Shown: positions 1 to 14,600 of the stretch, piece by piece | How positions within the stretch are numbered: the first letter of the stretch is position 1 | How the letters are laid out: each line of letters opens with the position of its first letter | UHGV virus genome: UHGV-0201016 | Length of the DNA stretch: 14,600 nt | Origin: a virus | Reading direction: 5' to 3' (one strand) | Program-made: the position numbers and the translations under genes | The notes under the pieces: model-generated | Told to the model about the DNA's origin: nothing | Databases searched by the model: none | The model's input: the letters and a program-made list of their open reading frames with translations, nothing else

Positions 1-946
1 ACGGTAGTTTGTCTGCCGCAGTGGCAAGGCCTGCCAGTGCGGTCAGTGTGGCGTCGGCAGGTTGTTTTCCATTGGCAAGGTCATATACAGCCTTCACGGC
101 TTTTGGTGTGGCAGCCTGCGTTTCTGACGTGCTGTTAGTGGCGCTGCTGAGCTGGACAAGGCCTTTTCGCGCTGTGGTCGCGTCCTGTGCGGTATATTTC
201 CCGTTAGCAAGGTCATATGCTGTCTTTACCGCCTTTGGCGTTGCCGCAAGCGTTTCAGAATCGCTGTTGGTGGCGCTACTGAGCTGGACAAGACCTTTTC
301 GCGCTGTGGTCGCGTCCTGTGCAGTATATTTCCCGTTAGCAAGGTCATACGCGACCTTTACCGCTCTCGGCGTTGCGGCCAGTGTTTCAGACGTGCTGTT
401 GGTTGCGCTGCTTAACTGAGTAAAACCTTTTGCGGTCAGCGATGCATCCGGGTGTCGTCGTGACTGTTCGTGTTCTGAGATTTTGTCATCCACATATTTA
501 CGGGTCGCCAGTACCACCGACGGGTCGATTTTCAGCGTGATGGCTTCGGTATTCGAGACAACCAGAATCATGCGGATAGTCTGGGTACGACCACTGCCTT
601 CCTGCAACTGCGGTTTGTACGTTTCCGGGCAGTTCGCCACCGCAATGAGTACGCCTTCATCATCATAAAGCCCAATCTCACGGATCCAGAATCCTCCCTC
701 GTTTTCAGGGATGATTTGCTCCGCAATAATCTGGCTCTGATTGTTAGGGTCAACACTCAGAAGATTCAGCGGTGCAATGCGTTTCTGGTTAATCAGTTTT
801 GTCTGTGCCGGGTCTGGTGTCGGTAATACACCATTCGCATCACCAACGGCCATTTGCGTCAGATTCAGCTTACTGCCGAGCATCGTCGCGTTAGCCAGTC
901 GTGCTGCGCCCTGATTAGTCAGAATGGCGTAGTATTTCACTGTCAT
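1..946 (-). CDS. H: Phage tail fibre protein, N-terminal 315 codons (P2 gpH-like); 3' end lies beyond the window start
   Basis: ATG at 946-944 overlaps the TGA stop of the upstream gene (ATGA). Hand translation of the minus strand is open for all 315 codons down to position 1 (MTVKYYAILTNQGAARLANATMLGSKLNLTQMAVGDANGVLPTPDPAQTKL...EHEQSRRHPDASLTAKGFTQLSSATNSTSETLAATP...). It is absent from the ORF track because there is no in-window stop. Confidence 0.85.
   Translation of the reverse strand, partial: MTVKYYAILTNQGAARLANATMLGSKLNLTQMAVGDANGVLPTPDPAQTKLINQKRIAPLNLLSVDPNNQSQIIAEQIIPENEGGFWIREIGLYDDEGVLIAVANCPETYKPQLQEGSGRTQTIRMILVVSNTEAITLKIDPSVVLATRKYVDDKISEHEQSRRHPDASLTAKGFTQLSSATNSTSETLAATPRAVKVAYDLANGKYTAQDATTARKGLVQLSSATNSDSETLAATPKAVKTAYDLANGKYTAQDATTARKGLVQLSSATNSTSETQAATPKAVKAVYDLANGKQPADATLTALAGLATAADKLP
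60..425 (-). repeat. About three tandem copies of a 132-bp (44-codon) in-frame repeat inside the tail fibre gene
   Basis: Copies at about 66-197, 198-329 and 330-425 are near-identical on direct comparison. On the minus strand they encode repeats of LSSATNS(T/D)SETLAATP(K/R)AVKxAYDLANGKYTAQDATTARKGLVQ; on the plus strand they produce the spurious repetitive ORF 9-419. Confidence 0.8.
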
Positions 947-1554
947 GCGTTTACTCTCAGGTTATCAATTAAATGAATGACCGAGGCCGGGAAATAATCC
1001 CCTCCGACAATAATGGCCTCCGGGGTGTAGGGATAAACCGTCAGGGCGTCACCGTGATAGCATCCCGTTCCGGCAAAAATGTTGCCGGTTGTACTTAAAC
1101 TGATAGCCAGTCCCGTCAGATGGCGGCTCGCCGGTTTTGCATCAGCAACGAGACGTTCCAGCTCCAGATACATTTCTTCGGTAATACCCTGCTCAAGCAC
1201 GCCAACAACGATACGGAACGTCCCCGGCTCCTCGTTGAGCTGCCACCACTCCCTCACTTCAATCAGATAGCCGAGCGGCTCCACAACACGCCGGATTGCG
1301 CCGACAGTACCCTTATGACAGTGGATGAAATAGGCATCGCGGATAACGGCGCGTTTTGTCGCTTCCGGCCACTTTTCATCCCACCTGTCGACCGAAAACG
1401 CCCACGCCAGCCACGGCAGCAGATTTGCCGGACAGGTGTCCGGGTTCCACAGTTCACGAATACTGACCGGCGTTTTTTCAATTTCCGCACAGGCTTTTGC
1501 GGCGGCGACTTCAAGCGGTGATGAGCCGGTCGGCAGCAGTCGCGAATCACTCAT
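943..1554 (-). CDS. I: Phage tail/baseplate protein, P2 gpI-like (203 aa)
   Basis: Complete ORF; GGAGG lies 6 nt upstream of the ATG at 1554; stop overlaps the tail-fibre start; position immediately upstream of H as in P2. Family assignment is from recalled similarity. Confidence 0.75.
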   Translation of the reverse strand: MSDSRLLPTGSSPLEVAAAKACAEIEKTPVSIRELWNPDTCPANLLPWLAWAFSVDRWDEKWPEATKRAVIRDAYFIHCHKGTVGAIRRVVEPLGYLIEVREWWQLNEEPGTFRIVVGVLEQGITEEMYLELERLVADAKPASRHLTGLAISLSTTGNIFAGTGCYHGDALTVYPYTPEAIIVGGDYFPASVIHLIDNLRVNA

Positions 1555-1674
1555 CCGAGCCTCCGGTCACGACGTGGTATTCGGTACAGAAAGACGCCTG
1601 CGTACTGTTGAGCACGATACCCGTTCTGGTCGGGTGAACTGTTCAACCGGGGACGCGCCAGCGCCGCCGAACGT

Positions 1675-2514
1675 GTGGAAATCGACGTCAGTCATAACGC
1701 CCTTGCCGGTGGTCTTCTCTGTGCGGACGGCCAGTGGCGGCAGATTGTCACCATTGAGGACGCCCTGAAAGGCGGCTGCACACTGTTCGACATTGAGCAG
1801 CTCAAACGTGAAAACAGCGCCGACGATTTTAAAAACCTGTTCATGTGTGAATTTGTTGACGACAAGGCGTCGGTGTTCCCGTTCGAGGAGCTGCAACGCT
1901 GCATGGTCGACACGCTGGAAGAATGGGAAGACTATGCGCCGTTTGCCGCGAATCCGTTCGGCTCCCGCCCGGTATGGATTGGTTACGACCCGTCACACCG
2001 TGGCGACAGTGCCGGATGCGTGGTGCTGGCACCGCCGGTGGTGGCCGGTGGCAAATTCAGAATACTTGAGCGTCACCAGTGGAAAGGCATGGACTTTGCC
2101 ACCCAGGCGGAATCCATCCGCAAACTCACCGAAAAATATAACGTTGAATACATCGGTATTGATGCCACCGGCCTCGGTGTCGGCGTGTTCCAGCTCGTGC
2201 GCTCGTTCTATCCCGCCGCGCGCGACATCCGCTACACGCCGGAAATGAAAACCGCAATGGTGCTCAAGGCAAAAGACGTTATCCGCCGTGGCTGTCTGGA
2301 ATATGACGTCAGCGCCACCGACATCACCAGCTCGTTTATGGCTATCCGCAAGACCATGACCAGCAGCGGACGCAGCGCCACCTATGAGGCCAGCCGCAGC
2401 GAGGAAGCCAGCCACGCCGACCTCGCCTGGGCGACCATGCACGCCCTGTTAAATGAGCCACTCACCGCCGGTATCAGCACCCCGCTGACATCCACCATTC
2501 TGGAGTTTTACTGA
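1675..2514 (+). pseudogene. P: Terminase large (ATPase/nuclease) subunit, P2 gpP-like, 3' fragment only; 5' part deleted
   Basis: The frame opens only after the stop at 1609-1611 and the first start codon is GTG at 1675, giving at most ~300 codons against a recalled ~590 for gpP. The fragment contains a nuclease-like region (PVWIGYDPSHRGDSAGCVV). Its stop overlaps the portal start (TGATG, 2512-2516). The upstream space is occupied by gpI on the other strand. Confidence 0.7.
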
Positions 2515-3548
2515 TGAGCAAGAAAAAAGGGAAAACACCGCAACCTGCGGCAAAAACAATGACCGCCAGCGCCCCGAAAATGGAGGCATTCACCTTTGGT
2601 GAGCCGGTGCCGGTACTCGACCGCCGTGACATTCTGGATTACGTCGAGTGCATCAGTAACGGCAGATGGTATGAGCCGCCGGTCAGCTTTACCGGTCTGG
2701 CAAAAAGCCTGCGTGCTGCCGTGCATCACAGCTCACCGATTTACGTTAAACGTAATATTCTGGCTTCAACGTTTATCCCGCACCCGTTGCTTTCCCAGCA
2801 GGATTTCAGCCGCTTTGTGCTGGATTTTCTGGTGTTCGGTAATGCGTTTCTGGAAAAGCGCTACAGCACCACCGGTAAGGTCATCAGACTGGAAACCTCA
2901 CCGGCAAAATATACCCGTCGTGGCGTGGAAGAGGATGTTTACTGGTGGGTGCCGTCCTTCAACGAGCCGGCAGCCTTCGCGCCCGGCTCCGTGTTTCACC
3001 TGCTGGAGCCCGATATTAATCAGGAGCTGTACGGCCTGCCGGAATATCTCAGCGCCCTTAACTCTGCCTGGCTGAATGAATCGGCCACGCTGTTCCGCCG
3101 CAAGTATTACGAAAACGGCGCACATGCCGGATACATCATGTACGTCACCGATGCCGTGCAGGATCGCAACGATATCGAAATGCTTCGCGAAAACATGGTT
3201 AAGTCGAAAGGCCGCAACAACTTTAAAAACCTGTTTCTCTATGCCCCGCAGGGGAAAGCCGACGGCATTAAAATTATCCCGCTCAGTGAAGTGGCAACGA
3301 AGGACGATTTTTTTAATATCAAAAAAGCCAGCGCCGCTGACCTGCTGGACGCGCACCGCATCCCCTTTCAGTTGATGGGAGGCAAGCCGGAGAACGTCGG
3401 GTCGCTGGGTGATATTGAGAAAGTGGCAAAGGTCTTTGTCCGCAATGAGCTTATCCCGCTACAGGACAGGATCCGCGAGATAAACGGCTGGCTCGGTCAG
3501 GAGGTCATCCGCTTTAAAAACTACTCACTGGACACTGACAACGGCTGA
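2514..3548 (+). CDS. Q: Phage portal (capsid vertex) protein, P2 gpQ-like (344 aa)
   Basis: Complete ORF translationally coupled to the terminase fragment; basic Lys-rich N-terminus; length and position (last gene before cos, about 170 bp from the cohesive-end sequence) match P2 Q. Confidence 0.85.
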   Translation: MSKKKGKTPQPAAKTMTASAPKMEAFTFGEPVPVLDRRDILDYVECISNGRWYEPPVSFTGLAKSLRAAVHHSSPIYVKRNILASTFIPHPLLSQQDFSRFVLDFLVFGNAFLEKRYSTTGKVIRLETSPAKYTRRGVEEDVYWWVPSFNEPAAFAPGSVFHLLEPDINQELYGLPEYLSALNSAWLNESATLFRRKYYENGAHAGYIMYVTDAVQDRNDIEMLRENMVKSKGRNNFKNLFLYAPQGKADGIKIIPLSEVATKDDFFNIKKASAADLLDAHRIPFQLMGGKPENVGSLGDIEKVAKVFVRNELIPLQDRIREINGWLGQEVIRFKNYSLDTDNG

Positions 3549-3553
3549 ACATC

Positions 3554-3575
3554 GCCGCCTGCGGGCGGCTTTTTT
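3554..3575 (+). terminator. Rho-independent terminator downstream of the portal gene
   Basis: GCCGCC (3554-3559), loop TGCG, GGCGGC (3564-3569), followed by TTTTTT (3570-3575). Confidence 0.55.
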
Positions 3576-3717
3576 ACGCCCCCGTCATCACGCCCTCACA
3601 CGCTCATCACCGCACAAAAAATCCCGCAGACACACCAACGCCCAGCAGGCCAAGTAAACGCCTTCACGACGCGCTCAGACGCTGAAAAAATAAAATCAGC
3701 ACCACCGCCAGCGCGCA

Positions 3718-3736
3718 GTGCTTTCCCCGCCTCGCC
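3718..3736. other. cos cohesive-end sequence, P2 type (19 nt)
   Basis: gtgctttccccgcctcgcc is the reverse complement of GGCGAGGCGGGGAAAGCAC, the 19-nt P2 cohesive end as I recall it. It lies between the portal gene and the cargo operon, as in P2 (Q - cos - old). Confidence 0.7.
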
Positions 3737-3865
3737 CGCCCGCTTCATGGGTCGATTTTAATGCAGTTGCATTTTTATCGAAAGTCTCGTCTCACAAAAC
3801 CCTCCCTTCACTAAATAGACTCATTATCCACATGCAATCTAATTCAAAAAAATGCATGTATAGTA

Positions 3866-5836
3866 TTAAAGGTCATCAATTAAACCTAAAGGCAAACCGT
3901 CCTCACCAACCGAGCTATAATGAGCGATAATATTCGAAAGTTCACCAGTAGAAAACGAATTAGGCAAATCATTATCAACTAATATAATCTGGCACGGAAC
4001 ATTTTTTCTTTCTGCTTTTTGAACTGTATTCAATAGTTGTTCATAAATATTTTGATACTTCATCGGATCTGACATTCCCTCAAGGTCATCCTCGACTGCA
4101 AGAGTTTCTTTTGAATATTTTTCCTTGGTCTGTTTCCCTAAATATTTGCCAACCGTATCAAATATCAAAAGTAAAGGATGGTTAACATTATGATCTATTG
4201 CATAATCAAGAATAGACAAAAGATACCCAATAGAAGAAATAGTTCTCAAACCTCCGGATGTTATTTTAAAATATTCTTTTTCTCTTATAACAGGAATGTA
4301 ATAGCTTTCAGAGATTTTTATCCCCGTTCTGTTTTTGATATTAATACCCTTCAAATACTGACTAAATCTATCACCCAAACCTTGTAAAATGCCCTCCATG
4401 CTAGGTGCGTTTTTCTTTAACGCCTCCAAGCGTTCAGTTAATGCTTCAATATCTTTTCTCAGTACCTGATACTTTTCAAGCAGTTCCTCTTGCTGGTTTC
4501 TAACCTTCAAATCTTTTACTAACTGCTCCCTAACCTTCTCATTTTTTGATATCTCTTTAATATAAAAATCTCTCTGAGTCAAGAATGGTGTAATCATTGA
4601 CTGGCTTTCTTCGTCAATCAATTCTCTCAACTCGTGAAGTCGTTCATCTAATTCTTTTTTATAACCTGATTCTTTTTTTAATTTAAATGACATTTCTGAG
4701 ATCATGTCATTAATATTTCGTCTACGTCGACTAAGTGAATTCAACTCTTCATTAAGATCTTTTTCTGATGAAATTTCAAATGGAAAATCAGAATCATCTA
4801 TTTTAATGTGGCTATCACAGATTGGACAGGAAAATACTTCCTTATCCAATACACCAATGCGAGAATTTGCTGTTTTAATCGCTTTGAGTTTTTCAATATC
4901 ATTATCATAGTCATTTTTTAACCGCGAATATTTATCAATCTTATCCTCAAGCGCACTAATATTTAATATGCACTCTTTGTATTTAAGCGAAATAAAATTG
5001 TGAGCATCTTTAAATTCTGTATACTGTATGGAATCCGCTTTCATATTTTTATCGAGAGCAGACAAACCTGCAACAAGTTCTTCTAAAACAAGATCTATCC
5101 TATTAATCTCATCATCAATTGATTCAATTGTTTCATAGTCTGTATCGCGAAGAAATTCAGATATTATCTGATACTTCCTATTTAATTCCGTTACTAAACT
5201 ACTTTTTGCAGATATTTCACCTTGGAGTCTGGCGATGCTTTCATCCAACACATTGAACATGTATTTAAAAACTTCTTTCGTAAATGCGTAGCGGGACCAA
5301 TCACCCAATCGCAAGAAAGATTTACTACCAATATCATCCTGACTTACATAAACAAATTTATATATATTTCTAAAACTTAACCTGCGCATCTGTGAATGCG
5401 CTTTAGAAGGAGACACCTTAATTTCAATCTTTGGGAAATTAAGACTATCAAGTAAAAACTCCGAAAAAACACCATCAACATTTGATAATGGGCTATAATT
5501 AGGAGCGTATTTTTTCGGAAAATGTTTATGTAAATCATCAAACTTACAACGATAAACTTCTATTGCTTTTTTATGATCATAGATATCTCTTACGATTGTG
5601 AATACAGTATCATTGATCACTACTTCAAGAGCAGCATAGTTTACTGATGTTTTTATTTCATCTGCTAAATCTATAGAGCTAGCACCTAAAAGATAATTAA
5701 TAAACTCCAGAATGCTTGACTTACCTGTGTCAGAGTCTCCGTAGATAACATTGAGACCTTTATAAAAAGTAGTGACGTAGTTTTTACGAACACCAACAAG
5801 AATCAAACTATTGATATTGAGATATGATTTCATCAT
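3866..5836 (-). CDS. SMC/Rad50/RecN-like ABC ATPase with long central coiled coil and a CxxC motif (LmuB-like position)
   Basis: 656-aa ORF. Walker A GDSDTGKS (aa 33-40, nt 5717-5740); about 300 aa of heptad-like charged sequence; CPIC at aa 337-340 (nt 4817-4828) near the middle of that region; ABC-signature-like ITSGGLRT (about aa 523-530); Walker-B-like HPLLLIFDT (Asp560 followed by Thr, not Glu). N-terminus resembles RecN/RecF/SMC heads. Confidence 0.75.
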   Translation of the reverse strand: MMKSYLNINSLILVGVRKNYVTTFYKGLNVIYGDSDTGKSSILEFINYLLGASSIDLADEIKTSVNYAALEVVINDTVFTIVRDIYDHKKAIEVYRCKFDDLHKHFPKKYAPNYSPLSNVDGVFSEFLLDSLNFPKIEIKVSPSKAHSQMRRLSFRNIYKFVYVSQDDIGSKSFLRLGDWSRYAFTKEVFKYMFNVLDESIARLQGEISAKSSLVTELNRKYQIISEFLRDTDYETIESIDDEINRIDLVLEELVAGLSALDKNMKADSIQYTEFKDAHNFISLKYKECILNISALEDKIDKYSRLKNDYDNDIEKLKAIKTANSRIGVLDKEVFSCPICDSHIKIDDSDFPFEISSEKDLNEELNSLSRRRRNINDMISEMSFKLKKESGYKKELDERLHELRELIDEESQSMITPFLTQRDFYIKEISKNEKVREQLVKDLKVRNQQEELLEKYQVLRKDIEALTERLEALKKNAPSMEGILQGLGDRFSQYLKGINIKNRTGIKISESYYIPVIREKEYFKITSGGLRTISSIGYLLSILDYAIDHNVNHPLLLIFDTVGKYLGKQTKEKYSKETLAVEDDLEGMSDPMKYQNIYEQLLNTVQKAERKNVPCQIILVDNDLPNSFSTGELSNIIAHYSSVGEDGLPLGLIDDL

Positions 5837-6345
5837 TTCTCCTTGAAAACTTGATTTATAACAGAGTTTAACTTAGAGGTAGGCAATGCTTGTAGCGGTA
5901 ACAATGCTTCGGATAGTCGTTTTATTTCTTTAAAATATCCATCAGTCAATGAGCTAGCAAATTCCTTACCTTTTTCAGATAAAAATAATTTAACACTCTC
6001 ATTATTTTTTTTCTCAGCTGAGAGCAATCCCCGCAATGACATAATTTTTATAAGATATTTCACTTTGGAATTGTCGAATAAGATATCTACATTTGATGAA
6101 AAACTCTTTATTGTATAAGTTAACTGGGACTCGACACAAGCAGGCTTTTTCCCCGAAATTGTAAGAGCATAATCAATTTTTGATGGGTTTTTTATCAGAT
6201 ACATAAAAATTTGTATTTTATTAATATCTAATGATAACACTCCTTTTTTGCTATGAGATAATATAGATATAGCAATGGCAAGCATAGCAAAATTCAAGCT
6301 ATACTCTTCATCAAGAGGAATATACGGCAAGTTATTTTTCTTCAT
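5833..6345 (-). CDS. Small protein of unknown function (170 aa), middle gene of the three-gene operon (LmuC-like position)
   Basis: Complete ORF. Its start overlaps the stop of the hydrolase gene by 14 nt, and its TGA overlaps the ATG of the ATPase gene (ATGA at 5833-5836). No recognisable motif. Confidence 0.55.
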   Translation of the reverse strand: MKKNNLPYIPLDEEYSLNFAMLAIAISILSHSKKGVLSLDINKIQIFMYLIKNPSKIDYALTISGKKPACVESQLTYTIKSFSSNVDILFDNSKVKYLIKIMSLRGLLSAEKKNNESVKLFLSEKGKEFASSLTDGYFKEIKRLSEALLPLQALPTSKLNSVINQVFKEK

Positions 6346-7555
6346 GATTACCTCGCCGTAATTGCTCCAAAGTTTCTACGCTGGTTTCAGATGACCAGAC
6401 AATATCTCTATCATTTTTGTTAGCCAGTTGATGCAACATTCCTTTCTTATGTATCGTTTCTAAACTTTTTATAAGAGAATCTAACGACGACTTATCCTCT
6501 TGGGCTATTCGTCTATGAACAGCAGCAATAAATTTATCTGGGGAAATTGAATTCGCGATATATTGCTCATACTCTTCCTGGTAAATCTCCCTTATTTTAG
6601 AATACAAATGACCAAGTAGTTTCCTATCGTAATCACTCGTAAAAATATTTCTCGCAAGCTCAGCATTATAATAATATTCCTTTGCATGCATAGCGATATC
6701 CTGATGTATATCTGCGACAATCATTTTTAAGACGAAATACTCATTATCATATTGTTTCTCATCAGAAAAACGCTCAACACATATCTTCTTGGGTGCTTCT
6801 AAATTTATCTGCTGAATAAATTGCTTTACCGCAACAAACACTGTAGACGAGCTGTTTTCGGGCTTGCAAATTGAGCTATGCCCTTCATTAACTGCAATTG
6901 AGTTATTTCGTTCACTATCCATCGGTAATGCGCTTTTTTTATCAACTATAGTGTCATGAGAACCATAAACATATCTAGTGATAGGAAGTTTTTTGCTACA
7001 ATTTATCCAGCGCCTATTCAATGTATCAGTCGCTTCACTTAACAATCCAAGATCTACTAACTGAGCATTTGAAGATACCATTGAAGTTATATTCGCCAAT
7101 TTAGCACCAAAGTGAGGGACTGCTAACGAAATGAATCCAATTATATTAGATTGTTCCTCATGCTCAACTTTTTTTAGAATTAGATTTTTTGATATTAACC
7201 CCCCCATACTATGGGCAATTATTATAATTCGAGAGTAATCACTTAACGTTACCCTAATCTCAGTATACAATAACTCAGCTATTTCATCAGTTGGTAAATT
7301 TCTCTCTAACTTATTTTTCTTAGAGAAAATACGAGCCAATAATCCTGACGTTTTAGCATACGTTTGTGTAAATTTGGTGAAATAGTTGAAACATGCAATA
7401 TCAAATACATTGCCAATGTCTTCATCTTCTGCTAATAGTTTTGGAAATGAAGTTTCTTTATTAAAGTTCCATGTTTCCAAACCACCATTTAATCCATGTA
7501 CAAATAGTATCAGGCTATCTTTTTTCTCGTGGCTTATCCATTCAACCATGCTCAT
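6332..7555 (-). CDS. Alpha/beta-hydrolase (lipase/esterase-type) fusion protein with a C-terminal all-helical domain of unknown function; candidate effector of the defence operon (LmuA-like position)
   Basis: 407-aa ORF. LILFVHGLNGG (HG oxyanion region); nucleophile elbow IIIIAHSMGGL with the Ser codon at 7208-7210; candidate acid GSHDTIVD; candidate His NEGHSSICK. Residues ~250-407 are charged and helical with no catalytic motif I recognise. AT-rich codon usage. Its last 14 nt overlap the next gene. Confidence 0.7.
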   Translation of the reverse strand: MSMVEWISHEKKDSLILFVHGLNGGLETWNFNKETSFPKLLAEDEDIGNVFDIACFNYFTKFTQTYAKTSGLLARIFSKKNKLERNLPTDEIAELLYTEIRVTLSDYSRIIIIAHSMGGLISKNLILKKVEHEEQSNIIGFISLAVPHFGAKLANITSMVSSNAQLVDLGLLSEATDTLNRRWINCSKKLPITRYVYGSHDTIVDKKSALPMDSERNNSIAVNEGHSSICKPENSSSTVFVAVKQFIQQINLEAPKKICVERFSDEKQYDNEYFVLKMIVADIHQDIAMHAKEYYYNAELARNIFTSDYDRKLLGHLYSKIREIYQEEYEQYIANSISPDKFIAAVHRRIAQEDKSSLDSLIKSLETIHKKGMLHQLANKNDRDIVWSSETSVETLEQLRRGNHEEK

Positions 7556-7603
7556 ATGCTTTTCTGCCGTGTATAAAAATTAAACCATAACAAACAATTC
7601 CTC

Positions 7604-7620
7604 AACAATAACATATTGTT
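7604..7620. promoter_or_regulatory. Inverted repeat AACAATA-N3-TATTGTT in the AT-rich intergenic region upstream of the cargo operon
   Basis: Perfect 7-bp arms with a 3-bp spacer, 50-65 bp upstream of the operon start (7555) and just downstream of the A stop; all-AT stem, so more likely a protein-binding site than a terminator. Confidence 0.3.
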
Positions 7621-7644
7621 ACCCCGTTTGACCGTTCTTTTCAA

Positions 7645-9927
7645 CTACCACTCACGCTGTCTGTCAAAAAAGTCGATATCGTTATCAAATTTAAAACGCT
7701 TATGCCCAAAATCCAAAACAGCTCCGCGAGCGAGAGCTTCAAGCTCCCAATAACTAGCCTGAATGTCACTTTGTGCAAGAAGAACCTTAATTTTCGGGAT
7801 AGTCTTTCTCTCCTGTCTTGTCAACCGGGCGGATGGGGCAGGAAAGTAGCTTCGACCATTGAAAGGGGTAAAGCTCTGCTGTGAACGATTACTGCATTTC
7901 AGTTCATTACTCAATAAGTCTCTAAGTACCTTCATAATGCCTGGCTCGGTCCAACTTAGAATCCCTTCATCTATTAAATTTAACACCGCTGCAGCATGCT
8001 CAGTCGGTGTGGGTGCCGGTAACGAAGTATCACCACCGTTGAGCTTTCCACAGTTATTGACAGGACTCCGAGGCGCGGCGATGCCGCTTTTTAAAGTCAA
8101 AGGCTCAACGACCGGAACTTTCGGCACAATGCGCCAGTCCGTCGTTCTGGTGATATGAATATGACGCGCGCCGAGATGCGGCGCGTAAATGCCGACCACT
8201 CTCTCGACTTCTTCCTCGTACTCGTTAACTTCATCCGACGGGCTACGGGCGACTCTGACAGTCTGACAATCGCGCGGAACATTTGCCCCACCCTGCGCGC
8301 TGATATACAACGCAAAATCACCACTGTCTGCGGCGGCGCGTGCAGCCTCGACGCGCTCGTCAAACTCATCAGCAATGCTGACGCCGCGCGGCAATTTGCG
8401 TAGTTCACGGTAAGCCCCCATTGTCGGCAGGCCAACCGTTTTAAATTGCGGGATGCGCCACGTTGACGCCCATGCGGTAACAGCCGCTGCAGTGTCTTTC
8501 AGCGGCCTGCCGGTGTCGTTATCGAGCTGACCATCCAGTGCATAGCCGTCGATGTTTTTTGAAATGTATTTCGCGATATATCCCGCAGCACCGCCCCGGT
8601 TAAGGTGTTTTGCCTGAAAACGGTTTCGCGCGGCTCCTCTTTCGTCGCCATCCTCTTTGAGCGCATAGCGACGCATGATTTCGATAATCTGGTTACGCTG
8701 GCGTGAATTACAAAAAAGCATCATATGCCAGTGCGGCGTTCCGTCGTGGTGTGGCTCGACGACACGCAAACCGTAGACCTGTAAATCATTATCCTTGAAT
8801 GCCGTGCGCATCAGGCTCCAGATACGGCAGAGATAACGCTGCGCATCCTTTGGATTAAATGCCTCATCGTTCCAGCCGTGATTAAGCTGCACGGTTTTAC
8901 TTTCGCCTTTTCCTACCTGACGTGTCGGGTGATACTTTGACGGCGCGGTCAGCGTGATAAACATCCCCACATCACCCTCTGCAGCGGCGTAACGCTCAAT
9001 ACCGGCAATGGTGTTCATCAGCTCCATCCGGCGAATTTCAGGATTAGAAATACTGCCCATCACCTTACTGATAAGGTCGATGCGCTCGCCGGTTTCCCTG
9101 TTTTCAAGGTCACACGATTTAAGAAATTCCAGATTTGCCTGGCGGCGCGCACGCACATCACGAATGGCGTGTTTACTGGCATAAGGAGAACGGTCTTTAT
9201 TGACCTCCCCGACAGCTATTAGTAACGCTTCATGCCAGCGCATACGCTGGCCTTTAAGCTGATGAGTCCACCACTCATCGTTAAACAGACGGGCAATGGC
9301 AGAATATGCCTGCCTCGTGGTCATCTGCCCTTTACGGTATTTTTTCCAGTAGAGCGGGGAAATATTGAAAGCACGTGCAGCGCCAGCAACATGACCATAG
9401 AGGTGAGCCTGCGCCTCATCCGTAAACAGCGATTCTTTTTCGCCATGCGCATCCACCCAGGCATCGCTGAGTTCCTCATACATCATGAAAAGCTGCGATG
9501 AGATACGGGCAGCAAACTTTTTCAGCTCCTTGTCATTCATTCCCGGCAGGCGCGCATAGTGGTCACGCTCTGCCAGAAACAGTAACGACGCGTCGGTGTT
9601 CATTTCATGGCGCTGATTCACACGCTCAATGCGCGGCCATAAACGACGCTGAAAAGTGGATGTGAGGAAATAAAACCCGTGCACCGGGCTTTTATTGCGC
9701 CGGATGTAGTCATAGCGTGAAGTAAACAGCGAGCGCAAAAAGTAAGGCAGGCGGTTAATCGTGGATAAAACACCTTGCACCTGATGCATCTCGTCACGTG
9801 TAAGGGGTCTTTCGCGCCCGACGGCCTCGCGTGGCGCGTTCCATGCATAAGCACCGGTAAACGCCTTACCGGTGCCTGCAGCAAATGCTGACGGAGGGAC
9901 AAAACGCCCGGAGGCTTTAACGGCCAT
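7645..9927 (-). CDS. A: Replication initiation protein, P2 gpA-like HUH rolling-circle endonuclease (761 aa from ATG at 9927)
   Basis: HUH motif PHWHMMLF and tyrosine motif GYIAKYISK are visible. The track ORF begins at TTG 9969; the first ATG is at 9927, giving 761 aa, the recalled length of P2 A. Confidence 0.85.
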   Translation of the reverse strand: MAVKASGRFVPPSAFAAGTGKAFTGAYAWNAPREAVGRERPLTRDEMHQVQGVLSTINRLPYFLRSLFTSRYDYIRRNKSPVHGFYFLTSTFQRRLWPRIERVNQRHEMNTDASLLFLAERDHYARLPGMNDKELKKFAARISSQLFMMYEELSDAWVDAHGEKESLFTDEAQAHLYGHVAGAARAFNISPLYWKKYRKGQMTTRQAYSAIARLFNDEWWTHQLKGQRMRWHEALLIAVGEVNKDRSPYASKHAIRDVRARRQANLEFLKSCDLENRETGERIDLISKVMGSISNPEIRRMELMNTIAGIERYAAAEGDVGMFITLTAPSKYHPTRQVGKGESKTVQLNHGWNDEAFNPKDAQRYLCRIWSLMRTAFKDNDLQVYGLRVVEPHHDGTPHWHMMLFCNSRQRNQIIEIMRRYALKEDGDERGAARNRFQAKHLNRGGAAGYIAKYISKNIDGYALDGQLDNDTGRPLKDTAAAVTAWASTWRIPQFKTVGLPTMGAYRELRKLPRGVSIADEFDERVEAARAAADSGDFALYISAQGGANVPRDCQTVRVARSPSDEVNEYEEEVERVVGIYAPHLGARHIHITRTTDWRIVPKVPVVEPLTLKSGIAAPRSPVNNCGKLNGGDTSLPAPTPTEHAAAVLNLIDEGILSWTEPGIMKVLRDLLSNELKCSNRSQQSFTPFNGRSYFPAPSARLTRQERKTIPKIKVLLAQSDIQASYWELEALARGAVLDFGHKRFKFDNDIDFFDRQREW

Positions 9928-10192
9928 ATGAGCCAAAAGCCTCTGAACAACGCCTGCTGAGTTGCTCAACCTGCGCGTTTAAATCAGCAAAAGACTTTGC
10001 GCTTCCGGTCAGAATATCGTGATGCATCAGGCCGGAAACGAGCTGGCTTAATTTCGGATAATAACCAACCACCGCCAGCCATTCCTGACCGGCGTTTTTA
10101 CCGCTTTCCGCTCTCTTTTTCTCGTGGAGAATAAACTGAAAGCTGTCACTGGTAACGACATAACGTTCGCCAATTTCAATACGAATACTCAT
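9917..10192 (-). CDS. Hypothetical early protein (P2 orf83-like position)
   Basis: 91-aa ORF in the chain of start/stop-overlapping genes between B and A; no motif recognised. Confidence 0.55.
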   Translation of the reverse strand: MSIRIEIGERYVVTSDSFQFILHEKKRAESGKNAGQEWLAVVGYYPKLSQLVSGLMHHDILTGSAKSFADLNAQVEQLSRRCSEAFGSYGR

Positions 10193-10413
10193 GCCGTTCT
10201 CCGGTAATGTTTGTTTTTTGCTTCAAAGACTGACTGGCAGGAAACACAACGCGTGGCTGACGGATAAGCCGCACGACGGGCAGCAGGTATTGGCGCGTCA
10301 CACTCTTCGCAAACCAGCGCAGAAGCACCGCAATGTTTTACCCTTGCCGCGTTAATCTGACGCTCCAGTAATTCAGCCTGTTGTTCCTGAATAAAATCTA
10401 CGTTGTCCGGCAT
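10189..10413 (-). CDS. TraR/DksA-family C4 zinc-finger protein (P2 orf82-like position)
   Basis: 74 aa with CEEC-x17-CVSC (Cys-x2-Cys-x17-Cys-x2-Cys) and a preceding helical segment, as in F-plasmid TraR. Confidence 0.75.
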   Translation of the reverse strand: MPDNVDFIQEQQAELLERQINAARVKHCGASALVCEECDAPIPAARRAAYPSATRCVSCQSVFEAKNKHYRRTA

Positions 10414-10718
10414 TACCAGCTCCTTTTGTCGTTAAGTTTTTTAAATTCATCAGCGCAATAGCTAGCAATTTCTGTCGTTAATTTCGTCAGTTCATCCACG
10501 GAGGAGATTTGCTTGTGAAATACAGCGCGTTTAACAAGTAAATTGACCACATCAGACAGGAGATTTAATTCGTTCTGATAAATCGCGATAACAGACTCAG
10601 TTATTTCGCGTTTTTCTTTATCAAGACCAAGTTGAATAAGAGATAAATCGCCATTTTTCATAACAGCGATTTTTAAGGCGTTATTCAGTAATACAACTGG
10701 ATGAGAACAGGACATCAA
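10413..10718 (-). CDS. Hypothetical early protein (P2 orf81-like position)
   Basis: 101-aa ORF; stop overlaps the next start; no motif recognised. Confidence 0.55.
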
Positions 10719-10939
10719 AGCACCTCCCCGCGAGATAATCCGATATTGTGAAATTTTTCCGACTCCTGACTGAGCAGCTCGACTATCTCCACGCGGGATA
10801 ACTCCGCCTTTGTGATGTGGCGAATCATGGCGTCAAGATGAGAAGAAAAGCGCGTCGCTGCGTCGGCCTGTGCTTCGGTTCTGGCCTGTTGCAGCAGTAA
10901 TGCGTATTTACCGCACTGATTTTCAGAAACTGTATGCAT
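10715..10939 (-). CDS. Hypothetical early protein (P2 orf80-like position)
   Basis: 74-aa ORF with ATG at 10939 and 4-nt overlap with the downstream gene. Confidence 0.55.
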
Positions 10940-11002
10940 GACTTTCTCCAGGCAAAAAGAAGCCCCGCACGATTAAGTGCGTTAAAAACTCTGGTTAATT
11001 AC

Positions 11003-11503
11003 TTAATGCAGATATTGCTCTGGTTTTACCGACGTCAGAATTGTCGGTGCATACTCAAACAGACTGAATAATTCACGTAACGCACGGAATAAAGCATCAC
11101 GCCAGTAACATGACTCTTCATTAATTCGCCAGTATGGCTGGTTGAATTCTTTTTCAGTCAATCCGGCATGCATAAATAAAGTACGGCGCTGACTGACAGT
11201 TAAAAAGCTAATATATGCATACTCACTTGCACCGACCTGACGGCGTTTTGAGAATGCCCCACGCAGTTCATCAATTGCACAAACCAGCCGTTCACGTTCG
11301 ACGTCGTTCATTTCTTCAAAACGCATCGTTGCGTGACGCTGTTTTAACTGCGCATGGAAGCAAACCGTTAGCCGTTCACGTTCCATCATCTGATTATAAT
11401 AATCGCATGTATCCTGCCAGCGAGGGACGGCCAGATGCTTACCAATTATCCGGCGCATAGCTGCTGGCTGTTTTTCAACAAGATTGAGCGTCATCACTGT
11501 CAT
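11003..11503 (-). CDS. B: Replication protein, P2 gpB-like (166 aa)
   Basis: Complete 166-aa ORF in the position and with the length of P2 B, between the orf78-like ORF and the small ORF cluster. Confidence 0.7.
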   Translation of the reverse strand: MTVMTLNLVEKQPAAMRRIIGKHLAVPRWQDTCDYYNQMMERERLTVCFHAQLKQRHATMRFEEMNDVERERLVCAIDELRGAFSKRRQVGASEYAYISFLTVSQRRTLFMHAGLTEKEFNQPYWRINEESCYWRDALFRALRELFSLFEYAPTILTSVKPEQYLH

Positions 11504-11736
11504 TTCCAGACCCTCCGGCTTTTCAGAAAGGTCAGAGCCTTATTTAACGGACTCTGTTTTTTGGTGCGGATAATGATTCCCTTACGCCCCTTACCGTGGG
11601 TAATGGTGAAGTCAATCGCCCTTGGGCTTTCGTTACGCAATAACTGAGCAATACAACGAGGCTCGTTCATCCTTTCCACCTTAAGCCGCACGGCCATGTC
11701 TTGATTTGCTGTAACTAATGCGATTTTTCCAGTCAT
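11500..11736 (-). CDS. Hypothetical protein (P2 orf78-like), start uncertain
   Basis: The track ORF starts at 11760; the internal Met at 11736 gives 78 aa and less overlap with the upstream gene; 4-nt overlap with the B start. Confidence 0.45.
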   Translation of the reverse strand: MTGKIALVTANQDMAVRLKVERMNEPRCIAQLLRNESPRAIDFTITHGKGRKGIIIRTKKQSPLNKALTFLKSRRVWK

Positions 11737-12037
11737 GCCATTCTGTCGGAGCTTCATCAACTAGCTGGGCTGCGTACTTGTCCCACTCACGGCGATTAAT
11801 CCATAACTCAGCATGACCGCCCGGCTTTAATGGGTCCGTCATATAAAAGGCTGGTAACTTGCCTGCTTTCGCCATTTCAGCAACAGCGCGAGGCGTCTTA
11901 CCGATGTAAAGAGCAAAACCCTCTTTCGAGAGCAAATCCGACGGTGCGGCTGCAAGTTTGATGTCACATTTTTTACTTTTTGTGAGATCAGATACTTTTT
12001 CTCCAACATCGTTATTCATTTCTGATCCAATACTCAT
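11681..12037 (-). CDS. cox: Cox-like excisionase / early-promoter regulator (HTH), start uncertain
   Basis: HTH-like segment FALYIGKTPRAVAEMAKAGKLPAFYMTDP resembles the P2 Cox / 186 Apl family. The track start is TTG at 12067; ATG at 12037 has GAGG 8 nt upstream. Confidence 0.6.
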   Translation of the reverse strand: MSIGSEMNNDVGEKVSDLTKSKKCDIKLAAAPSDLLSKEGFALYIGKTPRAVAEMAKAGKLPAFYMTDPLKPGGHAELWINRREWDKYAAQLVDEAPTEWHDWKNRISYSKSRHGRAA

Positions 12038-12141
12038 TTTGATATCCTCAACTTTGGTGCCATTCAACCAGAGCTATTTGAAGCCGCTCTGCGTTGTTCT
12101 GGTGTGTCGCATACAACATAAATTACGAGATACGACAATTC
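12038..12141. promoter_or_regulatory. Immunity switch region between divergent cox-like and C-repressor genes (expected site of early and repressor promoters and operators)
   Basis: 104-bp intergenic region between divergent regulators. Only weak sigma70-like hexamers (for example TTGTTC-N17-CATAAA toward C) could be picked out by eye; no element is resolved. Confidence 0.35.
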
Positions 12142-12453
12142 ATGTCAAATACACAAATCACATCTCAAGCAGAGAAACTCGCACTTATTCGGGAATCAGA
12201 AAGAATGACAAGGAAGCAAGTTGCTGAATTAACTGGAATTAACTACAACACCTATGCTGGATATGAGCAGGGAAAAGTAAAGATGTCTTTTGACGCAGGT
12301 ATGAAATTTTTCAAGCCAGAAAGATTTCGCAAGTACCGTGACTGGTTCATGTTTGATGAAACTGATCCCGCTGGCGGACAAATAGCCCCGGCGCTCGCGC
12401 ACATTGGGCAAGACTCAACAACCTTGCACCACTCAGACCAAAAGACTGGCTGA
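12142..12453 (+). CDS. C: Immunity repressor, P2 C-type (Xre-like HTH), 103 aa
   Basis: HTH segment RKQVAELTGINYNTYAGYEQGK. The track start at 12094 is TTG; the first ATG (12142) gives about 100 aa, as for P2 C. It lies upstream of and co-oriented with int, as in P2. Confidence 0.75.
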   Translation: MSNTQITSQAEKLALIRESERMTRKQVAELTGINYNTYAGYEQGKVKMSFDAGMKFFKPERFRKYRDWFMFDETDPAGGQIAPALAHIGQDSTTLHHSDQKTG

Positions 12454-12546
12454 CGATTTATTCAGCATATGTGTGCAGTAAATGTACGAAAGAAAATTGC
12501 ATTAATTTTCAAGTAGTAGAAGTAAACAGCGTCATCGGAGGGCTTT

Positions 12547-13542
12547 ATGTCTATTAAAAAGCTCGATGATGGTCGTTATGAAGTGGACGTCAGACCGCAG
12601 GGTGCAGATGGAAAACGTATCAGGCGGAAATTTAAAACTAAAGGTGAAGCTCAAGCATTCGAACGTCATGTGCTGGTTAACTACCACAACAAAGAGTGGC
12701 TGGAGAAGCCAGCCGACCGCCGAACTCTTACAGAGTTGTTAGGCAGATGGTGGATATATCACGGAAAATCACATGAGCGTGGAAATATTGAACGGGGGCG
12801 TTTGACGACAATAATCGCCAAATTTGCAGAAATGGGAGTGTCCAGAGCTGACCAGTTAACAAAGAAAACGATAACTGATTATCGAGTTGTAATGATGAAC
12901 GATGGTCTAAAACCAGCCAGCGTAAATCGGCATCTGGCAATAATGAGCGGGATGTTCACCAAGTTAATTGACGCCGGTGAATACCACTCTCACAACCCGT
13001 TCCGTGAGGTTAAGCGGTTACGTGAAGCTGTTACAGAAATGGCTTTTTTGTCCAGTGAAGAGATTACGCGGCTGTTATCCATGCTTGATGGTGATGAGTT
13101 AAATGCAACTCTGGTCTGCCTTTCTACTGGTGGACGCTGGAGTGAAGTGTCTAATTTGAAAGCTGAACACATCATTAACCAGATGGTTACGTTTATGAAA
13201 ACTAAAAACGGAAAGCGCAGGACAATTCCCGTTTCGCAGGACCTGATTAAAAGGATCAAGACCAAAAATTCAGGCAGGCTTTTTAATGCCAGTTACTACA
13301 AAGTGCGTAACGCTCTCAGGGAAGTAAAACCCGATTTACCTGACGGACAAGCAGTACATGTTTTGAGGCATACATTTGCCACACATTTTATAATGAATGG
13401 AGGTAACATAATCACATTGCAGCGCATCCTGGGTCATTCTAACATTCAGCAAACTATGACCTACGCACACTTTGCACCGGATTTCTTACAAGATGCTGTG
13501 ACTCTTAACCCGGTGTCAGGAATGTCCATAATGCGTCCATAA
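12547..13542 (+). CDS. int: Tyrosine integrase, P2 Int family (331 aa)
   Basis: GGAGGG lies 5 nt upstream of the ATG. Catalytic-box motifs HVLRHTFATHF and TMTYAHF are present; the N-terminus MSIKKLDDGRYEVDVRP is typical of P2/186 integrases. Confidence 0.9.
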   Translation: MSIKKLDDGRYEVDVRPQGADGKRIRRKFKTKGEAQAFERHVLVNYHNKEWLEKPADRRTLTELLGRWWIYHGKSHERGNIERGRLTTIIAKFAEMGVSRADQLTKKTITDYRVVMMNDGLKPASVNRHLAIMSGMFTKLIDAGEYHSHNPFREVKRLREAVTEMAFLSSEEITRLLSMLDGDELNATLVCLSTGGRWSEVSNLKAEHIINQMVTFMKTKNGKRRTIPVSQDLIKRIKTKNSGRLFNASYYKVRNALREVKPDLPDGQAVHVLRHTFATHFIMNGGNIITLQRILGHSNIQQTMTYAHFAPDFLQDAVTLNPVSGMSIMRP

Positions 13543-13630
13543 ACCAGAGTTAACTAGAGCCAATTGAAGCGATATGAGTAATTTAACTAATTGTAATACA
13601 ACAGAAAATACCGCTACGGCGGGGGCTACC
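13543..13630. other. attR junction region (phage/host boundary), core not resolved
   Basis: This 88-bp interval separates the int stop from the first codon with recognisable PflA homology. The P2 attP core is not present, so the element has a different site specificity. Confidence 0.35.
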
Positions 13631-14371
13631 AAGTCAGTTATTGGTCGCATTCACTCCTTTGAATCCTGTGGAACCGTAGACGGCCCAGGTATTCGCTTTA
13701 TCACCTTTTTCCAGGGCTGCCTGATGCGCTGCCTGTATTGTCATAACCGCGACACCTGGGACACGCATGGCGGTAAAGAAGTTACCGTTGAAGATTTGAT
13801 GAAGGAAGTGGTGACCTATCGCCACTTTATGAACGCTTCCGGCGGCGGCGTTACCGCATCCGGCGGTGAAGCAATCCTGCAAGCTGAGTTTGTTCGTGAC
13901 TGGTTCCGCGCCTGCAAAAAAGAAGGCATTCATACCTGTCTGGACACCAACGGTTTTGTTCGTCGTTACGATCCGGTGATTGATGAACTGCTGGAAGTAA
14001 CCGACCTGGTAATGCTCGATCTCAAACAGATGAACGACGAGATCCACCAAAATCTGGTTGGAGTTTCCAACCACCGCACGCTGGAGTTCGCTAAATATCT
14101 GGCGAACAAAAATGTGAAGGTGTGGATCCGCTACGTTGTTGTCCCAGGCTGGTCTGACGATGACGATTCAGCGCATCGCCTCGGTGAATTTACCCGTGAT
14201 ATGGGCAACGTTGAGAAAATCGAGCTTCTCCCCTACCACGAGCTGGGCAAACACAAATGGGTGGCAATGGGTGAAGAGTACAAACTCGACGGTGTTAAAC
14301 CACCGAAGAAAGAGACCATGGAACGCGTGAAAGGCATTCTTGAGCAGTACGGTCATAAGGTAATGTTCTAA
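13574..14371 (+). CDS. pflA: Pyruvate formate-lyase activating enzyme (glycyl-radical activase, radical SAM) with a 19-codon N-terminal extension; canonical start position is AAG
   Basis: CLMRCLYC radical-SAM cluster motif; residues 21-265 match E. coli PflA (246 aa, [14 protein letters not shown]...) as recalled. Codon 13631-13633 is AAG where ATG is expected, and the only in-frame start is ATG at 13574. Confidence 0.85.
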
Positions 14372-14383
14372 TTTCCCCGTAAA

Positions 14384-14413
14384 GCGGCAACTTTATTGAG
14401 TTGCCGCTTTTTT
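14384..14413 (+). terminator. Rho-independent terminator downstream of pflA
   Basis: GCGGCAAC (14384-14391), 8-nt loop, GTTGCCGC (14400-14407), then TTTTTT (14408-14413). Confidence 0.6.
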
Positions 14414-14452
14414 ATTCCGCGCTTCATTCTGCTACAGCGTTTTTAACACATC

Positions 14453-14600
14453 TTATAGTGCATCTACCATATCCCGTACCTGAGATAATAACGACTGATA
14501 ATAGCTCGCGTGAAGTTCTTCCCCATCGAATACCACTGTATTACACAAGAAAGTGACATCGGCATCTTCAATACCAAGATAACTGCACATATTTTTTAAA
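14453..14600 (-). CDS. 3' end (48 codons) of a host gene convergent with pflA; product not identified
   Basis: Minus-strand frame is open from the window end to the TAA at 14455-14453 (...NMCSYLGIEDADVTFLCNTVVFDGEELHASYYQSLLSQVRDMVDAL*); protein-like composition; start lies outside the window. Confidence 0.4.
   Translation of the reverse strand, partial: LKNMCSYLGIEDADVTFLCNTVVFDGEELHASYYQSLLSQVRDMVDAL

Follow-up and report, generated by a model that had tools for sequence, protein, structure and literature searches.

The 14.6-kb stretch of DNA from the viral genome UHGV-0201016 (hereafter the window) contains a P2-like prophage with a genuine internal deletion of approximately 9-10 kb, which left the final 23 codons of gene J fused to the terminase gene P at codon 293. 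Its end in P lies on a TA dinucleotide that is probably break-prone, and as the explanation we favour repeated breakage at this dinucleotide with joining by microhomology. The same base of P, in the TA of the codon for Tyr293, forms one end of 19 distinct junctions at the DNA level, comprising that of the window and at least 18 in other assemblies. As judged from the sequences compared here, this shared breakpoint points to a putative, previously undescribed break-prone site. We found no description of this terminase hotspot in the literature, and such a recurrent hotspot centred on TA is apparently novel.

Gene content of the prophage

The window corresponds to a P2-like prophage at pflB/pflA in the orientation opposite to the P2 map. 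In a blastn comparison, blocks of 89-97% identity to P2 followed each other in a single orientation, interrupted only by the deletion and by known variable regions. The gene order, H-I-J ... P-Q-cos-cargo-A-B-cox-C-int, is that of P2-like phages (Peduoviridae), and the Pfam matches agree with it (Table 1). The host gene pflA adjoins the int side of the prophage, and the ogr-side end lies outside the window. The part of H present in the window has a frame-2 translation starting with MTVKYYAILTNQGAARL. Positions 1-1619 are 100% identical to prophages of E. coli E1 and 23CRST022, where the annotation is tail-collar fibre protein. The C-terminal module of gpI is unlike that of P2, and homology to P2 in this gene is limited to 1118-1554.

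Table 1 Features of the prophage in the window. Coordinates are window positions; + and - denote the strand.
Feature	Position	Strand	Evidence and remarks
H, tail-fibre gene, 5' part	1..947	-	runs off the left window edge; N-terminal region with about three 132-nt repeats
gpI, baseplate/tail protein I, intact, 203 aa	943..1554	-	Pfam Tail_P2_I, E=2e-55
J remnant, last 23 codons and stop, 73 nt	1547..1619	-	overlaps the gpI start codon as in P2
109-aa ORF	1567..1896	-	antisense to P', in the gpI frame
Deletion junction	1618..1619		TA common to both parents; three-way alignment
P', terminase large subunit, codons 293-590	1618..2514	+	97% identical to P2 2117..1221
Q, portal, intact, 344 aa	2514..3548	+	Pfam Phage_portal; length equals that of intact relatives
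cos, 19-nt cohesive end, intact	3718..3736		GGCGAGGCGGGGAAAGCAC on the minus strand; overlapping matches to the P2 left and right ends
Three cargo genes, P2 old/tin position	3866..7555	-	Pfam; RefSeq names in relatives
A, replication initiator, 760 aa from ATG	7645..9927	-	Pfam Phage_GPA, E=3.5e-123
B	11003-11503	-	full length
cox, 118 aa	11681-12037	-	Pfam Phage_Cox; full length
Repressor C, 103 aa	12142-12453	+	Pfam HTH_3; full length
Integrase, 331 aa	12547-13542	+	Pfam Phage_integrase; full length
att core GTCAGTTATTGGT, 13 nt	13633..13645		prophage/pflA boundary

The three cargo genes encode a 656-aa SMC/AAA-like ATPase, a 170-aa ABC-3C middle component MC4 (Pfam E=2e-26) and a 407-aa alpha/beta-hydrolase with an ABC-3C CTD8 domain (E=1.5e-35) plus DUF676, and the MC4 and CTD8 domains assign the trio to an ABC-three-component system according to Pfam. 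The origin nick site lies inside A at approximately position 8069, with an ori sequence (GCGCCTCGGAGTCCTGTCAATAAC) identical to that of P2, and orf80-83 are listed between A and B. The early and immunity block (11003..13542) has the same ORF lengths as in the related loci L026 and L027, and its sequence is 100% identical to pflA-site prophages. The att core is the only stretch of at least 10 nt that the int-side junction of the window shares with the ogr-side junctions of L004, L007 and L013. A previous reading of the window, made from the sequence only, had described immunity, integration, replication and cargo genes as intact, and this is borne out by C, cox, int, B, A with ori, the portal gene, cos and the cargo, whose ORF lengths equal those of intact relatives.

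The junction between J and P

The sequence-only reading had located a deletion junction between 1555 and 1700. Alignment to P2 and a three-way alignment including an intact relative placed it at 1618/1619, 64 nt upstream of the gpI start codon. By blastn, window 1118-1618 (1619) corresponds to P2 12629-12129 and window 1618-3736 to P2 2117-1, both on the same strand. P2 position 2117 is the first base of codon 293 of the 590 codons of P (STLAHDA/YPFWSGE, where the slash, here and below, marks the breakpoint), and from there the homology to P continues unbroken through Q to cos. In a search of E. coli genomes, the match of the left arm stopped at 1619 and that of the right arm began at 1618. 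The left parent reads GATA/TCGG and the right parent GCCTA/CCCG; identity to the J/I parent is perfect up to GATA, identity to the P parent is perfect from TACCCG on, and the switch lies within TA. Apart from this TA, the two parents are unrelated over 30 nt on either side, as is the case in microhomology-mediated illegitimate recombination. The microhomology for which the sequence-only reading had proposed to look is thus present, but amounts to just 2 nt. On the P side, the breakpoint TA/CCCGTTCTGG falls in the Tyr293 codon (context GCC-TA-CCCGTTCTGG); the sequence of the site includes CCGTTCTGG, and a codon for Tyr requires TA.

Since both arms are collinear with P2 and share one orientation relative to it, the event is a deletion, as the sequence-only reading had proposed, and not an inversion, and neither a second terminase gene nor a capsid gene is present in the window. 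The deletion corresponds to P2 2118-12128 (10,011 bp). The intact relative closest to the window over the right arm is the prophage of E. coli OkiPb01683 (L002), in which window 1619 corresponds to position 14184 and window 1618 to position 23321; the 9,136-bp interval in between holds 17 annotated genes plus parts of J and P, which is what a simple deletion would remove. Lost are the 5' half of P, the divergent pP/pO promoter region, O, N, M, L, X, Y, K, lysA, lysB, lysC, R, S, orf30, pV, V, W and 279 of the 302 codons of J, and none of the missing genes was found elsewhere in the 14.6-kb window. In agreement with the sequence-only reading, the baseplate genes V and W and most of J, the lysis genes and the capsid genes are therefore gone, and the terminase is reduced to its 3' half. 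Since every head, lysis and tail-completion gene is lost together with V, W and most of J, the element is predicted to be unable to form particles. Three of the four Ogr-dependent late promoters were removed as well, which leaves I-H(-G) and P'-Q without a late promoter. The element kept cos, ori with A, B, cox, C, int and the defence cargo, and the junction of the window in itself is an ordinary defective-prophage deletion.

In the remaining part of the terminase gene, the first in-frame start is a GTG at 1675, resulting in an ORF of 279 aa. This product keeps the nuclease domain and lacks the HTH and the Walker ATPase core, the pP promoter being gone too; accordingly, Pfam matched Terminase_6C completely and Terminase_6N over its last 50 positions only. 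The J remnant translates as IVLNSTQASFCTEYHVVTGGSDE up to the stop codon, where the C-terminus of P2 gpJ reads DIVLNSTQASFCTEYRVVTGGSDE. The suggestion that a 109-aa ORF on the minus strand holds the last codons of J had to be abandoned: this ORF is in the gpI frame and the J remnant (1547-1618) in another one, and the ORF (1567-1896) is very likely not a gene.

None of 5,426 complete E. coli genomes covered a 401-nt probe spanning the J/P junction to at least 80%. The junction was also absent from a set with one genome per species, from IMG/VR and JGI metagenomes and from seven contigs encoding an identical 656-aa cargo protein. Across all collections searched, the J/P junction of the window is thus a single observation.

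Recurrence of the breakpoint in P

A search of a public assembly collection for the exact 279-aa product of P' gave 341 blocks. Among the ten loci listed for it, eight are deletions, and in the other two an otherwise intact prophage has a small lesion in P. In the alignment of the eight deletion loci, the homology to P starts in every case at TA/CCCGTTCTGGTC with unrelated sequence to the left. The genes preceding P' in these loci are a D fragment, G, E, an FI fragment, ogr, a T fragment and a V fragment, with left ends at P2 positions 23191, ~14340, 19400, 18402, 23742, 21682 and ~10290. Since any breakpoint across the approximately 120 nt from an in-frame ATG 22 codons upstream to the GTG would yield the same 279-aa product, the precision of the breakpoint is not an artefact of the look-up. 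Pattern scans from which the native upstream bases were excluded revealed further junctions with left ends inside P at 2646 (L015) and at 19399 (L016/17), 21978 (L019), ~17590 (L020) and 21296 (L021). Fusion ORFs detected by protein search added junctions in D (L022 and L025), N (L024) and S (L032), one in J at a different position (L033), and one in D that is one base short (L034). In the closed genome FT130, an element with the order ogr-D'-M'/P'-Q...int lies between yegQ and yegR and has the junction GGCGGG-TA-CCCG.

Altogether, the left partners of the P site are located in P, M, N, S, upstream of V, J, G/H, FI, FII-E, T and D. All 19 junctions are collinear deletions, none of them inverted, and contain no filler nucleotides. 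An IS element or other insertion was not found at the junction in any locus. Two further events, P0096 from a lineage with 59% identity and P0134, were recognised at the protein level only, and L035 and L036 (P0103 and P0122) were set aside as genomes with scrambled gene order. The junctions were collected by anchoring on P', and the statement that the site is hotter than other positions refers to the comparison within P: in a set of 14 rearranged P' proteins, in whose retrieval the site played no part, the switch occurs exactly at Y293 in eight, within 7 codons of it in three and elsewhere in three. The event is rare: among 1,631 E. coli records containing a P2-type P, a match that spans the site at full length is present in 1,615 and lacking in 16. 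Scans of IMG/VR for the reciprocal class gave only synonymous TAT variants and chance matches, on contigs lacking P2 homology.

The site is used under three integrase types with unrelated att cores, namely AATCTCCCTTACACGGGC..., GTCAGTTATTGGT and a 47-nt core on the cpxP side. A lineage with 82% protein identity (L022) breaks at the same codon, with TA/TCCG at the site (DNA TA/TCCGTTCTGGTCTGG), and the break in a prophage of Erwinia rhapontici (L023) lies 3-4 nt to the right of the site. The P site also serves as left partner, both in an in-frame internal deletion with the junction GACGCC-TAC-ACGCCGG (P0104/L069) and in P0101, where P is fused at Y293 to the portal gene. The site, which encodes the motif AYPFWSG, is conserved across diverged lineages and recalls the targets of homing endonucleases, a resemblance and nothing beyond it; natural FPFWSG variants of P occur as well.

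Sequence preferences at the partner end

The crossover dinucleotide of the partner was read from parents that are identical, or nearly so, over all 60 nt adjoining the junction. It is TA in 13 of 16 cases, TG in two and CA in one, against a background in which TA makes up 3.4% of the dinucleotides of the late region. Without exception, the left parent supplies the base preceding the TA and P supplies the one following it, and thus the exchange takes place within the TA. With such a dinucleotide and one end fixed in 19 junctions, the end points differ from the scatter that chance repeats would produce. When measured against the 719 TA sites that the late region contains, the partners have an excess of G at -2 (14/19, p=2e-4), of C at +2 (12/17, p=1.4e-3) and of C or G at -3 (17/19, p=1.5e-3), i.e. 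a symmetric pattern S-G-N-TA-N-C-S. The same comparison rules out codon context as the source of the flanking motif.

Some partners recur: the FII-E site was found in two sequence backgrounds, and the D site at 23742 was joined to the P site in L010 and L013 and to V in L012. TA-centred junctions also exist away from the P site, namely in L027 (P 1455 joined to E 19450, GGCGGA-TA-CCCTGG) and in the mentioned L012 (D 23742 joined to V 10679), as do junctions in relatives that are not centred on TA (L026 with a microhomology of 8 nt, and the D/M junction of FT130). Five of the 19 left ends lie in D, a gene representing 5% of the interval in which they could fall; this excess reflects either a preference for the longest deletions compatible with retention of ogr or an abundance of suitable partner sites in D.

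Possible mechanisms

From the pattern of end points in these sequences, we infer a site-specific break and microhomology-mediated end joining. In the proposed mechanism, a DNA end or nick would form repeatedly at the TA of the Tyr293 codon of P and would be joined to another TA of the late region via the 2-nt overlap, without homology of the RecA type, and partner TAs with G at -2 and C at +2 would be preferred. No nuclease, recombinase or arrest signal was identified for the P site; a hitherto undescribed nuclease or recombinase with a 2-nt stagger is possible.

Two candidates for the agent were tried and rejected. The hairpin ACCCG-TTCTGGT-CGGGT beside the P site is absent in the L022 lineage (TATCCGTTCTGGTCTGG), in which the same codon is broken. 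A type IIA topoisomerase, with its 4-nt stagger, G at -1 and C at +5, does not agree with a crossover inside TA. By inspection, the nick region of cos and the P site resemble each other (CGGG-CG/GGCG and CGGG-TA/GGCG, respectively), a similarity that leaves the TA at the partners unexplained.

Copy-choice template switching could lead to the same junctions without a break, if a replication fork, either chromosomal or from P2 rolling-circle replication, paused at the TA of the Tyr293 codon and if its growing 3' end (...AACGGGTA) re-annealed at another, partly complementary TA site and was extended from there, so that the interval in between was lost. Such primer re-annealing would account for the TA overlap and for the additional matches of some partners beyond it (TAACCG, TACCCA and TACCGG compared to TACCCG), the lack of filler and inversions is in line with it, and the leading strand from ori, as deduced from the ori strand, runs through Q into P and thus in the direction needed. 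We nevertheless regard template switching as possible but rather doubtful, as a pause signal was not identified, the 5-bp hairpin is missing in the L022 lineage despite use of the same codon, primer annealing would not require the G that is enriched at -2 in the retained part of the partner, and use of the site as left partner would require the fork to pause from both directions. We give a smaller chance, as a speculative extension of the break-and-join reading, to a dedicated and conserved activity encoded by phage, satellite or host, which would cut TA with a 2-nt stagger and a preference for G-N-TA-N-C, break and join the DNA and thereby disarm P2-like prophages.

Two phage enzymes were considered as well. 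Recombination by Int between secondary att-like sites, as in P2 eduction and presumably in the remnant of E. coli K-12, is suggested by the att core of P2 (CCCT-TA-CACGGG), which resembles the P site (TACCCG) and several partners (TACACG, TACACC), and by the K-12 remnant PR-X, which ends at the very D site used in L010, L012 and L013, joined there to the att core via TACAC. Against this, the P site is used together with three unrelated att cores while the partner motif is the same among them, and tyrosine recombinases, whose strand exchanges lie 6-8 bp apart, normally depend on identity over this distance, whereas only 2 nt are shared here. The integrase is therefore unlikely to be responsible, although att cores can take part, as the K-12 junction demonstrates. 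The rolling-circle nuclease gpA, an HUH enzyme, might instead cut a pseudo-origin in P, followed by aberrant strand joining. Both gpA and ori are intact in every deletion derivative, rolling-circle nick sites provide a precedent for one end being fixed while the other varies, and the P site shares, by eye, CGCCT...GT.CTG.TC...AACTG with the origin (GCGCCTC/GGAGTCCTGTCAATAACTG). Reportedly, Michel and Ehrlich (1986) obtained deletions with one end at the rolling-circle nick site in M13 and pC194. In local-alignment scans of the whole P2 genome, however, the resemblance to ori places the P site only among the top 4-34% of windows, no more than chance would produce, and the nick of the origin is not at a TA, whereas the partners carry TA; we therefore judge a role of gpA to be improbable.

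An ordinary, one-off illegitimate deletion with end points devoid of meaning, in which case the apparent recurrence would stem from selection for a truncated terminase or from one ancestral event, is very improbable. Defective prophages with assorted deletions are common, the relatives L026 and L027 have other end points, and the over-representation of D among the left ends suggests some selection on the extent of the deletion; but selection at the protein level cannot set a breakpoint to one base, nineteen different left partners are incompatible with a single event, and P' lacks its promoter. Finally, it is hardly credible that the assembly is chimeric or that two P2-like prophages of one genome underwent an inversion, for even though the left arm is 100% identical to prophages at yegQ/yegR and the right arm 100% identical to prophages at pflA, and short-read assemblies with the same cargo break around it in a manner that suggests several P2-like copies per genome, assemblers mis-join in long repeats and not at a 2-nt overlap of non-homologous genes, both arms are collinear with P2, mixed ancestry of the arms is expected in mosaic phages of this type, and many independent assemblies, one of them a closed genome, have their P-side breakpoint at precisely this base, which also answers the concern about an artefact raised in the sequence-only reading.

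Implications

Around twenty independent deletions that share one base across integrase types and lineages mean that part of prophage decay is directed by sequence. If a dedicated activity did exist, this decay would amount to a semi-programmed disarmament of prophages or to the birth of satellites rather than to random loss. Deletion from the P site towards ogr would then create non-lytic elements equipped with cos, ori, int and defence cargo, the smallest of which, at approximately 11 kb the size of P4, could act as helper-dependent satellites. The junctions also suggest how mini-elements bearing cos might have arisen, which, with their antiviral cargo, could be mobilised by a helper phage. 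What turns a dangerous prophage into a harmless carrier of defence genes becomes a testable question, for which the site, the TA rule and the partner motif are concrete experimental handles. For annotators, the breakpoint provides a diagnostic signature of this class of P2 remnants, and the remnant in K-12 shares one of the hot partner sites.

Comparison with known systems

The cryptic prophage PR-X of K-12 (ogrK-yegZ) is, like the element in the window, a P2-like prophage shrunk by an internal deletion with a TA-centred junction. Its end in D (P2 23742, CTCTGC-TA-CAC) is joined to the P hotspot in L010 and L013 and to the V site in L012. The two elements differ in that PR-X has the att core as partner and lost everything but ogr and 219 nt of D, whereas the element in the window kept approximately two thirds of the phage and has the terminase site as partner.

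P2 eduction is an Int-dependent deletion from the P2 prophage into neighbouring DNA that starts at att. The hotspot deletions resemble it in starting at a defined P2 sequence and ending at a weakly similar secondary site, but the P hotspot is 22 kb away from att, and prophages with three types of integrase make use of it. Replication-arrest (Ter) sites and the rolling-circle nick sites of M13 and pC194 were reportedly described as deletion hot spots by Bierne, Michel and Ehrlich between 1986 and 1991. Deletions at such places share with those at the P site one end fixed to the base, a variable other end and a very short overlap without homology of RecA length. The P site is distinguished from them by the recurring TA overlap (13/16), by the symmetric G-N-TA-N-C bias of the partners and by its use as either left or right partner, and we know of no arrest protein or nick signal at this site.

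The derivatives of approximately 11 kb (L010, L013 and FT130) are similar to satellites of the P4 type in that they kept cos, a replicon, int, cox, the repressor and the late activator ogr. Their gene content and size match those of a satellite able to use a P2 helper. Unlike P4 satellites, they are deletion derivatives of P2 and have no genes for capsid-size control or exploitation of a helper. The element in the window is not satellite-like, as it is much larger than these derivatives and kept I, H and presumably more tail genes. With defective or domesticated prophages in general, the elements described here have in common that morphogenetic genes were lost while genes for immunity, integration and accessory functions such as defence were kept. 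The decay of prophages is usually described as unpatterned, whereas in the P2-like prophages compared here one breakpoint recurs to the base.

Ancestry and architecture of the two ends of the window

The closest relatives of the two ends of the window differ. The left arm, comprising the tail-fibre gene H, the gpI gene and the last 23 codons of J (J'), is 100% identical to prophages located at yegQ/yegR (strains E1 and 23CRST022), whereas the right end, spanning cox, C, int and pflA, matches prophages at pflB/pflA with 100% identity, among them that of strain 2452. Both ends together were found in no complete genome. With regard to gpI, the protein encoded in the window is 203 aa long compared to 176 aa in P2 and, since the C-terminal modules of the two proteins are unrelated, gene I contains a mosaic boundary. 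In the N-terminal part of H, a 132-nt unit occurs approximately three times in tandem, with the repeated peptide ...LSSATNSTSETLAATPKAVK.AYDLANGKYTAQDATTARKG....

The start of pflA is the insertion point of the prophage. The native ATG of pflA is replaced there by a new start from phage DNA, resulting in an N-terminal extension of 19 aa, and PflA in lysogens is annotated at 265 aa, i.e. with this phage-supplied extension.

Features of the window, with positions in nucleotides.
Feature	Position	Strand	Length	Remarks
H-I-J' arm	1-1619
Tail fibre H, N-terminal part	1-700	minus		tandem repeats
gpI, C-terminal module	943-1117
ABC-three-component (ABC-3C) cargo	3866-7555	minus		three genes, at the P2 old/tin hotspot
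SMC/AAA-like ATPase	within 3866-7555	minus	656 aa	cargo gene
MC4 middle component	within 3866-7555	minus	170 aa	cargo gene
alpha/beta-hydrolase (DUF676/PGAP1-like) with CTD8 domain	within 3866-7555	minus	407 aa	cargo gene
cox-C-int-pflA end	11600-14600
pflA, start at insertion point	13574-14371
att core	13633-13645		13 nt	GTCAGTTATTGGT; shared stretch of 13 nt only

Defence cargo and its carriers

Many O157:H7 strains also carry the ABC-3C module of the window, at 98% identity, within P2-like prophages that are intact. Two further loci, L026 (GCA_001637655.1) and L027 (GCA_012871615.1), encode a 656-aa cargo protein identical to that of the window, each being defective in its own way: L026 has intact head genes and a lysA|T deletion formed via an 8-nt microhomology, and in L027, a prophage at the pflA site, P is reduced to its last 88 codons, which are joined to E through a TA.

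Small lesions and scrambled-looking neighbourhoods around the terminase hotspot

Small lesions were seen within 30 nt of the recurrent deletion breakpoint, the TA of the Tyr293 codon of P, in otherwise intact P genes of four loci (L009 at 9930-9950, L014 at about 9920, L018 and L034). L009, in the closed genome CP027484, has an additional T in CCCGTT(T)CTGG, L014 has a scaffold gap of 10 N, L018 lacks a C in GACGC(C)TA at low coverage, and the junction in L034 is short by one base. Sequencing noise may account for these lesions, or else they may have been left behind by imprecise repair at the site.

Scrambled-looking gene neighbourhoods were observed in two NCBI chromosomes of 5.7-5.9 Mb (CP050206 and CP050194; loci L035 and L036, respectively), where flagellar, T6SS, colanic-acid and phage genes are interleaved around P fragments that stop a few codons past the hotspot. 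These genomes are possibly misassembled or heavily rearranged.

Partner site in gene D and the smallest derivatives

The cryptic element PR-X of E. coli K-12 (ogrK-yegZ; MG1655, 2167183-2167820) stops at P2 coordinate 23742 in gene D, and TACAC links this end to the att core. In L010 and L013 the partner of the same D site is the terminase hotspot, and in L012 it is a V site.

Together with L037 (strain FT130), L010 and L013 are the shortest elements in this class of deletion derivatives and, at about 11 kb, are near P4 in size. All three retain ogr, cos, Q, A/ori, B, cox, C and int plus defence cargo, which in FT130 is an RT gene. Judged from gene content, this set would correspond to what a helper-dependent satellite needs.

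Follow-up and report, generated by a model that had tools for sequence, protein, structure and literature searches.

The AT-rich island between cos and gene A in the 14,600-nt stretch of UHGV virus genome UHGV-0201016 analysed here (hereafter the window) is, judging from its sequence, very probably an intact short (type II) Lamassu/ABC-3C anti-phage operon of the lipase-effector class, carried as accessory cargo in the gpA-gpQ (tin/old) hotspot of P2-family phages. Cassette and slot are both ordinary and already known: Rousset et al. 2022 (PMC9122126) report the gpA-gpQ defence hotspot of P2 prophages, catalogue the lmu cassette, include WP_000063136 (the LmuA of TW14359) in their locus table and clone the copy from E. 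coli REL606 as pFR106 ('Hydrolase + SMC').

Positions 3773-7644 have 32.9% GC against 55% and 53% in the backbone on either side (GC fraction: 0.554 over 1-3772, 0.329 over 3773-7644 and 0.533 over 7964-10000), placing the cassette ~20 GC points under the backbone. Windows of 200 nt averaged 0.329 in the island (n = 19, maximum 0.375) and 0.505 in the flanks (n = 51; Mann-Whitney, p = 2 × 10−10), while GC3 of all three cargo genes lies at 0.27-0.29, against 0.66 for Q and 0.55 for the A core. The fall on the left starts ~25-40 nt beyond the cos 19-mer and the steep step on the right lies at the A stop (7645), followed by an A tail of intermediate composition (GC 0.442, GC3 0.425). Sliding-window GC and the GC3 comparison confirm the trough between cos and the A stop proposed by the sequence-only reading.

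Table 1 Features of the cassette and its flanks in the window.
Feature	Coordinates	Strand	Evidence
Gene Q (portal protein), conserved left backbone	2514..3548	+	Pfam Phage_portal 1.9e-13
Terminator hairpin after Q, P2 tQ equivalent	3554..3569	+	GCCGCCTGCGGGCGGC then TTTTTT
cos cohesive-end 19-mer	3718..3736	-	exact match to GGCGAGGCGGGGAAAGCAC
Conserved cos-flanking block, cargo side	3737..3772	.	common to phages with all cargo types (alignment)
(A/G)TGCA repeats, fixed +94 to +125 nt from cos	3830..3862	.	kept regardless of cargo
lmuB, SMC/Rad50-like ABC ATPase, 656 aa, CPIC zinc-hook motif	3866..5836	-	PADLOC LmuB 5.1e-235, full length
lmuC, ABC-3C middle component 4, 170 aa	5833..6345	-	Pfam MC4 2.2e-26; PADLOC LmuC 4.1e-52
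lmuA effector, 407 aa	6332..7555	-	Pfam CTD8 1.5e-35, DUF676 2.1e-9; PADLOC LmuA 5.9e-109
Candidate lmu promoter, 89-nt A-lmuA spacer	7615..7644	-	-35 TTGAAA 7644-7639; -10 AACAAT 7620-7615
Gene A (replication endonuclease)	7645..9927	-	Pfam Phage_GPA 3.5e-123
Variant 3' end of gene A, last 106 codons	7645..7963	-	no nucleotide homology to P2-type phages
Crossover interval, P2-type A core / cassette-linked A tail	7964..8015	.	base-by-base alignment

The slot and the probable exchanged unit

Nine P2-family phages share flanks that are 96-98% identical to those of the window and carry unrelated cargo in the slot, which, together with the published hotspot (PMC9122126), upholds the earlier proposal that modules are swapped here at a hot spot of recombination. 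Cargoes in the slot of other phages include orf91-tin-old, retron Ec48, DUF4238, ParaMORC3+Dcm, a Fic protein, DUF4209, ParB-N plus methyltransferase, and cdtABC.

The left flank is conserved phage backbone. The product of Q has 99% amino-acid identity to P2 gpQ (97% at the DNA level), and P2 has tQ annotated at the position equivalent to the window hairpin (160-181). The cos 19-mer, for which 0.01 chance matches are expected, is the annotated cosL/cosR of P2 (NC_001895) and is the same in 8 other P2-type phages. Homology to P2-type phages breaks at 3770-3773 (blastn ends, 7 phages), the end of the cos-flanking block. Farther into the slot, the (A/G)TGCA repeats keep the same position in P2, pro483, phage 899, PhiR44_1, STYP1, T22 phage, Scandinavium and K. 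aerogenes and are degenerate in pro147, 569R9 and Rouxiella; they are probably part of the functional packaging site.

On the right, alignment of the flank against P2-family phages moved the breakpoint away from the A stop, where the sequence-only reading had put it, an outcome which that reading had itself named as speaking against it. P2-type homology resumes only at 7964 in 8 of 9 phages (7978 in the other), and the base-level switch falls within ~7975-8015. This places the breakpoint (7964-8015) ~320-370 bp inside gene A, whose equivalent position in the RefSeq annotation of TW14359 holds a 2283-nt gene. The crossover interval, defined on P2, PhiR44_1, pro483, T22 phage, Scandinavium, K. 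aerogenes, Rouxiella and O157, is a patch kept in all lineages that encodes EHAAAVLNL. It is consequently inaccurate to say that the cargo alone differs, as the last 106 codons of A are also unlike other P2 phages, with 43% amino-acid identity to P2 in the tail and 98% in the core. Exactly 96 E. coli genomes have the A tail at ≥99% identity; tail and cassette are each found in 96 E. coli genomes, in one place each, and stand together in all four genomes examined (TW14359, E. coli B, TOE3, S1-SRB-02-B), indicating at the sequence level that the variant tail travels with the cassette among the 96 carriers. The available parts of Rousset et al. (PMC9122126) equate the slot with the genes flanked by gpA and gpQ, and we found no description of an intragenic gpA breakpoint in them.

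This mosaic structure suggests that homologous recombination between P2-family phages brought the cassette in. One crossover would lie inside A at ~7964-8015, ~55-105 bp past the ori nick in the direction of A transcription (the nick maps to ~8069, with coordinates carried over from P2 rep_origin 29892 and window 7964 = P2 29997), and the other at or left of the cos block ending at 3772. With crossovers at these two positions, the unit moved would be the A tail plus the cassette and, since the right breakpoint lies inside A and the tail is of P2-family type, the proximate source would be another P2-like phage lineage.

Exchange in the opposite direction is conceivable, yet we hold it to be somewhat unlikely: an old Lamassu-bearing lineage would have had its backbone (A core, Q, P etc.) overwritten by common E. 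coli P2-type phages, so that what remains of the older lineage is an island made up of the A tail and cassette. Consistent with this, a 97-99% P2-type backbone adjoins a module whose nearest sampled relatives are only 66-87% identical, and the same module sits on several backbones with different integrase and immunity modules. However, overwriting needs the same two-junction homologous recombination as import of the cassette, so that the data do not separate the two, and the 98-100% identity of the module across E. coli backbones is explained at least equally well by its recent spread.

The lmuA-lmuC-lmuB operon

The cargo is a three-gene operon on the minus strand, in the order lmuA-lmuC-lmuB, in which lmuC shares 4 nt with lmuB and 14 nt with lmuA. 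All three products matched their PADLOC models at full length, the MC4 (LmuC) and CTD8 (LmuA C-terminus) matches both exceed Pfam gathering scores, and RefSeq calls the same genes ABC-three component system proteins. For LmuB, the Pfam SMC_N and AAA_23 matches are weak; Walker A G33-S40 (K39), Q166, C337/P338/C340, S527-G-G and D560 are invariant in 36 homologs, and lmuB dN/dS is 0.06-0.07. LmuA combines an N-terminal, lipase-like alpha/beta-hydrolase domain with a C-terminal ABC-3C CTD8 domain, and its S116 (AHSMG), D201 and H226 do not vary among 54 homologs. In an AF2 model, the N-terminal domain (pLDDT ~90) resembles serine hydrolases and monoacylglycerol lipases. The C-terminal domain is modelled at low confidence and sequence searches gave no solved structure, so the one line of evidence for its homology to the solved LmuA oligomerisation domain is the Pfam CTD8 match. 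Overlapping ORFs, invariant catalytic and motif residues, a cassette dN/dS of 0.05-0.07 and the modelled hydrolase fold together indicate an intact operon.

The operon is co-directional with gene A and is probably transcribed from its own promoter right after the A stop. The candidate promoter is a weak consensus match (9 of 12), such sites being no commoner in the region than by chance, and its TTGAAA box is kept right after the A stop in Scandinavium, K. aerogenes and Rouxiella.

From the studied Lamassu systems (Vc-Cap4 and Ec-Lipase, PMC12663957; Salmonella LmuACB, 10.1101/2025.03.14.643221; Millman 2022), we infer that an LmuB dimer with LmuC would sequester monomeric LmuA through the LmuA C-terminal domain and detect an invading phage by its DNA ends or replication intermediates. 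Once released in an ATP-dependent step, LmuA would oligomerise and its Ser116-Asp201-His226 hydrolase would be turned on, presumably against membrane lipids, although this substrate is a guess, and the infected cell would die or arrest (abortive infection).

The defence role of the window cassette is a prediction, and the cassette may instead not be anti-phage here, being silent or decaying, or acting mainly against plasmids or mobile elements like V. cholerae DdmABC; we regard this as improbable. The REL606 copy, 98% identical, was tested and not validated: in Rousset et al. (PMC9122126), pFR106, whose insert begins at the end of Q, spans cos and extends as far as the A stop, native upstream region included, stands among the 'additional tested systems', outside the validated ones, on an eight-phage panel. 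Besides, a truncated 522-aa LmuB variant stands for 1,268 database sequences. However, the original authors themselves treat negatives on eight phages as weak evidence, and an induced lipase-class E. coli Lamassu protects against lambda-vir (PMC12663957). Decay is countered by the low cassette dN/dS, the invariant catalytic motifs and full-length lmu ORFs in the window, TW14359, E. coli B, TOE3 and S1-SRB-02-B.

Age and source of the cassette

The sequence-only reading took the low GC to mean a donor outside the Enterobacteriaceae, a view we find unsupported. Among the matches listed, LmuA/LmuB relatives at 62-95% identity are all from Enterobacterales, and in Scandinavium, K. aerogenes and Rouxiella the A-cos-Q slot of P2-like prophages holds the same cassette, the Scandinavium prophage giving a single 12.2-kb collinear alignment with the window. 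Per-gene identity and dS are alike in cassette and backbone, although at dS ~1-1.6, near saturation, their equal age is approximate. Related prophages thus display the vertical inheritance that the earlier reading had set against its own proposal, except for the matching composition: the cassette has 32-34% GC in Scandinavium, K. aerogenes and Rouxiella too, and ~40% in a Pseudomonas genome of 68% GC. Because the system is just as AT-rich in such a genome, composition gives no pointer to the donor. These sequence comparisons indicate that AT-richness is a stable property of the Lamassu system and that the cassette is a long-term passenger of Enterobacterales P2-like phages, having diverged as much as the backbone, and not a recent distant low-GC import.

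Recent import from a low-GC donor, placed exactly between cos and the A stop, is accordingly very improbable and largely refuted. It would account for the compositional contrast, GC3 included, and ~50%-identity homologs are widespread in Gammaproteobacteria. Against it stand the Enterobacterales relatives, the orthologs in the same slot of three other genera with dS equal to that of the backbone, the AT-rich Pseudomonas counterpart and a right breakpoint inside A with a tail of P2-family type; of the listed best matches carrying a source name, none is from a low-GC phylum. Gradual divergence of a fast-evolving region without exchange, suggested by a less constrained A tail (dN/dS 0.22-0.32; 80-95% identity among P2-type E. 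coli prophages vs 95-99% for the A core), is refuted by abrupt junctions, where a 97% match to P2 gives way to no detectable identity over ~50 bp on each side (7964 and 3772), and by slot genes that are unrelated between phages.

Relation to known systems

The REL606/E. coli B copy of Rousset et al. (PMC9122126) has the same slot, flanks and three genes, with proteins 98% identical to those of the window; the window prophage differs in that its integrase and immunity module is of pro147 type and that 10 kb are deleted internally. The validated Lamassu Ec-Lipase, a short Lamassu of clade H with a lipase effector and Zn hook (PMC12663957), resembles the window operon in its E. coli host, a lipase-type LmuA with catalytic His, an LmuB with Walker A lysine and Zn hook, and LmuC; it is likened by class and not by sequence, the Ec-Lipase mutants being K42A/H215A (PMC12663957) vs K39/H226 in the window.

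The same three-component architecture is seen in the solved structures of V. cholerae DdmABC (Lamassu Vc-Cap4) and Salmonella LmuACB, although the window Lmu proteins have no sequence-level match to any PDB chain. A common logic is presumed, in which LmuA is kept sequestered by LmuB2-LmuC and, when DNA ends are sensed, is freed and oligomerises. The effector is a Cap4 nuclease in DdmABC and Salmonella LmuACB, whereas it is an alpha/beta hydrolase in the window operon, and the Zn hook lost in Vc-Cap4 (PMC12663957) is kept as CPIC in the window LmuB. Within the ABC-3C systems of Pfam (MC1-7 plus CTD families), the window LmuC is MC4 and the LmuA C-terminus CTD8, with no difference found; the names ABC-3C and Lamassu type II both designate one type of system. 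Finally, old/tin of P2 is likewise non-essential lysogenic-conversion cargo in the same position, and Old is also an ABC-type ATPase. The P2 genes are, however, unrelated in sequence to lmuACB and are transcribed from the cos side toward A, convergent with it, whereas lmuACB in the window is co-directional with A.

Cargo exchange at the cos-proximal slot

The window follows the P2 map in reverse complement (P, Q, cos, cargo, A, orf83-80, B, cox, C, int), with the cargo of this P2-family prophage lying next to cos, between gpA and gpQ. The sliding-window profile shows a sharp trough, with a GC of 0.329 across 3773-7644 compared with 0.554 in 1-3772 and 0.533 in 7964-10000. All 19 of the 200-nt windows in the trough had a GC of at most 0.375, while the 51 flanking windows averaged 0.505 (Mann-Whitney p = 2e-10). 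Third-position GC (GC3) shifted in parallel, with 0.27-0.29 in the three trough genes, 0.66 in Q and 0.55 in the conserved part of gene A (hereafter A core). Together with the exact cos match, these values confirm the compositional island described in the sequence-only reading. The last 106 codons of gene A (the A tail, 7645-7963) have an intermediate GC of 0.442.

Nine P2-type phages share the flanks with the window at 96-98% identity and carry unrelated cargo in the slot, comprising at least eight different sets: orf91-tin-old in P2, retron Ec48 with a second reverse transcriptase in pro147, DUF4238 in pro483, a hypothetical protein with an exoribonuclease in phage 899, ParaMORC3 with Dcm in PhiR44_1, a Fic protein in STYP1, DUF4209 in 569R9, ParB-N with a methyltransferase and DUF3850 in 12474III, and cdtABC in T22 phage. 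The proposal of a cargo swap at the tin/old locus is thereby borne out, at a hotspot that is already published, with 1,650 gene arrangements among 18,150 E. coli loci as counted by Rousset et al. 2022 (PMC9122126).

The (A/G)TGCA repeats beside cos are kept across P2-type phages whose cargo is unrelated, and in other genera as well, and reappear beyond a cargo-specific spacer; in the window they immediately adjoin the lmuB stop codon. A TTTTAATGCAG block stands at about +20 from the cos end (3737-3772 region). Repeats and block are probably part of a packaging site that extends into the low-GC zone. The ATGCA repeats, ~95-125 nt from cos, suggest that packaging sequence runs into what appears to be cargo, which could be of use to specialists.

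Features of the cos-proximal region and its flanking genes in window coordinates
Feature	Coordinates	Strand	Description
Q	2514-3548		backbone gene
cos	3718-3736	minus	P2 cohesive-end 19-mer GGCGAGGCGGGGAAAGCAC, exact match; equals annotated cosL/cosR of P2 NC_001895
(A/G)TGCA repeats	3830-3862		two to four copies, ~10-11 nt spacing, fixed +94 to +125 nt from cos end
lmuB	5836-3866	minus	656 aa; Pfam SMC_N, AAA_23 weak; PADLOC LmuB 5.1e-235, residues 2-656
lmuC	6345-5833	minus	170 aa; Pfam ABC-3C MC4 2.2e-26, 93 bits vs cutoff 28; PADLOC LmuC 4.1e-52
lmuA	7555-6332	minus	407 aa; Pfam DUF676/PGAP1/Abhydrolase_1 residues 10-208, ABC-3C CTD8 residues 265-389 (1.5e-35); PADLOC LmuA 5.9e-109
A	7645-9927		backbone gene

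Breakpoints and the tail of gene A

On the left, homology with seven P2-type phages stops at 3770-3773, ~36 nt past cos. On the right, it restarts inside gene A, at 7964 for eight phages and 7978 for pro483, and base-level alignment places the switch within about 7975-8015, where every lineage has a conserved patch. The right boundary had been set at the A stop (7645) and was therefore off by ~320-370 bp. Breaks in eight of the nine phages first suggested 7964 as a universal hotspot border, which we rejected on comparison of the gpA tails. Because the other phages share one A-tail type, differing only in the last 5-15 codons, 7964 reflects the window lineage's own crossover. The window A tail differs across all 106 residues and is 43% identical to that of P2, compared with 98% for the A core.

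The window-type A tail was found in 96 of 5,426 complete E. coli genomes, in one place each and at an identity of at least 99%. The whole cassette (lmuA-lmuC-lmuB) was present in 96 complete E. coli genomes as well, with 99.0-99.8% identity in the 25 records listed, and tail and cassette occurred together in the four genomes examined. Taken together, the breakpoints, the counts and the co-occurrence indicate that the exchanged unit spans 3773-7963, i.e., the cassette plus the A tail. An analysis that takes the hotspot to comprise the genes lying between gpA and gpQ would miss part of the exchanged segment, namely the last 106 codons of A.

Among complete E. coli genomes, the A core (8020-8340) matched 1,861 places at 95-99% identity and the P2-type A tail 1,730 places at mostly 80-95%, showing that the 3' end of gene A is generally much more divergent than the adjoining core in E. 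coli P2-like prophages. The dN/dS of the A tail was 0.22-0.32 versus 0.08 for the A core, and pro483 carries its own A-tail variant, which switches near 8045. In the core gene beside the hotspot, diversity therefore increases just past the origin nick of P2 (29892), which coordinate transfer places at about window 8069. At 8075-8087, at most ~10 nt from the mapped nick, a GC-rich hairpin precedes a run of T (GCGGCGATGCCGC TTTTT) and may belong to the structure of the origin. The prophages of K. aerogenes (loci L013 and L014, 1891-4279) have a gpA called as 684 aa and a 334-nt gap before lmuA; tblastn still finds tail-like sequence there, and the A tail may be frameshifted or truncated.

Relatives, carriers and origin of the module

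Protein searches showed that the closest LmuA/LmuB relatives all belong to Enterobacterales, with approximate identities of 92% in Citrobacter, 86-87% in Klebsiella aerogenes and Scandinavium, 86% in Enterobacter, 83% in Salmonella, 79% in Pantoea, 74% in Buttiauxella, 72% in Rouxiella, 63% in Serratia and 62% in Yersinia; relatives in Pseudomonas and other Gammaproteobacteria stand at about 50%. The genome-contig scan returned three loci because it is sensitive to close relatives only, and the wider spread is known from the protein searches. P2-like prophages of Scandinavium hiltneri, K. aerogenes and Rouxiella chamberiensis carry the cassette in their A-cos-Q slot, oriented as in the window. 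The Scandinavium prophage matches window 1618-13822 in one 12.2-kb alignment at 77% identity (cassette 81-85%, backbone 72-80%). At the protein level, Lamassu and backbone identities were 86-87% and 78-83% for Scandinavium, 85-87% and 79-84% for K. aerogenes, and 63-72% and 62-71% for Rouxiella, respectively. Synonymous divergence from Scandinavium and K. aerogenes was similar for the cassette (dS 1.0-1.6) and for the A core plus Q (1.4-1.9), with a cassette dN/dS of 0.05-0.07; in the Rouxiella comparison, dS was saturated for lmuA and lmuB. Cassette GC was 0.32-0.34 in all four enterobacterial hosts and about 0.40 in Pseudomonas entomophila, where the backbone has 0.68.

The shared slot, a divergence like that of the backbone, the low dN/dS and the constant low GC together argue that the cassette has long travelled with the P2 family under selective maintenance and that its AT-richness has not ameliorated. 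The Lamassu-lipase cassette has apparently co-diverged with P2-like phages in at least four enterobacterial genera while staying at ~33% GC. A recently acquired island from a low-GC donor outside the Enterobacteriaceae, along the lines of the sequence-only reading, which took the low GC to point outside that family, is rejected: the nearest relatives are enterobacterial, the same slot is occupied in three genera, and the low GC follows the system across every host, Pseudomonas included. The low GC of the cassette carries no information on a recent donor, and a recent foreign origin of defence cargo should not be deduced from its low GC.

Within E. coli, one module, 98-100% identical, is found on several kinds of backbone, including prophages with different deletions. 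In the carriers O157:H7 TW14359, TOE3 and E. coli B, the integrase is of the P2 type (337 aa) and lies beside yegR/yegS. Window 10400-13650 (cox, C, int; 331-aa integrase) is of the pro147 type, with 7964-13645 being 98.7% identical to pro147, and one defence module thus rides different integration modules. A deletion junction lies at 1618, where 1118-1618 aligns to P2 12629-12129 (gene I) and 1618-3736 to P2 2117-1 (the 3' part of P, then Q); lacking ~10 kb of genes for head, lysis and tail, the window prophage is defective. Of the other cassette carriers, S1-SRB-02-B, TW14359 and TOE3 are intact around this site and E. coli B has a different deletion; the junction of the window had no match among the complete E. 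coli genomes of the collection. At the other end, phage homology stops at about 13645-13651, and the next ORF (13574-14371), radical-SAM / 4Fe-4S activase-like, is presumably a host gene. The alignment of the Scandinavium locus continues to 13822, its own end, and suggests an integration neighbourhood shared with the window. No tRNA was found at the prophage end or anywhere in the window.

The window is a mosaic: its backbone is of the E. coli P2 type (97-99% identical to P2), and its module has a Scandinavium/Klebsiella-type A tail. Such a structure implies homologous recombination between P2-family phages; the direct partner is absent from the sampled phages, and the transfer may have run in either direction. 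A bolder idea, which we consider improbable, is that cargo exchange in the P2 family is a replication- and packaging-coupled "end swap". The cargo forms the terminal segment of the linear genome, between the gpA origin nick and cosR; with the cargo in that terminal position, a single crossover just past the origin would suffice to replace A tail and cargo, and the universal cos end would serve as the second boundary. Two independent tail switches, that of the window (about 7975-8015) and that of pro483 (about 8045), are located near the nick. If true, the end swap would account both for the position of the P2 and P4 hotspots beside cos and for the increased diversity of the 3' end of A. In a weaker variant, the stable AT-richness of the cassette, or the linked A tail, would be functionally selected, for example by keeping a toxic effector silenced or by keeping the carrier's rolling-circle origin from triggering Lamassu.

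The Lamassu operon and its published counterparts

The trough is filled by three minus-strand ORFs that overlap by 14 nt and 4 nt and form a compact operon, with the same gene order in four other genera. Each PADLOC match is essentially full-length, and both Pfam (MC4) and PADLOC identify LmuC as the middle component of type II Lamassu. RefSeq names the identical genes "ABC-three component system protein", "ABC-three component system middle component 4" and "AAA family ATPase". The architecture predicted for LmuA from Pfam and PADLOC is an N-terminal effector domain followed by an ABC-3C C-terminal domain. On its alpha/beta-hydrolase fold, LmuA has an Sm-x-Ser-x-Sm nucleophile elbow and a Ser-Asp-His triad, with A-H115-S116-M-G-G, D201 and H226 invariant in an alignment of 54 homologs down to 43% identity. 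The AlphaFold2 model is confident for the N-terminal domain, whose Foldseek matches (E about 1e-7, probability 1.00) are serine hydrolases and monoacylglycerol lipases; the C-terminal domain has a pLDDT of 35-73, too low to set beside the solved LmuA tetramers, and its fold check therefore failed. No PDB chain matched LmuA or LmuB in sequence searches at E <=0.01. The "lipase" label follows the naming of DefenseFinder and PMC12663957, and an attack of LmuA on membrane lipids is a guess from the fold.

LmuB has the features of an SMC/Rad50-like split ABC ATPase, with Walker A G33-S40 (GDSDTGKS, K39), the Q-loop Q166, the signature S527-G-G and D560 invariant in 36 homologs. A central coiled coil with a zinc hook is predicted from CPIC at 337-340 (C337, P338 and C340 invariant in 36 homologs) and from NCBIfam SMC/Rad50 models aligning to residues 195-515; the CxxC hook is kept in Lamassu clade H and has been lost in some other clades. 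On the strength of the Pfam and PADLOC matches, the conserved motifs and the hydrolase fold of LmuA, the cargo is a short (type II) Lamassu of the lipase-effector class. The lmuACB operon is intact, with all family motifs, and all three genes are under purifying selection.

At LmuB residues 555-561, an invariant Walker B-like aspartate (LLLIFD560) is followed by an invariant Thr561, at the position equivalent to the catalytic glutamate of canonical ABC ATPases. A second invariant acidic block, V620-D-N-D623, lies downstream of D560. One LmuB relative (P0005), a 522-aa protein 99% identical to that of the window and without the C-terminal ATPase half, stands for 1,268 database sequences from E. 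coli that bear the name "exonuclease SbcC". Truncation of lmuB may be common in some lineages. In TW14359, E. coli B, TOE3 and S1-SRB-02-B, lmuB is full length. Upstream of the operon, a TTGAAA box directly 3' of the A stop and a TAAnAAT-like box ~18 nt downstream are present in four genera, a cross-genus conservation that is the basis for proposing a candidate lmu promoter; a promoter/terminator consensus scan of the region showed no enrichment of promoter-like sites (15 found versus 17.5 expected).

Drawing on PMC12663957 and 10.1101/2025.03.14.643221, we infer an LmuA1:LmuB2:LmuC1 complex from which LmuA would oligomerise on release. By analogy, LmuB2-LmuC would keep monomeric LmuA inactive via its C-terminal domain and would detect an invading phage by its DNA ends or replication intermediates, whereupon ATP-dependent release would let LmuA oligomerise and switch on the effector, with cell death or arrest as the outcome. 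According to the literature on Lamassu, the function would be phage or plasmid defence via abortive infection, requiring both ATPase and effector. The E. coli Lamassu "Ec-Lipase", of the lipase class, protects against lambda-vir, for which it needs the Walker A lysine of LmuB and the histidine of the lipase (PMC12663957); the residue numbering of Ec-Lipase fits neither the cassette of the window nor P0032, the second type of LmuB in E. coli.

The hotspot and the Lamassu cassette are both already in the literature. Lamassu-family members were seen in these prophage hotspots (Millman et al. 2022), and the supplement of PMC9122126 enters the O157 LmuA (WP_000063136) as "DUF676/PGAP1 + hypothetical + hypothetical". 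The same work cloned the E. coli REL606 P2 hotspot as pFR106 ("Hydrolase + SMC"), whose insert starts at the end of Q, includes cos and reaches the A stop, exactly the segment of the window that holds the cassette. Its Table S2B places pFR106 under "additional tested systems", not among the validated ones. As recorded there, the only published test of the cassette (REL606 copy, native promoter, eight phages) gave no validation, so defence by the window ortholog is putative. Our finding is accordingly a rediscovery of a published hotspot and a catalogued Lamassu cassette, with its main value in the correct annotation, to which the present analysis makes small additions: 1) the co-transfer of the gpA tail, 2) the apparent co-divergence across genera despite AT-richness, and 3) the conserved ATGCA repeats near cos.

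Follow-up and report, generated by a model that had tools for sequence, protein, structure and literature searches.

A deletion-crippled P2-like prophage with a Lamassu system in the 5' end of Escherichia coli pflA

We analyzed a 14,600-nucleotide stretch of viral DNA (UHGV-0201016; referred to here as the window) and conclude that the element in it is a deletion-crippled, defective P2-like prophage carrying a Lamassu system, not a phage satellite. A P2-like (Peduovirus) prophage, inserted in the 5' end of the E. coli gene pflA and later reduced by a single internal deletion, very probably accounts for the window, which would cover its pflA-proximal approx. 13.6 kb. The crippling of this approx. 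22 kb prophage is a recent event, as the protein encoded by the P remnant is 100% identical to that of P2 despite approx. 3% DNA divergence, and the genes that remain have their full length and are almost identical to their counterparts in full-length relatives; descent from a satellite lineage is rejected. As originally put forward the finding matters little, since defective P2-like prophages that keep defence cargo have already been described and low-level packaging of one was shown in 2009. The element is nevertheless a clean one-step example, in which a single deletion strips every host-killing and head-building function but spares immunity, defence, replication, integration and cos, and it represents a convenient natural substrate for testing the mobilisation of such remnants. 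A second useful point is a recurrent breakpoint common to many independent remnants.

Gene content and the J/P deletion

The P2 gene order is kept in the window: positions 1618-3736 correspond to P2 (NC_001895) 2117-1 at 97.1% identity, positions 7964-11684 correspond to P2 29997-26277 at 96.9% identity, and positions 1118-1618 align with P2 12629-12129. Proteins of the conserved modules (Q, P, A, B, orf80-83 and I) show 91-100% identity to P2, and the retained segments match those of pro147 and STN0717-20 comparably. As positions 1-1619 are 99.94% identical to the full-length STN0717-20 prophage, the left arm of this relative was used to estimate the total element size at approx. 22.2 kb; the left arm of the element itself (G, the F operon, D, ogr and attL) lies beyond the window, so that the total size and the presence of ogr and attL are predictions from this relative. 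Within the window alone, the stretch from the deletion junction to attR measures 12.0 kb.

Left of the junction, the minus strand carries the 5' part of the tail-fibre gene H (1..946; PHROG tail-fibre families, E = 1e-175), which extends beyond the left edge of the window, the intact tail/baseplate gene I (943..1554, 203 aa; Pfam Tail_P2_I, E = 2e-55) and the last 24 codons of the baseplate gene J (1555..1619; alignment to the full-length prophage L004). H also contains 2.6 copies of a 132-bp tandem repeat (75-412). The deletion joins the J codons to codon 293 of the large-terminase gene P at 1618/1619, a junction that was mapped to the nucleotide against L004 and shows a 2-bp "TA" microhomology; a single illegitimate join at this microhomology would account for the deletion. 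The P remnant (1618..2514, plus strand; Pfam Terminase_6C and the end of Terminase_6N) consists of the 3' 298 codons and is 100% identical to residues 293-590 of P2 gpP, with the N-terminal 292 codons and the P promoter missing. It is followed on the same strand by the intact portal gene Q (2514..3548, 344 aa; Pfam Phage_portal; 99.1% amino acid identity to full-length P2 gpQ).

The deletion comprises 9,137 bp as compared to pro147, 10,328 bp as compared to STN0717-20 and 10,011 bp as compared to P2, where the deleted interval is 2118-12128. Lost with this interval are the 5' (ATPase) half of P, the genes for scaffold (O), capsid (N), small terminase (M) and head completion (L), X, the lysis cassette, R, S, V, W and most of J, as well as two late promoters, i.e., the P/O activator site (P2 3057-3087) and the V activator site (P2 10239-10266), by the P2 annotation. 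As the morphogenetic and lysis module is thus incomplete, the element is a defective member of the P2-like prophages, and the deletion leaves it incapable of making heads, packaging DNA, building a baseplate or lysing the cell. The loss of head genes claimed in the original prediction is therefore real, although it lies outside the interval to which it was assigned (3718-13630) and is found at the 1618/1619 junction. We observed this junction in a single assembly; searches of 5,426 complete E. coli genomes, IMG/VR, metagenomes from JGI and GTDB representative genomes gave no second copy of the exact J/P junction. This singleton status indicates that the element does not represent a propagating lineage.

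The cos region (3590..3766, minus strand) was identified by an exact match and by alignments to the P2 and P4 cos junctions. The 19-nt P2/P4 cohesive end, GGCGAGGCGGGGAAAGCAC, occurs in one exact copy at 3718-3736 on the minus strand (0.01 copies expected by chance) and is identical to both ends of P2 NC_001895; the flanks match the core common to P2 and P4 except for 3 substitutions. The intact cos that had been predicted is thereby confirmed. In a P2-type prophage, cos is located in the middle and not at the edge. Positions 3718-13630 thus represent only the early arm of the prophage, and the proposal of a satellite-like element mistook cos for a boundary, as the element continues left of cos with Q, the P remnant, I and H and extends beyond the window. 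The statement that capsid and terminase genes are missing holds for that interval only because it was drawn from cos; left of cos, Q is intact and the 3' 298 codons of P and the tail genes I and H are retained.

Next to cos, three overlapping minus-strand ORFs constitute a complete Lamassu (ABC-3C) system: LmuB, an SMC-like ATPase (3866..5836; PADLOC LmuB, E = 5e-235), LmuC, an ABC-3C middle component 4 (5833..6345; PADLOC LmuC, E = 4e-52; Pfam MC4), and LmuA, in which an N-terminal effector domain of the alpha/beta-hydrolase type (DUF676/PGAP1-like) is combined with a C-terminal CTD8 (6332..7555; PADLOC LmuA, E = 6e-109; Pfam CTD8, DUF676). At LmuB, the GC content is 30-35%, versus approx. 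50% in the flanks. The system sits between gpA and the gpQ side in the cos-proximal defence hotspot of P2 described previously (Rousset et al. 2022, PMC9122126), and the defence should still operate, judging from its intact genes.

The early arm is retained in full, as originally predicted, and includes A with its ori, B, int, a Cox-like gene and C. The replication initiator gene A (7645..9927, minus strand, 760 aa; Pfam Phage_GPA, E = 3.5e-123) is full length and shares 99.5% identity with its counterpart in the full-length TOE3 prophage and 91% with P2 A; the ori nick region inside it (8026-8111) is identical to P2 at 84 of 86 positions and places the nick near 8069 (annotated at 29892 in P2). 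Also on the minus strand, and likewise full length, are the equivalents of P2 orf83, orf82 (DksA/TraR-like), orf81 and orf80 (9917..10939; PHROGs; 95-100% amino acid identity), gene B (11003-11503, 166 aa; 99.4%) and the orf78 equivalent (11500-11670; 98.2%). On the other hand, the Cox-family excisionase/regulator (11681..12037, minus strand, 118 aa; phrog_1831 and phrog_272, "Cox-like excisionase and repressor") is of a non-P2 type with 35% identity to P2 Cox, and the immunity repressor C (12142..12453, plus strand, 103 aa; phrog_147) shows 48% identity to P2 C. Both genes and the tyrosine integrase gene (12547..13542, plus strand, 331 aa; Pfam Int_N, Phage_integrase) have their full length and show no difference from their counterparts in the full-length prophage of strain 2452 (100% identity). 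The 13-bp att core GTCAGTTATTGGT (attR; 13633..13645, plus strand) lies within the first codons of pflA, is found as a direct repeat also at the pflB-side end of the strain 2452 prophage, and marks the position (13645) where phage homology stops. With the functions of C, Lamassu, the integrase and A predicted from their intact reading frames, homoimmune exclusion via C should persist, and the element could in principle still excise and replicate if derepressed.

Routes by which the Lamassu cargo may move

The same integrase and att site occur in 392 complete genomes, and full-length relatives at this att site include the prophages of strain 2452 (32.6 kb) and STN0717-20. The same Lamassu cargo was found in full-length relatives as well (TOE3 and TW14359, among 96 genomes); these two prophages are integrated at the yegR site and differ from the pflA-site element in integrase, immunity region and att site. 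The occurrence of one module in such different backgrounds shows module exchange. Transfer from the element, if any, would proceed either by complementation of the defective prophage with late proteins of a helper or by rescue of the cargo through homologous recombination with an incoming P2-like phage.

We consider the latter route, in which an incoming or co-resident P2-like phage swaps its own hotspot cargo for Lamassu by recombining on the conserved Q-cos and A-B sides, a real possibility, if somewhat short of probable. The cargo flanks are near-identical to those of P2-like phages (97% over the 2.1 kb of Q, the P remnant and cos, and 97% over the 3.7 kb from A to B), the distribution of the Lamassu module in TOE3 and TW14359 fits such swapping, and rapid swapping at the hotspot, as well as whether defective elements still participate in it, has been discussed previously (PMC13586616). 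We found no direct sign that this remnant served as a donor, however, and recombinational rescue is compatible with a deletion-crippled prophage and does not compete with that explanation.

It is unlikely, by comparison, that the element spreads Lamassu in the manner of a satellite, with its own Int and Cox effecting excision after derepression, the cis-acting A effecting replication and a co-resident or superinfecting P2-like helper packaging the DNA via cos. Such helper packaging, as originally proposed, is physically possible inasmuch as cos, A/ori, B, Cox, int and the att core are intact and the head genes are missing; the P2/P4 system packages any circular cos DNA, including plasmids of 4.7-8.7 kb that under-fill the head (PMC2231350; PMC9942202), and in O157 Sakai the P2-like prophage Sp13, which also lacks heads, was shown to excise and replicate, with low-level packaging into a DNase-protected form (PMC2669165). 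The sequence, however, has no adaptation for helper use. Homologues of sid, psu, delta, epsilon and alpha are lacking, and tblastn searches of the window with P4 Sid, Delta, Psu, Alpha, Epsilon, Int, cI and Orf88 gave no match at E <= 1e-3; instead, the early ORFs all match P2 families. The element has kept a portal gene, a terminase fragment and tail genes, like a fresh deletion mutant, and its J/P junction is a singleton. The suggested fit to a P4-sized head also fails, as approx. 22 kb is twice the P4 head capacity and two thirds of a P2 genome, which would leave a P2 head partly filled, while packaging is most efficient when the substrate matches the head size (PMC9942202). Moreover, from P2 biology, the resident C would shut off any helper of the same immunity, whereas the element would stay repressed in the presence of a heteroimmune one; the resident C and the non-P2 type of Cox thus make derepression by a helper unlikely.

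A recurrent breakpoint in the terminase gene

The P-side end of the deletion corresponds to P2 coordinate 2117/2118 and is shared, to the exact nucleotide, by at least 12 other, independent junctions with differing partners in other P2-like prophages. This sharing points to a site-specific deletion hotspot and argues that the deletion is not purely random decay. A mechanism for such a hotspot might start with a nick or replication arrest at gpP codon 292/293 (5'-GACGCC|TACCCG), after which the fixed DNA end would restart at 2-5 nt "TA(CCC)" microhomologies farther along the late region; repetition of this process would turn P2-like prophages into derivatives without heads or lysis in which Q, cos, the defence cargo, A/ori, immunity and int persist. 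The smallest derivatives, with the arrangement ogr / P remnant-Q-cos-cargo-A...int, are P4-sized (9.4-11.6 kb) and keep the late activator ogr. That the deletion studied here is one product of a site-specific, one-directional process generating head-less, non-lytic derivatives in P2-like prophages is a doubtful proposition at present; under it, the smallest derivatives could be a natural class of hitchers, derived from P2 and dependent on a helper, by which defence cargo is stabilised and occasionally spread. If the breakpoint does mark a site in the terminase gene where DNA is specifically nicked or replication is blocked, this would explain the repeated "domestication" of P2-like prophages into defence islands.

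An assembly artefact in an otherwise complete prophage, as might be suspected of a junction that occurs in one assembly and nowhere else in the collections searched, is very improbable, as the two sides share only 2 bp within unique, non-repetitive coding sequence, which is not where assemblers collapse, and many assemblies of independent origin (NCBI, ENA, Logan) show the same P-side breakpoint.

Comparison with known systems

The deletion-crippled prophage shares with P4 the 19-nt cohesive end and an approx. 55-bp cos core, so that its cos is compatible with the P2 terminase, and both are integrative with defence cargo next to cos (PMC9122126). P4 differs in its size (approx. 11.6 kb, which fits the small (T=4) capsid, versus approx. 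22 kb) and its alpha/ori/crr replication, as compared to the P2 A/ori found here. The core genes of P4-like elements are psu, delta, sid, alpA, epsilon, alpha and a P4-type integrase, and these elements, which show little homology to phages, belong to a lineage of their own (PMC8628076); our element has neither this gene set nor a P4-sized genome and derives from a phage by recent deletion. The designation phage satellite in its general sense was also considered and rejected, given the singleton junction, the retained portal gene, I, H and terminase fragment, and the lack of hijacking genes.

Sp13 of E. coli O157:H7 Sakai (Asadulghani et al. 2009) likewise has no head and packaging genes and has kept integration, regulation and replication (PMC2669165). 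It differs in that the portal and most tail genes are missing and in that it has a P4 epsilon-like gene which possibly explains its inducibility (PMC2669165); this gene is absent from our element. Defective P2-like prophages with conserved defence genes have been described previously as "UGRs" (PMC13586616), with no fixed decay pattern and a replication gene that is often a pseudogene, as compared to the single clean deletion and intact A observed here.

The closest likeness is to the prophages at the pflB/pflA site (pro147, NC_028896; E. coli 2452; STN0717-20), with which the element shares gene order and 97-99.9% DNA identity in every retained segment; the integrase, C, Cox and att core are the same, at 100% identity, in the strain 2452 prophage. 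Compared to these three, the element is without 9.1-10.3 kb (from J to mid-P), and the hotspot carries Lamassu where pro147 has retron/RT genes and 2452 and STN0717-20 have other genes.

Layout of the prophage arm and its deletion junction

The ORF listing and the Pfam, PHROGs and PADLOC annotations yielded one coherent map of the window. From the left end, where only the 5' part of the H tail-fibre gene is present (minus strand, running off the end), this map comprises I (943-1554, minus), a remnant of J (a 64-nt tail), the 3' 298 codons of the large-terminase gene P (1618-2514, plus), an intact portal gene Q (2514-3548, plus), the cos 19-mer (3718-3736), a low-GC Lamassu operon of three genes (LmuB, LmuC and LmuA; 3866-7555, minus) and A (7645-9927, minus). 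These are followed, in order, by the equivalents of P2 orf83, orf82, orf81 and orf80, by B and orf78, a Cox-family gene and C, and finally by int (12547-13542, plus) and E. coli pflA (from 13574). A P2 prophage shows the same order when followed from its late region through cos and the early genes to att, in agreement with the annotated P2 record. A tRNA search found no tRNA genes in the window, and the element is thus not a tRNA-site island.

The original prediction was partly confirmed. All of the parts that it had listed as retained are present and look intact. The 19-nt cohesive end occurs once, is exact and equals both P2 ends, while its flanks match the core common to P2 and P4 except for three substitutions. 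The origin does lie inside A, where the nick region (as placed by the P2 annotation) is identical to P2 at 84 of 86 positions. A, B and orf78-83 are full length, with 91-100% protein identity to P2, and the full-length prophage of E. coli strain 2452 has Cox, C and int proteins with 100% identity to those encoded here. The att core, GTCAGTTATTGGT, is found at 13633-13645 and is repeated at the pflB-side end of the 2452 prophage. The statement that capsid and terminase genes are missing holds within the interval from cos to att, but an intact portal gene and half a terminase gene adjoin cos on its left. In a P2 prophage the att sites are the boundaries and cos is interior, and the early arm (cos to att) never holds head genes; the cos-to-att interval is therefore just the early arm, and its framing as an element was flawed.

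Alignments to the full-length prophages pro147 and STN0717-20 and to P2 agreed on a single junction at window 1618/1619. On its left, H, I and the final 24 codons of J are matched collinearly (99.94% identity to STN0717-20); on its right, the collinear match is to P from codon 293 onward, and only the dinucleotide TA is common to both sides. The absent interval amounts to 9,137 bp as compared to pro147, 10,328 bp as compared to STN0717-20 and 10,011 bp as compared to P2 (2118-12128). According to the P2 annotation, the lost genes are the 5' half of P, O, N, M, L, X, Y, K, lysA/B/C, R, S, V, W and most of J, and with them went the divergent P/O late promoters and the V promoter; Q, the P remnant and I-H-G no longer have their late promoters. 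Without the lost genes the element can neither form capsids nor cut and package DNA, and it can neither finish its tails nor lyse its host. The P remnant shows 100% protein identity to P2 gpP 293-590 with a DNA difference of ~3%, which indicates that the substitutions are older than the loss of function and that the deletion is recent.

Two further observations concern the ends of the map. Within H, a 132-bp tandem repeat (window 75-412; 2.6 copies, 83% matches) encodes repeated 44-aa units in the fibre shaft. Downstream of H, relatives carry opposed, partial or duplicated tail-fibre-assembly genes (17378-17888 in the full-length prophage L004; 73-1090 in the related locus L145), an arrangement which suggests that the host-range segment of some P2-like prophages can invert or is shuffled. 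At the other end (window 13574-13645; positions 7000-7030 in locus L005), the att core falls within pflA codons 2-5. Integration thus cuts pflA off from the start codon and promoter that it normally uses, while a new in-frame ATG and 20 extra codons come from the phage end; PflA in lysogens is 265 aa by RefSeq annotation.

Origin of the element and possible movement of its cargo

The exact junction was absent from 5,426 complete E. coli genomes as well as from IMG/VR, JGI metagenome contigs and GTDB representative genomes. At pflA, 392 of the 5,426 complete genomes share the int/att arrangement of the window, and both pflA-site prophages examined (2452, which is one of the matches listed, and STN0717-20) are full length, with 2452 measuring 32.6 kb core to core. 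Similarly, the Lamassu cargo of the window recurs between Q and A in 96 genomes, and the three examined (TOE3 and TW14359 among the set) hold full-length prophages at a different att site. With a unique junction and full-length relatives, the window element is the product of a one-off deletion in a phage of a common type, namely a defective P2-like prophage that keeps its hotspot defence system. Elements of this kind are already known. P2 remnants in a more advanced state of decay, such as those of strains AB104 and 1218KP, likewise retain Q, cos and cargo. These two loci, at the trhP/yegR site, are older remnants with several deletions, IS3 insertions in int and a broken A; they still have the portal gene Q, cos and a defence-type cargo gene (of the SIR2 family in AB104).

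The Lamassu module circulates among P2-like phages at the cos-proximal cargo hotspot, which was described by Rousset et al. (PMC9122126). Homologous exchange is a likelier route for its movement, as the cargo has 2.1 kb on one side and 3.7 kb on the other with 97% identity to P2-like phages. Identity to P2 ends 320 nt within the 3' end of A, and the tail of A (window 7645-7963) is 99.5% identical to A of other Lamassu-carrying prophages, which indicates that the exchanged "hotspot module" includes the C-terminal coding part of the replication initiator.

Mobilisation by a helper phage is plausible but would be neither new nor specific to this element. The sequence features that it would require are present in silico. 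Any circular DNA with a cos site is packaged by the P2/P4 machinery, even under-filling plasmids of 4.7-8.7 kb (PMC2231350). Packaging is most efficient when substrate size matches head size (PMC9942202). Excision, replication and DNase-protected DNA have been shown for Sp13, a head-less P2-like prophage of E. coli O157 Sakai (PMC2669165). The regulatory logic, on the other hand, is unfavourable to a satellite-like role: P2 biology predicts that the resident C would keep a homoimmune helper repressed and that a heteroimmune helper would leave the element repressed, P2 A acts in cis, and the Cox of the element has only 35% identity to P2 Cox. The original prediction of mobilisation was thus partly supported, in its prerequisites, whereas its label "satellite-like" was not: homologues of P4 hijacking or replication genes were not found in the window, virion genes are still carried, the J/P junction is a singleton, P4-like satellites form a separate lineage with little homology to phages (PMC8628076) and, of the two head sizes proposed, that of P4 has half the capacity needed for the element, whose estimated size of ~22.2 kb corresponds to two thirds of the P2 genome.

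A recurrent breakpoint in gene P

The sole surprising feature of the element is that its breakpoint in P recurs. A look-up of the exact 279-aa ORF of the truncated P returned 341 index blocks, and eight of the ten places read were P2-like deletion remnants, located at three att sites and differing in their cargo. Homology to P begins in each of the eight at the very nucleotide seen in the window (P2 2117/2118), and only the second breakpoint varies. Additional junctions were collected by a pattern search (a non-Ala codon before TACCCGTTCTGG) and a second ORF look-up. Overall, the breakpoint nucleotide (window 1618, the T of TACCCGTTCTGG) is common to at least 12 other junctions (loci L008-L011, L013-L016, L018-L020, L022-L024 and L149), found at three att sites and with different cargo, the left partners of which are spread over 22 kb of the late region; the distinct left partners of all junctions lie at approx. 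P2 2646, 10280, 12129 (the window), 14351, 17606, 18402, 19400, 21296, 21682, 21978, 23191, 23742 and 24052. In all checked junctions but one, the left partner's sequence in an intact relative is TA, TAC, TACC or TACCC at the join, a microhomology of 2-5 nt that always lies on the P-remnant side; in the exception (L011), the sole available relative reads TG, leaving 1 nt in common.

Ascertainment bias does not account for this pattern. A breakpoint anywhere in the 122 nt that separate the in-frame starts of codons 271 and 312 would pass the exact-ORF look-up, and despite this tolerance nine of nine deletions (the window and the eight look-up loci) fell on one nucleotide. In the adjacent 167 nt, most of what was recovered were frameshifted genes, together with one deletion at P2 1977 and one more hotspot junction. 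Other remnants break elsewhere, near P2 1503 (P breakpoint of 1218KP), 1514 (that of AB104) and 1958. Such remnants are rare in complete genomes: when 200-nt probes on each side were used, the downstream one also catching more divergent homologues, only 18 of 1,632 records were without the intact region. Comparison of full-length gpP against the protein database for fragment lengths gave just full-length clusters among the matches listed, and look-up of a 164-aa sub-ORF gave no record. For the reciprocal class, in which the 5' half of P would run up to the hotspot and then continue into another sequence, IMG/VR gave just TAT variants that are synonymous, plus a single chance match of no relevance. 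In two otherwise full-length prophages (L012 at ~9950 and L021 at ~5339), a single nucleotide is gained or lost no more than 7 nt from the hotspot (+T in CCCGTTCTGG and -C in GACGCC, respectively); the second could be a sequencing error, as its metagenome contig has a coverage of 1.1x.

Possible causes of the breakpoint and relation to known systems

We hypothesize that the hotspot reflects a nick or barrier in the replication template. At all three att sites, by the E. coli K-12 map and the gene orders observed, the chromosomal fork enters the prophage from the int side, and the P2 rolling-circle fork from ori runs in the same direction. If a template nick or barrier caused the leftward-moving nascent strand to end exactly at T1618, and if this strand then restarted further ahead at a TA(CCC) microhomology, this would explain why one end is fixed, where the microhomology lies and why the deletions run in one direction only. 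Three other candidates were rejected, namely a secondary P2 gpA nick site or pseudo-ori (local alignment score of 11-12 versus a background mean of 12.4), a hairpin or palindrome (folding energy no better than shuffled; z = -0.4 and -0.5) and a transposon end (no inverted or direct second copy of the hotspot sequence in the window with up to 3 mismatches).

The smallest hotspot remnants measure ~9.4 kb (L013), ~11.2 kb (L016), ~11.4 kb (L015) and ~11.6 kb (L008) from att to att. They are made up of ogr, in some cases along with a D or V fragment, which is fused to the P remnant and followed by Q, cos, cargo, A through B, cox, C and int. They thus keep the late activator ogr and, judging from their gene content, everything needed for excision, replication and being packaged. 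The ogr-D/P junction (P2 23742|2118) recurs with two different integrases and att sites, a recurrence that is likely due to the best local microhomology (TAC..CCCGTT). At 9.4-11.6 kb these remnants are P4-sized, although this likeness may reflect P2 architecture alone. On the nick-or-barrier hypothesis, the hotspot deletions resemble the classical one-end-fixed deletions of M13, pC194 and terB, in which, as reportedly described by Michel, Ehrlich and Bierne, one end is fixed at a site of replication nicking or arrest.

Follow-up and report, generated by a model that had tools for sequence, protein, structure and literature searches.

The stretch of DNA analyzed here (the window) comprises 14,600 nucleotides of the UHGV virus genome UHGV-0201016. 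Between gene A and the cos site and portal gene Q of a P2-like element, in place of tin/old, it carries a cassette of three genes in the operon order lmuA-lmuC-lmuB (Table 1). The initial annotation had described three translationally coupled minus-strand genes with 14-nt and 4-nt overlaps, and the ORF list gave exactly this arrangement, with lmuA and lmuC sharing positions 6332–6345 and lmuC and lmuB sharing 5833–5836 (ATGA). All three ORFs are intact and full-length. The cassette differs sharply in composition from its surroundings: its GC content, estimated by hand in the initial annotation at roughly 30% against roughly 50–58% in the flanks, was computed as 32.8% (0.328 for 3866–7555), against about 53–55% in the flanks (0.553 for the left flank, 1–3600; 0.534 for gene A, 7964–9969). 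The same shift was seen at third codon positions, where GC is 0.27–0.29 in the three lmu genes versus 0.55–0.66 in A and Q.

Table 1. The lmu cassette and the features that bound it, in positions of the window
Feature	Position	Strand	Description
tQ terminator of gene Q	3554–3569		
Portal gene Q	2514–3548	+	Other boundary of the slot
Terminator-like hairpin followed by a T-run	3699–3714	-	Just past cos; pattern match only
cos, 19-nt P2 cohesive-end sequence	3718–3736	-	GGCGAGGCGGGGAAAGCAC, read on the minus strand; exact match to both NC_001895 ends
AT-rich 3' untranslated end of the cargo	3766–3865	-	GC 0.34; from the lmuB stop to the start of P2 homology
lmuB	3866–5836	-	656 aa; SMC/Rad50-like ABC ATPase, sensor (ORF list)
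lmuC	5833–6345	-	170 aa; small middle component, MC4 type (ORF list)
lmuA	6332–7555	-	407 aa; effector (ORF list)
Spacer with candidate operon promoter	7556–7644	-	89 nt, GC 0.33; between the gene A stop and the lmuA start
P2 replication gene A	7645–9927	-	Pfam Phage_GPA, 3.5e-123; upstream boundary of the slot

The boundaries of the cargo were defined by BLAST against P2. DNA homology to P2 ends at 3765 and picks up again at 7964, and the exact P2 cos sequence, present as its reverse complement, marks the edge of the slot. On the opposite side, BLAST together with protein comparison revealed that the last ~106 codons of A (7645–7963, GC 0.44) are a diverged allele, so that recombination at the hotspot had its boundary within the 3' part of A, the start codon of which was taken as in the RefSeq annotation of the TW14359 copy. 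The region between A and cos is the P2 defense hotspot as defined by Rousset et al. 2022. The lmu cassette is cargo gained by horizontal transfer into the cos-proximal A-Q hotspot of a P2-like E. coli prophage. The initial annotation had placed the genes exactly where P2 carries tin/old; the slot between A and cos is indeed the same, but the direction is opposite, as P2 tin/old are transcribed from cos towards A, whereas the lmu operon runs towards cos, co-directionally with A. The genes old/tin likewise occupy this slot next to cos as lysogenic-conversion exclusion genes, and Old is also an ABC-type ATPase; however, they have no homology to lmu, and Old is a single-polypeptide ATPase-nuclease rather than a three-component SMC-like system.

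A weak sigma-70-like match (TTGAAA-18-AACAAT, 7644–7615), which is a consensus match only, lies in the spacer upstream of lmuA, making this spacer a weak candidate for the operon's own promoter; in a promoter scan, promoter-like sites in the lmu region were not enriched over shuffles. Judged by its sequence pattern, the hairpin just past cos may terminate the lmuACB transcript. Neither an Rfam scan nor a tRNA scan found anything in the window.

The product of lmuA consists of an N-terminal effector domain fused to a helical ABC-3C C-terminal domain. It matched PADLOC profile PDLC03851 over nearly its full length (5.9e-109), and Pfam assigned residues 265–389 to CTD8 (PF20284; 1.5e-35, above the gathering cut-off) and the N-terminus, an alpha/beta-hydrolase of approximately residues 1–255, to DUF676 (2.1e-9) and also PGAP1, the kind of abhydrolase/lipase match that the initial annotation had anticipated for the 407-aa protein. 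Its reading of the protein as a Ser-Asp-His hydrolase with a helical C-terminal domain was likewise borne out, with Ser116 in an AHSMGG motif, Asp201, His226, and CTD8 all present. Across 32 homologs, the oxyanion residues H20-G21, the elbow A114-H-S116-M-G118, D201, and H226 are invariant. In the AF2 monomer model, the hydrolase core is confident (pLDDT 84–95) and the C-terminal domain is of low confidence. Foldseek matched the fold to monoacylglycerol lipases and thioesterases (E about 1e-8), and profile comparison with the PDB recovered the putative lipase 7x2p (2.8e-6), followed by weaker matches to LPLA2 and GPI inositol-deacylase. LmuA therefore combines the fold, small-x-Ser-x-Gly elbow, acid, His, and oxyanion HG of a lipase-type alpha/beta-hydrolase.

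The small protein encoded between effector and ATPase, giving the order A-C-B, matched PADLOC profile PDLC03869 over nearly its full length (4.1e-52) and Pfam MC4 (2.2e-26), which identifies it as the middle component LmuC.

The third protein, LmuB, gave the strongest match of the three (PADLOC PDLC03862, 5.1e-235, 780 bits, nearly full length). The initial annotation had described an SMC/Rad50-like ATPase with a coiled coil and a central CxxC, and the sequence and AF2 model both agree with it. The Walker A motif (G33xxxxGK39S40), the signature (T526-SGGLR-531), and the motif C337-P-I-C340 are present, and Walker B is deviant, ending D560-T561 (D-T rather than D-E). None of Walker A, the signature, the Walker B Asp, and CxxC varies among 24 homologs with identities down to 43%, and the hook reads C337-P-x-C340 in all of them. 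The model (pLDDT 86) has an ABC head and an antiparallel coiled coil of ~120 residues per arm (about residues 199–326 and 358–476), with the CxxC in the apex loop (327–357); by sequence and model, C337/C340 are a predicted zinc hook at the coiled-coil apex. The best Foldseek matches were the LmuB chains 9uxh_F, 9hqx_B, 9hqu_A, and 9nyg_B, which span three solved Lamassu systems and rank ahead of Rad50, SMC, and JetC; in the structural alignments, sequence identity to the V. cholerae and Salmonella enterica chains is only about 14–16%. A sequence profile of LmuB also matched 9hqu_A (E 1.7e-10), a chain from the Salmonella enterica Lamassu LmuACB complex. Single-sequence phmmer searches against PDB sequences gave no match for LmuA, LmuB, or LmuC, and the solved Lamassu structures were reached only by profiles and fold comparison. 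A tblastn search with LmuB against 50,697 phage records found nothing.

LmuB homologs are labeled 'exonuclease SbcC' or 'Rad50' in several sources, and LmuB itself has weak matches to Rad50 and, in Pfam, to SMC_N/AAA_23, the families that the initial annotation had suggested looking for. We therefore considered whether lmuB might be a housekeeping DNA-repair gene (SbcC-, RecN-, or RecF-like) with unrelated neighbors. This reading is effectively refuted by the profile scores: against the 780 bits of the Lamassu-specific HMM, the best NCBIfam score was 52.6 bits (cut-off 300), the Rad50 and SMC models scored 21–24 bits (cut-offs 700–1000), and the SbcC, RecN, and RecF models did not match. Membership in one of the last three families had been named in the initial annotation as grounds for abandoning its proposal, and no NCBIfam equivalog came near its cut-off. 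The genomic context argues in the same direction, as the ORF list contains no SbcD/Mre11 nuclease gene adjacent to lmuB, lmuB is translationally coupled to genes for ABC-3C CTD8 and MC4 proteins, the cassette is prophage cargo of foreign composition, and a second E. coli homolog retains the same two partner genes although its mobile setting is another. Rad50-Mre11/SbcCD, which have been proposed as the evolutionary source of Lamassu, share with LmuB the ABC head, antiparallel coiled coil, and CxxC zinc hook; LmuB differs from them in its much shorter coiled coil, the absence of an Mre11/SbcD partner, and the D-T rather than D-E ending of Walker B. A Gabija (GajA)/OLD-like reading was also tried and rejected, since the GajA matches (6e-4 and 7e-3) cover only residues 19–57, the Walker A region.

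In summary, each of the three proteins is covered over almost its entire length by a Lamassu-specific PADLOC profile, and CTD8 and MC4, both found by Pfam, are specific to ABC-3C systems. The locus is thus almost certainly a complete anti-phage system of the 'short' Lamassu (ABC-3C) type with a lipase effector, carried as P2-hotspot cargo. The effector/small protein/SMC-ATPase order from which the initial annotation had proposed a Lamassu/ABC-3C system is in agreement with the PADLOC, Pfam, and fold matches alike, and of its two alternatives, a catalogued subtype or a new variant, the former applies: the P2 hotspot has already been recorded as carrying this short Lamassu with its lipase/alpha-beta-hydrolase effector. 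Family, lipase subtype, hotspot, and the cassette itself are all on record, both in publications and in annotation pipelines (PADLOC, Pfam ABC-3C models, RefSeq names).

Short Lamassu systems whose effector is a lipase with CTD8 form a described class, of which an E. coli member has been validated (PMC12663957). Defense by this Ec-Lipase Lamassu against lambda-vir requires the LmuB Walker A Lys and the lipase catalytic His (Haudiquet et al., PNAS 2025, PMC12663957), and the system is toxic on overexpression (PMC12663957). It and the locus in the window are both short Lamassu systems of E. coli that combine a lipase effector with a CxxC zinc hook, a hook present in most short-Lamassu clades, the lipase clade included (PMC12663957). 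However, its residues are numbered K42/H215, versus K39/H226 here, and it is therefore probably a different homolog. A second E. coli lipase Lamassu that we recovered (P0032; K38, H225) does not fit the Ec-Lipase numbering either. The V. cholerae DdmABC/Vc-Cap4 (9NY5, 9NYG) and Salmonella enterica LmuACB (9HQU, 9HQX) systems have the same LmuB architecture and three-component logic. Their effectors cut DNA and are nucleases of the Cap4 type, that of the window is a Ser-Asp-His hydrolase, and the zinc hook is lost in Vc-Cap4, whereas LmuB of the window keeps its CxxC.

Of 5,426 complete E. coli genomes, 96 carry copies of about 99% identity, many of them O157:H7 and B strains. The copies in TW14359, B strains, and REL606 are 98–99.8% identical in DNA over the whole cargo and occupy the same A-cos slot. 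By contrast, the carrier prophage of the window differs from those of the other copies in its integration beside pflA, its int/C region, and a ~10-kb internal deletion that removed head, lysis, and baseplate genes. Among plasmids, a search for distant DNA matches returned one weak Klebsiella match only, in a 5.37-Mb record. The cassette appears in Table S5A of Rousset et al. 2022, in the P2 hotspot, as 'DUF676/PGAP1 + hypothetical + hypothetical', and the REL606 allele was cloned in the same study as pFR106, 'Hydrolase + SMC'. pFR106 (REL606) is absent from the systems reported there as protective. The REL606 lmuC gene is frameshifted by a TG insertion (2 bp), whereas lmuC of the window is intact; the negative result with this clone is therefore uninformative for the intact allele, and the broken lmuC may explain the absence of pFR106 from the protective systems.

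The state of the REL606 copy, which also adjoins a truncated portal pseudogene, the defective prophage around the window's operon, and the failure of the promoter scan to find a strong promoter could indicate that the operon is decaying and no longer functional, either about to be lost or kept silent within AT-rich DNA. We consider this very unlikely. The three lmu ORFs are full-length with every invariant residue present, and their proteins differ from those of O157:H7 TW14359 (WP_000063136, WP_000739990, and WP_001325828) by only 2, 2, and 5 residues. Substitutions are mostly synonymous: compared with the REL606 allele, the ratios of synonymous to non-synonymous codon changes are 24:9 for lmuA and 35:16 for lmuB, indicating purifying selection. 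The lmuC region is kept at 97.7–100% identity in 96 of the 96 complete genomes carrying the cassette, and REL606 has the sole frameshift among the matches listed (60 of the 96 genomes). This widespread E. coli cassette, found also in O157:H7 and laboratory B strains, is a complete Lamassu. As the only published near-identical clone came from a broken-lmuC allele, the allele of the window offers a ready-made intact version, usable for the study of killing by a non-nuclease (lipase) Lamassu effector.

A mechanism for this locus can be proposed by analogy with its homologs, in which one LmuA is held in check by two LmuB protomers and one LmuC that sequester its C-terminal domain, LmuB detects DNA ends or intermediates of phage replication, and freed LmuA oligomerizes and turns active, so that the infected cell dies (abortive infection) (PMC12663957; bioRxiv 10.1101/2025.03.14.643221). 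Vc-Cap4 and SalEnt are the only systems with an established LmuA1:LmuB2:LmuC1 stoichiometry. Homologs have also been shown to need LmuC, in addition to the ATPase and the catalytic site of the effector, for defense against phages or plasmids. By this analogy, LmuB2-LmuC would sequester LmuA until sensing and then release it, and K39, S116/D201/H226, and C337/C340 would have the same roles here as in the homologs. The freed hydrolase would then probably attack membrane lipids rather than DNA. Whether the intact-lmuC allele of the window is a fully active defense, with a lipase effector that would kill by membrane-lipid hydrolysis after release from LmuB2-LmuC, is in our estimate evenly balanced; if so, REL606 and the window would supply two naturally occurring alleles, one broken and one intact, with which to dissect the non-nuclease branch of Lamassu.

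The cassette might instead act mainly on plasmids or on rival P2/P4-type elements, in the manner of DdmABC-like elimination, rather than on lytic phages. V. cholerae Lamassu (DdmABC) restricts plasmids, LmuB homologs sense replication origins and DNA ends, and phage AC1 carries another cargo in the P2 hotspot, a TIR system, that keeps out related P2-like phages (Rousset 2022). We regard such a preference as rather improbable, as the validated E. coli lipase Lamassu protects against lambda-vir; it would in any case be another target range of the same system, not another identity, and the assignment to short Lamassu would stand. If the allele is active, a P2-type element, which replicates by A-mediated nicking and packages linear cos-ended DNA, would have to tolerate its own sensor for such DNA structures.

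The three overlapping minus-strand genes at 3866-7555 were each matched near end-to-end by a PADLOC model of a Lamassu component: the 407-aa protein by LmuA (PDLC03851, 5.9e-109), the 170-aa protein by LmuC (PDLC03869, 4.1e-52) and the 656-aa protein by LmuB (PDLC03862, 5.1e-235). Pfam searches placed a DUF676/PGAP1-type alpha/beta-hydrolase followed by the ABC-3C C-terminal domain CTD8 (1.5e-35) in the 407-aa protein, and the ABC-3C middle component MC4 (2.2e-26) in the 170-aa protein, both assignments exceeding the gathering cut-offs; the ATPase gave weak SMC_N/AAA_23 matches only. The initial annotation, which had proposed a Lamassu or ABC-3C-like arrangement of effector, small protein and SMC-ATPase and had suggested searching for abhydrolase or lipase and SMC_N/AAA_23 matches, was thus borne out, the last of these matches being present but weak. 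The ORF table reproduced its coordinates, strand and overlaps exactly (14 nt for lmuA/lmuC and 4 nt for lmuC/lmuB). Compared with the allele of E. coli B strain REL606, synonymous codon differences exceeded non-synonymous ones in both lmuA (24:9) and lmuB (35:16), an excess that apparently reflects purifying selection on the cassette. The Lamassu operon is real, complete and probably functional.

Coordinates of the Lamassu operon, its phage flanks and the compared E. coli loci
Feature	Sequence	Coordinates	Strand	Remark
Gene I	window	943-1554	-	
Terminase gene P, last 897 nt	window	1618-2514	+	
Portal gene Q	window	2514-3548	+	P2-like flank
P2 cos, 19-nt cohesive-end sequence	window	3718-3736	reverse complement	exact match
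lmuB ORF	window	3866-5836	-	656 aa
lmuC ORF	window	5833-6345	-	170 aa
lmuA ORF	window	6332-7555	-	407 aa
Replication gene A	window	7645-9927	-	P2-like flank
REL606 Lamassu locus	NC_012967.1	2112090-2117792		lmuC at locus 2584-3098
Second E. coli lipase-type Lamassu (L002)	GCA_026775745.1 contig DAKUIE010000056.1	4293-7966 (genes)		

An alignment of LmuB with 24 homologues, down to 43% identity, showed invariance of the Walker A motif (G33...G38-K39-S40), the C337-P-x-C340 motif, the signature motif T526-S-G-G-L-R531 and the Walker B aspartate D560. The residue following D560 is T, not E; a deviant Walker B has also been described for a published Salmonella Lamassu system. The AlphaFold2 model built on this alignment was confident (mean pLDDT 86), and comprised an ABC head and two arms, the ascending one long and helical (199-326) and the descending one a helix of 119 residues (358-476), with the CxxC in the apex loop between them (327-357). 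Its top PDB fold matches were LmuB chains of solved Lamassu complexes (9uxh_F, 9hqx_B, 9hqu_A and 9nyg_B, E 1e-16 to 1e-20), with Rad50, SMC and JetC ranking below them, and the LmuB sequence profile matched 9hqu_A at 1.7e-10. A housekeeping identity for the ATPase (SbcC, RecN or RecF), which the initial annotation had named as the outcome that would count against a defence role, was rejected: no NCBIfam equivalog for SbcC, RecN, RecF, SMC or Rad50 came near its cut-off, the best scoring 52.6 bits against 300. No SbcD-like gene was found among the neighbours of lmuB.

In LmuA, the oxyanion residues H20-G21, the nucleophile elbow H115-S116-M-G-G, D201 and H226 were all invariant among 32 homologues. 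AlphaFold2 modeled the hydrolase core confidently but not the C-terminal domain, which is unsurprising because this domain usually sits within a complex. Fold matches to the model were monoacylglycerol lipases, thioesterases and other serine hydrolases; profile matches included a putative lipase (2.8e-6) and an esterase (7e-5), with weak matches to lysosomal phospholipase A2 and GPI inositol-deacylase (E 0.05-0.07).

Homologous Lamassu systems form an LmuA1:LmuB2:LmuC1 complex, in which the C-terminal oligomerisation domain of the single LmuA is sequestered by LmuC and the coiled-coil-distal region of the LmuB dimer (PMC12663957; bioRxiv 10.1101/2025.03.14.643221). LmuB of these homologues binds DNA ends in vitro and, early in infection, is enriched in vivo at the lambda origin of replication; freed LmuA oligomerises into an active effector, leading to cell death. 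Lipase-type LmuA proteins were assigned by Li et al. to the CTD8 and CTD9 families and are predicted to form cyclic oligomers; LmuA of the window has CTD8. A validated E. coli short Lamassu with a Zn hook, Ec-Lipase, protects against lambda-vir in a manner dependent on the Walker A lysine and on the catalytic histidine of the lipase, and its overexpression is toxic unless that histidine is mutated (Haudiquet et al., PMC12663957). By analogy, K39 and C337/C340 of LmuB would play the same roles as their equivalents in the homologues, S116/D201/H226 of LmuA may act as the homologous catalytic residues do, and released LmuA would be predicted to target a membrane lipid. Residue numbers differ between Ec-Lipase (K42, H215) and the cassette in the window (K39, H226).

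The operon is compositionally foreign to the surrounding phage DNA. Its GC content is 0.328, versus 0.553 in window 1-3600 and 0.534 in gene A, in keeping with the AT-rich block noted at the outset, and third-codon-position GC is 0.27-0.29 in the cassette genes versus 0.55-0.66 in phage genes. DNA comparison with phage P2 showed homology stopping at 3765 and restarting at 7964; this gap, flanked by Q, cos and A, indicates that the cargo fills the P2 slot of orf91, tin and old, as had been supposed. Transcription of P2 tin and old is directed away from cos, whereas the Lamassu operon is co-directional with gene A, towards cos. The terminal ~106 codons of gene A (7645-7963; GC 0.44) are a diverged allele, with recognisable but clearly diverged protein-level homology to P2 A, and only from 7964 onwards does the DNA again match P2 and other sequenced P2-like phages. 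The recombination boundary of the hotspot therefore lies inside A, and the variable region reaches the 3' end of this gene.

The cassette is already known and catalogued. Of 5,426 complete E. coli genomes, 96 carry a near-identical copy (97.7-100% across the lmuC region), in every case on the chromosome; among them are many O157:H7 strains (TW14359, EC4115, SS17 and SS52) and E. coli B strains. The RefSeq designations of the genes are 'ABC-three component system protein / middle component 4 / AAA family ATPase'. The three proteins differ from the TW14359 copy by 2, 2 and 5 residues. The definition of A-Q as a defence hotspot comes from Rousset et al. (2022), whose Table S5A enters WP_000063136, the TW14359 LmuA that is 2 residues away from ours, as 'DUF676/PGAP1 + hypothetical + hypothetical'; Millman et al. 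(2022) noted that Lamassu-family members had previously been seen in those prophage hotspots. The wider family is broadly distributed across Gammaproteobacteria. A tblastn search of 50,697 deposited phage genomes with LmuB returned no homologue, and the isolated P2-like phages of that collection carry other cargo in the A-Q slot. LmuB of the window is borne in P2-like prophages by 96 E. coli chromosomes, versus none of the phage records.

The REL606 version was cloned by Rousset et al. (2022) as pFR106, 'Hydrolase + SMC', which is absent from the P2-hotspot systems they reported as protective. In REL606, a TG insertion after codon 50 splits lmuC into 50-aa and 121-aa fragments, which RefSeq annotates as such, and the adjoining portal gene is a truncated pseudogene. 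Since lmuC deletion abolishes defence in other Lamassu systems, the apparent negative result with pFR106 is uninformative. We found no defence test of the intact-lmuC allele of the window in the literature.

A second E. coli lipase-type Lamassu, L002, has LmuA 56% and LmuB 53% identical to those of the window and an MC4-type LmuC. It lies beside an ArdC-like gene and a gene that faintly matches type IV secretion coupling-protein families, which suggests a conjugative element rather than a P2 prophage, and this probable context implies that the lipase Lamassu module moves between kinds of mobile element.

The carrier prophage is defective. Window 1-1618, which holds gene I together with the beginning of tail-fibre gene H and the 3'-terminal piece of J, is fused at 1618/1619 to the 3' part of terminase gene P, with 1-2 nt of microhomology. 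The ~10-kb internal deletion corresponds to P2 coordinates of about 2118-12128, removing genes O through W along with the 5' half of P and the greater part of J, and its junction was absent from all 5,426 complete RefSeq E. coli genomes. The prophage is integrated beside host pflA (13574-14371), with an int-pflA arrangement common to 392 complete E. coli genomes. Its Cox/C/integrase region (11685-14600) shares only patches of 66-70% DNA identity with an O157:H7 prophage bearing the same cargo, indicating that this Lamassu cargo rides P2-like backbones with different integration modules. The N-terminal part of gene H contains a minus-strand tandem repeat (75-412) of 132 nt (44 aa), present in 2.6 copies with 83% matching.

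Follow-up and report, generated by a model that had tools for sequence, protein, structure and literature searches.

We report that the open reading frame at positions 3866-5836 of the window (the whole stretch of DNA that was analysed, 14,600 nucleotides of UHGV virus genome UHGV-0201016) is read from the minus strand, encodes a protein of 656 amino acids and is the final gene of a three-gene operon, lmuA-lmuC-lmuB. An earlier note on this DNA had the coordinates right and left the minus strand unstated. The genes and features at the locus are:

2514-3548, plus strand: P2 gpQ-type portal gene (TIGR01540 portal_PBSX, E = 6e-75), downstream boundary of the hotspot
3718-3736, minus strand: P2-type cos core GGCGAGGCGGGGAAAGCAC, exact match (0 expected by chance), in the interval between the portal gene and lmuB
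3866-5836, minus strand: lmuB, a 656-aa Rad50/SMC-like ABC ATPase, very probably the sensor of a short (type II) Lamassu
5833-6345, minus strand: lmuC, a 170-aa ABC-3C middle component MC4
6332-7555, minus strand: lmuA, a 407-aa effector with an N-terminal alpha/beta-hydrolase and a C-terminal CTD8 (aa 265-389)
7645-9969, minus strand: P2 gpA-type replication endonuclease gene (Pfam Phage_GPA, E = 3.5e-123), upstream boundary of the hotspot

The lmuA and lmuC genes overlap by 14 nt, and lmuC and lmuB by 4 nt (ATGA). LmuC matched the PADLOC LmuC model PDLC03869 (E = 4e-52) and Pfam PF20290 MC4 (E = 2e-26), while LmuA matched the PADLOC LmuA model PDLC03851 (E = 6e-109) together with Pfam CTD8 (1.5e-35), DUF676 (2e-9) and PGAP1. 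The LmuA hydrolase has a DUF676/PGAP1/LCAT-like lipase fold with the triad S116, D201 and H226, and none of these three residues varies among 51 orthologs with identities as low as 32%. Moreover, the order lmuA-lmuC-lmuB is kept in essentially all of the ~50 related loci with upstream DNA, which span Proteobacteria, Bacteroidota and Firmicutes. These loci were collected with the pattern 'DTVGKYL', so that the scan is not independent evidence for the Asp-Thr (D-T) pair discussed below; it was applied only to the operon, the effector and gene integrity. A promoter scan around the operon returned 15 sites, to be compared with 17 expected from shuffled sequence.

The operon is carried by a P2-like E. 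coli prophage, as cargo in the gpA-gpQ (old/tin) defence hotspot next to cos; we take GGCGAGGCGGGGAAAGCAC to be the P2 cohesive-end sequence. This hotspot of P2, between gpA and portal and proximal to cos, was defined in PMC9122126. The Lamassu island is low in GC (~32% vs ~50-57%). In RefSeq the gpA-type gene carries the label 'replication endonuclease' and the gpQ-type gene the label 'phage portal protein'.

The earlier note had suspected that the open reading frame is an LmuB, and profile, operon and fold all agree with this. The PADLOC model PDLC03862 matched residues 2-656 of 656 (E = 5e-235), and 12 additional PADLOC LmuB models also match. An AlphaFold2 model of the protein (mean pLDDT 84.6, numbered one lower than the full-length protein) has a head-arm-turn-arm-head topology, and its best Foldseek matches are solved LmuB chains (9uxh_F, 2e-21; 9hqx_B, 5e-20; 9hqu_A, 4e-19), with Rad50 chains ranking after these. 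The solved chains belong to Salmonella enterica LmuACB (9hqu/9hqx) and to entries 9ny5, 9nyg, 9uxh and 9uxl, which are presumably Vibrio cholerae DdmABC/LmuACB. A PDB search with the single LmuB sequence gave a marginal match only (E = 0.19), and family profiles were needed for significant full-length alignments to PDB chains; with the LmuB family profile, the solved LmuB chains aligned at E = 5e-34 and 4e-19. Taken together, we assign the open reading frame with high confidence as the LmuB of a short (type II, ABC-3C) Lamassu that is cargo in a P2-like prophage hotspot.

For residue conservation we used a close set of 114 full-length LmuB homologs (identity down to 43%) and a wide set of 111 sequences, obtained by searching exhaustively with a profile and extending to ~19-20% identity with the query LmuB. 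The elements of the ATP site, all encoded on the minus strand, are:

5717-5740, minus strand: Walker A/P-loop GDSDTGKS (aa 33-40) with K39, Lys in 111 of 111 relatives
5333-5347, minus strand: putative Q-loop region VSQDD with Q166, assigned by position
4250-4261, minus strand: signature-like TSGG (aa 526-529), aligning to 'GSGS' of 9hqu
4154-4174, minus strand: Walker B LLLIFDT (aa 555-561), D560 kept and T561 at the place of the catalytic Glu
3968-3991, minus strand: H-loop strand QIILVDND (aa 616-623), Asn622 vs the switch His of solved LmuBs

All four motifs named in the earlier note are found where it placed them (GDSDTGKS at 33-40, CPIC at 337-340, TSGG at 526-529 and LLLIFDT at 555-561), and they exceed chance by far. 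We infer the Q-loop from the position of VSQDD; Q166 is invariant in the close LmuB clade and Gln is present in 74 of the 111 wide-set sequences. S527 of the signature-like motif aligns with S536 of Salmonella LmuB, where the change S536R abolishes defence.

The Walker B motif was said in the earlier note to lack the catalytic Glu, and this holds across the family. D560 and T561 are invariant in 114/114 close homologs, and the Walker B Asp is present in 111/111 wide-set sequences, where the residue that follows is T in 54, S in 47, G in 6, N in 2 and A in 1. D-[T/S/G/N/A] therefore accounts for 110 of the 111, the remaining one being an alignment gap, and E, Q or D after the Walker B Asp occurs in none of these 111 diverse relatives. 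A canonical Walker B elsewhere in the C-terminal head, which by the earlier note would have refuted its reading, was ruled out: the C-terminal 200 aa are free of hhhhDE motifs in every one of the 111 relatives. In the profile alignment LLLIFDT pairs with FLILDQ of 9hqu and YIIYDQ of 9ny5/9uxl, so that T561 lies opposite the Walker B Gln of Salmonella LmuB. The short-Lamassu Walker B has been published as hhhhD[Q/S/T/E], and the canonical Walker A with deviant Walker B (D-T) seen here fits that description.

The QIILVDND strand presumably corresponds to the H-loop of Rad50. The family sequence 'QiIiVDN' aligns to 'QLIVLDH' of 9hqu and 'QIIVLDH' of 9uxl/9ny5 (profile alignment), and in the AlphaFold2 model a beta-strand stops right before Asn622. 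At position 622 the wide set has N in 98/111 and H in 4/111. The Walker B Glu is absent in the Salmonella and Vibrio LmuBs as well as here, but these combine D-Q with an H-loop His (LDH), whereas the clade studied here combines D-T with Asn (VDN). With T561 in place of Glu and Asn622 in place of His, both members of the usual catalytic pair are absent. The exchange of His for Asn622 at the H-loop is apparently undescribed so far, and provides a natural test case for hydrolysis vs mere ATP-driven head engagement in Lamassu activation.

The residues for Mg-ATP binding and head engagement are kept (K39/S40, Q166, S527-G529 and D560). Given that these are retained while T561 and N622 replace Glu and His, LmuB would be an ATP-gated switch with very slow turnover and not a motor, and activation might then be long-lived or effectively one-way. 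A dimerising sensor or clamp that binds ATP and hydrolyses it slowly, as proposed in the earlier note, fits published LmuBs, slow hydrolysis and zinc binding in the present protein being suggested by homology. An alternative with the same family assignment is that LmuBs of this clade only bind ATP, as a switch with zero hydrolysis and one-shot activation, which we consider possible but doubtful. Neither T561 nor N622 varies in the close clade and both prevail across the wider family, as might be expected for such a switch, and the solved D-Q LmuBs that have residual ATPase retain the H-loop His. Naturally degenerate sites of ABC transporters without both residues, e.g. CFTR NBD1, hold ATP stably and hydrolyse it little or not at all, and this analogy also speaks for it. 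However, other LmuBs with a deviant Walker B do hydrolyse ATP slowly (about 1 per minute for Salmonella LmuACB with DNA), hydrolysis appears to aid activation in published LmuBs, where ATP-gamma-S is no substitute, and D621 and D623, the acidic neighbours of N622 that are invariant in the close clade, could assist catalysis. We therefore keep slow turnover as the preferred reading and propose only tentatively that the hydrolase-associated LmuB clade without Glu and His either does not hydrolyse ATP or has relocated the catalytic base to D621/D623. Were this so, nature would here provide a homodimeric ABC protein with both sites 'degenerate', and Lamassu sensing would need only ATP-dependent head engagement, which would answer a question that the authors of the Salmonella LmuACB study expressly left open.

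Between the two halves of the head, the AlphaFold2 model places the following, again encoded on the minus strand:

4859-5242, minus strand: predicted outgoing coiled-coil arm (aa ~199-326), made of three helices that are interrupted near 231-236 and 264-269
4766-4858, minus strand: predicted apical hook region (aa 327-357), non-helical, lower pLDDT (~57-67)
4817-4828, minus strand: CPIC (aa 337-340), Rad50-type zinc-hook CxxC, one per protomer
4409-4765, minus strand: predicted return coiled-coil arm (aa ~358-476), a single long helix

The arms comprise about 128 and 119 residues, and CPIC lies between two short strands in the non-helical turn 327-357 that joins them. The CxxC is thus in the middle of the coiled coil, as the earlier note had it, and not in a globular region. 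C337, P338 and C340 are invariant in 114/114 close homologs, CPxC is present in 111/111 diverse relatives, and CPIC aligns with the hook CPMC of Salmonella LmuB 9hqu. The predicted secondary-structure topology and the alignment to a solved LmuB support CPIC as the likely apex of an antiparallel coiled coil. A canonical SMC protein (Smc, MukB, JetC), for which a globular hinge domain that mediates dimerisation and kleisin and KITE/HAWK partners are characteristic, was also considered and rejected, the apex here being a 31-residue turn with CxxC; TIGR02168/02169 gave 17-24 bits against cut-offs of 567-729. A CxxC hook is present in many, not all, LmuB clades. Both odd features of the protein, i.e. 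the deviant Walker B including D-T and the zinc hook, are already in the literature for LmuB and are published hallmarks of it, so that the finding is correct but ordinary and these features are not new.

The CxxC could also form an intramolecular zinc knuckle or other structural element, dimerisation then relying on coiled-coil and LmuC contacts. A second CxxC 13-24 residues downstream in 66 of the 111 relatives, which would allow a four-Cys site within each chain, the Vibrio LmuB that lacks a zinc hook and still forms a B2 dimer, and the zinc density, which is unresolved in both cryo-EM studies of LmuB, would be in keeping with this. We find it unlikely: the LmuB studied here and its whole close clade have a single CxxC and no other conserved Cys/His nearby (H343 is variable), and with one CxxC per chain two chains are needed for tetrahedral coordination, as in Rad50. 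Moreover, the cryo-EM structures show the two protomers with their hook motifs side by side, and the zinc hook is needed for defence in Salmonella LmuACB, where its mutation abolishes defence.

A protein sequence identical to this LmuB is present in the public records (WP_249508809.1). Names in use there are 'exonuclease SbcC', 'double-stranded DNA repair protein Rad50', 'AAA family ATPase' and 'DUF342'. The practical value of the assignment is hence one of annotation, as a Lamassu abortive-infection sensor stands behind misnamed records. That the names are right and the protein is a true SbcC/Rad50 DNA-repair ATPase is extremely improbable. It does resemble Rad50/SbcC, a proposed DNA-end sensor: in both, an antiparallel coiled coil divides the ABC head and carries a CxxC hook at its apex. 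Rad50 chains are also among the fold matches, and SbcCD has been proposed as the ancestor of Lamassu. But Rad50/SbcC has Walker B D-E and an H-loop His where this protein has D-T and Asn622, far longer coiled coils (only ~130 residues per arm here), and an obligatory Mre11/SbcD partner as part of chromosomal housekeeping, whereas this LmuB is mobile cargo, in a low-GC cassette within a prophage hotspot. No adjacent Mre11/SbcD gene or metallophosphatase match was detected, the neighbours being LmuC, LmuA, gpA and the portal gene. The NCBIfam models NF003034 (Rad50) and NF041034 scored 23.5 and 21.2 bits (cut-offs 700 and 1000), Pfam SMC_N scored 23.1 bits (cut-off 40), and the LmuB HMMs score vastly better. 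The partner genes, the curated score cut-offs and the residues of the active site accordingly led us to reject the 'SbcC/Rad50' label.

Short Lamassu systems with a lipase/hydrolase LmuA ('Lamassu' in DefenseFinder and PADLOC; 'Ec-Lipase', Clade H, PMC12663957) have the same lmuA-lmuC-lmuB operon, an LmuB of ~650 aa with a short coiled coil, CxxC hook and hhhhD[Q/S/T/E], an LmuA with an N-terminal lipase-like hydrolase and a C-terminal docking domain, and a small LmuC, all of which is true here. Ec-Lipase, a related Lamassu of E. coli that has a zinc hook, protects against lambda-vir, for which both the Walker A Lys (LmuB K42) and the lipase His (LmuA H215) are required. These residue numbers disagree with K39 and H226 here; Ec-Lipase is probably a sister of the present system and not the identical one. 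The ABC-3C systems were defined by Krishnan et al. 2020. The Salmonella LmuACB and Vibrio chains share fold and domain order with this LmuB (Foldseek E 2e-21 to 2e-16) at a sequence identity of about 15%; they work with a Cap4 nuclease as effector and have CTD7/MC3-type partners, whereas the effector here is a serine hydrolase with CTD8/MC4.

Lamassu systems give defence against phages or plasmids by abortive infection that depends on the ATPase and the effector. By analogy with these systems, one zinc coordinated by four Cys, two per chain, would link two LmuB protomers at their apices, and LmuC and the LmuA C-terminal domain would dock on the hook-proximal coils, keeping one LmuA monomer sequestered. 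ATP-dependent head engagement might then clamp LmuB on the DNA of an invading phage, at its ends or at replication intermediates, whereupon LmuA would be released, oligomerise and direct its hydrolase at a cellular target, probably membrane lipid, with cell death before phage release, i.e. abortive infection. Sequestration, release and oligomerisation are established for nuclease-type LmuA, and these steps may differ for a hydrolase effector.

The prophage in the window is without head and lysis genes and appears to carry a large internal deletion, which makes the expression context of the cassette uncertain. One could argue from these losses that the cassette is inert cargo of a decaying prophage and that the odd active site reflects relaxed selection. 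The homologous cassette from E. coli REL606, cloned in 2022 as pFR106 ('Hydrolase + SMC'), is absent from the P2-hotspot systems reported active against an eight-phage panel, and lmuB is disrupted in about 4 of the ~50 related loci, both in line with this argument. Nevertheless, inert cargo is very unlikely: T561, N622, CPxC and the LmuA triad are invariant over 55-65% divergence, contrary to what drift would give. Moreover, the ORFs of this locus are intact and overlap, 96 complete E. coli genomes carry an intact cassette (full-length prophages and O157:H7 strains among these), and the related lipase-type system is active. As to the possible frameshift in relatives against which the earlier note had cautioned, lmuB is intact in 45 of the ~50 informative related loci and also in RefSeq E. 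coli genomes. We regard the cassette as a putative defence system.

Finally, old and tin of P2 occupy the same cos-proximal gpA-gpQ hotspot and exclude competing phages. OLD is a single chain of ATPase and TOPRIM nuclease without a coiled-coil hook or three components, and is unrelated to Lamassu, yet shares with it the combination of an ABC ATPase as sensor and an effector.

The motifs that the earlier note had read in LmuB, the Rad50/SMC-like ATPase and sensor subunit of a Lamassu system, are all in place: GDSDTGKS (residues 33-40), CPIC (337-340), TSGG (526-529) and LLLIFDT (555-561). LmuB is matched by a PADLOC model over residues 2-656 (E=5e-235) and its exact sequence is on record as WP_249508809.1. 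Its gene is the final one of three co-directional genes, which overlap by 14 nt and 4 nt and form an island of ~32% G+C between flanks of 50-57%. The public database names for this protein are misleading. Entries in its 90% cluster carry labels as varied as 'exonuclease SbcC', 'AAA family ATPase', 'DUF342 domain-containing protein' and 'Rad50', and RefSeq lists the partners as ABC-three component system proteins and does not apply the name Lamassu to the system. The features of the cassette and its borders are as follows.

3866-5836, minus strand: lmuB open reading frame, 656 codons
LmuA, 407 aa: PADLOC E=6e-109; Pfam N-terminal DUF676/PGAP1/LCAT-type alpha/beta-hydrolase and ABC-3C C-terminal domain CTD8
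LmuC, 170 aa: PADLOC E=4e-52; Pfam ABC-3C middle component MC4
Upstream flank of the cassette: P2-type gpA replication endonuclease
Downstream flank of the cassette: P2-type portal and terminase genes
3718-3736, minus strand: exact copy of GGCGAGGCGGGGAAAGCAC, located ~130 nt past the lmuB stop, with the portal gene on its other side
3552-3569, plus strand: strong hairpin resembling a terminator (GCCGCC-TGCG-GGCGGC, then TTTTTT), immediately past the portal gene at the hotspot edge

The gene order lmuA-lmuC-lmuB is conserved in Proteobacteria, Bacteroidota and Firmicutes, and only Scandinavium, the closest locus outside E. coli (87% identity), has the P2 context in common. Among 51 LmuA orthologs with identity down to 32% the triad Ser116-Asp201-His226 is invariant and the HG motif is kept wherever it can be aligned.

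Residues C337, P338, C340, D560 and T561 are invariant in 114 full-length homologs (identity down to 43%), as are 'DTVGKYL' around D560-T561 and a later 'VDND'. When 1.84 billion representatives were searched exhaustively with a profile, 3249 relatives emerged; 110 full-length representatives and the query, reaching about 19-20% identity, were used for conservation. All 111 of these sequences have the Lys of Walker A, the two cysteines of the hook and the Asp of Walker B. Directly after this Asp stands T (54), S (47), G (6), N (2) or A (1), with no E, D or Q at this position in any of the 111. Family profiles aligned significantly and over the full length with 9hqu/9hqx of Salmonella LmuACB (E=2e-11, then 5e-34) and with 9ny5/9uxl (E about 4e-19), which we take to be Vibrio LmuB; the PDB titles say just 'DUF3732' and 'type II Lamassu'. 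These alignments place CPIC opposite the hook CPMC of 9hqu, the D-T of LmuB opposite D-Q of both solved proteins, and S527 opposite the signature Ser at which the mutation S536R abolishes defence. There is no sign of a true Walker B with DE at another site: none of the 111 sequences has an hhhhDE motif in its C-terminal 200 residues, and D-T aligns to D-Q; the claim of a Walker B without the catalytic Glu thus holds.

Both solved LmuB types retain the H-loop (switch) histidine, reading 'LDH' in a broader profile alignment. LmuB here has Asn622 in 'VDND' (residues 620-623; window 3968-3979), with flanking Asp residues that are invariant in the clade, and the position is Asn in 98 and His in just 4 of the 111 relatives. 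By comparison with the Rad50 sequence, position 622 is presumably the Rad50 H-loop equivalent; that a strand ends just ahead of 622 in the AlphaFold2 model also supports this assignment. LmuB thus lacks the Glu and the His of the usual ABC catalytic pair, having T561 and Asn622 in their place, and keeps the residues for Mg-ATP binding and head engagement. Neither the main text of any of the structure papers nor the other literature searched was found to discuss the LmuB H-loop.

The AlphaFold2 model of LmuB, built on 70 homologs (mean pLDDT 84.6), runs from an N-terminal half-head through an outgoing arm of three helices (about 199-326, full-length numbering), a turn and a return arm of a single long helix (358-476) to a C-terminal half-head. 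The turn (327-357; 31 residues) is modelled as non-helical with CPIC between two short strands, at moderate confidence (pLDDT about 57-67). As the arms are near-equal in length, about 128 and 119 residues, CPIC is predicted to lie at the fold-back point of the coiled coil and not in a globular region, in agreement with the mid-coiled-coil position proposed earlier. With Foldseek against the PDB the model retrieved Lamassu LmuB chains at the top (9uxh_F, 2e-21; 9hqx_B, 9hqu_A, 9nyg_B and 9ux7_A), followed by Rad50.

One CxxC is present in 45 of the 111 relatives, mostly with D-T as here, and in 66 a second CxxC lies 13-24 residues downstream of the first, mostly with D-S. The two-CxxC relatives are the more distant ones. 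Two CxxC per chain could make an intramolecular four-Cys site instead of an intermolecular hook. CxxC copy numbers of zero, one or two have been mapped across the LmuB tree (PMC12663957).

Many LmuB homologues have a zinc hook of the CPxCG-like type, and another residue generally stands in place of the Walker B Glu (PMC10586767, a 2023 review); the short-Lamassu consensus is hhhhD[Q/S/T/E] (PMC12663957). Salmonella LmuACB has a deviant Walker B, turns over about 1 ATP per minute with DNA and has its zinc-hook motifs juxtaposed; its defence needs the hook, ATP binding and head engagement. In a third structural study the distal tip of Bacillus LmuB bears a canonical CQYC hook, and ATPase activity is moderate despite a deviant Walker B. 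A hook-bearing, lipase-type E. coli Lamassu is active against lambda-vir, depending on both the Lys of Walker A and the lipase His (PMC12663957). The zinc hook and deviant Walker B are accordingly published hallmarks of a catalogued defence gene and already known; the H-loop Asn, with the question of hydrolysis dependence, is the sole forward-looking element.

The family, operon, architecture, motif conservation and genomic context of LmuB come from the present analysis, and the mechanism is drawn by analogy with characterised homologs. On that analogy the LmuB dimer would be held by a shared zinc at the apex, and one LmuA would be sequestered as LmuC and the C-terminal domain of LmuA dock close to the hook. 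ATP-dependent engagement of the heads on DNA ends or replication intermediates would release LmuA, which may then oligomerise, its lipase-like hydrolase killing the cell. Given T561 and N622, LmuB is expected to hydrolyse ATP very slowly or not at all and would therefore act as a switch. The interpretation of LmuB as a dimerising, slowly hydrolysing sensor or clamp is supported to this extent, by likeness to the solved systems.

The gene is not generally frameshifted in close relatives. In one-per-species loci lmuB is a single uninterrupted frame in 45, cut by a contig end in 6 and truly disrupted in about 4. The cassette is present at ≥80% query coverage in 96/5426 complete E. coli genomes, and its genes are annotated as intact in the records listed, e.g. 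in a complete P2-like prophage beside yegR in O157:H7 TW14359. Most short members of the 90% cluster bear the label 'partial' and resemble fragments cut at contig ends. In Hymenobacter antarcticus (L056:7029-7945) an insertion of about 0.9 kb splits lmuB at the hook (query residues about 335-347), and in an Alteromonadaceae MAG (L044:7281-8513) one of about 1.2 kb splits it within the return arm.

We take GGCGAGGCGGGGAAAGCAC to be the 19-nt P2 cohesive-end (cos) core; with this copy at 3718-3736 the cassette directly adjoins cos, as described for P2/P4 hotspots. The gpA-gpQ locus is a P2 defence hotspot, and the tables of the same study (PMC9122126) include WP_000063136, the LmuA of the TW14359 cassette, and the construct pFR106 ('Hydrolase + SMC'), three genes of E. 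coli REL606. Over 90 nt the pFR106 insert is identical to window 3809-3898, and its primer corresponds to sequence upstream of lmuA. The text names three other P2-hotspot systems as active, so pFR106 presumably gave no defence on the eight-phage panel. The hairpin at 3552-3569 is also found at the start of the published insert.

The intact TW14359 prophage is colinear (98.3%) with window 1618-11684, which begins mid terminase ATPase gene, and 1-1619 aligns at 100% with tail-fibre, tail protein I and baseplate genes. The block for capsid, lysis and tail completion is absent from the window, with the breakpoint at about 1618, and none of 5426 complete E. coli genomes has the same junction. The P2-like prophage appears to be internally deleted or rearranged, and the junction either marks a defective prophage specific to the strain or is a join made in assembly. 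The other end carries the following genes.

11681-12067: Cox
12094-12453: HTH repressor
12547-13542: integrase
13574-14371: host radical-SAM gene, after the integrase

Since this immunity and integration module (11684-14600) is 65-70% identical to that of the TW14359 prophage and the remainder 98%, the comparison suggests that the prophage is mosaic and has another attachment site.

Follow-up and report, generated by a model that had tools for sequence, protein, structure and literature searches.

LmuA is a 407 aa protein encoded in a 14,600-nucleotide stretch of virus genome UHGV-0201016 (hereafter the window) and is the effector of a short, zinc-hook-bearing Lamassu system (ABC-3C) of the lipase subtype. 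The Lamassu cassette is cargo of the gpA–gpQ defence hotspot of a decaying P2-like prophage of Escherichia coli, and the system that it encodes is an ordinary three-gene Lamassu that is already described and catalogued. The full explanation combines a lipase-subtype Lamassu, its carriage as prophage-hotspot cargo, a mechanism based on homology and a phospholipase-like head, and is taken jointly to be correct with a probability of about 85%. For genome annotation this is a routine result, a lipase-subtype Lamassu at a site known in P2-like prophages for its defence genes. Its interest lies in the lipase-type effector and in how a DNA-sensing SMC complex would activate a hydrolase whose target is not DNA.

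The preliminary description had placed a gene at 6332-7555 and left its strand unstated; a single ORF lies exactly there, on the minus strand (Table 1). The ORF starts with ATG and contains another in-frame ATG at codon 3. Its product is matched by the PADLOC model LmuA PDLC03851 over residues 3-406 (E = 5.9e-109), and 373 database proteins match it at E ≤ 1e-5. PADLOC and Pfam CTD8 recover the composition that is characteristic of LmuA proteins, an N-terminal effector domain joined to one of the family-specific C-terminal domains (CTD1-12). Judged from sequence, the homology to LmuA and the conservation of its motifs lie far beyond chance.

Downstream of lmuA follow lmuC, which overlaps both of its neighbours, and lmuB, so ordered that the three overlapping genes encode LmuA, LmuC (MC4) and LmuB. 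LmuC is recognised by Pfam MC4 (2.2e-26) and PADLOC LmuC (4.1e-52), and LmuB by PADLOC LmuB over residues 2-656 (5.1e-235). LmuB carries a Walker A motif (GDSDTGKS, with K39), a CPIC zinc hook at residues 337-340, the signature TSGG and a deviant Walker B motif, LLLIFD-T, which agrees with the short-Lamassu pattern hhhhD[Q/S/T/E] (PMC12663957). The Pfam models CTD8 and MC4 (PF20284, PF20290) of ABC-3C systems both score well above their cut-offs, and this is the same family under another name. RefSeq already calls LmuA an 'ABC-three component system protein' and LmuC 'middle component 4', with LmuB named merely 'AAA family ATPase'.

Table 1 Features of the Lamassu locus and its borders (positions in the window)
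Feature	Position	Strand	Evidence
lmuA, Lamassu effector, alpha/beta-hydrolase head + CTD8, 407 aa	6332..7555	-	ORF, PADLOC, homologues
Alpha/beta-hydrolase head, residues 1-255, DUF676/PGAP1/LCAT-type serine hydrolase	6791..7555	-	
His20-Gly21, oxyanion-hole HG motif, end of strand 14-20	7493..7498	-	Invariant in 32 homologues; model
AHSMGG nucleophile elbow, residues 114-119 (Ser116 codon 7208-7210)	7199..7216	-	HSMGG invariant; model
SLAVPHFG motif, residues 143-150, signature common to matched lipase-type relatives	7106..7129	-	S-L-A-V-P-H-x-G invariant
Asp201, predicted catalytic acid, directly after strand 192-198	6953..6955	-	Invariant; model topology
His226, predicted catalytic base, directly after strand 219-222	6878..6880	-	Invariant; model topology
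C-terminal six-helix domain, residues 255-407	6335..6793	-	Pfam CTD8, domain model, Foldseek
Pfam CTD8 core, residues 265-389	6389-6763	-	Pfam CTD8 1.5e-35
lmuC, middle component (MC4), 170 aa, 14-nt overlap with lmuA	5833..6345	-	Pfam MC4, PADLOC
lmuB, SMC/Rad50-like ABC ATPase, 656 aa, 4-nt overlap with lmuC	3866..5836	-	PADLOC, motifs
GGCGAGGCGGGGAAAGCAC, P2 cos sequence, 130 nt downstream of lmuB	3718..3736	-	Exact match
P2 gpQ-like portal protein, other hotspot border	2514..3548	+	Pfam Phage_portal; RefSeq annotation, 98%-identical O157:H7 prophage
P2 gpA replication endonuclease, one hotspot border	7645..9969	-	Pfam Phage_GPA 3.5e-123
17-bp palindrome in the 89-nt gap upstream of lmuA, overlapping a weak promoter-like site	7604..7620		

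For the head of LmuA, both the sequence profiles and the predicted structure support a lipase-type serine alpha/beta-hydrolase. Three specific Pfam families exceed their cut-offs, namely DUF676 (2e-9; 37.7 bits, cut-off 20.3), PGAP1 (2e-7; 31.2 bits, cut-off 24.3) and LCAT (4e-5; 23.4 bits, cut-off 21), and Abhydrolase_1 also exceeds its curated cut-off. A serine esterase/lipase fold had been proposed beforehand from an HG motif, an AHSMGG elbow and downstream Asp and His candidates, and this proposal holds: the motifs lie at residues 20-21, 114-119, 201 and 226. In an alignment of 32 homologues (42-92% identity) the invariant positions are H20, G21, H115-S116-M117-G118-G119, S143-L-A-V-P-H148-x-G150, D201 and H226. 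The AlphaFold model has the alpha/beta-hydrolase fold that the proposal called for, with a central β-sheet and flanking helices, and the order of its elements is canonical, the HG motif following strand 3, the elbow strand 5, the acid strand 7 and the histidine strand 8. The elbow sits between strand 109-115 and helix 117-131, and Ser116, Asp201 and His226 each follow the strand expected of a catalytic triad. The head looks catalytically intact.

The pentapeptide Ala-His-Ser-Met-Gly is familiar from Bacillus lipases, where it surrounds the nucleophile. The preliminary description had drawn on this likeness to Bacillus-type lipases, and although the pentapeptide is indeed present in LmuA, membership of the family of Bacillus subtilis-type lipases (Lipase_2, family I.4) was rejected. 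Pfam Lipase_2 does not match LmuA at E ≤ 1, so that the shared pentapeptide is a resemblance and not a sign of membership; Lipase_2 weakly matches just one remote homologue.

The nearest PDB sequences are lipid-acting enzymes or annotated lipases of the DUF676/PGAP1/LCAT-LPLA2 kind: Legionella RavL (7X2P), Bacillus BlEst2 (6WPX), LPLA2 (4X90), GPI inositol-deacylase (8K9R) and LCAT. RavL, BlEst2, LPLA2 and the deacylase share with LmuA the HG motif, an xHSxGG elbow, a motif resembling (S/T)LxxPHxG and the alpha/beta-hydrolase core, but they resemble it weakly (E-values between 1e-9 and 1e-5, approximately 15% structural identity), and none of them has a CTD8 or belongs to a defence operon. AHSMGG aligns with AHSRGG of RavL and SYSKGG of BlEst2, and SLAVPHFG with 'MGTPFNGS' and 'LGTPHHGS' of the same two proteins. 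Structural matches of the head are generic alpha/beta-hydrolases that include thioesterases and carboxylesterases, and therefore do not fix a lipid substrate.

A true Lamassu LmuA could also carry a head that hydrolyses some other ester, a thioester or an amide in place of a membrane lipid, for instance an acyl-carrier or acyl-CoA thioester, an acyl group of a lipoprotein or of the envelope, or a protein, in which case cell death or phage arrest would come from something besides membrane lysis. Weak matches to Pfam Palm_thioest and Hydrolase_4 (S33 peptidase) point in this direction, and a literature search found no reported substrate for a lipase-type LmuA. However, the specific families above threshold are DUF676, PGAP1 and LCAT only, every PDB entry matched significantly by sequence is annotated as a lipase or phospholipase, and the SLAVPHxG motif has aligned counterparts in the lipases BlEst2 and RavL, which makes a target other than lipid quite improbable.

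The head of LmuA recurs as the N-terminus of a NACHT (NLR-like STAND) protein encoded by the Bacillus cereus plasmid pB (WP_170924507.1), the first 255 residues of which are 32% identical to it and conserve every catalytic motif including Asp201 and His226. Unlike LmuA, this protein of approximately 1,330 aa is a single chain with a NACHT NTPase sensor in place of an SMC-like complex, and it has no CTD8. Its sequence would fit the view that the LmuA head is a portable immune effector module.

The C-terminal half of LmuA had been described as a helical region of about 160 aa lacking a catalytic motif. It is indeed composed of six helices, among which no catalytic motif was recognised, but its boundary lies nearer to residue 255 than to residue 245. 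In the full-length AlphaFold model, built from 32 sequences, the domain is poorly predicted (pLDDT 30-68), as are with low confidence the inserts 61-86 and 147-172 of the head; modelled alone with more diverse sequences, the domain yields a confident six-helix structure (pLDDT 93.6). A separate Foldseek search of the PDB with this model, as the preliminary description had suggested, returned Lamassu LmuA chains: the best 17 matches are all LmuA (probability 0.85-1.0, TM 0.48-0.65), and those that come after have TM-scores below 0.4 and probabilities below 0.3. The argument for a shared fold draws on this exclusivity and on the TM-scores, since the E-values to LmuA chains are modest (0.012-1.4). 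It is structure-based search only that ties CTD8 to the solved LmuA proteins; when the PDB was searched by sequence, with LmuA, LmuB, LmuC, two Cap4+CTD8 proteins and a CTD8 profile of 38 sequences as queries, no Lamassu chain was among the matches. Structurally, the modelled CTD8 is homologous to the C-terminal domain of LmuA in solved Lamassu complexes.

In these complexes the C-terminal domain makes core contacts with LmuB and LmuC (PMC12663957; 10.1101/2025.03.14.643221), which are set within an A1B2C1 assembly (PMC12663957). Lipase-type LmuA proteins fall into CTD8 and CTD9, and it has been proposed that they are activated when they are liberated and oligomerise (10.1101/2025.03.14.643221). 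The idea that the helical domain is an adaptor that docks the effector to its partners is supported, by analogy with the solved complexes, by the CTD8 assignment and by Foldseek matches to LmuA only. The term is too narrow, because the domain also drives effector oligomerisation in the solved relatives and is more than an adaptor there.

The solved relatives are the DdmABC system of Vibrio cholerae and the LmuACB system of Salmonella enterica (PDB 9NXX, 9NY1, 9NY5, 9HR5, 9HQX, 9HQU, 9UXH, 9UXI, 9UXL), both of which are Cap4-nuclease Lamassu. Like the system described here they have three components, a SMC/Rad50-like LmuB sensor, an LmuA C-terminal fold that is the same as in the CTD8 model, and a proposed cycle of sequestration, release and oligomerisation. 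They differ in the head, which is a Cap4 dsDNA nuclease and not an alpha/beta-hydrolase, and their sequences show no detectable resemblance to LmuA, LmuB or LmuC of this locus. The V. cholerae LmuB has no zinc hook, whereas LmuB of this locus has one. There are also Cap4-nuclease LmuA proteins in which the Cap4 head is joined to CTD8 itself.

By analogy with these systems, a single LmuA would be held inactive in the uninfected cell through its C-terminal domain on a dimer of LmuB together with LmuC. LmuB would detect phage DNA ends or replication intermediates, upon which LmuA may be released and self-associate via its C-terminal domain, thereby activating the hydrolase. The infected cell would then die ahead of phage release, that is by abortive infection. 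Family membership suggests a phospholipase-like activity, in which the head would hydrolyse an acyl ester in a membrane lipid. A head that cleaves lipids would imply death from membrane damage and not from DNA cleavage, and membrane damage is, on the basis of sequence, a plausible killing mechanism. A more specific reading holds that the head is switched on by CTD8-driven oligomerisation to act on a particular acyl or ester target and is not a bulk membrane phospholipase, with the two conserved inserts, 61-86 (in which aromatic and basic residues abound) and 147-172, forming a lid that opens in the oligomer. This seems unlikely; if true, an SMC-type DNA sensor would have a novel means of killing or arresting the cell, and the system would be easy to study, E. 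coli B being a native carrier.

Lamassu Ec-Lipase is a short Lamassu of clade H with a lipase effector and a zinc hook (Haudiquet et al., PNAS 2025, PMC12663957). It protects against lambda-vir, and the substitutions LmuB K42A and LmuA H215A each abolish defence; toxicity upon over-expression is removed by H215A only and not by K42A (PMC12663957). Ec-Lipase shares with the present system its E. coli origin, the LmuA(lipase)-LmuC-LmuB architecture, an LmuB with both a CxxC zinc hook and a Walker A lysine, and an effector that relies on a catalytic histidine, predicted here to be His226. The published residues K42 and H215 differ from K39 and H226 of this locus as well as from K38 and H225 of a second E. 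coli variant. As this numbering fits neither variant, the tested system is probably a relative, of a different allele or clade, and not this locus. For relatives it has been shown that protection against phages or plasmids depends on the ATPase, on LmuC and on the catalytic residues of the effector, and that infection is abortive (10.1101/2022.05.11.491447; PMC12663957).

The region between gpA and gpQ of P2-like prophages, beside cos, is a defence hotspot (PMC9122126), and Lamassu members have been seen in prophage hotspots before (10.1101/2022.05.11.491447; PMC9122126). The cassette lies between gene A on one side and cos and the portal gene Q on the other, and its base composition is atypical (32.8% GC vs 52-56% in the flanks). 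The P2 exclusion genes Tin and Old, other cargo of this hotspot, occupy the same prophage position and presumably protect the lysogen likewise against other phages, but their proteins and mechanisms are unrelated to those of the Lamassu cassette (Rousset et al. 2022, PMC9122126). Identity with the 'three genes with no clear predicted domain' that Rousset et al. (2022) tested in the P2 hotspot was considered, and nothing links them to the cassette.

The prophage in the window is deleted, a truncated terminase gene being fused next to the tail gene I, and a megablast search of 50,697 sequenced phage genomes gave no match to the cassette; both observations speak for an inactive or decayed remnant, carried along by a defective prophage and no longer working in defence. 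Against this stand three full-length ORFs whose stop and start codons overlap and whose catalytic, Walker A and zinc-hook motifs are intact. Of 5,426 complete E. coli genomes, moreover, 96 carry the cassette, O157:H7 and strain B among them, and it is intact and 97-99.8% conserved across all 96. Among the carriers are prophages with independent deletions, such as that of E. coli B (97% identity), and an intact cassette in independently deleted prophages suggests that it is kept while the phage decays. An inactive remnant is thus very improbable, and the pattern fits retention by the host of phage-borne defence genes. E. coli B, a laboratory lineage in wide use, may consequently carry an active Lamassu, which could influence experiments with phages and plasmids.

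The A-C-B module is conserved across unrelated genomic contexts: its full gene order is kept in a Methylomonas chromosome, a Pseudomonas aeruginosa conjugative element and an E. coli mobile element encoding T4CP, MobC and ArdC. A Klebsiella contig with lmuA ends at that gene. Within the cassette, a scan for promoters and terminators found promoter-like sites to be no commoner than in shuffled sequence. The palindrome upstream of lmuA is, as a matter of sequence, a possible operator or promoter element.

The genes lmuA, lmuC and lmuB form a three-gene Lamassu (ABC-3C) anti-phage cassette, a kind of system already known and already named by Pfam, PADLOC and RefSeq. PADLOC recognises LmuA (5.9e-109), LmuC (4.1e-52) and LmuB (5.1e-235), Pfam assigns the middle gene to MC4, and RefSeq calls the three products 'ABC-three component system protein', 'ABC-three component system middle component 4' and 'AAA family ATPase'. 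The GC content of the block is 32.8% against 52-56% on both sides. The preliminary description, which proposed a lipase-type effector with a helical adaptor, is confirmed in its observation and supported in its interpretation, with corrections to the strand, the domain boundary and an analogy with Bacillus lipases. Its coordinates for the effector gene were right and the whole interval is one ORF, which lies on the minus strand. The Walker B motif of LmuB agrees with the short-Lamassu pattern (PMC12663957). Identical Pfam families occur in A-C-B order on a Methylomonas chromosome, in a P. aeruginosa conjugative element and in a second E. coli variant on a T4CP/MobC/ArdC mobile element, the three proteins of the latter being 55%, 45% and 52% identical to those of the window.

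Features of the cassette, its borders and motifs of LmuA and LmuB
Feature	Position	Strand	Remarks
lmuA, 407 aa	7555-6332	minus	single ORF, ATG at 7555; first of three
lmuC, 170 aa	6345-5833	minus	14 nt overlap with lmuA
lmuB, 656 aa	5836-3866	minus	4 nt overlap with lmuC
P2 replication gene A	7645-9969		one border of cassette
Portal gene Q	2514-3548		other border of cassette
P2 cos sequence	3718-3736
LmuA HG motif	H20-G21		end of strand 14-20 (AlphaFold model)
LmuA Ser116	116		between strand 109-115 and helix 117-131 (AlphaFold model)
LmuA Asp201	201		after strand 192-198 (AlphaFold model)
LmuA His226	226		after strand 219-222 (AlphaFold model)
LmuB Walker A	K39		GDSDTGKS
LmuB zinc hook	337-340		one CxxC, CPIC
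LmuB signature			TSGG
LmuB Walker B			LLLIFD-T

The second, diverged lipase-type Lamassu (E. coli 1EC187, NZ_CP061108.1; LmuA of 402 aa) is present in 13 E. coli genomes, where its site is no prophage but an integrated mobile element that also encodes MobC, ArdC and a type IV coupling protein. The closest Klebsiella homologue lies in a similar mobile element, on a contig that stops at lmuA. The start of lmuA in the window (7549-7555) contains two in-frame ATG codons, Met1 and Met3, and the database cluster representative (405 aa) and some homologues begin at Met3; either could be the true start. An intergenic spacer of 89 nt separates gpA from lmuA and holds a 17-bp palindrome, AACAATA-ACA-TATTGTT (plus strand, 7604-7620), that overlaps a weak promoter-like site and is possibly an operator of the cassette.

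Pfam, conservation and AlphaFold topology support the N-terminal half of LmuA as a serine alpha/beta-hydrolase of the lipase-type group, the esterase/lipase fold claimed previously. The motifs named then are present at the residues given: H20-G21, A114-H-S116-M-G-G119 and the downstream Asp/His candidates. The head matches DUF676 (2e-9), PGAP1 (2e-7), Abhydrolase_1 and LCAT, all above the Pfam curated cut-offs, and H20, G21, H115-S116-M117-G118-G119, S143-L-A-V-P-H148-x-G150, D201 and H226 are invariant among 32 aligned homologues (42-92% identity). The core of the AlphaFold model is confident (pLDDT 85-95) and places the HG motif, Ser116, Asp201 and His226 at canonical alpha/beta-hydrolase positions. 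In the PDB the family profile matches Legionella RavL ('putative lipase', 3.5e-6) and the Bacillus licheniformis lipase BlEst2 and, more weakly, LPLA2, GPI inositol-deacylase and LCAT, with the nucleophile elbow and PHxG motif lining up. The structural neighbours of the head are generic and include thioesterases and carboxylesterases, so that the fold leaves the substrate unfixed.

A Bacillus-type lipase, the analogy drawn earlier from AHSMGG, was rejected because LmuA has no match to Pfam Lipase_2, which covers the Bacillus lipases; sharing AHSMG makes LmuA similar to that family but not a member of it. Two inserts in the head (residues 61-86 and 147-172) have pLDDT below 50, with invariant residues assigned to them (F56, Y58, F59, T60, F77; S161, Q165, L169), and may be a lid or membrane-binding element ordered only in the active oligomer.

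Residues 265-389 of LmuA belong to CTD8 of ABC-three-component systems by Pfam (1.5e-35). Since PDB sequence searches gave no match to the C-terminal domain, residues 255-407 were modelled alone from 38 diverse sequences, yielding six helices (pLDDT 93.6, pTM 0.88); the domain is thus helical as proposed, with its boundary nearer 255 than 245. In a Foldseek search of this model against the PDB, the best 17 matches were all Lamassu LmuA chains, namely the Salmonella LmuA tetramer and LmuACB complex, V. cholerae LmuA and LmuABC, and one further type II Lamassu (probability 0.85-1.0, TM 0.48-0.65, ~150 columns), and matches beyond these fell below probability 0.3 and TM 0.4. The E-values are modest (0.012-1.4), and the case therefore relies on the matches being exclusively LmuA. 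Together, CTD8 and the domain model identify the predicted fold as the Lamassu LmuA C-terminal domain.

In solved Lamassu systems the contacts to LmuB and LmuC at the core of the complex come from this domain, the head adding little, and released LmuA tetramerises through the same domain (PMC12663957; 10.1101/2025.03.14.643221). Searched alone against 1.84 billion representative proteins, it found only 55 matches. Pfam scanning of ten revealed an LmuA-type hydrolase head in seven and a Cap4 nuclease head in two, both LmuA by PADLOC; most of the remaining matches resemble LmuA in length and layout. The occurrence of CTD8 with either head marks it as a swappable adaptor, and these swaps, with the fold match to solved LmuA domains, bear out the adaptor role envisaged for this half. 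By homology it would also be an oligomerisation module.

The head also occurs outside Lamassu, at the N-terminus of a 1,333 aa NACHT protein on Bacillus cereus plasmid pB (locus L009, 3959-7960), with 32% identity to the LmuA head and all catalytic motifs retained. This looks like an NLR-type defence protein with an LmuA-type effector and fits the head being a portable immune effector. The gene adjoins a nucleotidyltransferase/HEPN pair.

At the sequence level all three components and the catalytic residues are identified and appear intact and the LmuA domains modular, and modelling gives predicted folds for both domains. By analogy with solved and tested relatives, LmuA would be sequestered on an LmuB dimer and LmuC, LmuB would sense phage replication intermediates or DNA ends, and freed LmuA would oligomerise, turning on the effector and leading to abortive infection. 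The family suggests that the substrate may be a membrane lipid; none of the papers found gives a substrate for a lipase-type LmuA. A close relative has already been tested experimentally: a related E. coli lipase Lamassu protects against lambda-vir and loses defence with LmuB K42A or LmuA H215A, of which only H215A removes over-expression toxicity (PMC12663957). Its numbering differs from that of the window locus (K39, H226), and it is therefore treated as a relative. The remaining interest lies in what a lipase-type LmuA cleaves and how it is switched on, and in the presence of the cassette in E. coli B.

The position between genes A and Q is the P2-like phage defence hotspot of Rousset et al. 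(PMC9122126). The full-length cassette is present in 96 of 5,426 complete E. coli genomes, 84 copies being at least 99% identical, many in O157:H7, and 12 being 95-99% identical, including E. coli B (97.3%). Megablast did not find it in 50,697 sequenced phage genomes.

At positions 1-2514, gene P for the terminase ATPase is missing ~290 codons from its 5' end (junction ~1618/1619), and similarity to the intact O157:H7 prophage begins at 1618. The truncated gene abuts tail gene I (943-1554, minus) and then tail-fibre gene H (below 940, minus), so the genes for capsid and lysis have been deleted, as have most of those for tail and baseplate. The prophage is defective. In E. coli B (NZ_CP115178.1, 2097298-2116521) the cassette, with proteins 97-98% identical, lies in a P2-like prophage at yegR/yegS with a different, independent deletion that truncates the portal gene. 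The cassette has outlasted separate prophage decay events. The immunity/integrase end of the prophage in the window (11685-13542) shares only 65-70% identity with the prophages of O157:H7 and E. coli B, large parts having no alignment to either, and the window prophage adjoins pflA (13574-14371) rather than yegR/yegS; one cassette is therefore carried by P2-like phages differing in integrase and attachment site.

A 132-bp tandem repeat (75-412; 2.6 copies, 83% matches) encodes on the minus strand 44-aa repeats of the tail-fibre protein (…TAQDATTARKGLVQLSSATNSxSETLAATPKAVKxAYDLANGKY…), and the plus-strand ORF at 9-419 (136 aa) is probably its shadow.

Follow-up and report, generated by a model that had tools for sequence, protein, structure and literature searches.

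A phiD145-type P2-like prophage probably re-heads pflA with an in-frame, phage-borne leader

The classical examples of integrations that carry a gene end are those of phage 21 and e14 in icd and those at the 3' ends of tRNA genes. In such gene-end-restoring phages the attachment core overlaps the coding sequence and the phage arm completes the open reading frame (ORF), so that the gene can survive integration, and this is also the arrangement in the DNA analyzed here, a stretch of 14,600 nucleotides from the virus genome UHGV-0201016 (from now on, the window). However, the classical phages replace the 3' end of a gene, whereas in the window the 5' end of pflA is the one replaced; the native pflA promoter and ribosome-binding site are displaced as well, and instead of a copy of the displaced host end the phage brings an unrelated leader of 20 codons, which makes the protein longer. 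HK022, for its part, replaces the torS promoter on integration (PMC13492144).

Among described phages, phiD145 and phiD160 (partial GenBank entries AM158280, AM159077, AJ298559 and AM159075) resemble the window in being of the P2 type, with a cox-C-int module and P2-type arm repeats. Their attB was placed at MG1655 coordinate 950293 (PMC3448106, Table 1), and the same source attributes the site to Karlsson et al. 2006 (J Bacteriol 188:3923) and Mandali et al. 2010 (Virology 408:64). The copy in the window differs from them by an internal deletion of about 9 kb. In NC_000913.3, pflA occupies 950340-951080 on the minus strand, and after a shift of 777 nt, which we take to be the offset between this version and the older (2011-era) version of MG1655, the published coordinate corresponds to pflA nt 11, inside the 13-bp core found in the window (pflA nt 3-15). 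The junction in the window is therefore assigned as attR of a P2-like (Peduovirus) prophage of the phiD145 type at its published site, on the basis of the attB coordinate, the cox-C-int module, the P2-type integrase and the arm repeats.

The phiD145 integration site has also been assigned to ECA29 of Pectobacterium atrosepticum SCRI1043 (PMC3448106), and a 2026 review, citing earlier work, states that ECA29 "disrupted the pflA gene" (PMC13492144). The ECA29 integrase is 74% identical to that of the window and the layout is the same, with int followed by a pflA of 265 aa. The ECA29-type prophages also carry a 20-codon in-frame leader ending in AAG, as the window does, whereas the leader sequence and the host differ. 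While the literature speaks of disruption, the sequence contains an intact, re-headed pflA ORF.

Since the phage class is known, the site is published and the 265-aa PflA is annotated in RefSeq (with the exact protein on at least 1,000 contigs), the junction itself was already known. What may be new is a sequence-unconstrained in-frame start cassette present across genera, and its survival in prophage scars. Our main reading, to which we assign a probability of about 0.8, is that positions 13543-13645 constitute a phiD145-type attR, where a phage leader re-heads pflA as a 265-aa ORF that the phage keeps open. The features concerned are the following:

11681-12067, minus strand: cox, excision/switch regulator (Pfam Phage_Cox, E=1.9e-29; Cox family protein in E. 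coli E308)
12154-12453, plus strand: C, immunity repressor (HTH Pfam matches; HTH regulator in E308)
12547-13542, plus strand: int, P2-type tyrosine integrase of 331 aa (Pfam Int_N and Phage_integrase)
13524-13542, plus strand: two direct repeats GTCCATAA, 11 bp apart, overlapping the int stop (repeat search; present in all relatives)
13574-13633, plus strand: phage-derived leader, ATG plus 18 codons plus AAG, in frame with pflA (same sequence in the free-phage attP)
13633-13645, plus strand: 13-bp common core GTCAGTTATTGGT, pflA nt 3-15 (identical in attB, attP, attL and attR)
13634-14371, plus strand: host pflA from codon 2 to the stop, PFL-activating enzyme, radical SAM (3C8F identity, Pfam, all 5,426 E. 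coli genomes)
14381-14410, plus strand: native intrinsic terminator after pflA (the only plus-strand terminator-like site from C to the end of pflA)

The best match, E. coli E308, has a P2-like prophage between pflB and pflA, which extends from ogr through genes for tail, lysis, head, terminase and portal to replication gene A, cox, C and int, after which PGAP annotates a pflA of 798 nt (protein WP_000067979.1). In the window the cox - Pe/Pc - C - int lysogeny module adjoins the attachment site in the same order as in E308. The coordinates of cox are those of the maximal ORF, and its true start is probably internal. The integrase is 99-100% identical in amino acids to those of 20 phage records (Peduovirus pro147, P24A7b, D8, 11W and others) and 55% identical to that of P2. 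An integrase scan of IMG/VR returned 99-100% identical copies only, most of them ending 3 nt past the int stop, and is thus not informative on leader diversity. The GTCCATAA repeats match the reverse complement of the P2-type arm-site consensus tgTGGaCa (PMC3448106), which makes them the probable arm-type sites for Int in the P arm; attL and attP carry GTCCACAC and GACCACAT on the P' side.

At the junction, the int stop TAA (13540-13542) is followed 31 nt downstream by ATG 13574-13576, from which the frame continues for 19 more codons, the last being AAG 13631-13633, and then through TCA GTT ATT GGT CGC ATT CAC (SVIGRIH...) to complete an ORF of 265 aa (13574-14371). Apart from this ATG, the frame contains no ATG, GTG or TTG from the stop upstream of it to the canonical start position of pflA. 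The AAG occupies the slot of the pflA ATG of E. coli K-12: a K-12-like strain reads ...GGAGAAACACCGCAATGTCAGTTATTGG at the pflA start, so that ATG is replaced by AAG in the window, where the canonical ATG-TCA start with its native Shine-Dalgarno GGAG is missing and AAG with phage DNA upstream is found instead. A GAAG motif lies at 13566-13569, 4 nt 5' of ATG 13574, and the G-rich GGCGGGGG at 13618-13625, 5 nt 5' of AAG. The sequence-only reading had described the AAG at the canonical start, PflA homology starting at SVIGRIH (where the 3C8F chain also starts), a frame open upstream to an ATG about 30 bp past int, and a weak GAAG Shine-Dalgarno before it, and these descriptions were borne out.

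The alignment to prophage-free E. coli that the same reading had proposed was carried out with a 501-nt junction query against 5,426 complete E. coli genomes. In all prophage-free genomes host identity starts at window positions ~13630-13633, and comparison with a K-12-like strain (host ...GGAGAAACACCGCAATGTCAGTTATTGGTCGC against window ...GGCGGGGGCTACCAAGTCAGTTATTGGTCGC) places its beginning at G13633, so AAG is no host SNP. Direct alignment with the same strain gave no similarity to the pflB-pflA intergenic region upstream of G13633. The native upstream region of pflA has no counterpart of the phage leader, which adds 20 new residues. As for the other end of the prophage, attL of E308 reads ...GGAGAAACACCGCAATGTCAGTTATTGGTgacattttttga, with the native pflA upstream region and ATG intact; the native ATG, Shine-Dalgarno and promoter region are now beside pflB, about 31 kb away. 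The free-phage attP reads ATGagtaat...accAAGTCAGTTATTGGTgacattttttga, so that ATG...AAG-TCAGTTATTGGT is already present in the phage; the leader is unchanged in free phage genomes, where it continues beyond the core and closes as an ORF of 27 aa. Only GTCAGTTATTGGT is shared by attB, attL, attR and attP, and strand exchange, judged from these four sequences, must fall inside this 13-bp core. By the same comparison, AAG and the entire leader are phage-borne.

In E308, the displaced pflA start at attL (L003, 10012-10038) heads an 8-codon ORF, MSVIGDIF*, which is directed at the prophage ogr on the opposite strand, with a hairpin terminator between them. An inverted repeat around the core, ACCAA-N8-TTGGT, was considered as a reason for the AAG and was dropped, as it is not conserved in relatives and the repeat search reported no inverted repeat.

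The entire 501-nt junction query, including int, was matched by 405 of the 5,426 complete E. coli genomes (7.5%), E24377A and APEC O78 among them, and the pflB-pflA region is uninterrupted and of the K-12 type in 5,021. Both numbers add up to 5,426, so every interrupted site in this collection is of this one type.

Whether a frame of this length is open by chance cannot be judged from one sequence, and relatives were used instead. A search with the 265-aa protein gave other PflA proteins of 265 aa with different, alignable leaders. As this set is biased to open frames, an unbiased, integrase-based sample was used: 47 integrases (67-100% identity) were aligned and one genome per species was scanned. 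Twelve loci were found with pflA directly after int (integrases 71-100% identical), belonging to Escherichia albertii, three Scandinavium species, Pseudescherichia vulneris, Rahnella ecdela, Serratia nevei, S. proteamaculans, a Pectobacterium species, Yersinia nurmii, Y. alsatica and Y. vastinensis. The spacing between int and pflA is identical in all twelve, and all have an in-frame upstream ATG, which is codon -18 in the two Serratia and codon -20 in the other ten. The pflA frame is free of stops along the stretch in every one of them, and the other two frames contain 0-5 stops. The canonical position is AAG or AAA in 10 of the 12, while Rahnella ecdela and Serratia proteamaculans keep ATG there. 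Within the leader, pairwise differences are distributed evenly among the three codon positions (0.32/0.47/0.43), with no third-position bias, whereas the body of pflA shows the pattern of purifying selection (0.06/0.03/0.39-0.46). The even substitutions in the leader argue that its peptide sequence is not under selection, although its ATG, its length and its uninterrupted frame persist; judging from these alignments, it is only the open frame of the leader that appears to be maintained. The constant length and part of the conservation could, however, reflect attP geometry (the arm-to-core distance and the place of the IHF site in P2) and not coding, for which reason the argument from selection is good without being conclusive.

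The integrase scan yielded 12 other intact int-pflA junctions (L093-L102, L148 and L150), and 10 of them share with the window a GGG triplet at 13622-13624, the fourth codon before the canonical start. In the two that keep ATG, Rahnella ecdela and Serratia proteamaculans, the position of this triplet would suit a Shine-Dalgarno, and it may otherwise be part of a core-type Int binding site. The ECA29-type junction has GAA in its place, and GGG has been lost in all three of the prophage scars described next.

An integrase gene is missing from three loci in which pflA bears the leader: L005 of Salmonella enterica, and L007 and L010 of two other lineages. Directly upstream of the leader they contain a degraded 3' end of int (tblastn E=2e-22, 6e-10 and 2.5e-6, respectively), which identifies the three loci as prophage scars. 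About 150-230 nt of the int 3' end persist in them together with an intact leader-pflA ORF. The leader ATG is the first in-frame start in these remnants and the only one near pflA in L005; L007 and L010 have an extra in-frame GTG at codon -1 or -2. The three loci came from the protein search and are consequently biased to intact ORFs; with this in mind, the survival of leader-pflA in scars would be hard to reconcile with a dead gene.

In L005 (contig AANRCF010000043, 1470-3798) pflB and pflA are separated by a SopD-family effector gene, next to which stand the degraded 3' end of int and a phage-type leader joined to pflA (MSNLNDCIKKENTAAAAEKK-PIIGRIH), which suggests that the effector gene arrived with, or beside, a prophage since decayed at the pflA attachment site. 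A search for sopD2 together with pflA/pflB gave nothing useful. The idea that all Salmonella have the leader was dropped, the exact L005-type protein being found on three short contigs only.

Regarding expression, C, int and leader-pflA are co-directional, with no terminator-like site between C and pflA. In P2, the Pc promoter drives the lysogenic operon of C and integrase (PMC3936717). C is the first gene of this operon in the window, and Pc should sit in the spacer of ~90 nt between cox and C. As Pc must stay on in a lysogen, read-through from it is a plausible constitutive source of pflA transcript, and pflA is probably transcribed by Pc read-through, by a weak promoter located in the 3' end of int, or by both. 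A promoter-like TTAACC-16-CATAAT lies at 13505-13532, but the scan that found it gave 4 sites against 4.7 expected by chance in shuffled sequence and, being no better than chance, supports no promoter claim. That ~150-230 nt of the int 3' end are kept in all three scars is a weak hint of a promoter there. Translation would start at ATG 13574, whose weak Shine-Dalgarno (GAAG) has equally weak equivalents in the relatives. The RNA of 13540-13640 is no more structured than shuffled controls (z = 0.29), its start region is A/U-rich, and no Rfam match was found in the window; an RNA element at the junction was rejected on these grounds.

Some of the relatives, from Rahnella, Serratia, Pectobacterium and Yersinia (L097-L102, L148 and L176), show a perfect TATAAT between the arm repeats, where the window reads CATAAT (13527-13532), ~45-50 nt before the ATG of the leader. 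This region is also constrained by int coding and by Int binding. If a promoter did overlap the Int arm sites, transcription of pflA would be expected to be sensitive to Int binding.

With respect to the protein, residues 21-265 are 100% identical to the crystallized PFL-activating enzyme of E. coli (PDB 3C8F), so the product of the ORF corresponds to the mature enzyme plus a 20-residue leader; Pfam gives Radical_SAM (E=4.6e-28) and Fer4_12. In an AlphaFold2 model built with 103 sequences (mean pLDDT 89), leader residues 1-17 are below 50, the first strand begins at residue 24, and the enzyme body is mostly at 87-98 per 10-residue block, with 78 for residues 31-40. In keeping with this model, the leader is probably a tolerated, disordered N-terminal tail on an otherwise normal enzyme.

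The sequence-only reading had left two origins for the 5' end: either the prophage end supplies it, or this is host sequence in which AAG results from a T-to-A mutation of the start codon and GGCGGGGG is the native Shine-Dalgarno. The first of these stands, given that host identity begins at G13633, that the DNA upstream is phage DNA and that attP already contains the leader. The second has in its favor the single base that separates ATG from AAG, and is refuted by the comparison of attL, attR, attB and attP: upstream of G13633 the window is unlike the pflB-pflA intergenic region and identical to the free-phage attP, and genomes of the same type have the native ATG and upstream region intact at attL, which together establish a phage-supplied 5' end and exclude a point mutation. 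The native upstream sequence is GGAGAAACACCGCA and not GGCGGGGGCTACCA, and GGCGGGGG lies upstream of the host boundary, so that the G-rich motif is phage sequence and was wrongly taken for a host signal. The concern that reference pflA genes might also read AAG is answered by the 5,021 genomes with prophage-free pflA, which have ATG there. The leader could also have traveled in the opposite direction, as an ancestral 5' extension of host pflA in some enterobacteria that a phage captured into its attP. The leader-pflA loci of Salmonella and of two further lineages, which lack an integrase gene, would agree with this, as would the N-terminal extensions that Providencia PflA has of its own; nevertheless, all three integrase-less loci retain degraded int 3' ends, and most PflA proteins of Enterobacterales have 246 aa and start with MS(V/T/I), which makes a host origin very unlikely.

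A more serious, although still improbable, alternative is that integration inactivates pflA, the leader ORF being fortuitous or a by-product of DNA constraints on the attP arm, and that lysogens lack PFL activation. The weak Shine-Dalgarno, the lack of a convincing promoter, the leader peptide not being conserved at the amino-acid level and the statement in the literature that ECA29 disrupts pflA (PMC13492144) are all compatible with inactivation. Against it, junctions from independent lineages have an in-frame ATG and no stops in 12 of 12 cases, with 0-5 stops in the other frames, pflA is intact and shows the purifying-selection pattern in lysogens and in old remnants, the junction occurs in 7.5% of complete E. 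coli genomes, and the ECA29-type junction is likewise a 265-aa in-frame ORF. We thus prefer re-heading of pflA by the prophage. The sequences themselves show that the prophage has recombined with the first pflA codons inside GTCAGTTATTGGT, leaving the native promoter region, Shine-Dalgarno and ATG at attL by pflB and joining the body of pflA to the phage P arm, and that the P arm provides the in-frame ATG 13574 and 19 codons ending in AAG, giving rise to the 265-aa ORF. Beyond this, the leader ATG is probably the working start codon, and the phage lineage would keep the leader open and in frame so that integration spares pflA. With less assurance, we lean towards the broader proposal that phiD145-type phages have in their attP arm a conserved start cassette, consisting of ATG and ~19 unconstrained codons, which stays open and in frame across six genera (Escherichia, Scandinavium, Rahnella, Serratia, Pectobacterium and Yersinia), re-heads pflA on integration, with probable transcription from the prophage, and may outlast the prophage itself.

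In practical terms, these results guard against reading the AAG as a start-codon mutation and against calling pflA a pseudogene in these strains. If the proposal is true, such strains would make a PFL activase with a 20-residue phage tail, expressed from prophage signals and not from the native constitutive promoter, and anaerobic formate metabolism could change, reversibly upon prophage excision. The statement that ECA29 disrupts pflA would have to be corrected to re-heading, and the junction would illustrate clearly how the evolution of a phage arm can serve solely to keep a host gene translatable. Moreover, a decayed prophage would leave the cassette as the permanent 5' end of pflA, making the phage a source of N-terminal evolution of a core enzyme.

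Integrases of ~71% identity were also found away from pflA, upstream of pyrE in L103 (Yersinia sp. HM-2024), L104 (Erwinia psidii) and L105 (Y. pekkanenii), where they sit just past a terminator-like GTCGCCTTTTTTTT. The switch between pyrE and pflA as targets occurs within one integrase clade, at the identity level of some pflA-targeting members, and therefore integrase similarity alone cannot define the pflA-targeting group. Providencia PflA proteins (P0007, P0012, P0135-P0145 and others) have variable, threonine-rich N-terminal extensions of their own (244-269 aa in total), such as MSTTQKTIPTTEISTTSPPATF-GRIH, and are without the canonical MSV start.

In the window, the 3' end of the baseplate gene J is joined at ~1618/1619 to residue 293 of terminase (gpP), an internal deletion that removes about 9 kb compared with E308, covering baseplate, tail, lysis and head genes and the first half of the terminase gene. 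This J-terminase junction was found in none of the 5,426 complete E. coli genomes. With an incomplete virion and lysis gene set, the prophage of the window is defective for particle formation, while its cox and int genes seem intact.

The P2 cargo hotspot between the portal gene Q and gene A is occupied in the window by a three-gene Lamassu anti-phage system (3866-7555, minus strand), whereas the E308 cargo at this hotspot is a hypothetical protein and an AAA ATPase. The Lamassu genes are:

6332-7555, minus strand: LmuA, alpha/beta hydrolase and ABC-3C CTD8 (PADLOC E=6e-109)
5833-6345, minus strand: LmuC, ABC-3C MC4 (PADLOC E=4e-52)
3866-5836, minus strand: LmuB, SMC-like ATPase (PADLOC E=5e-235)
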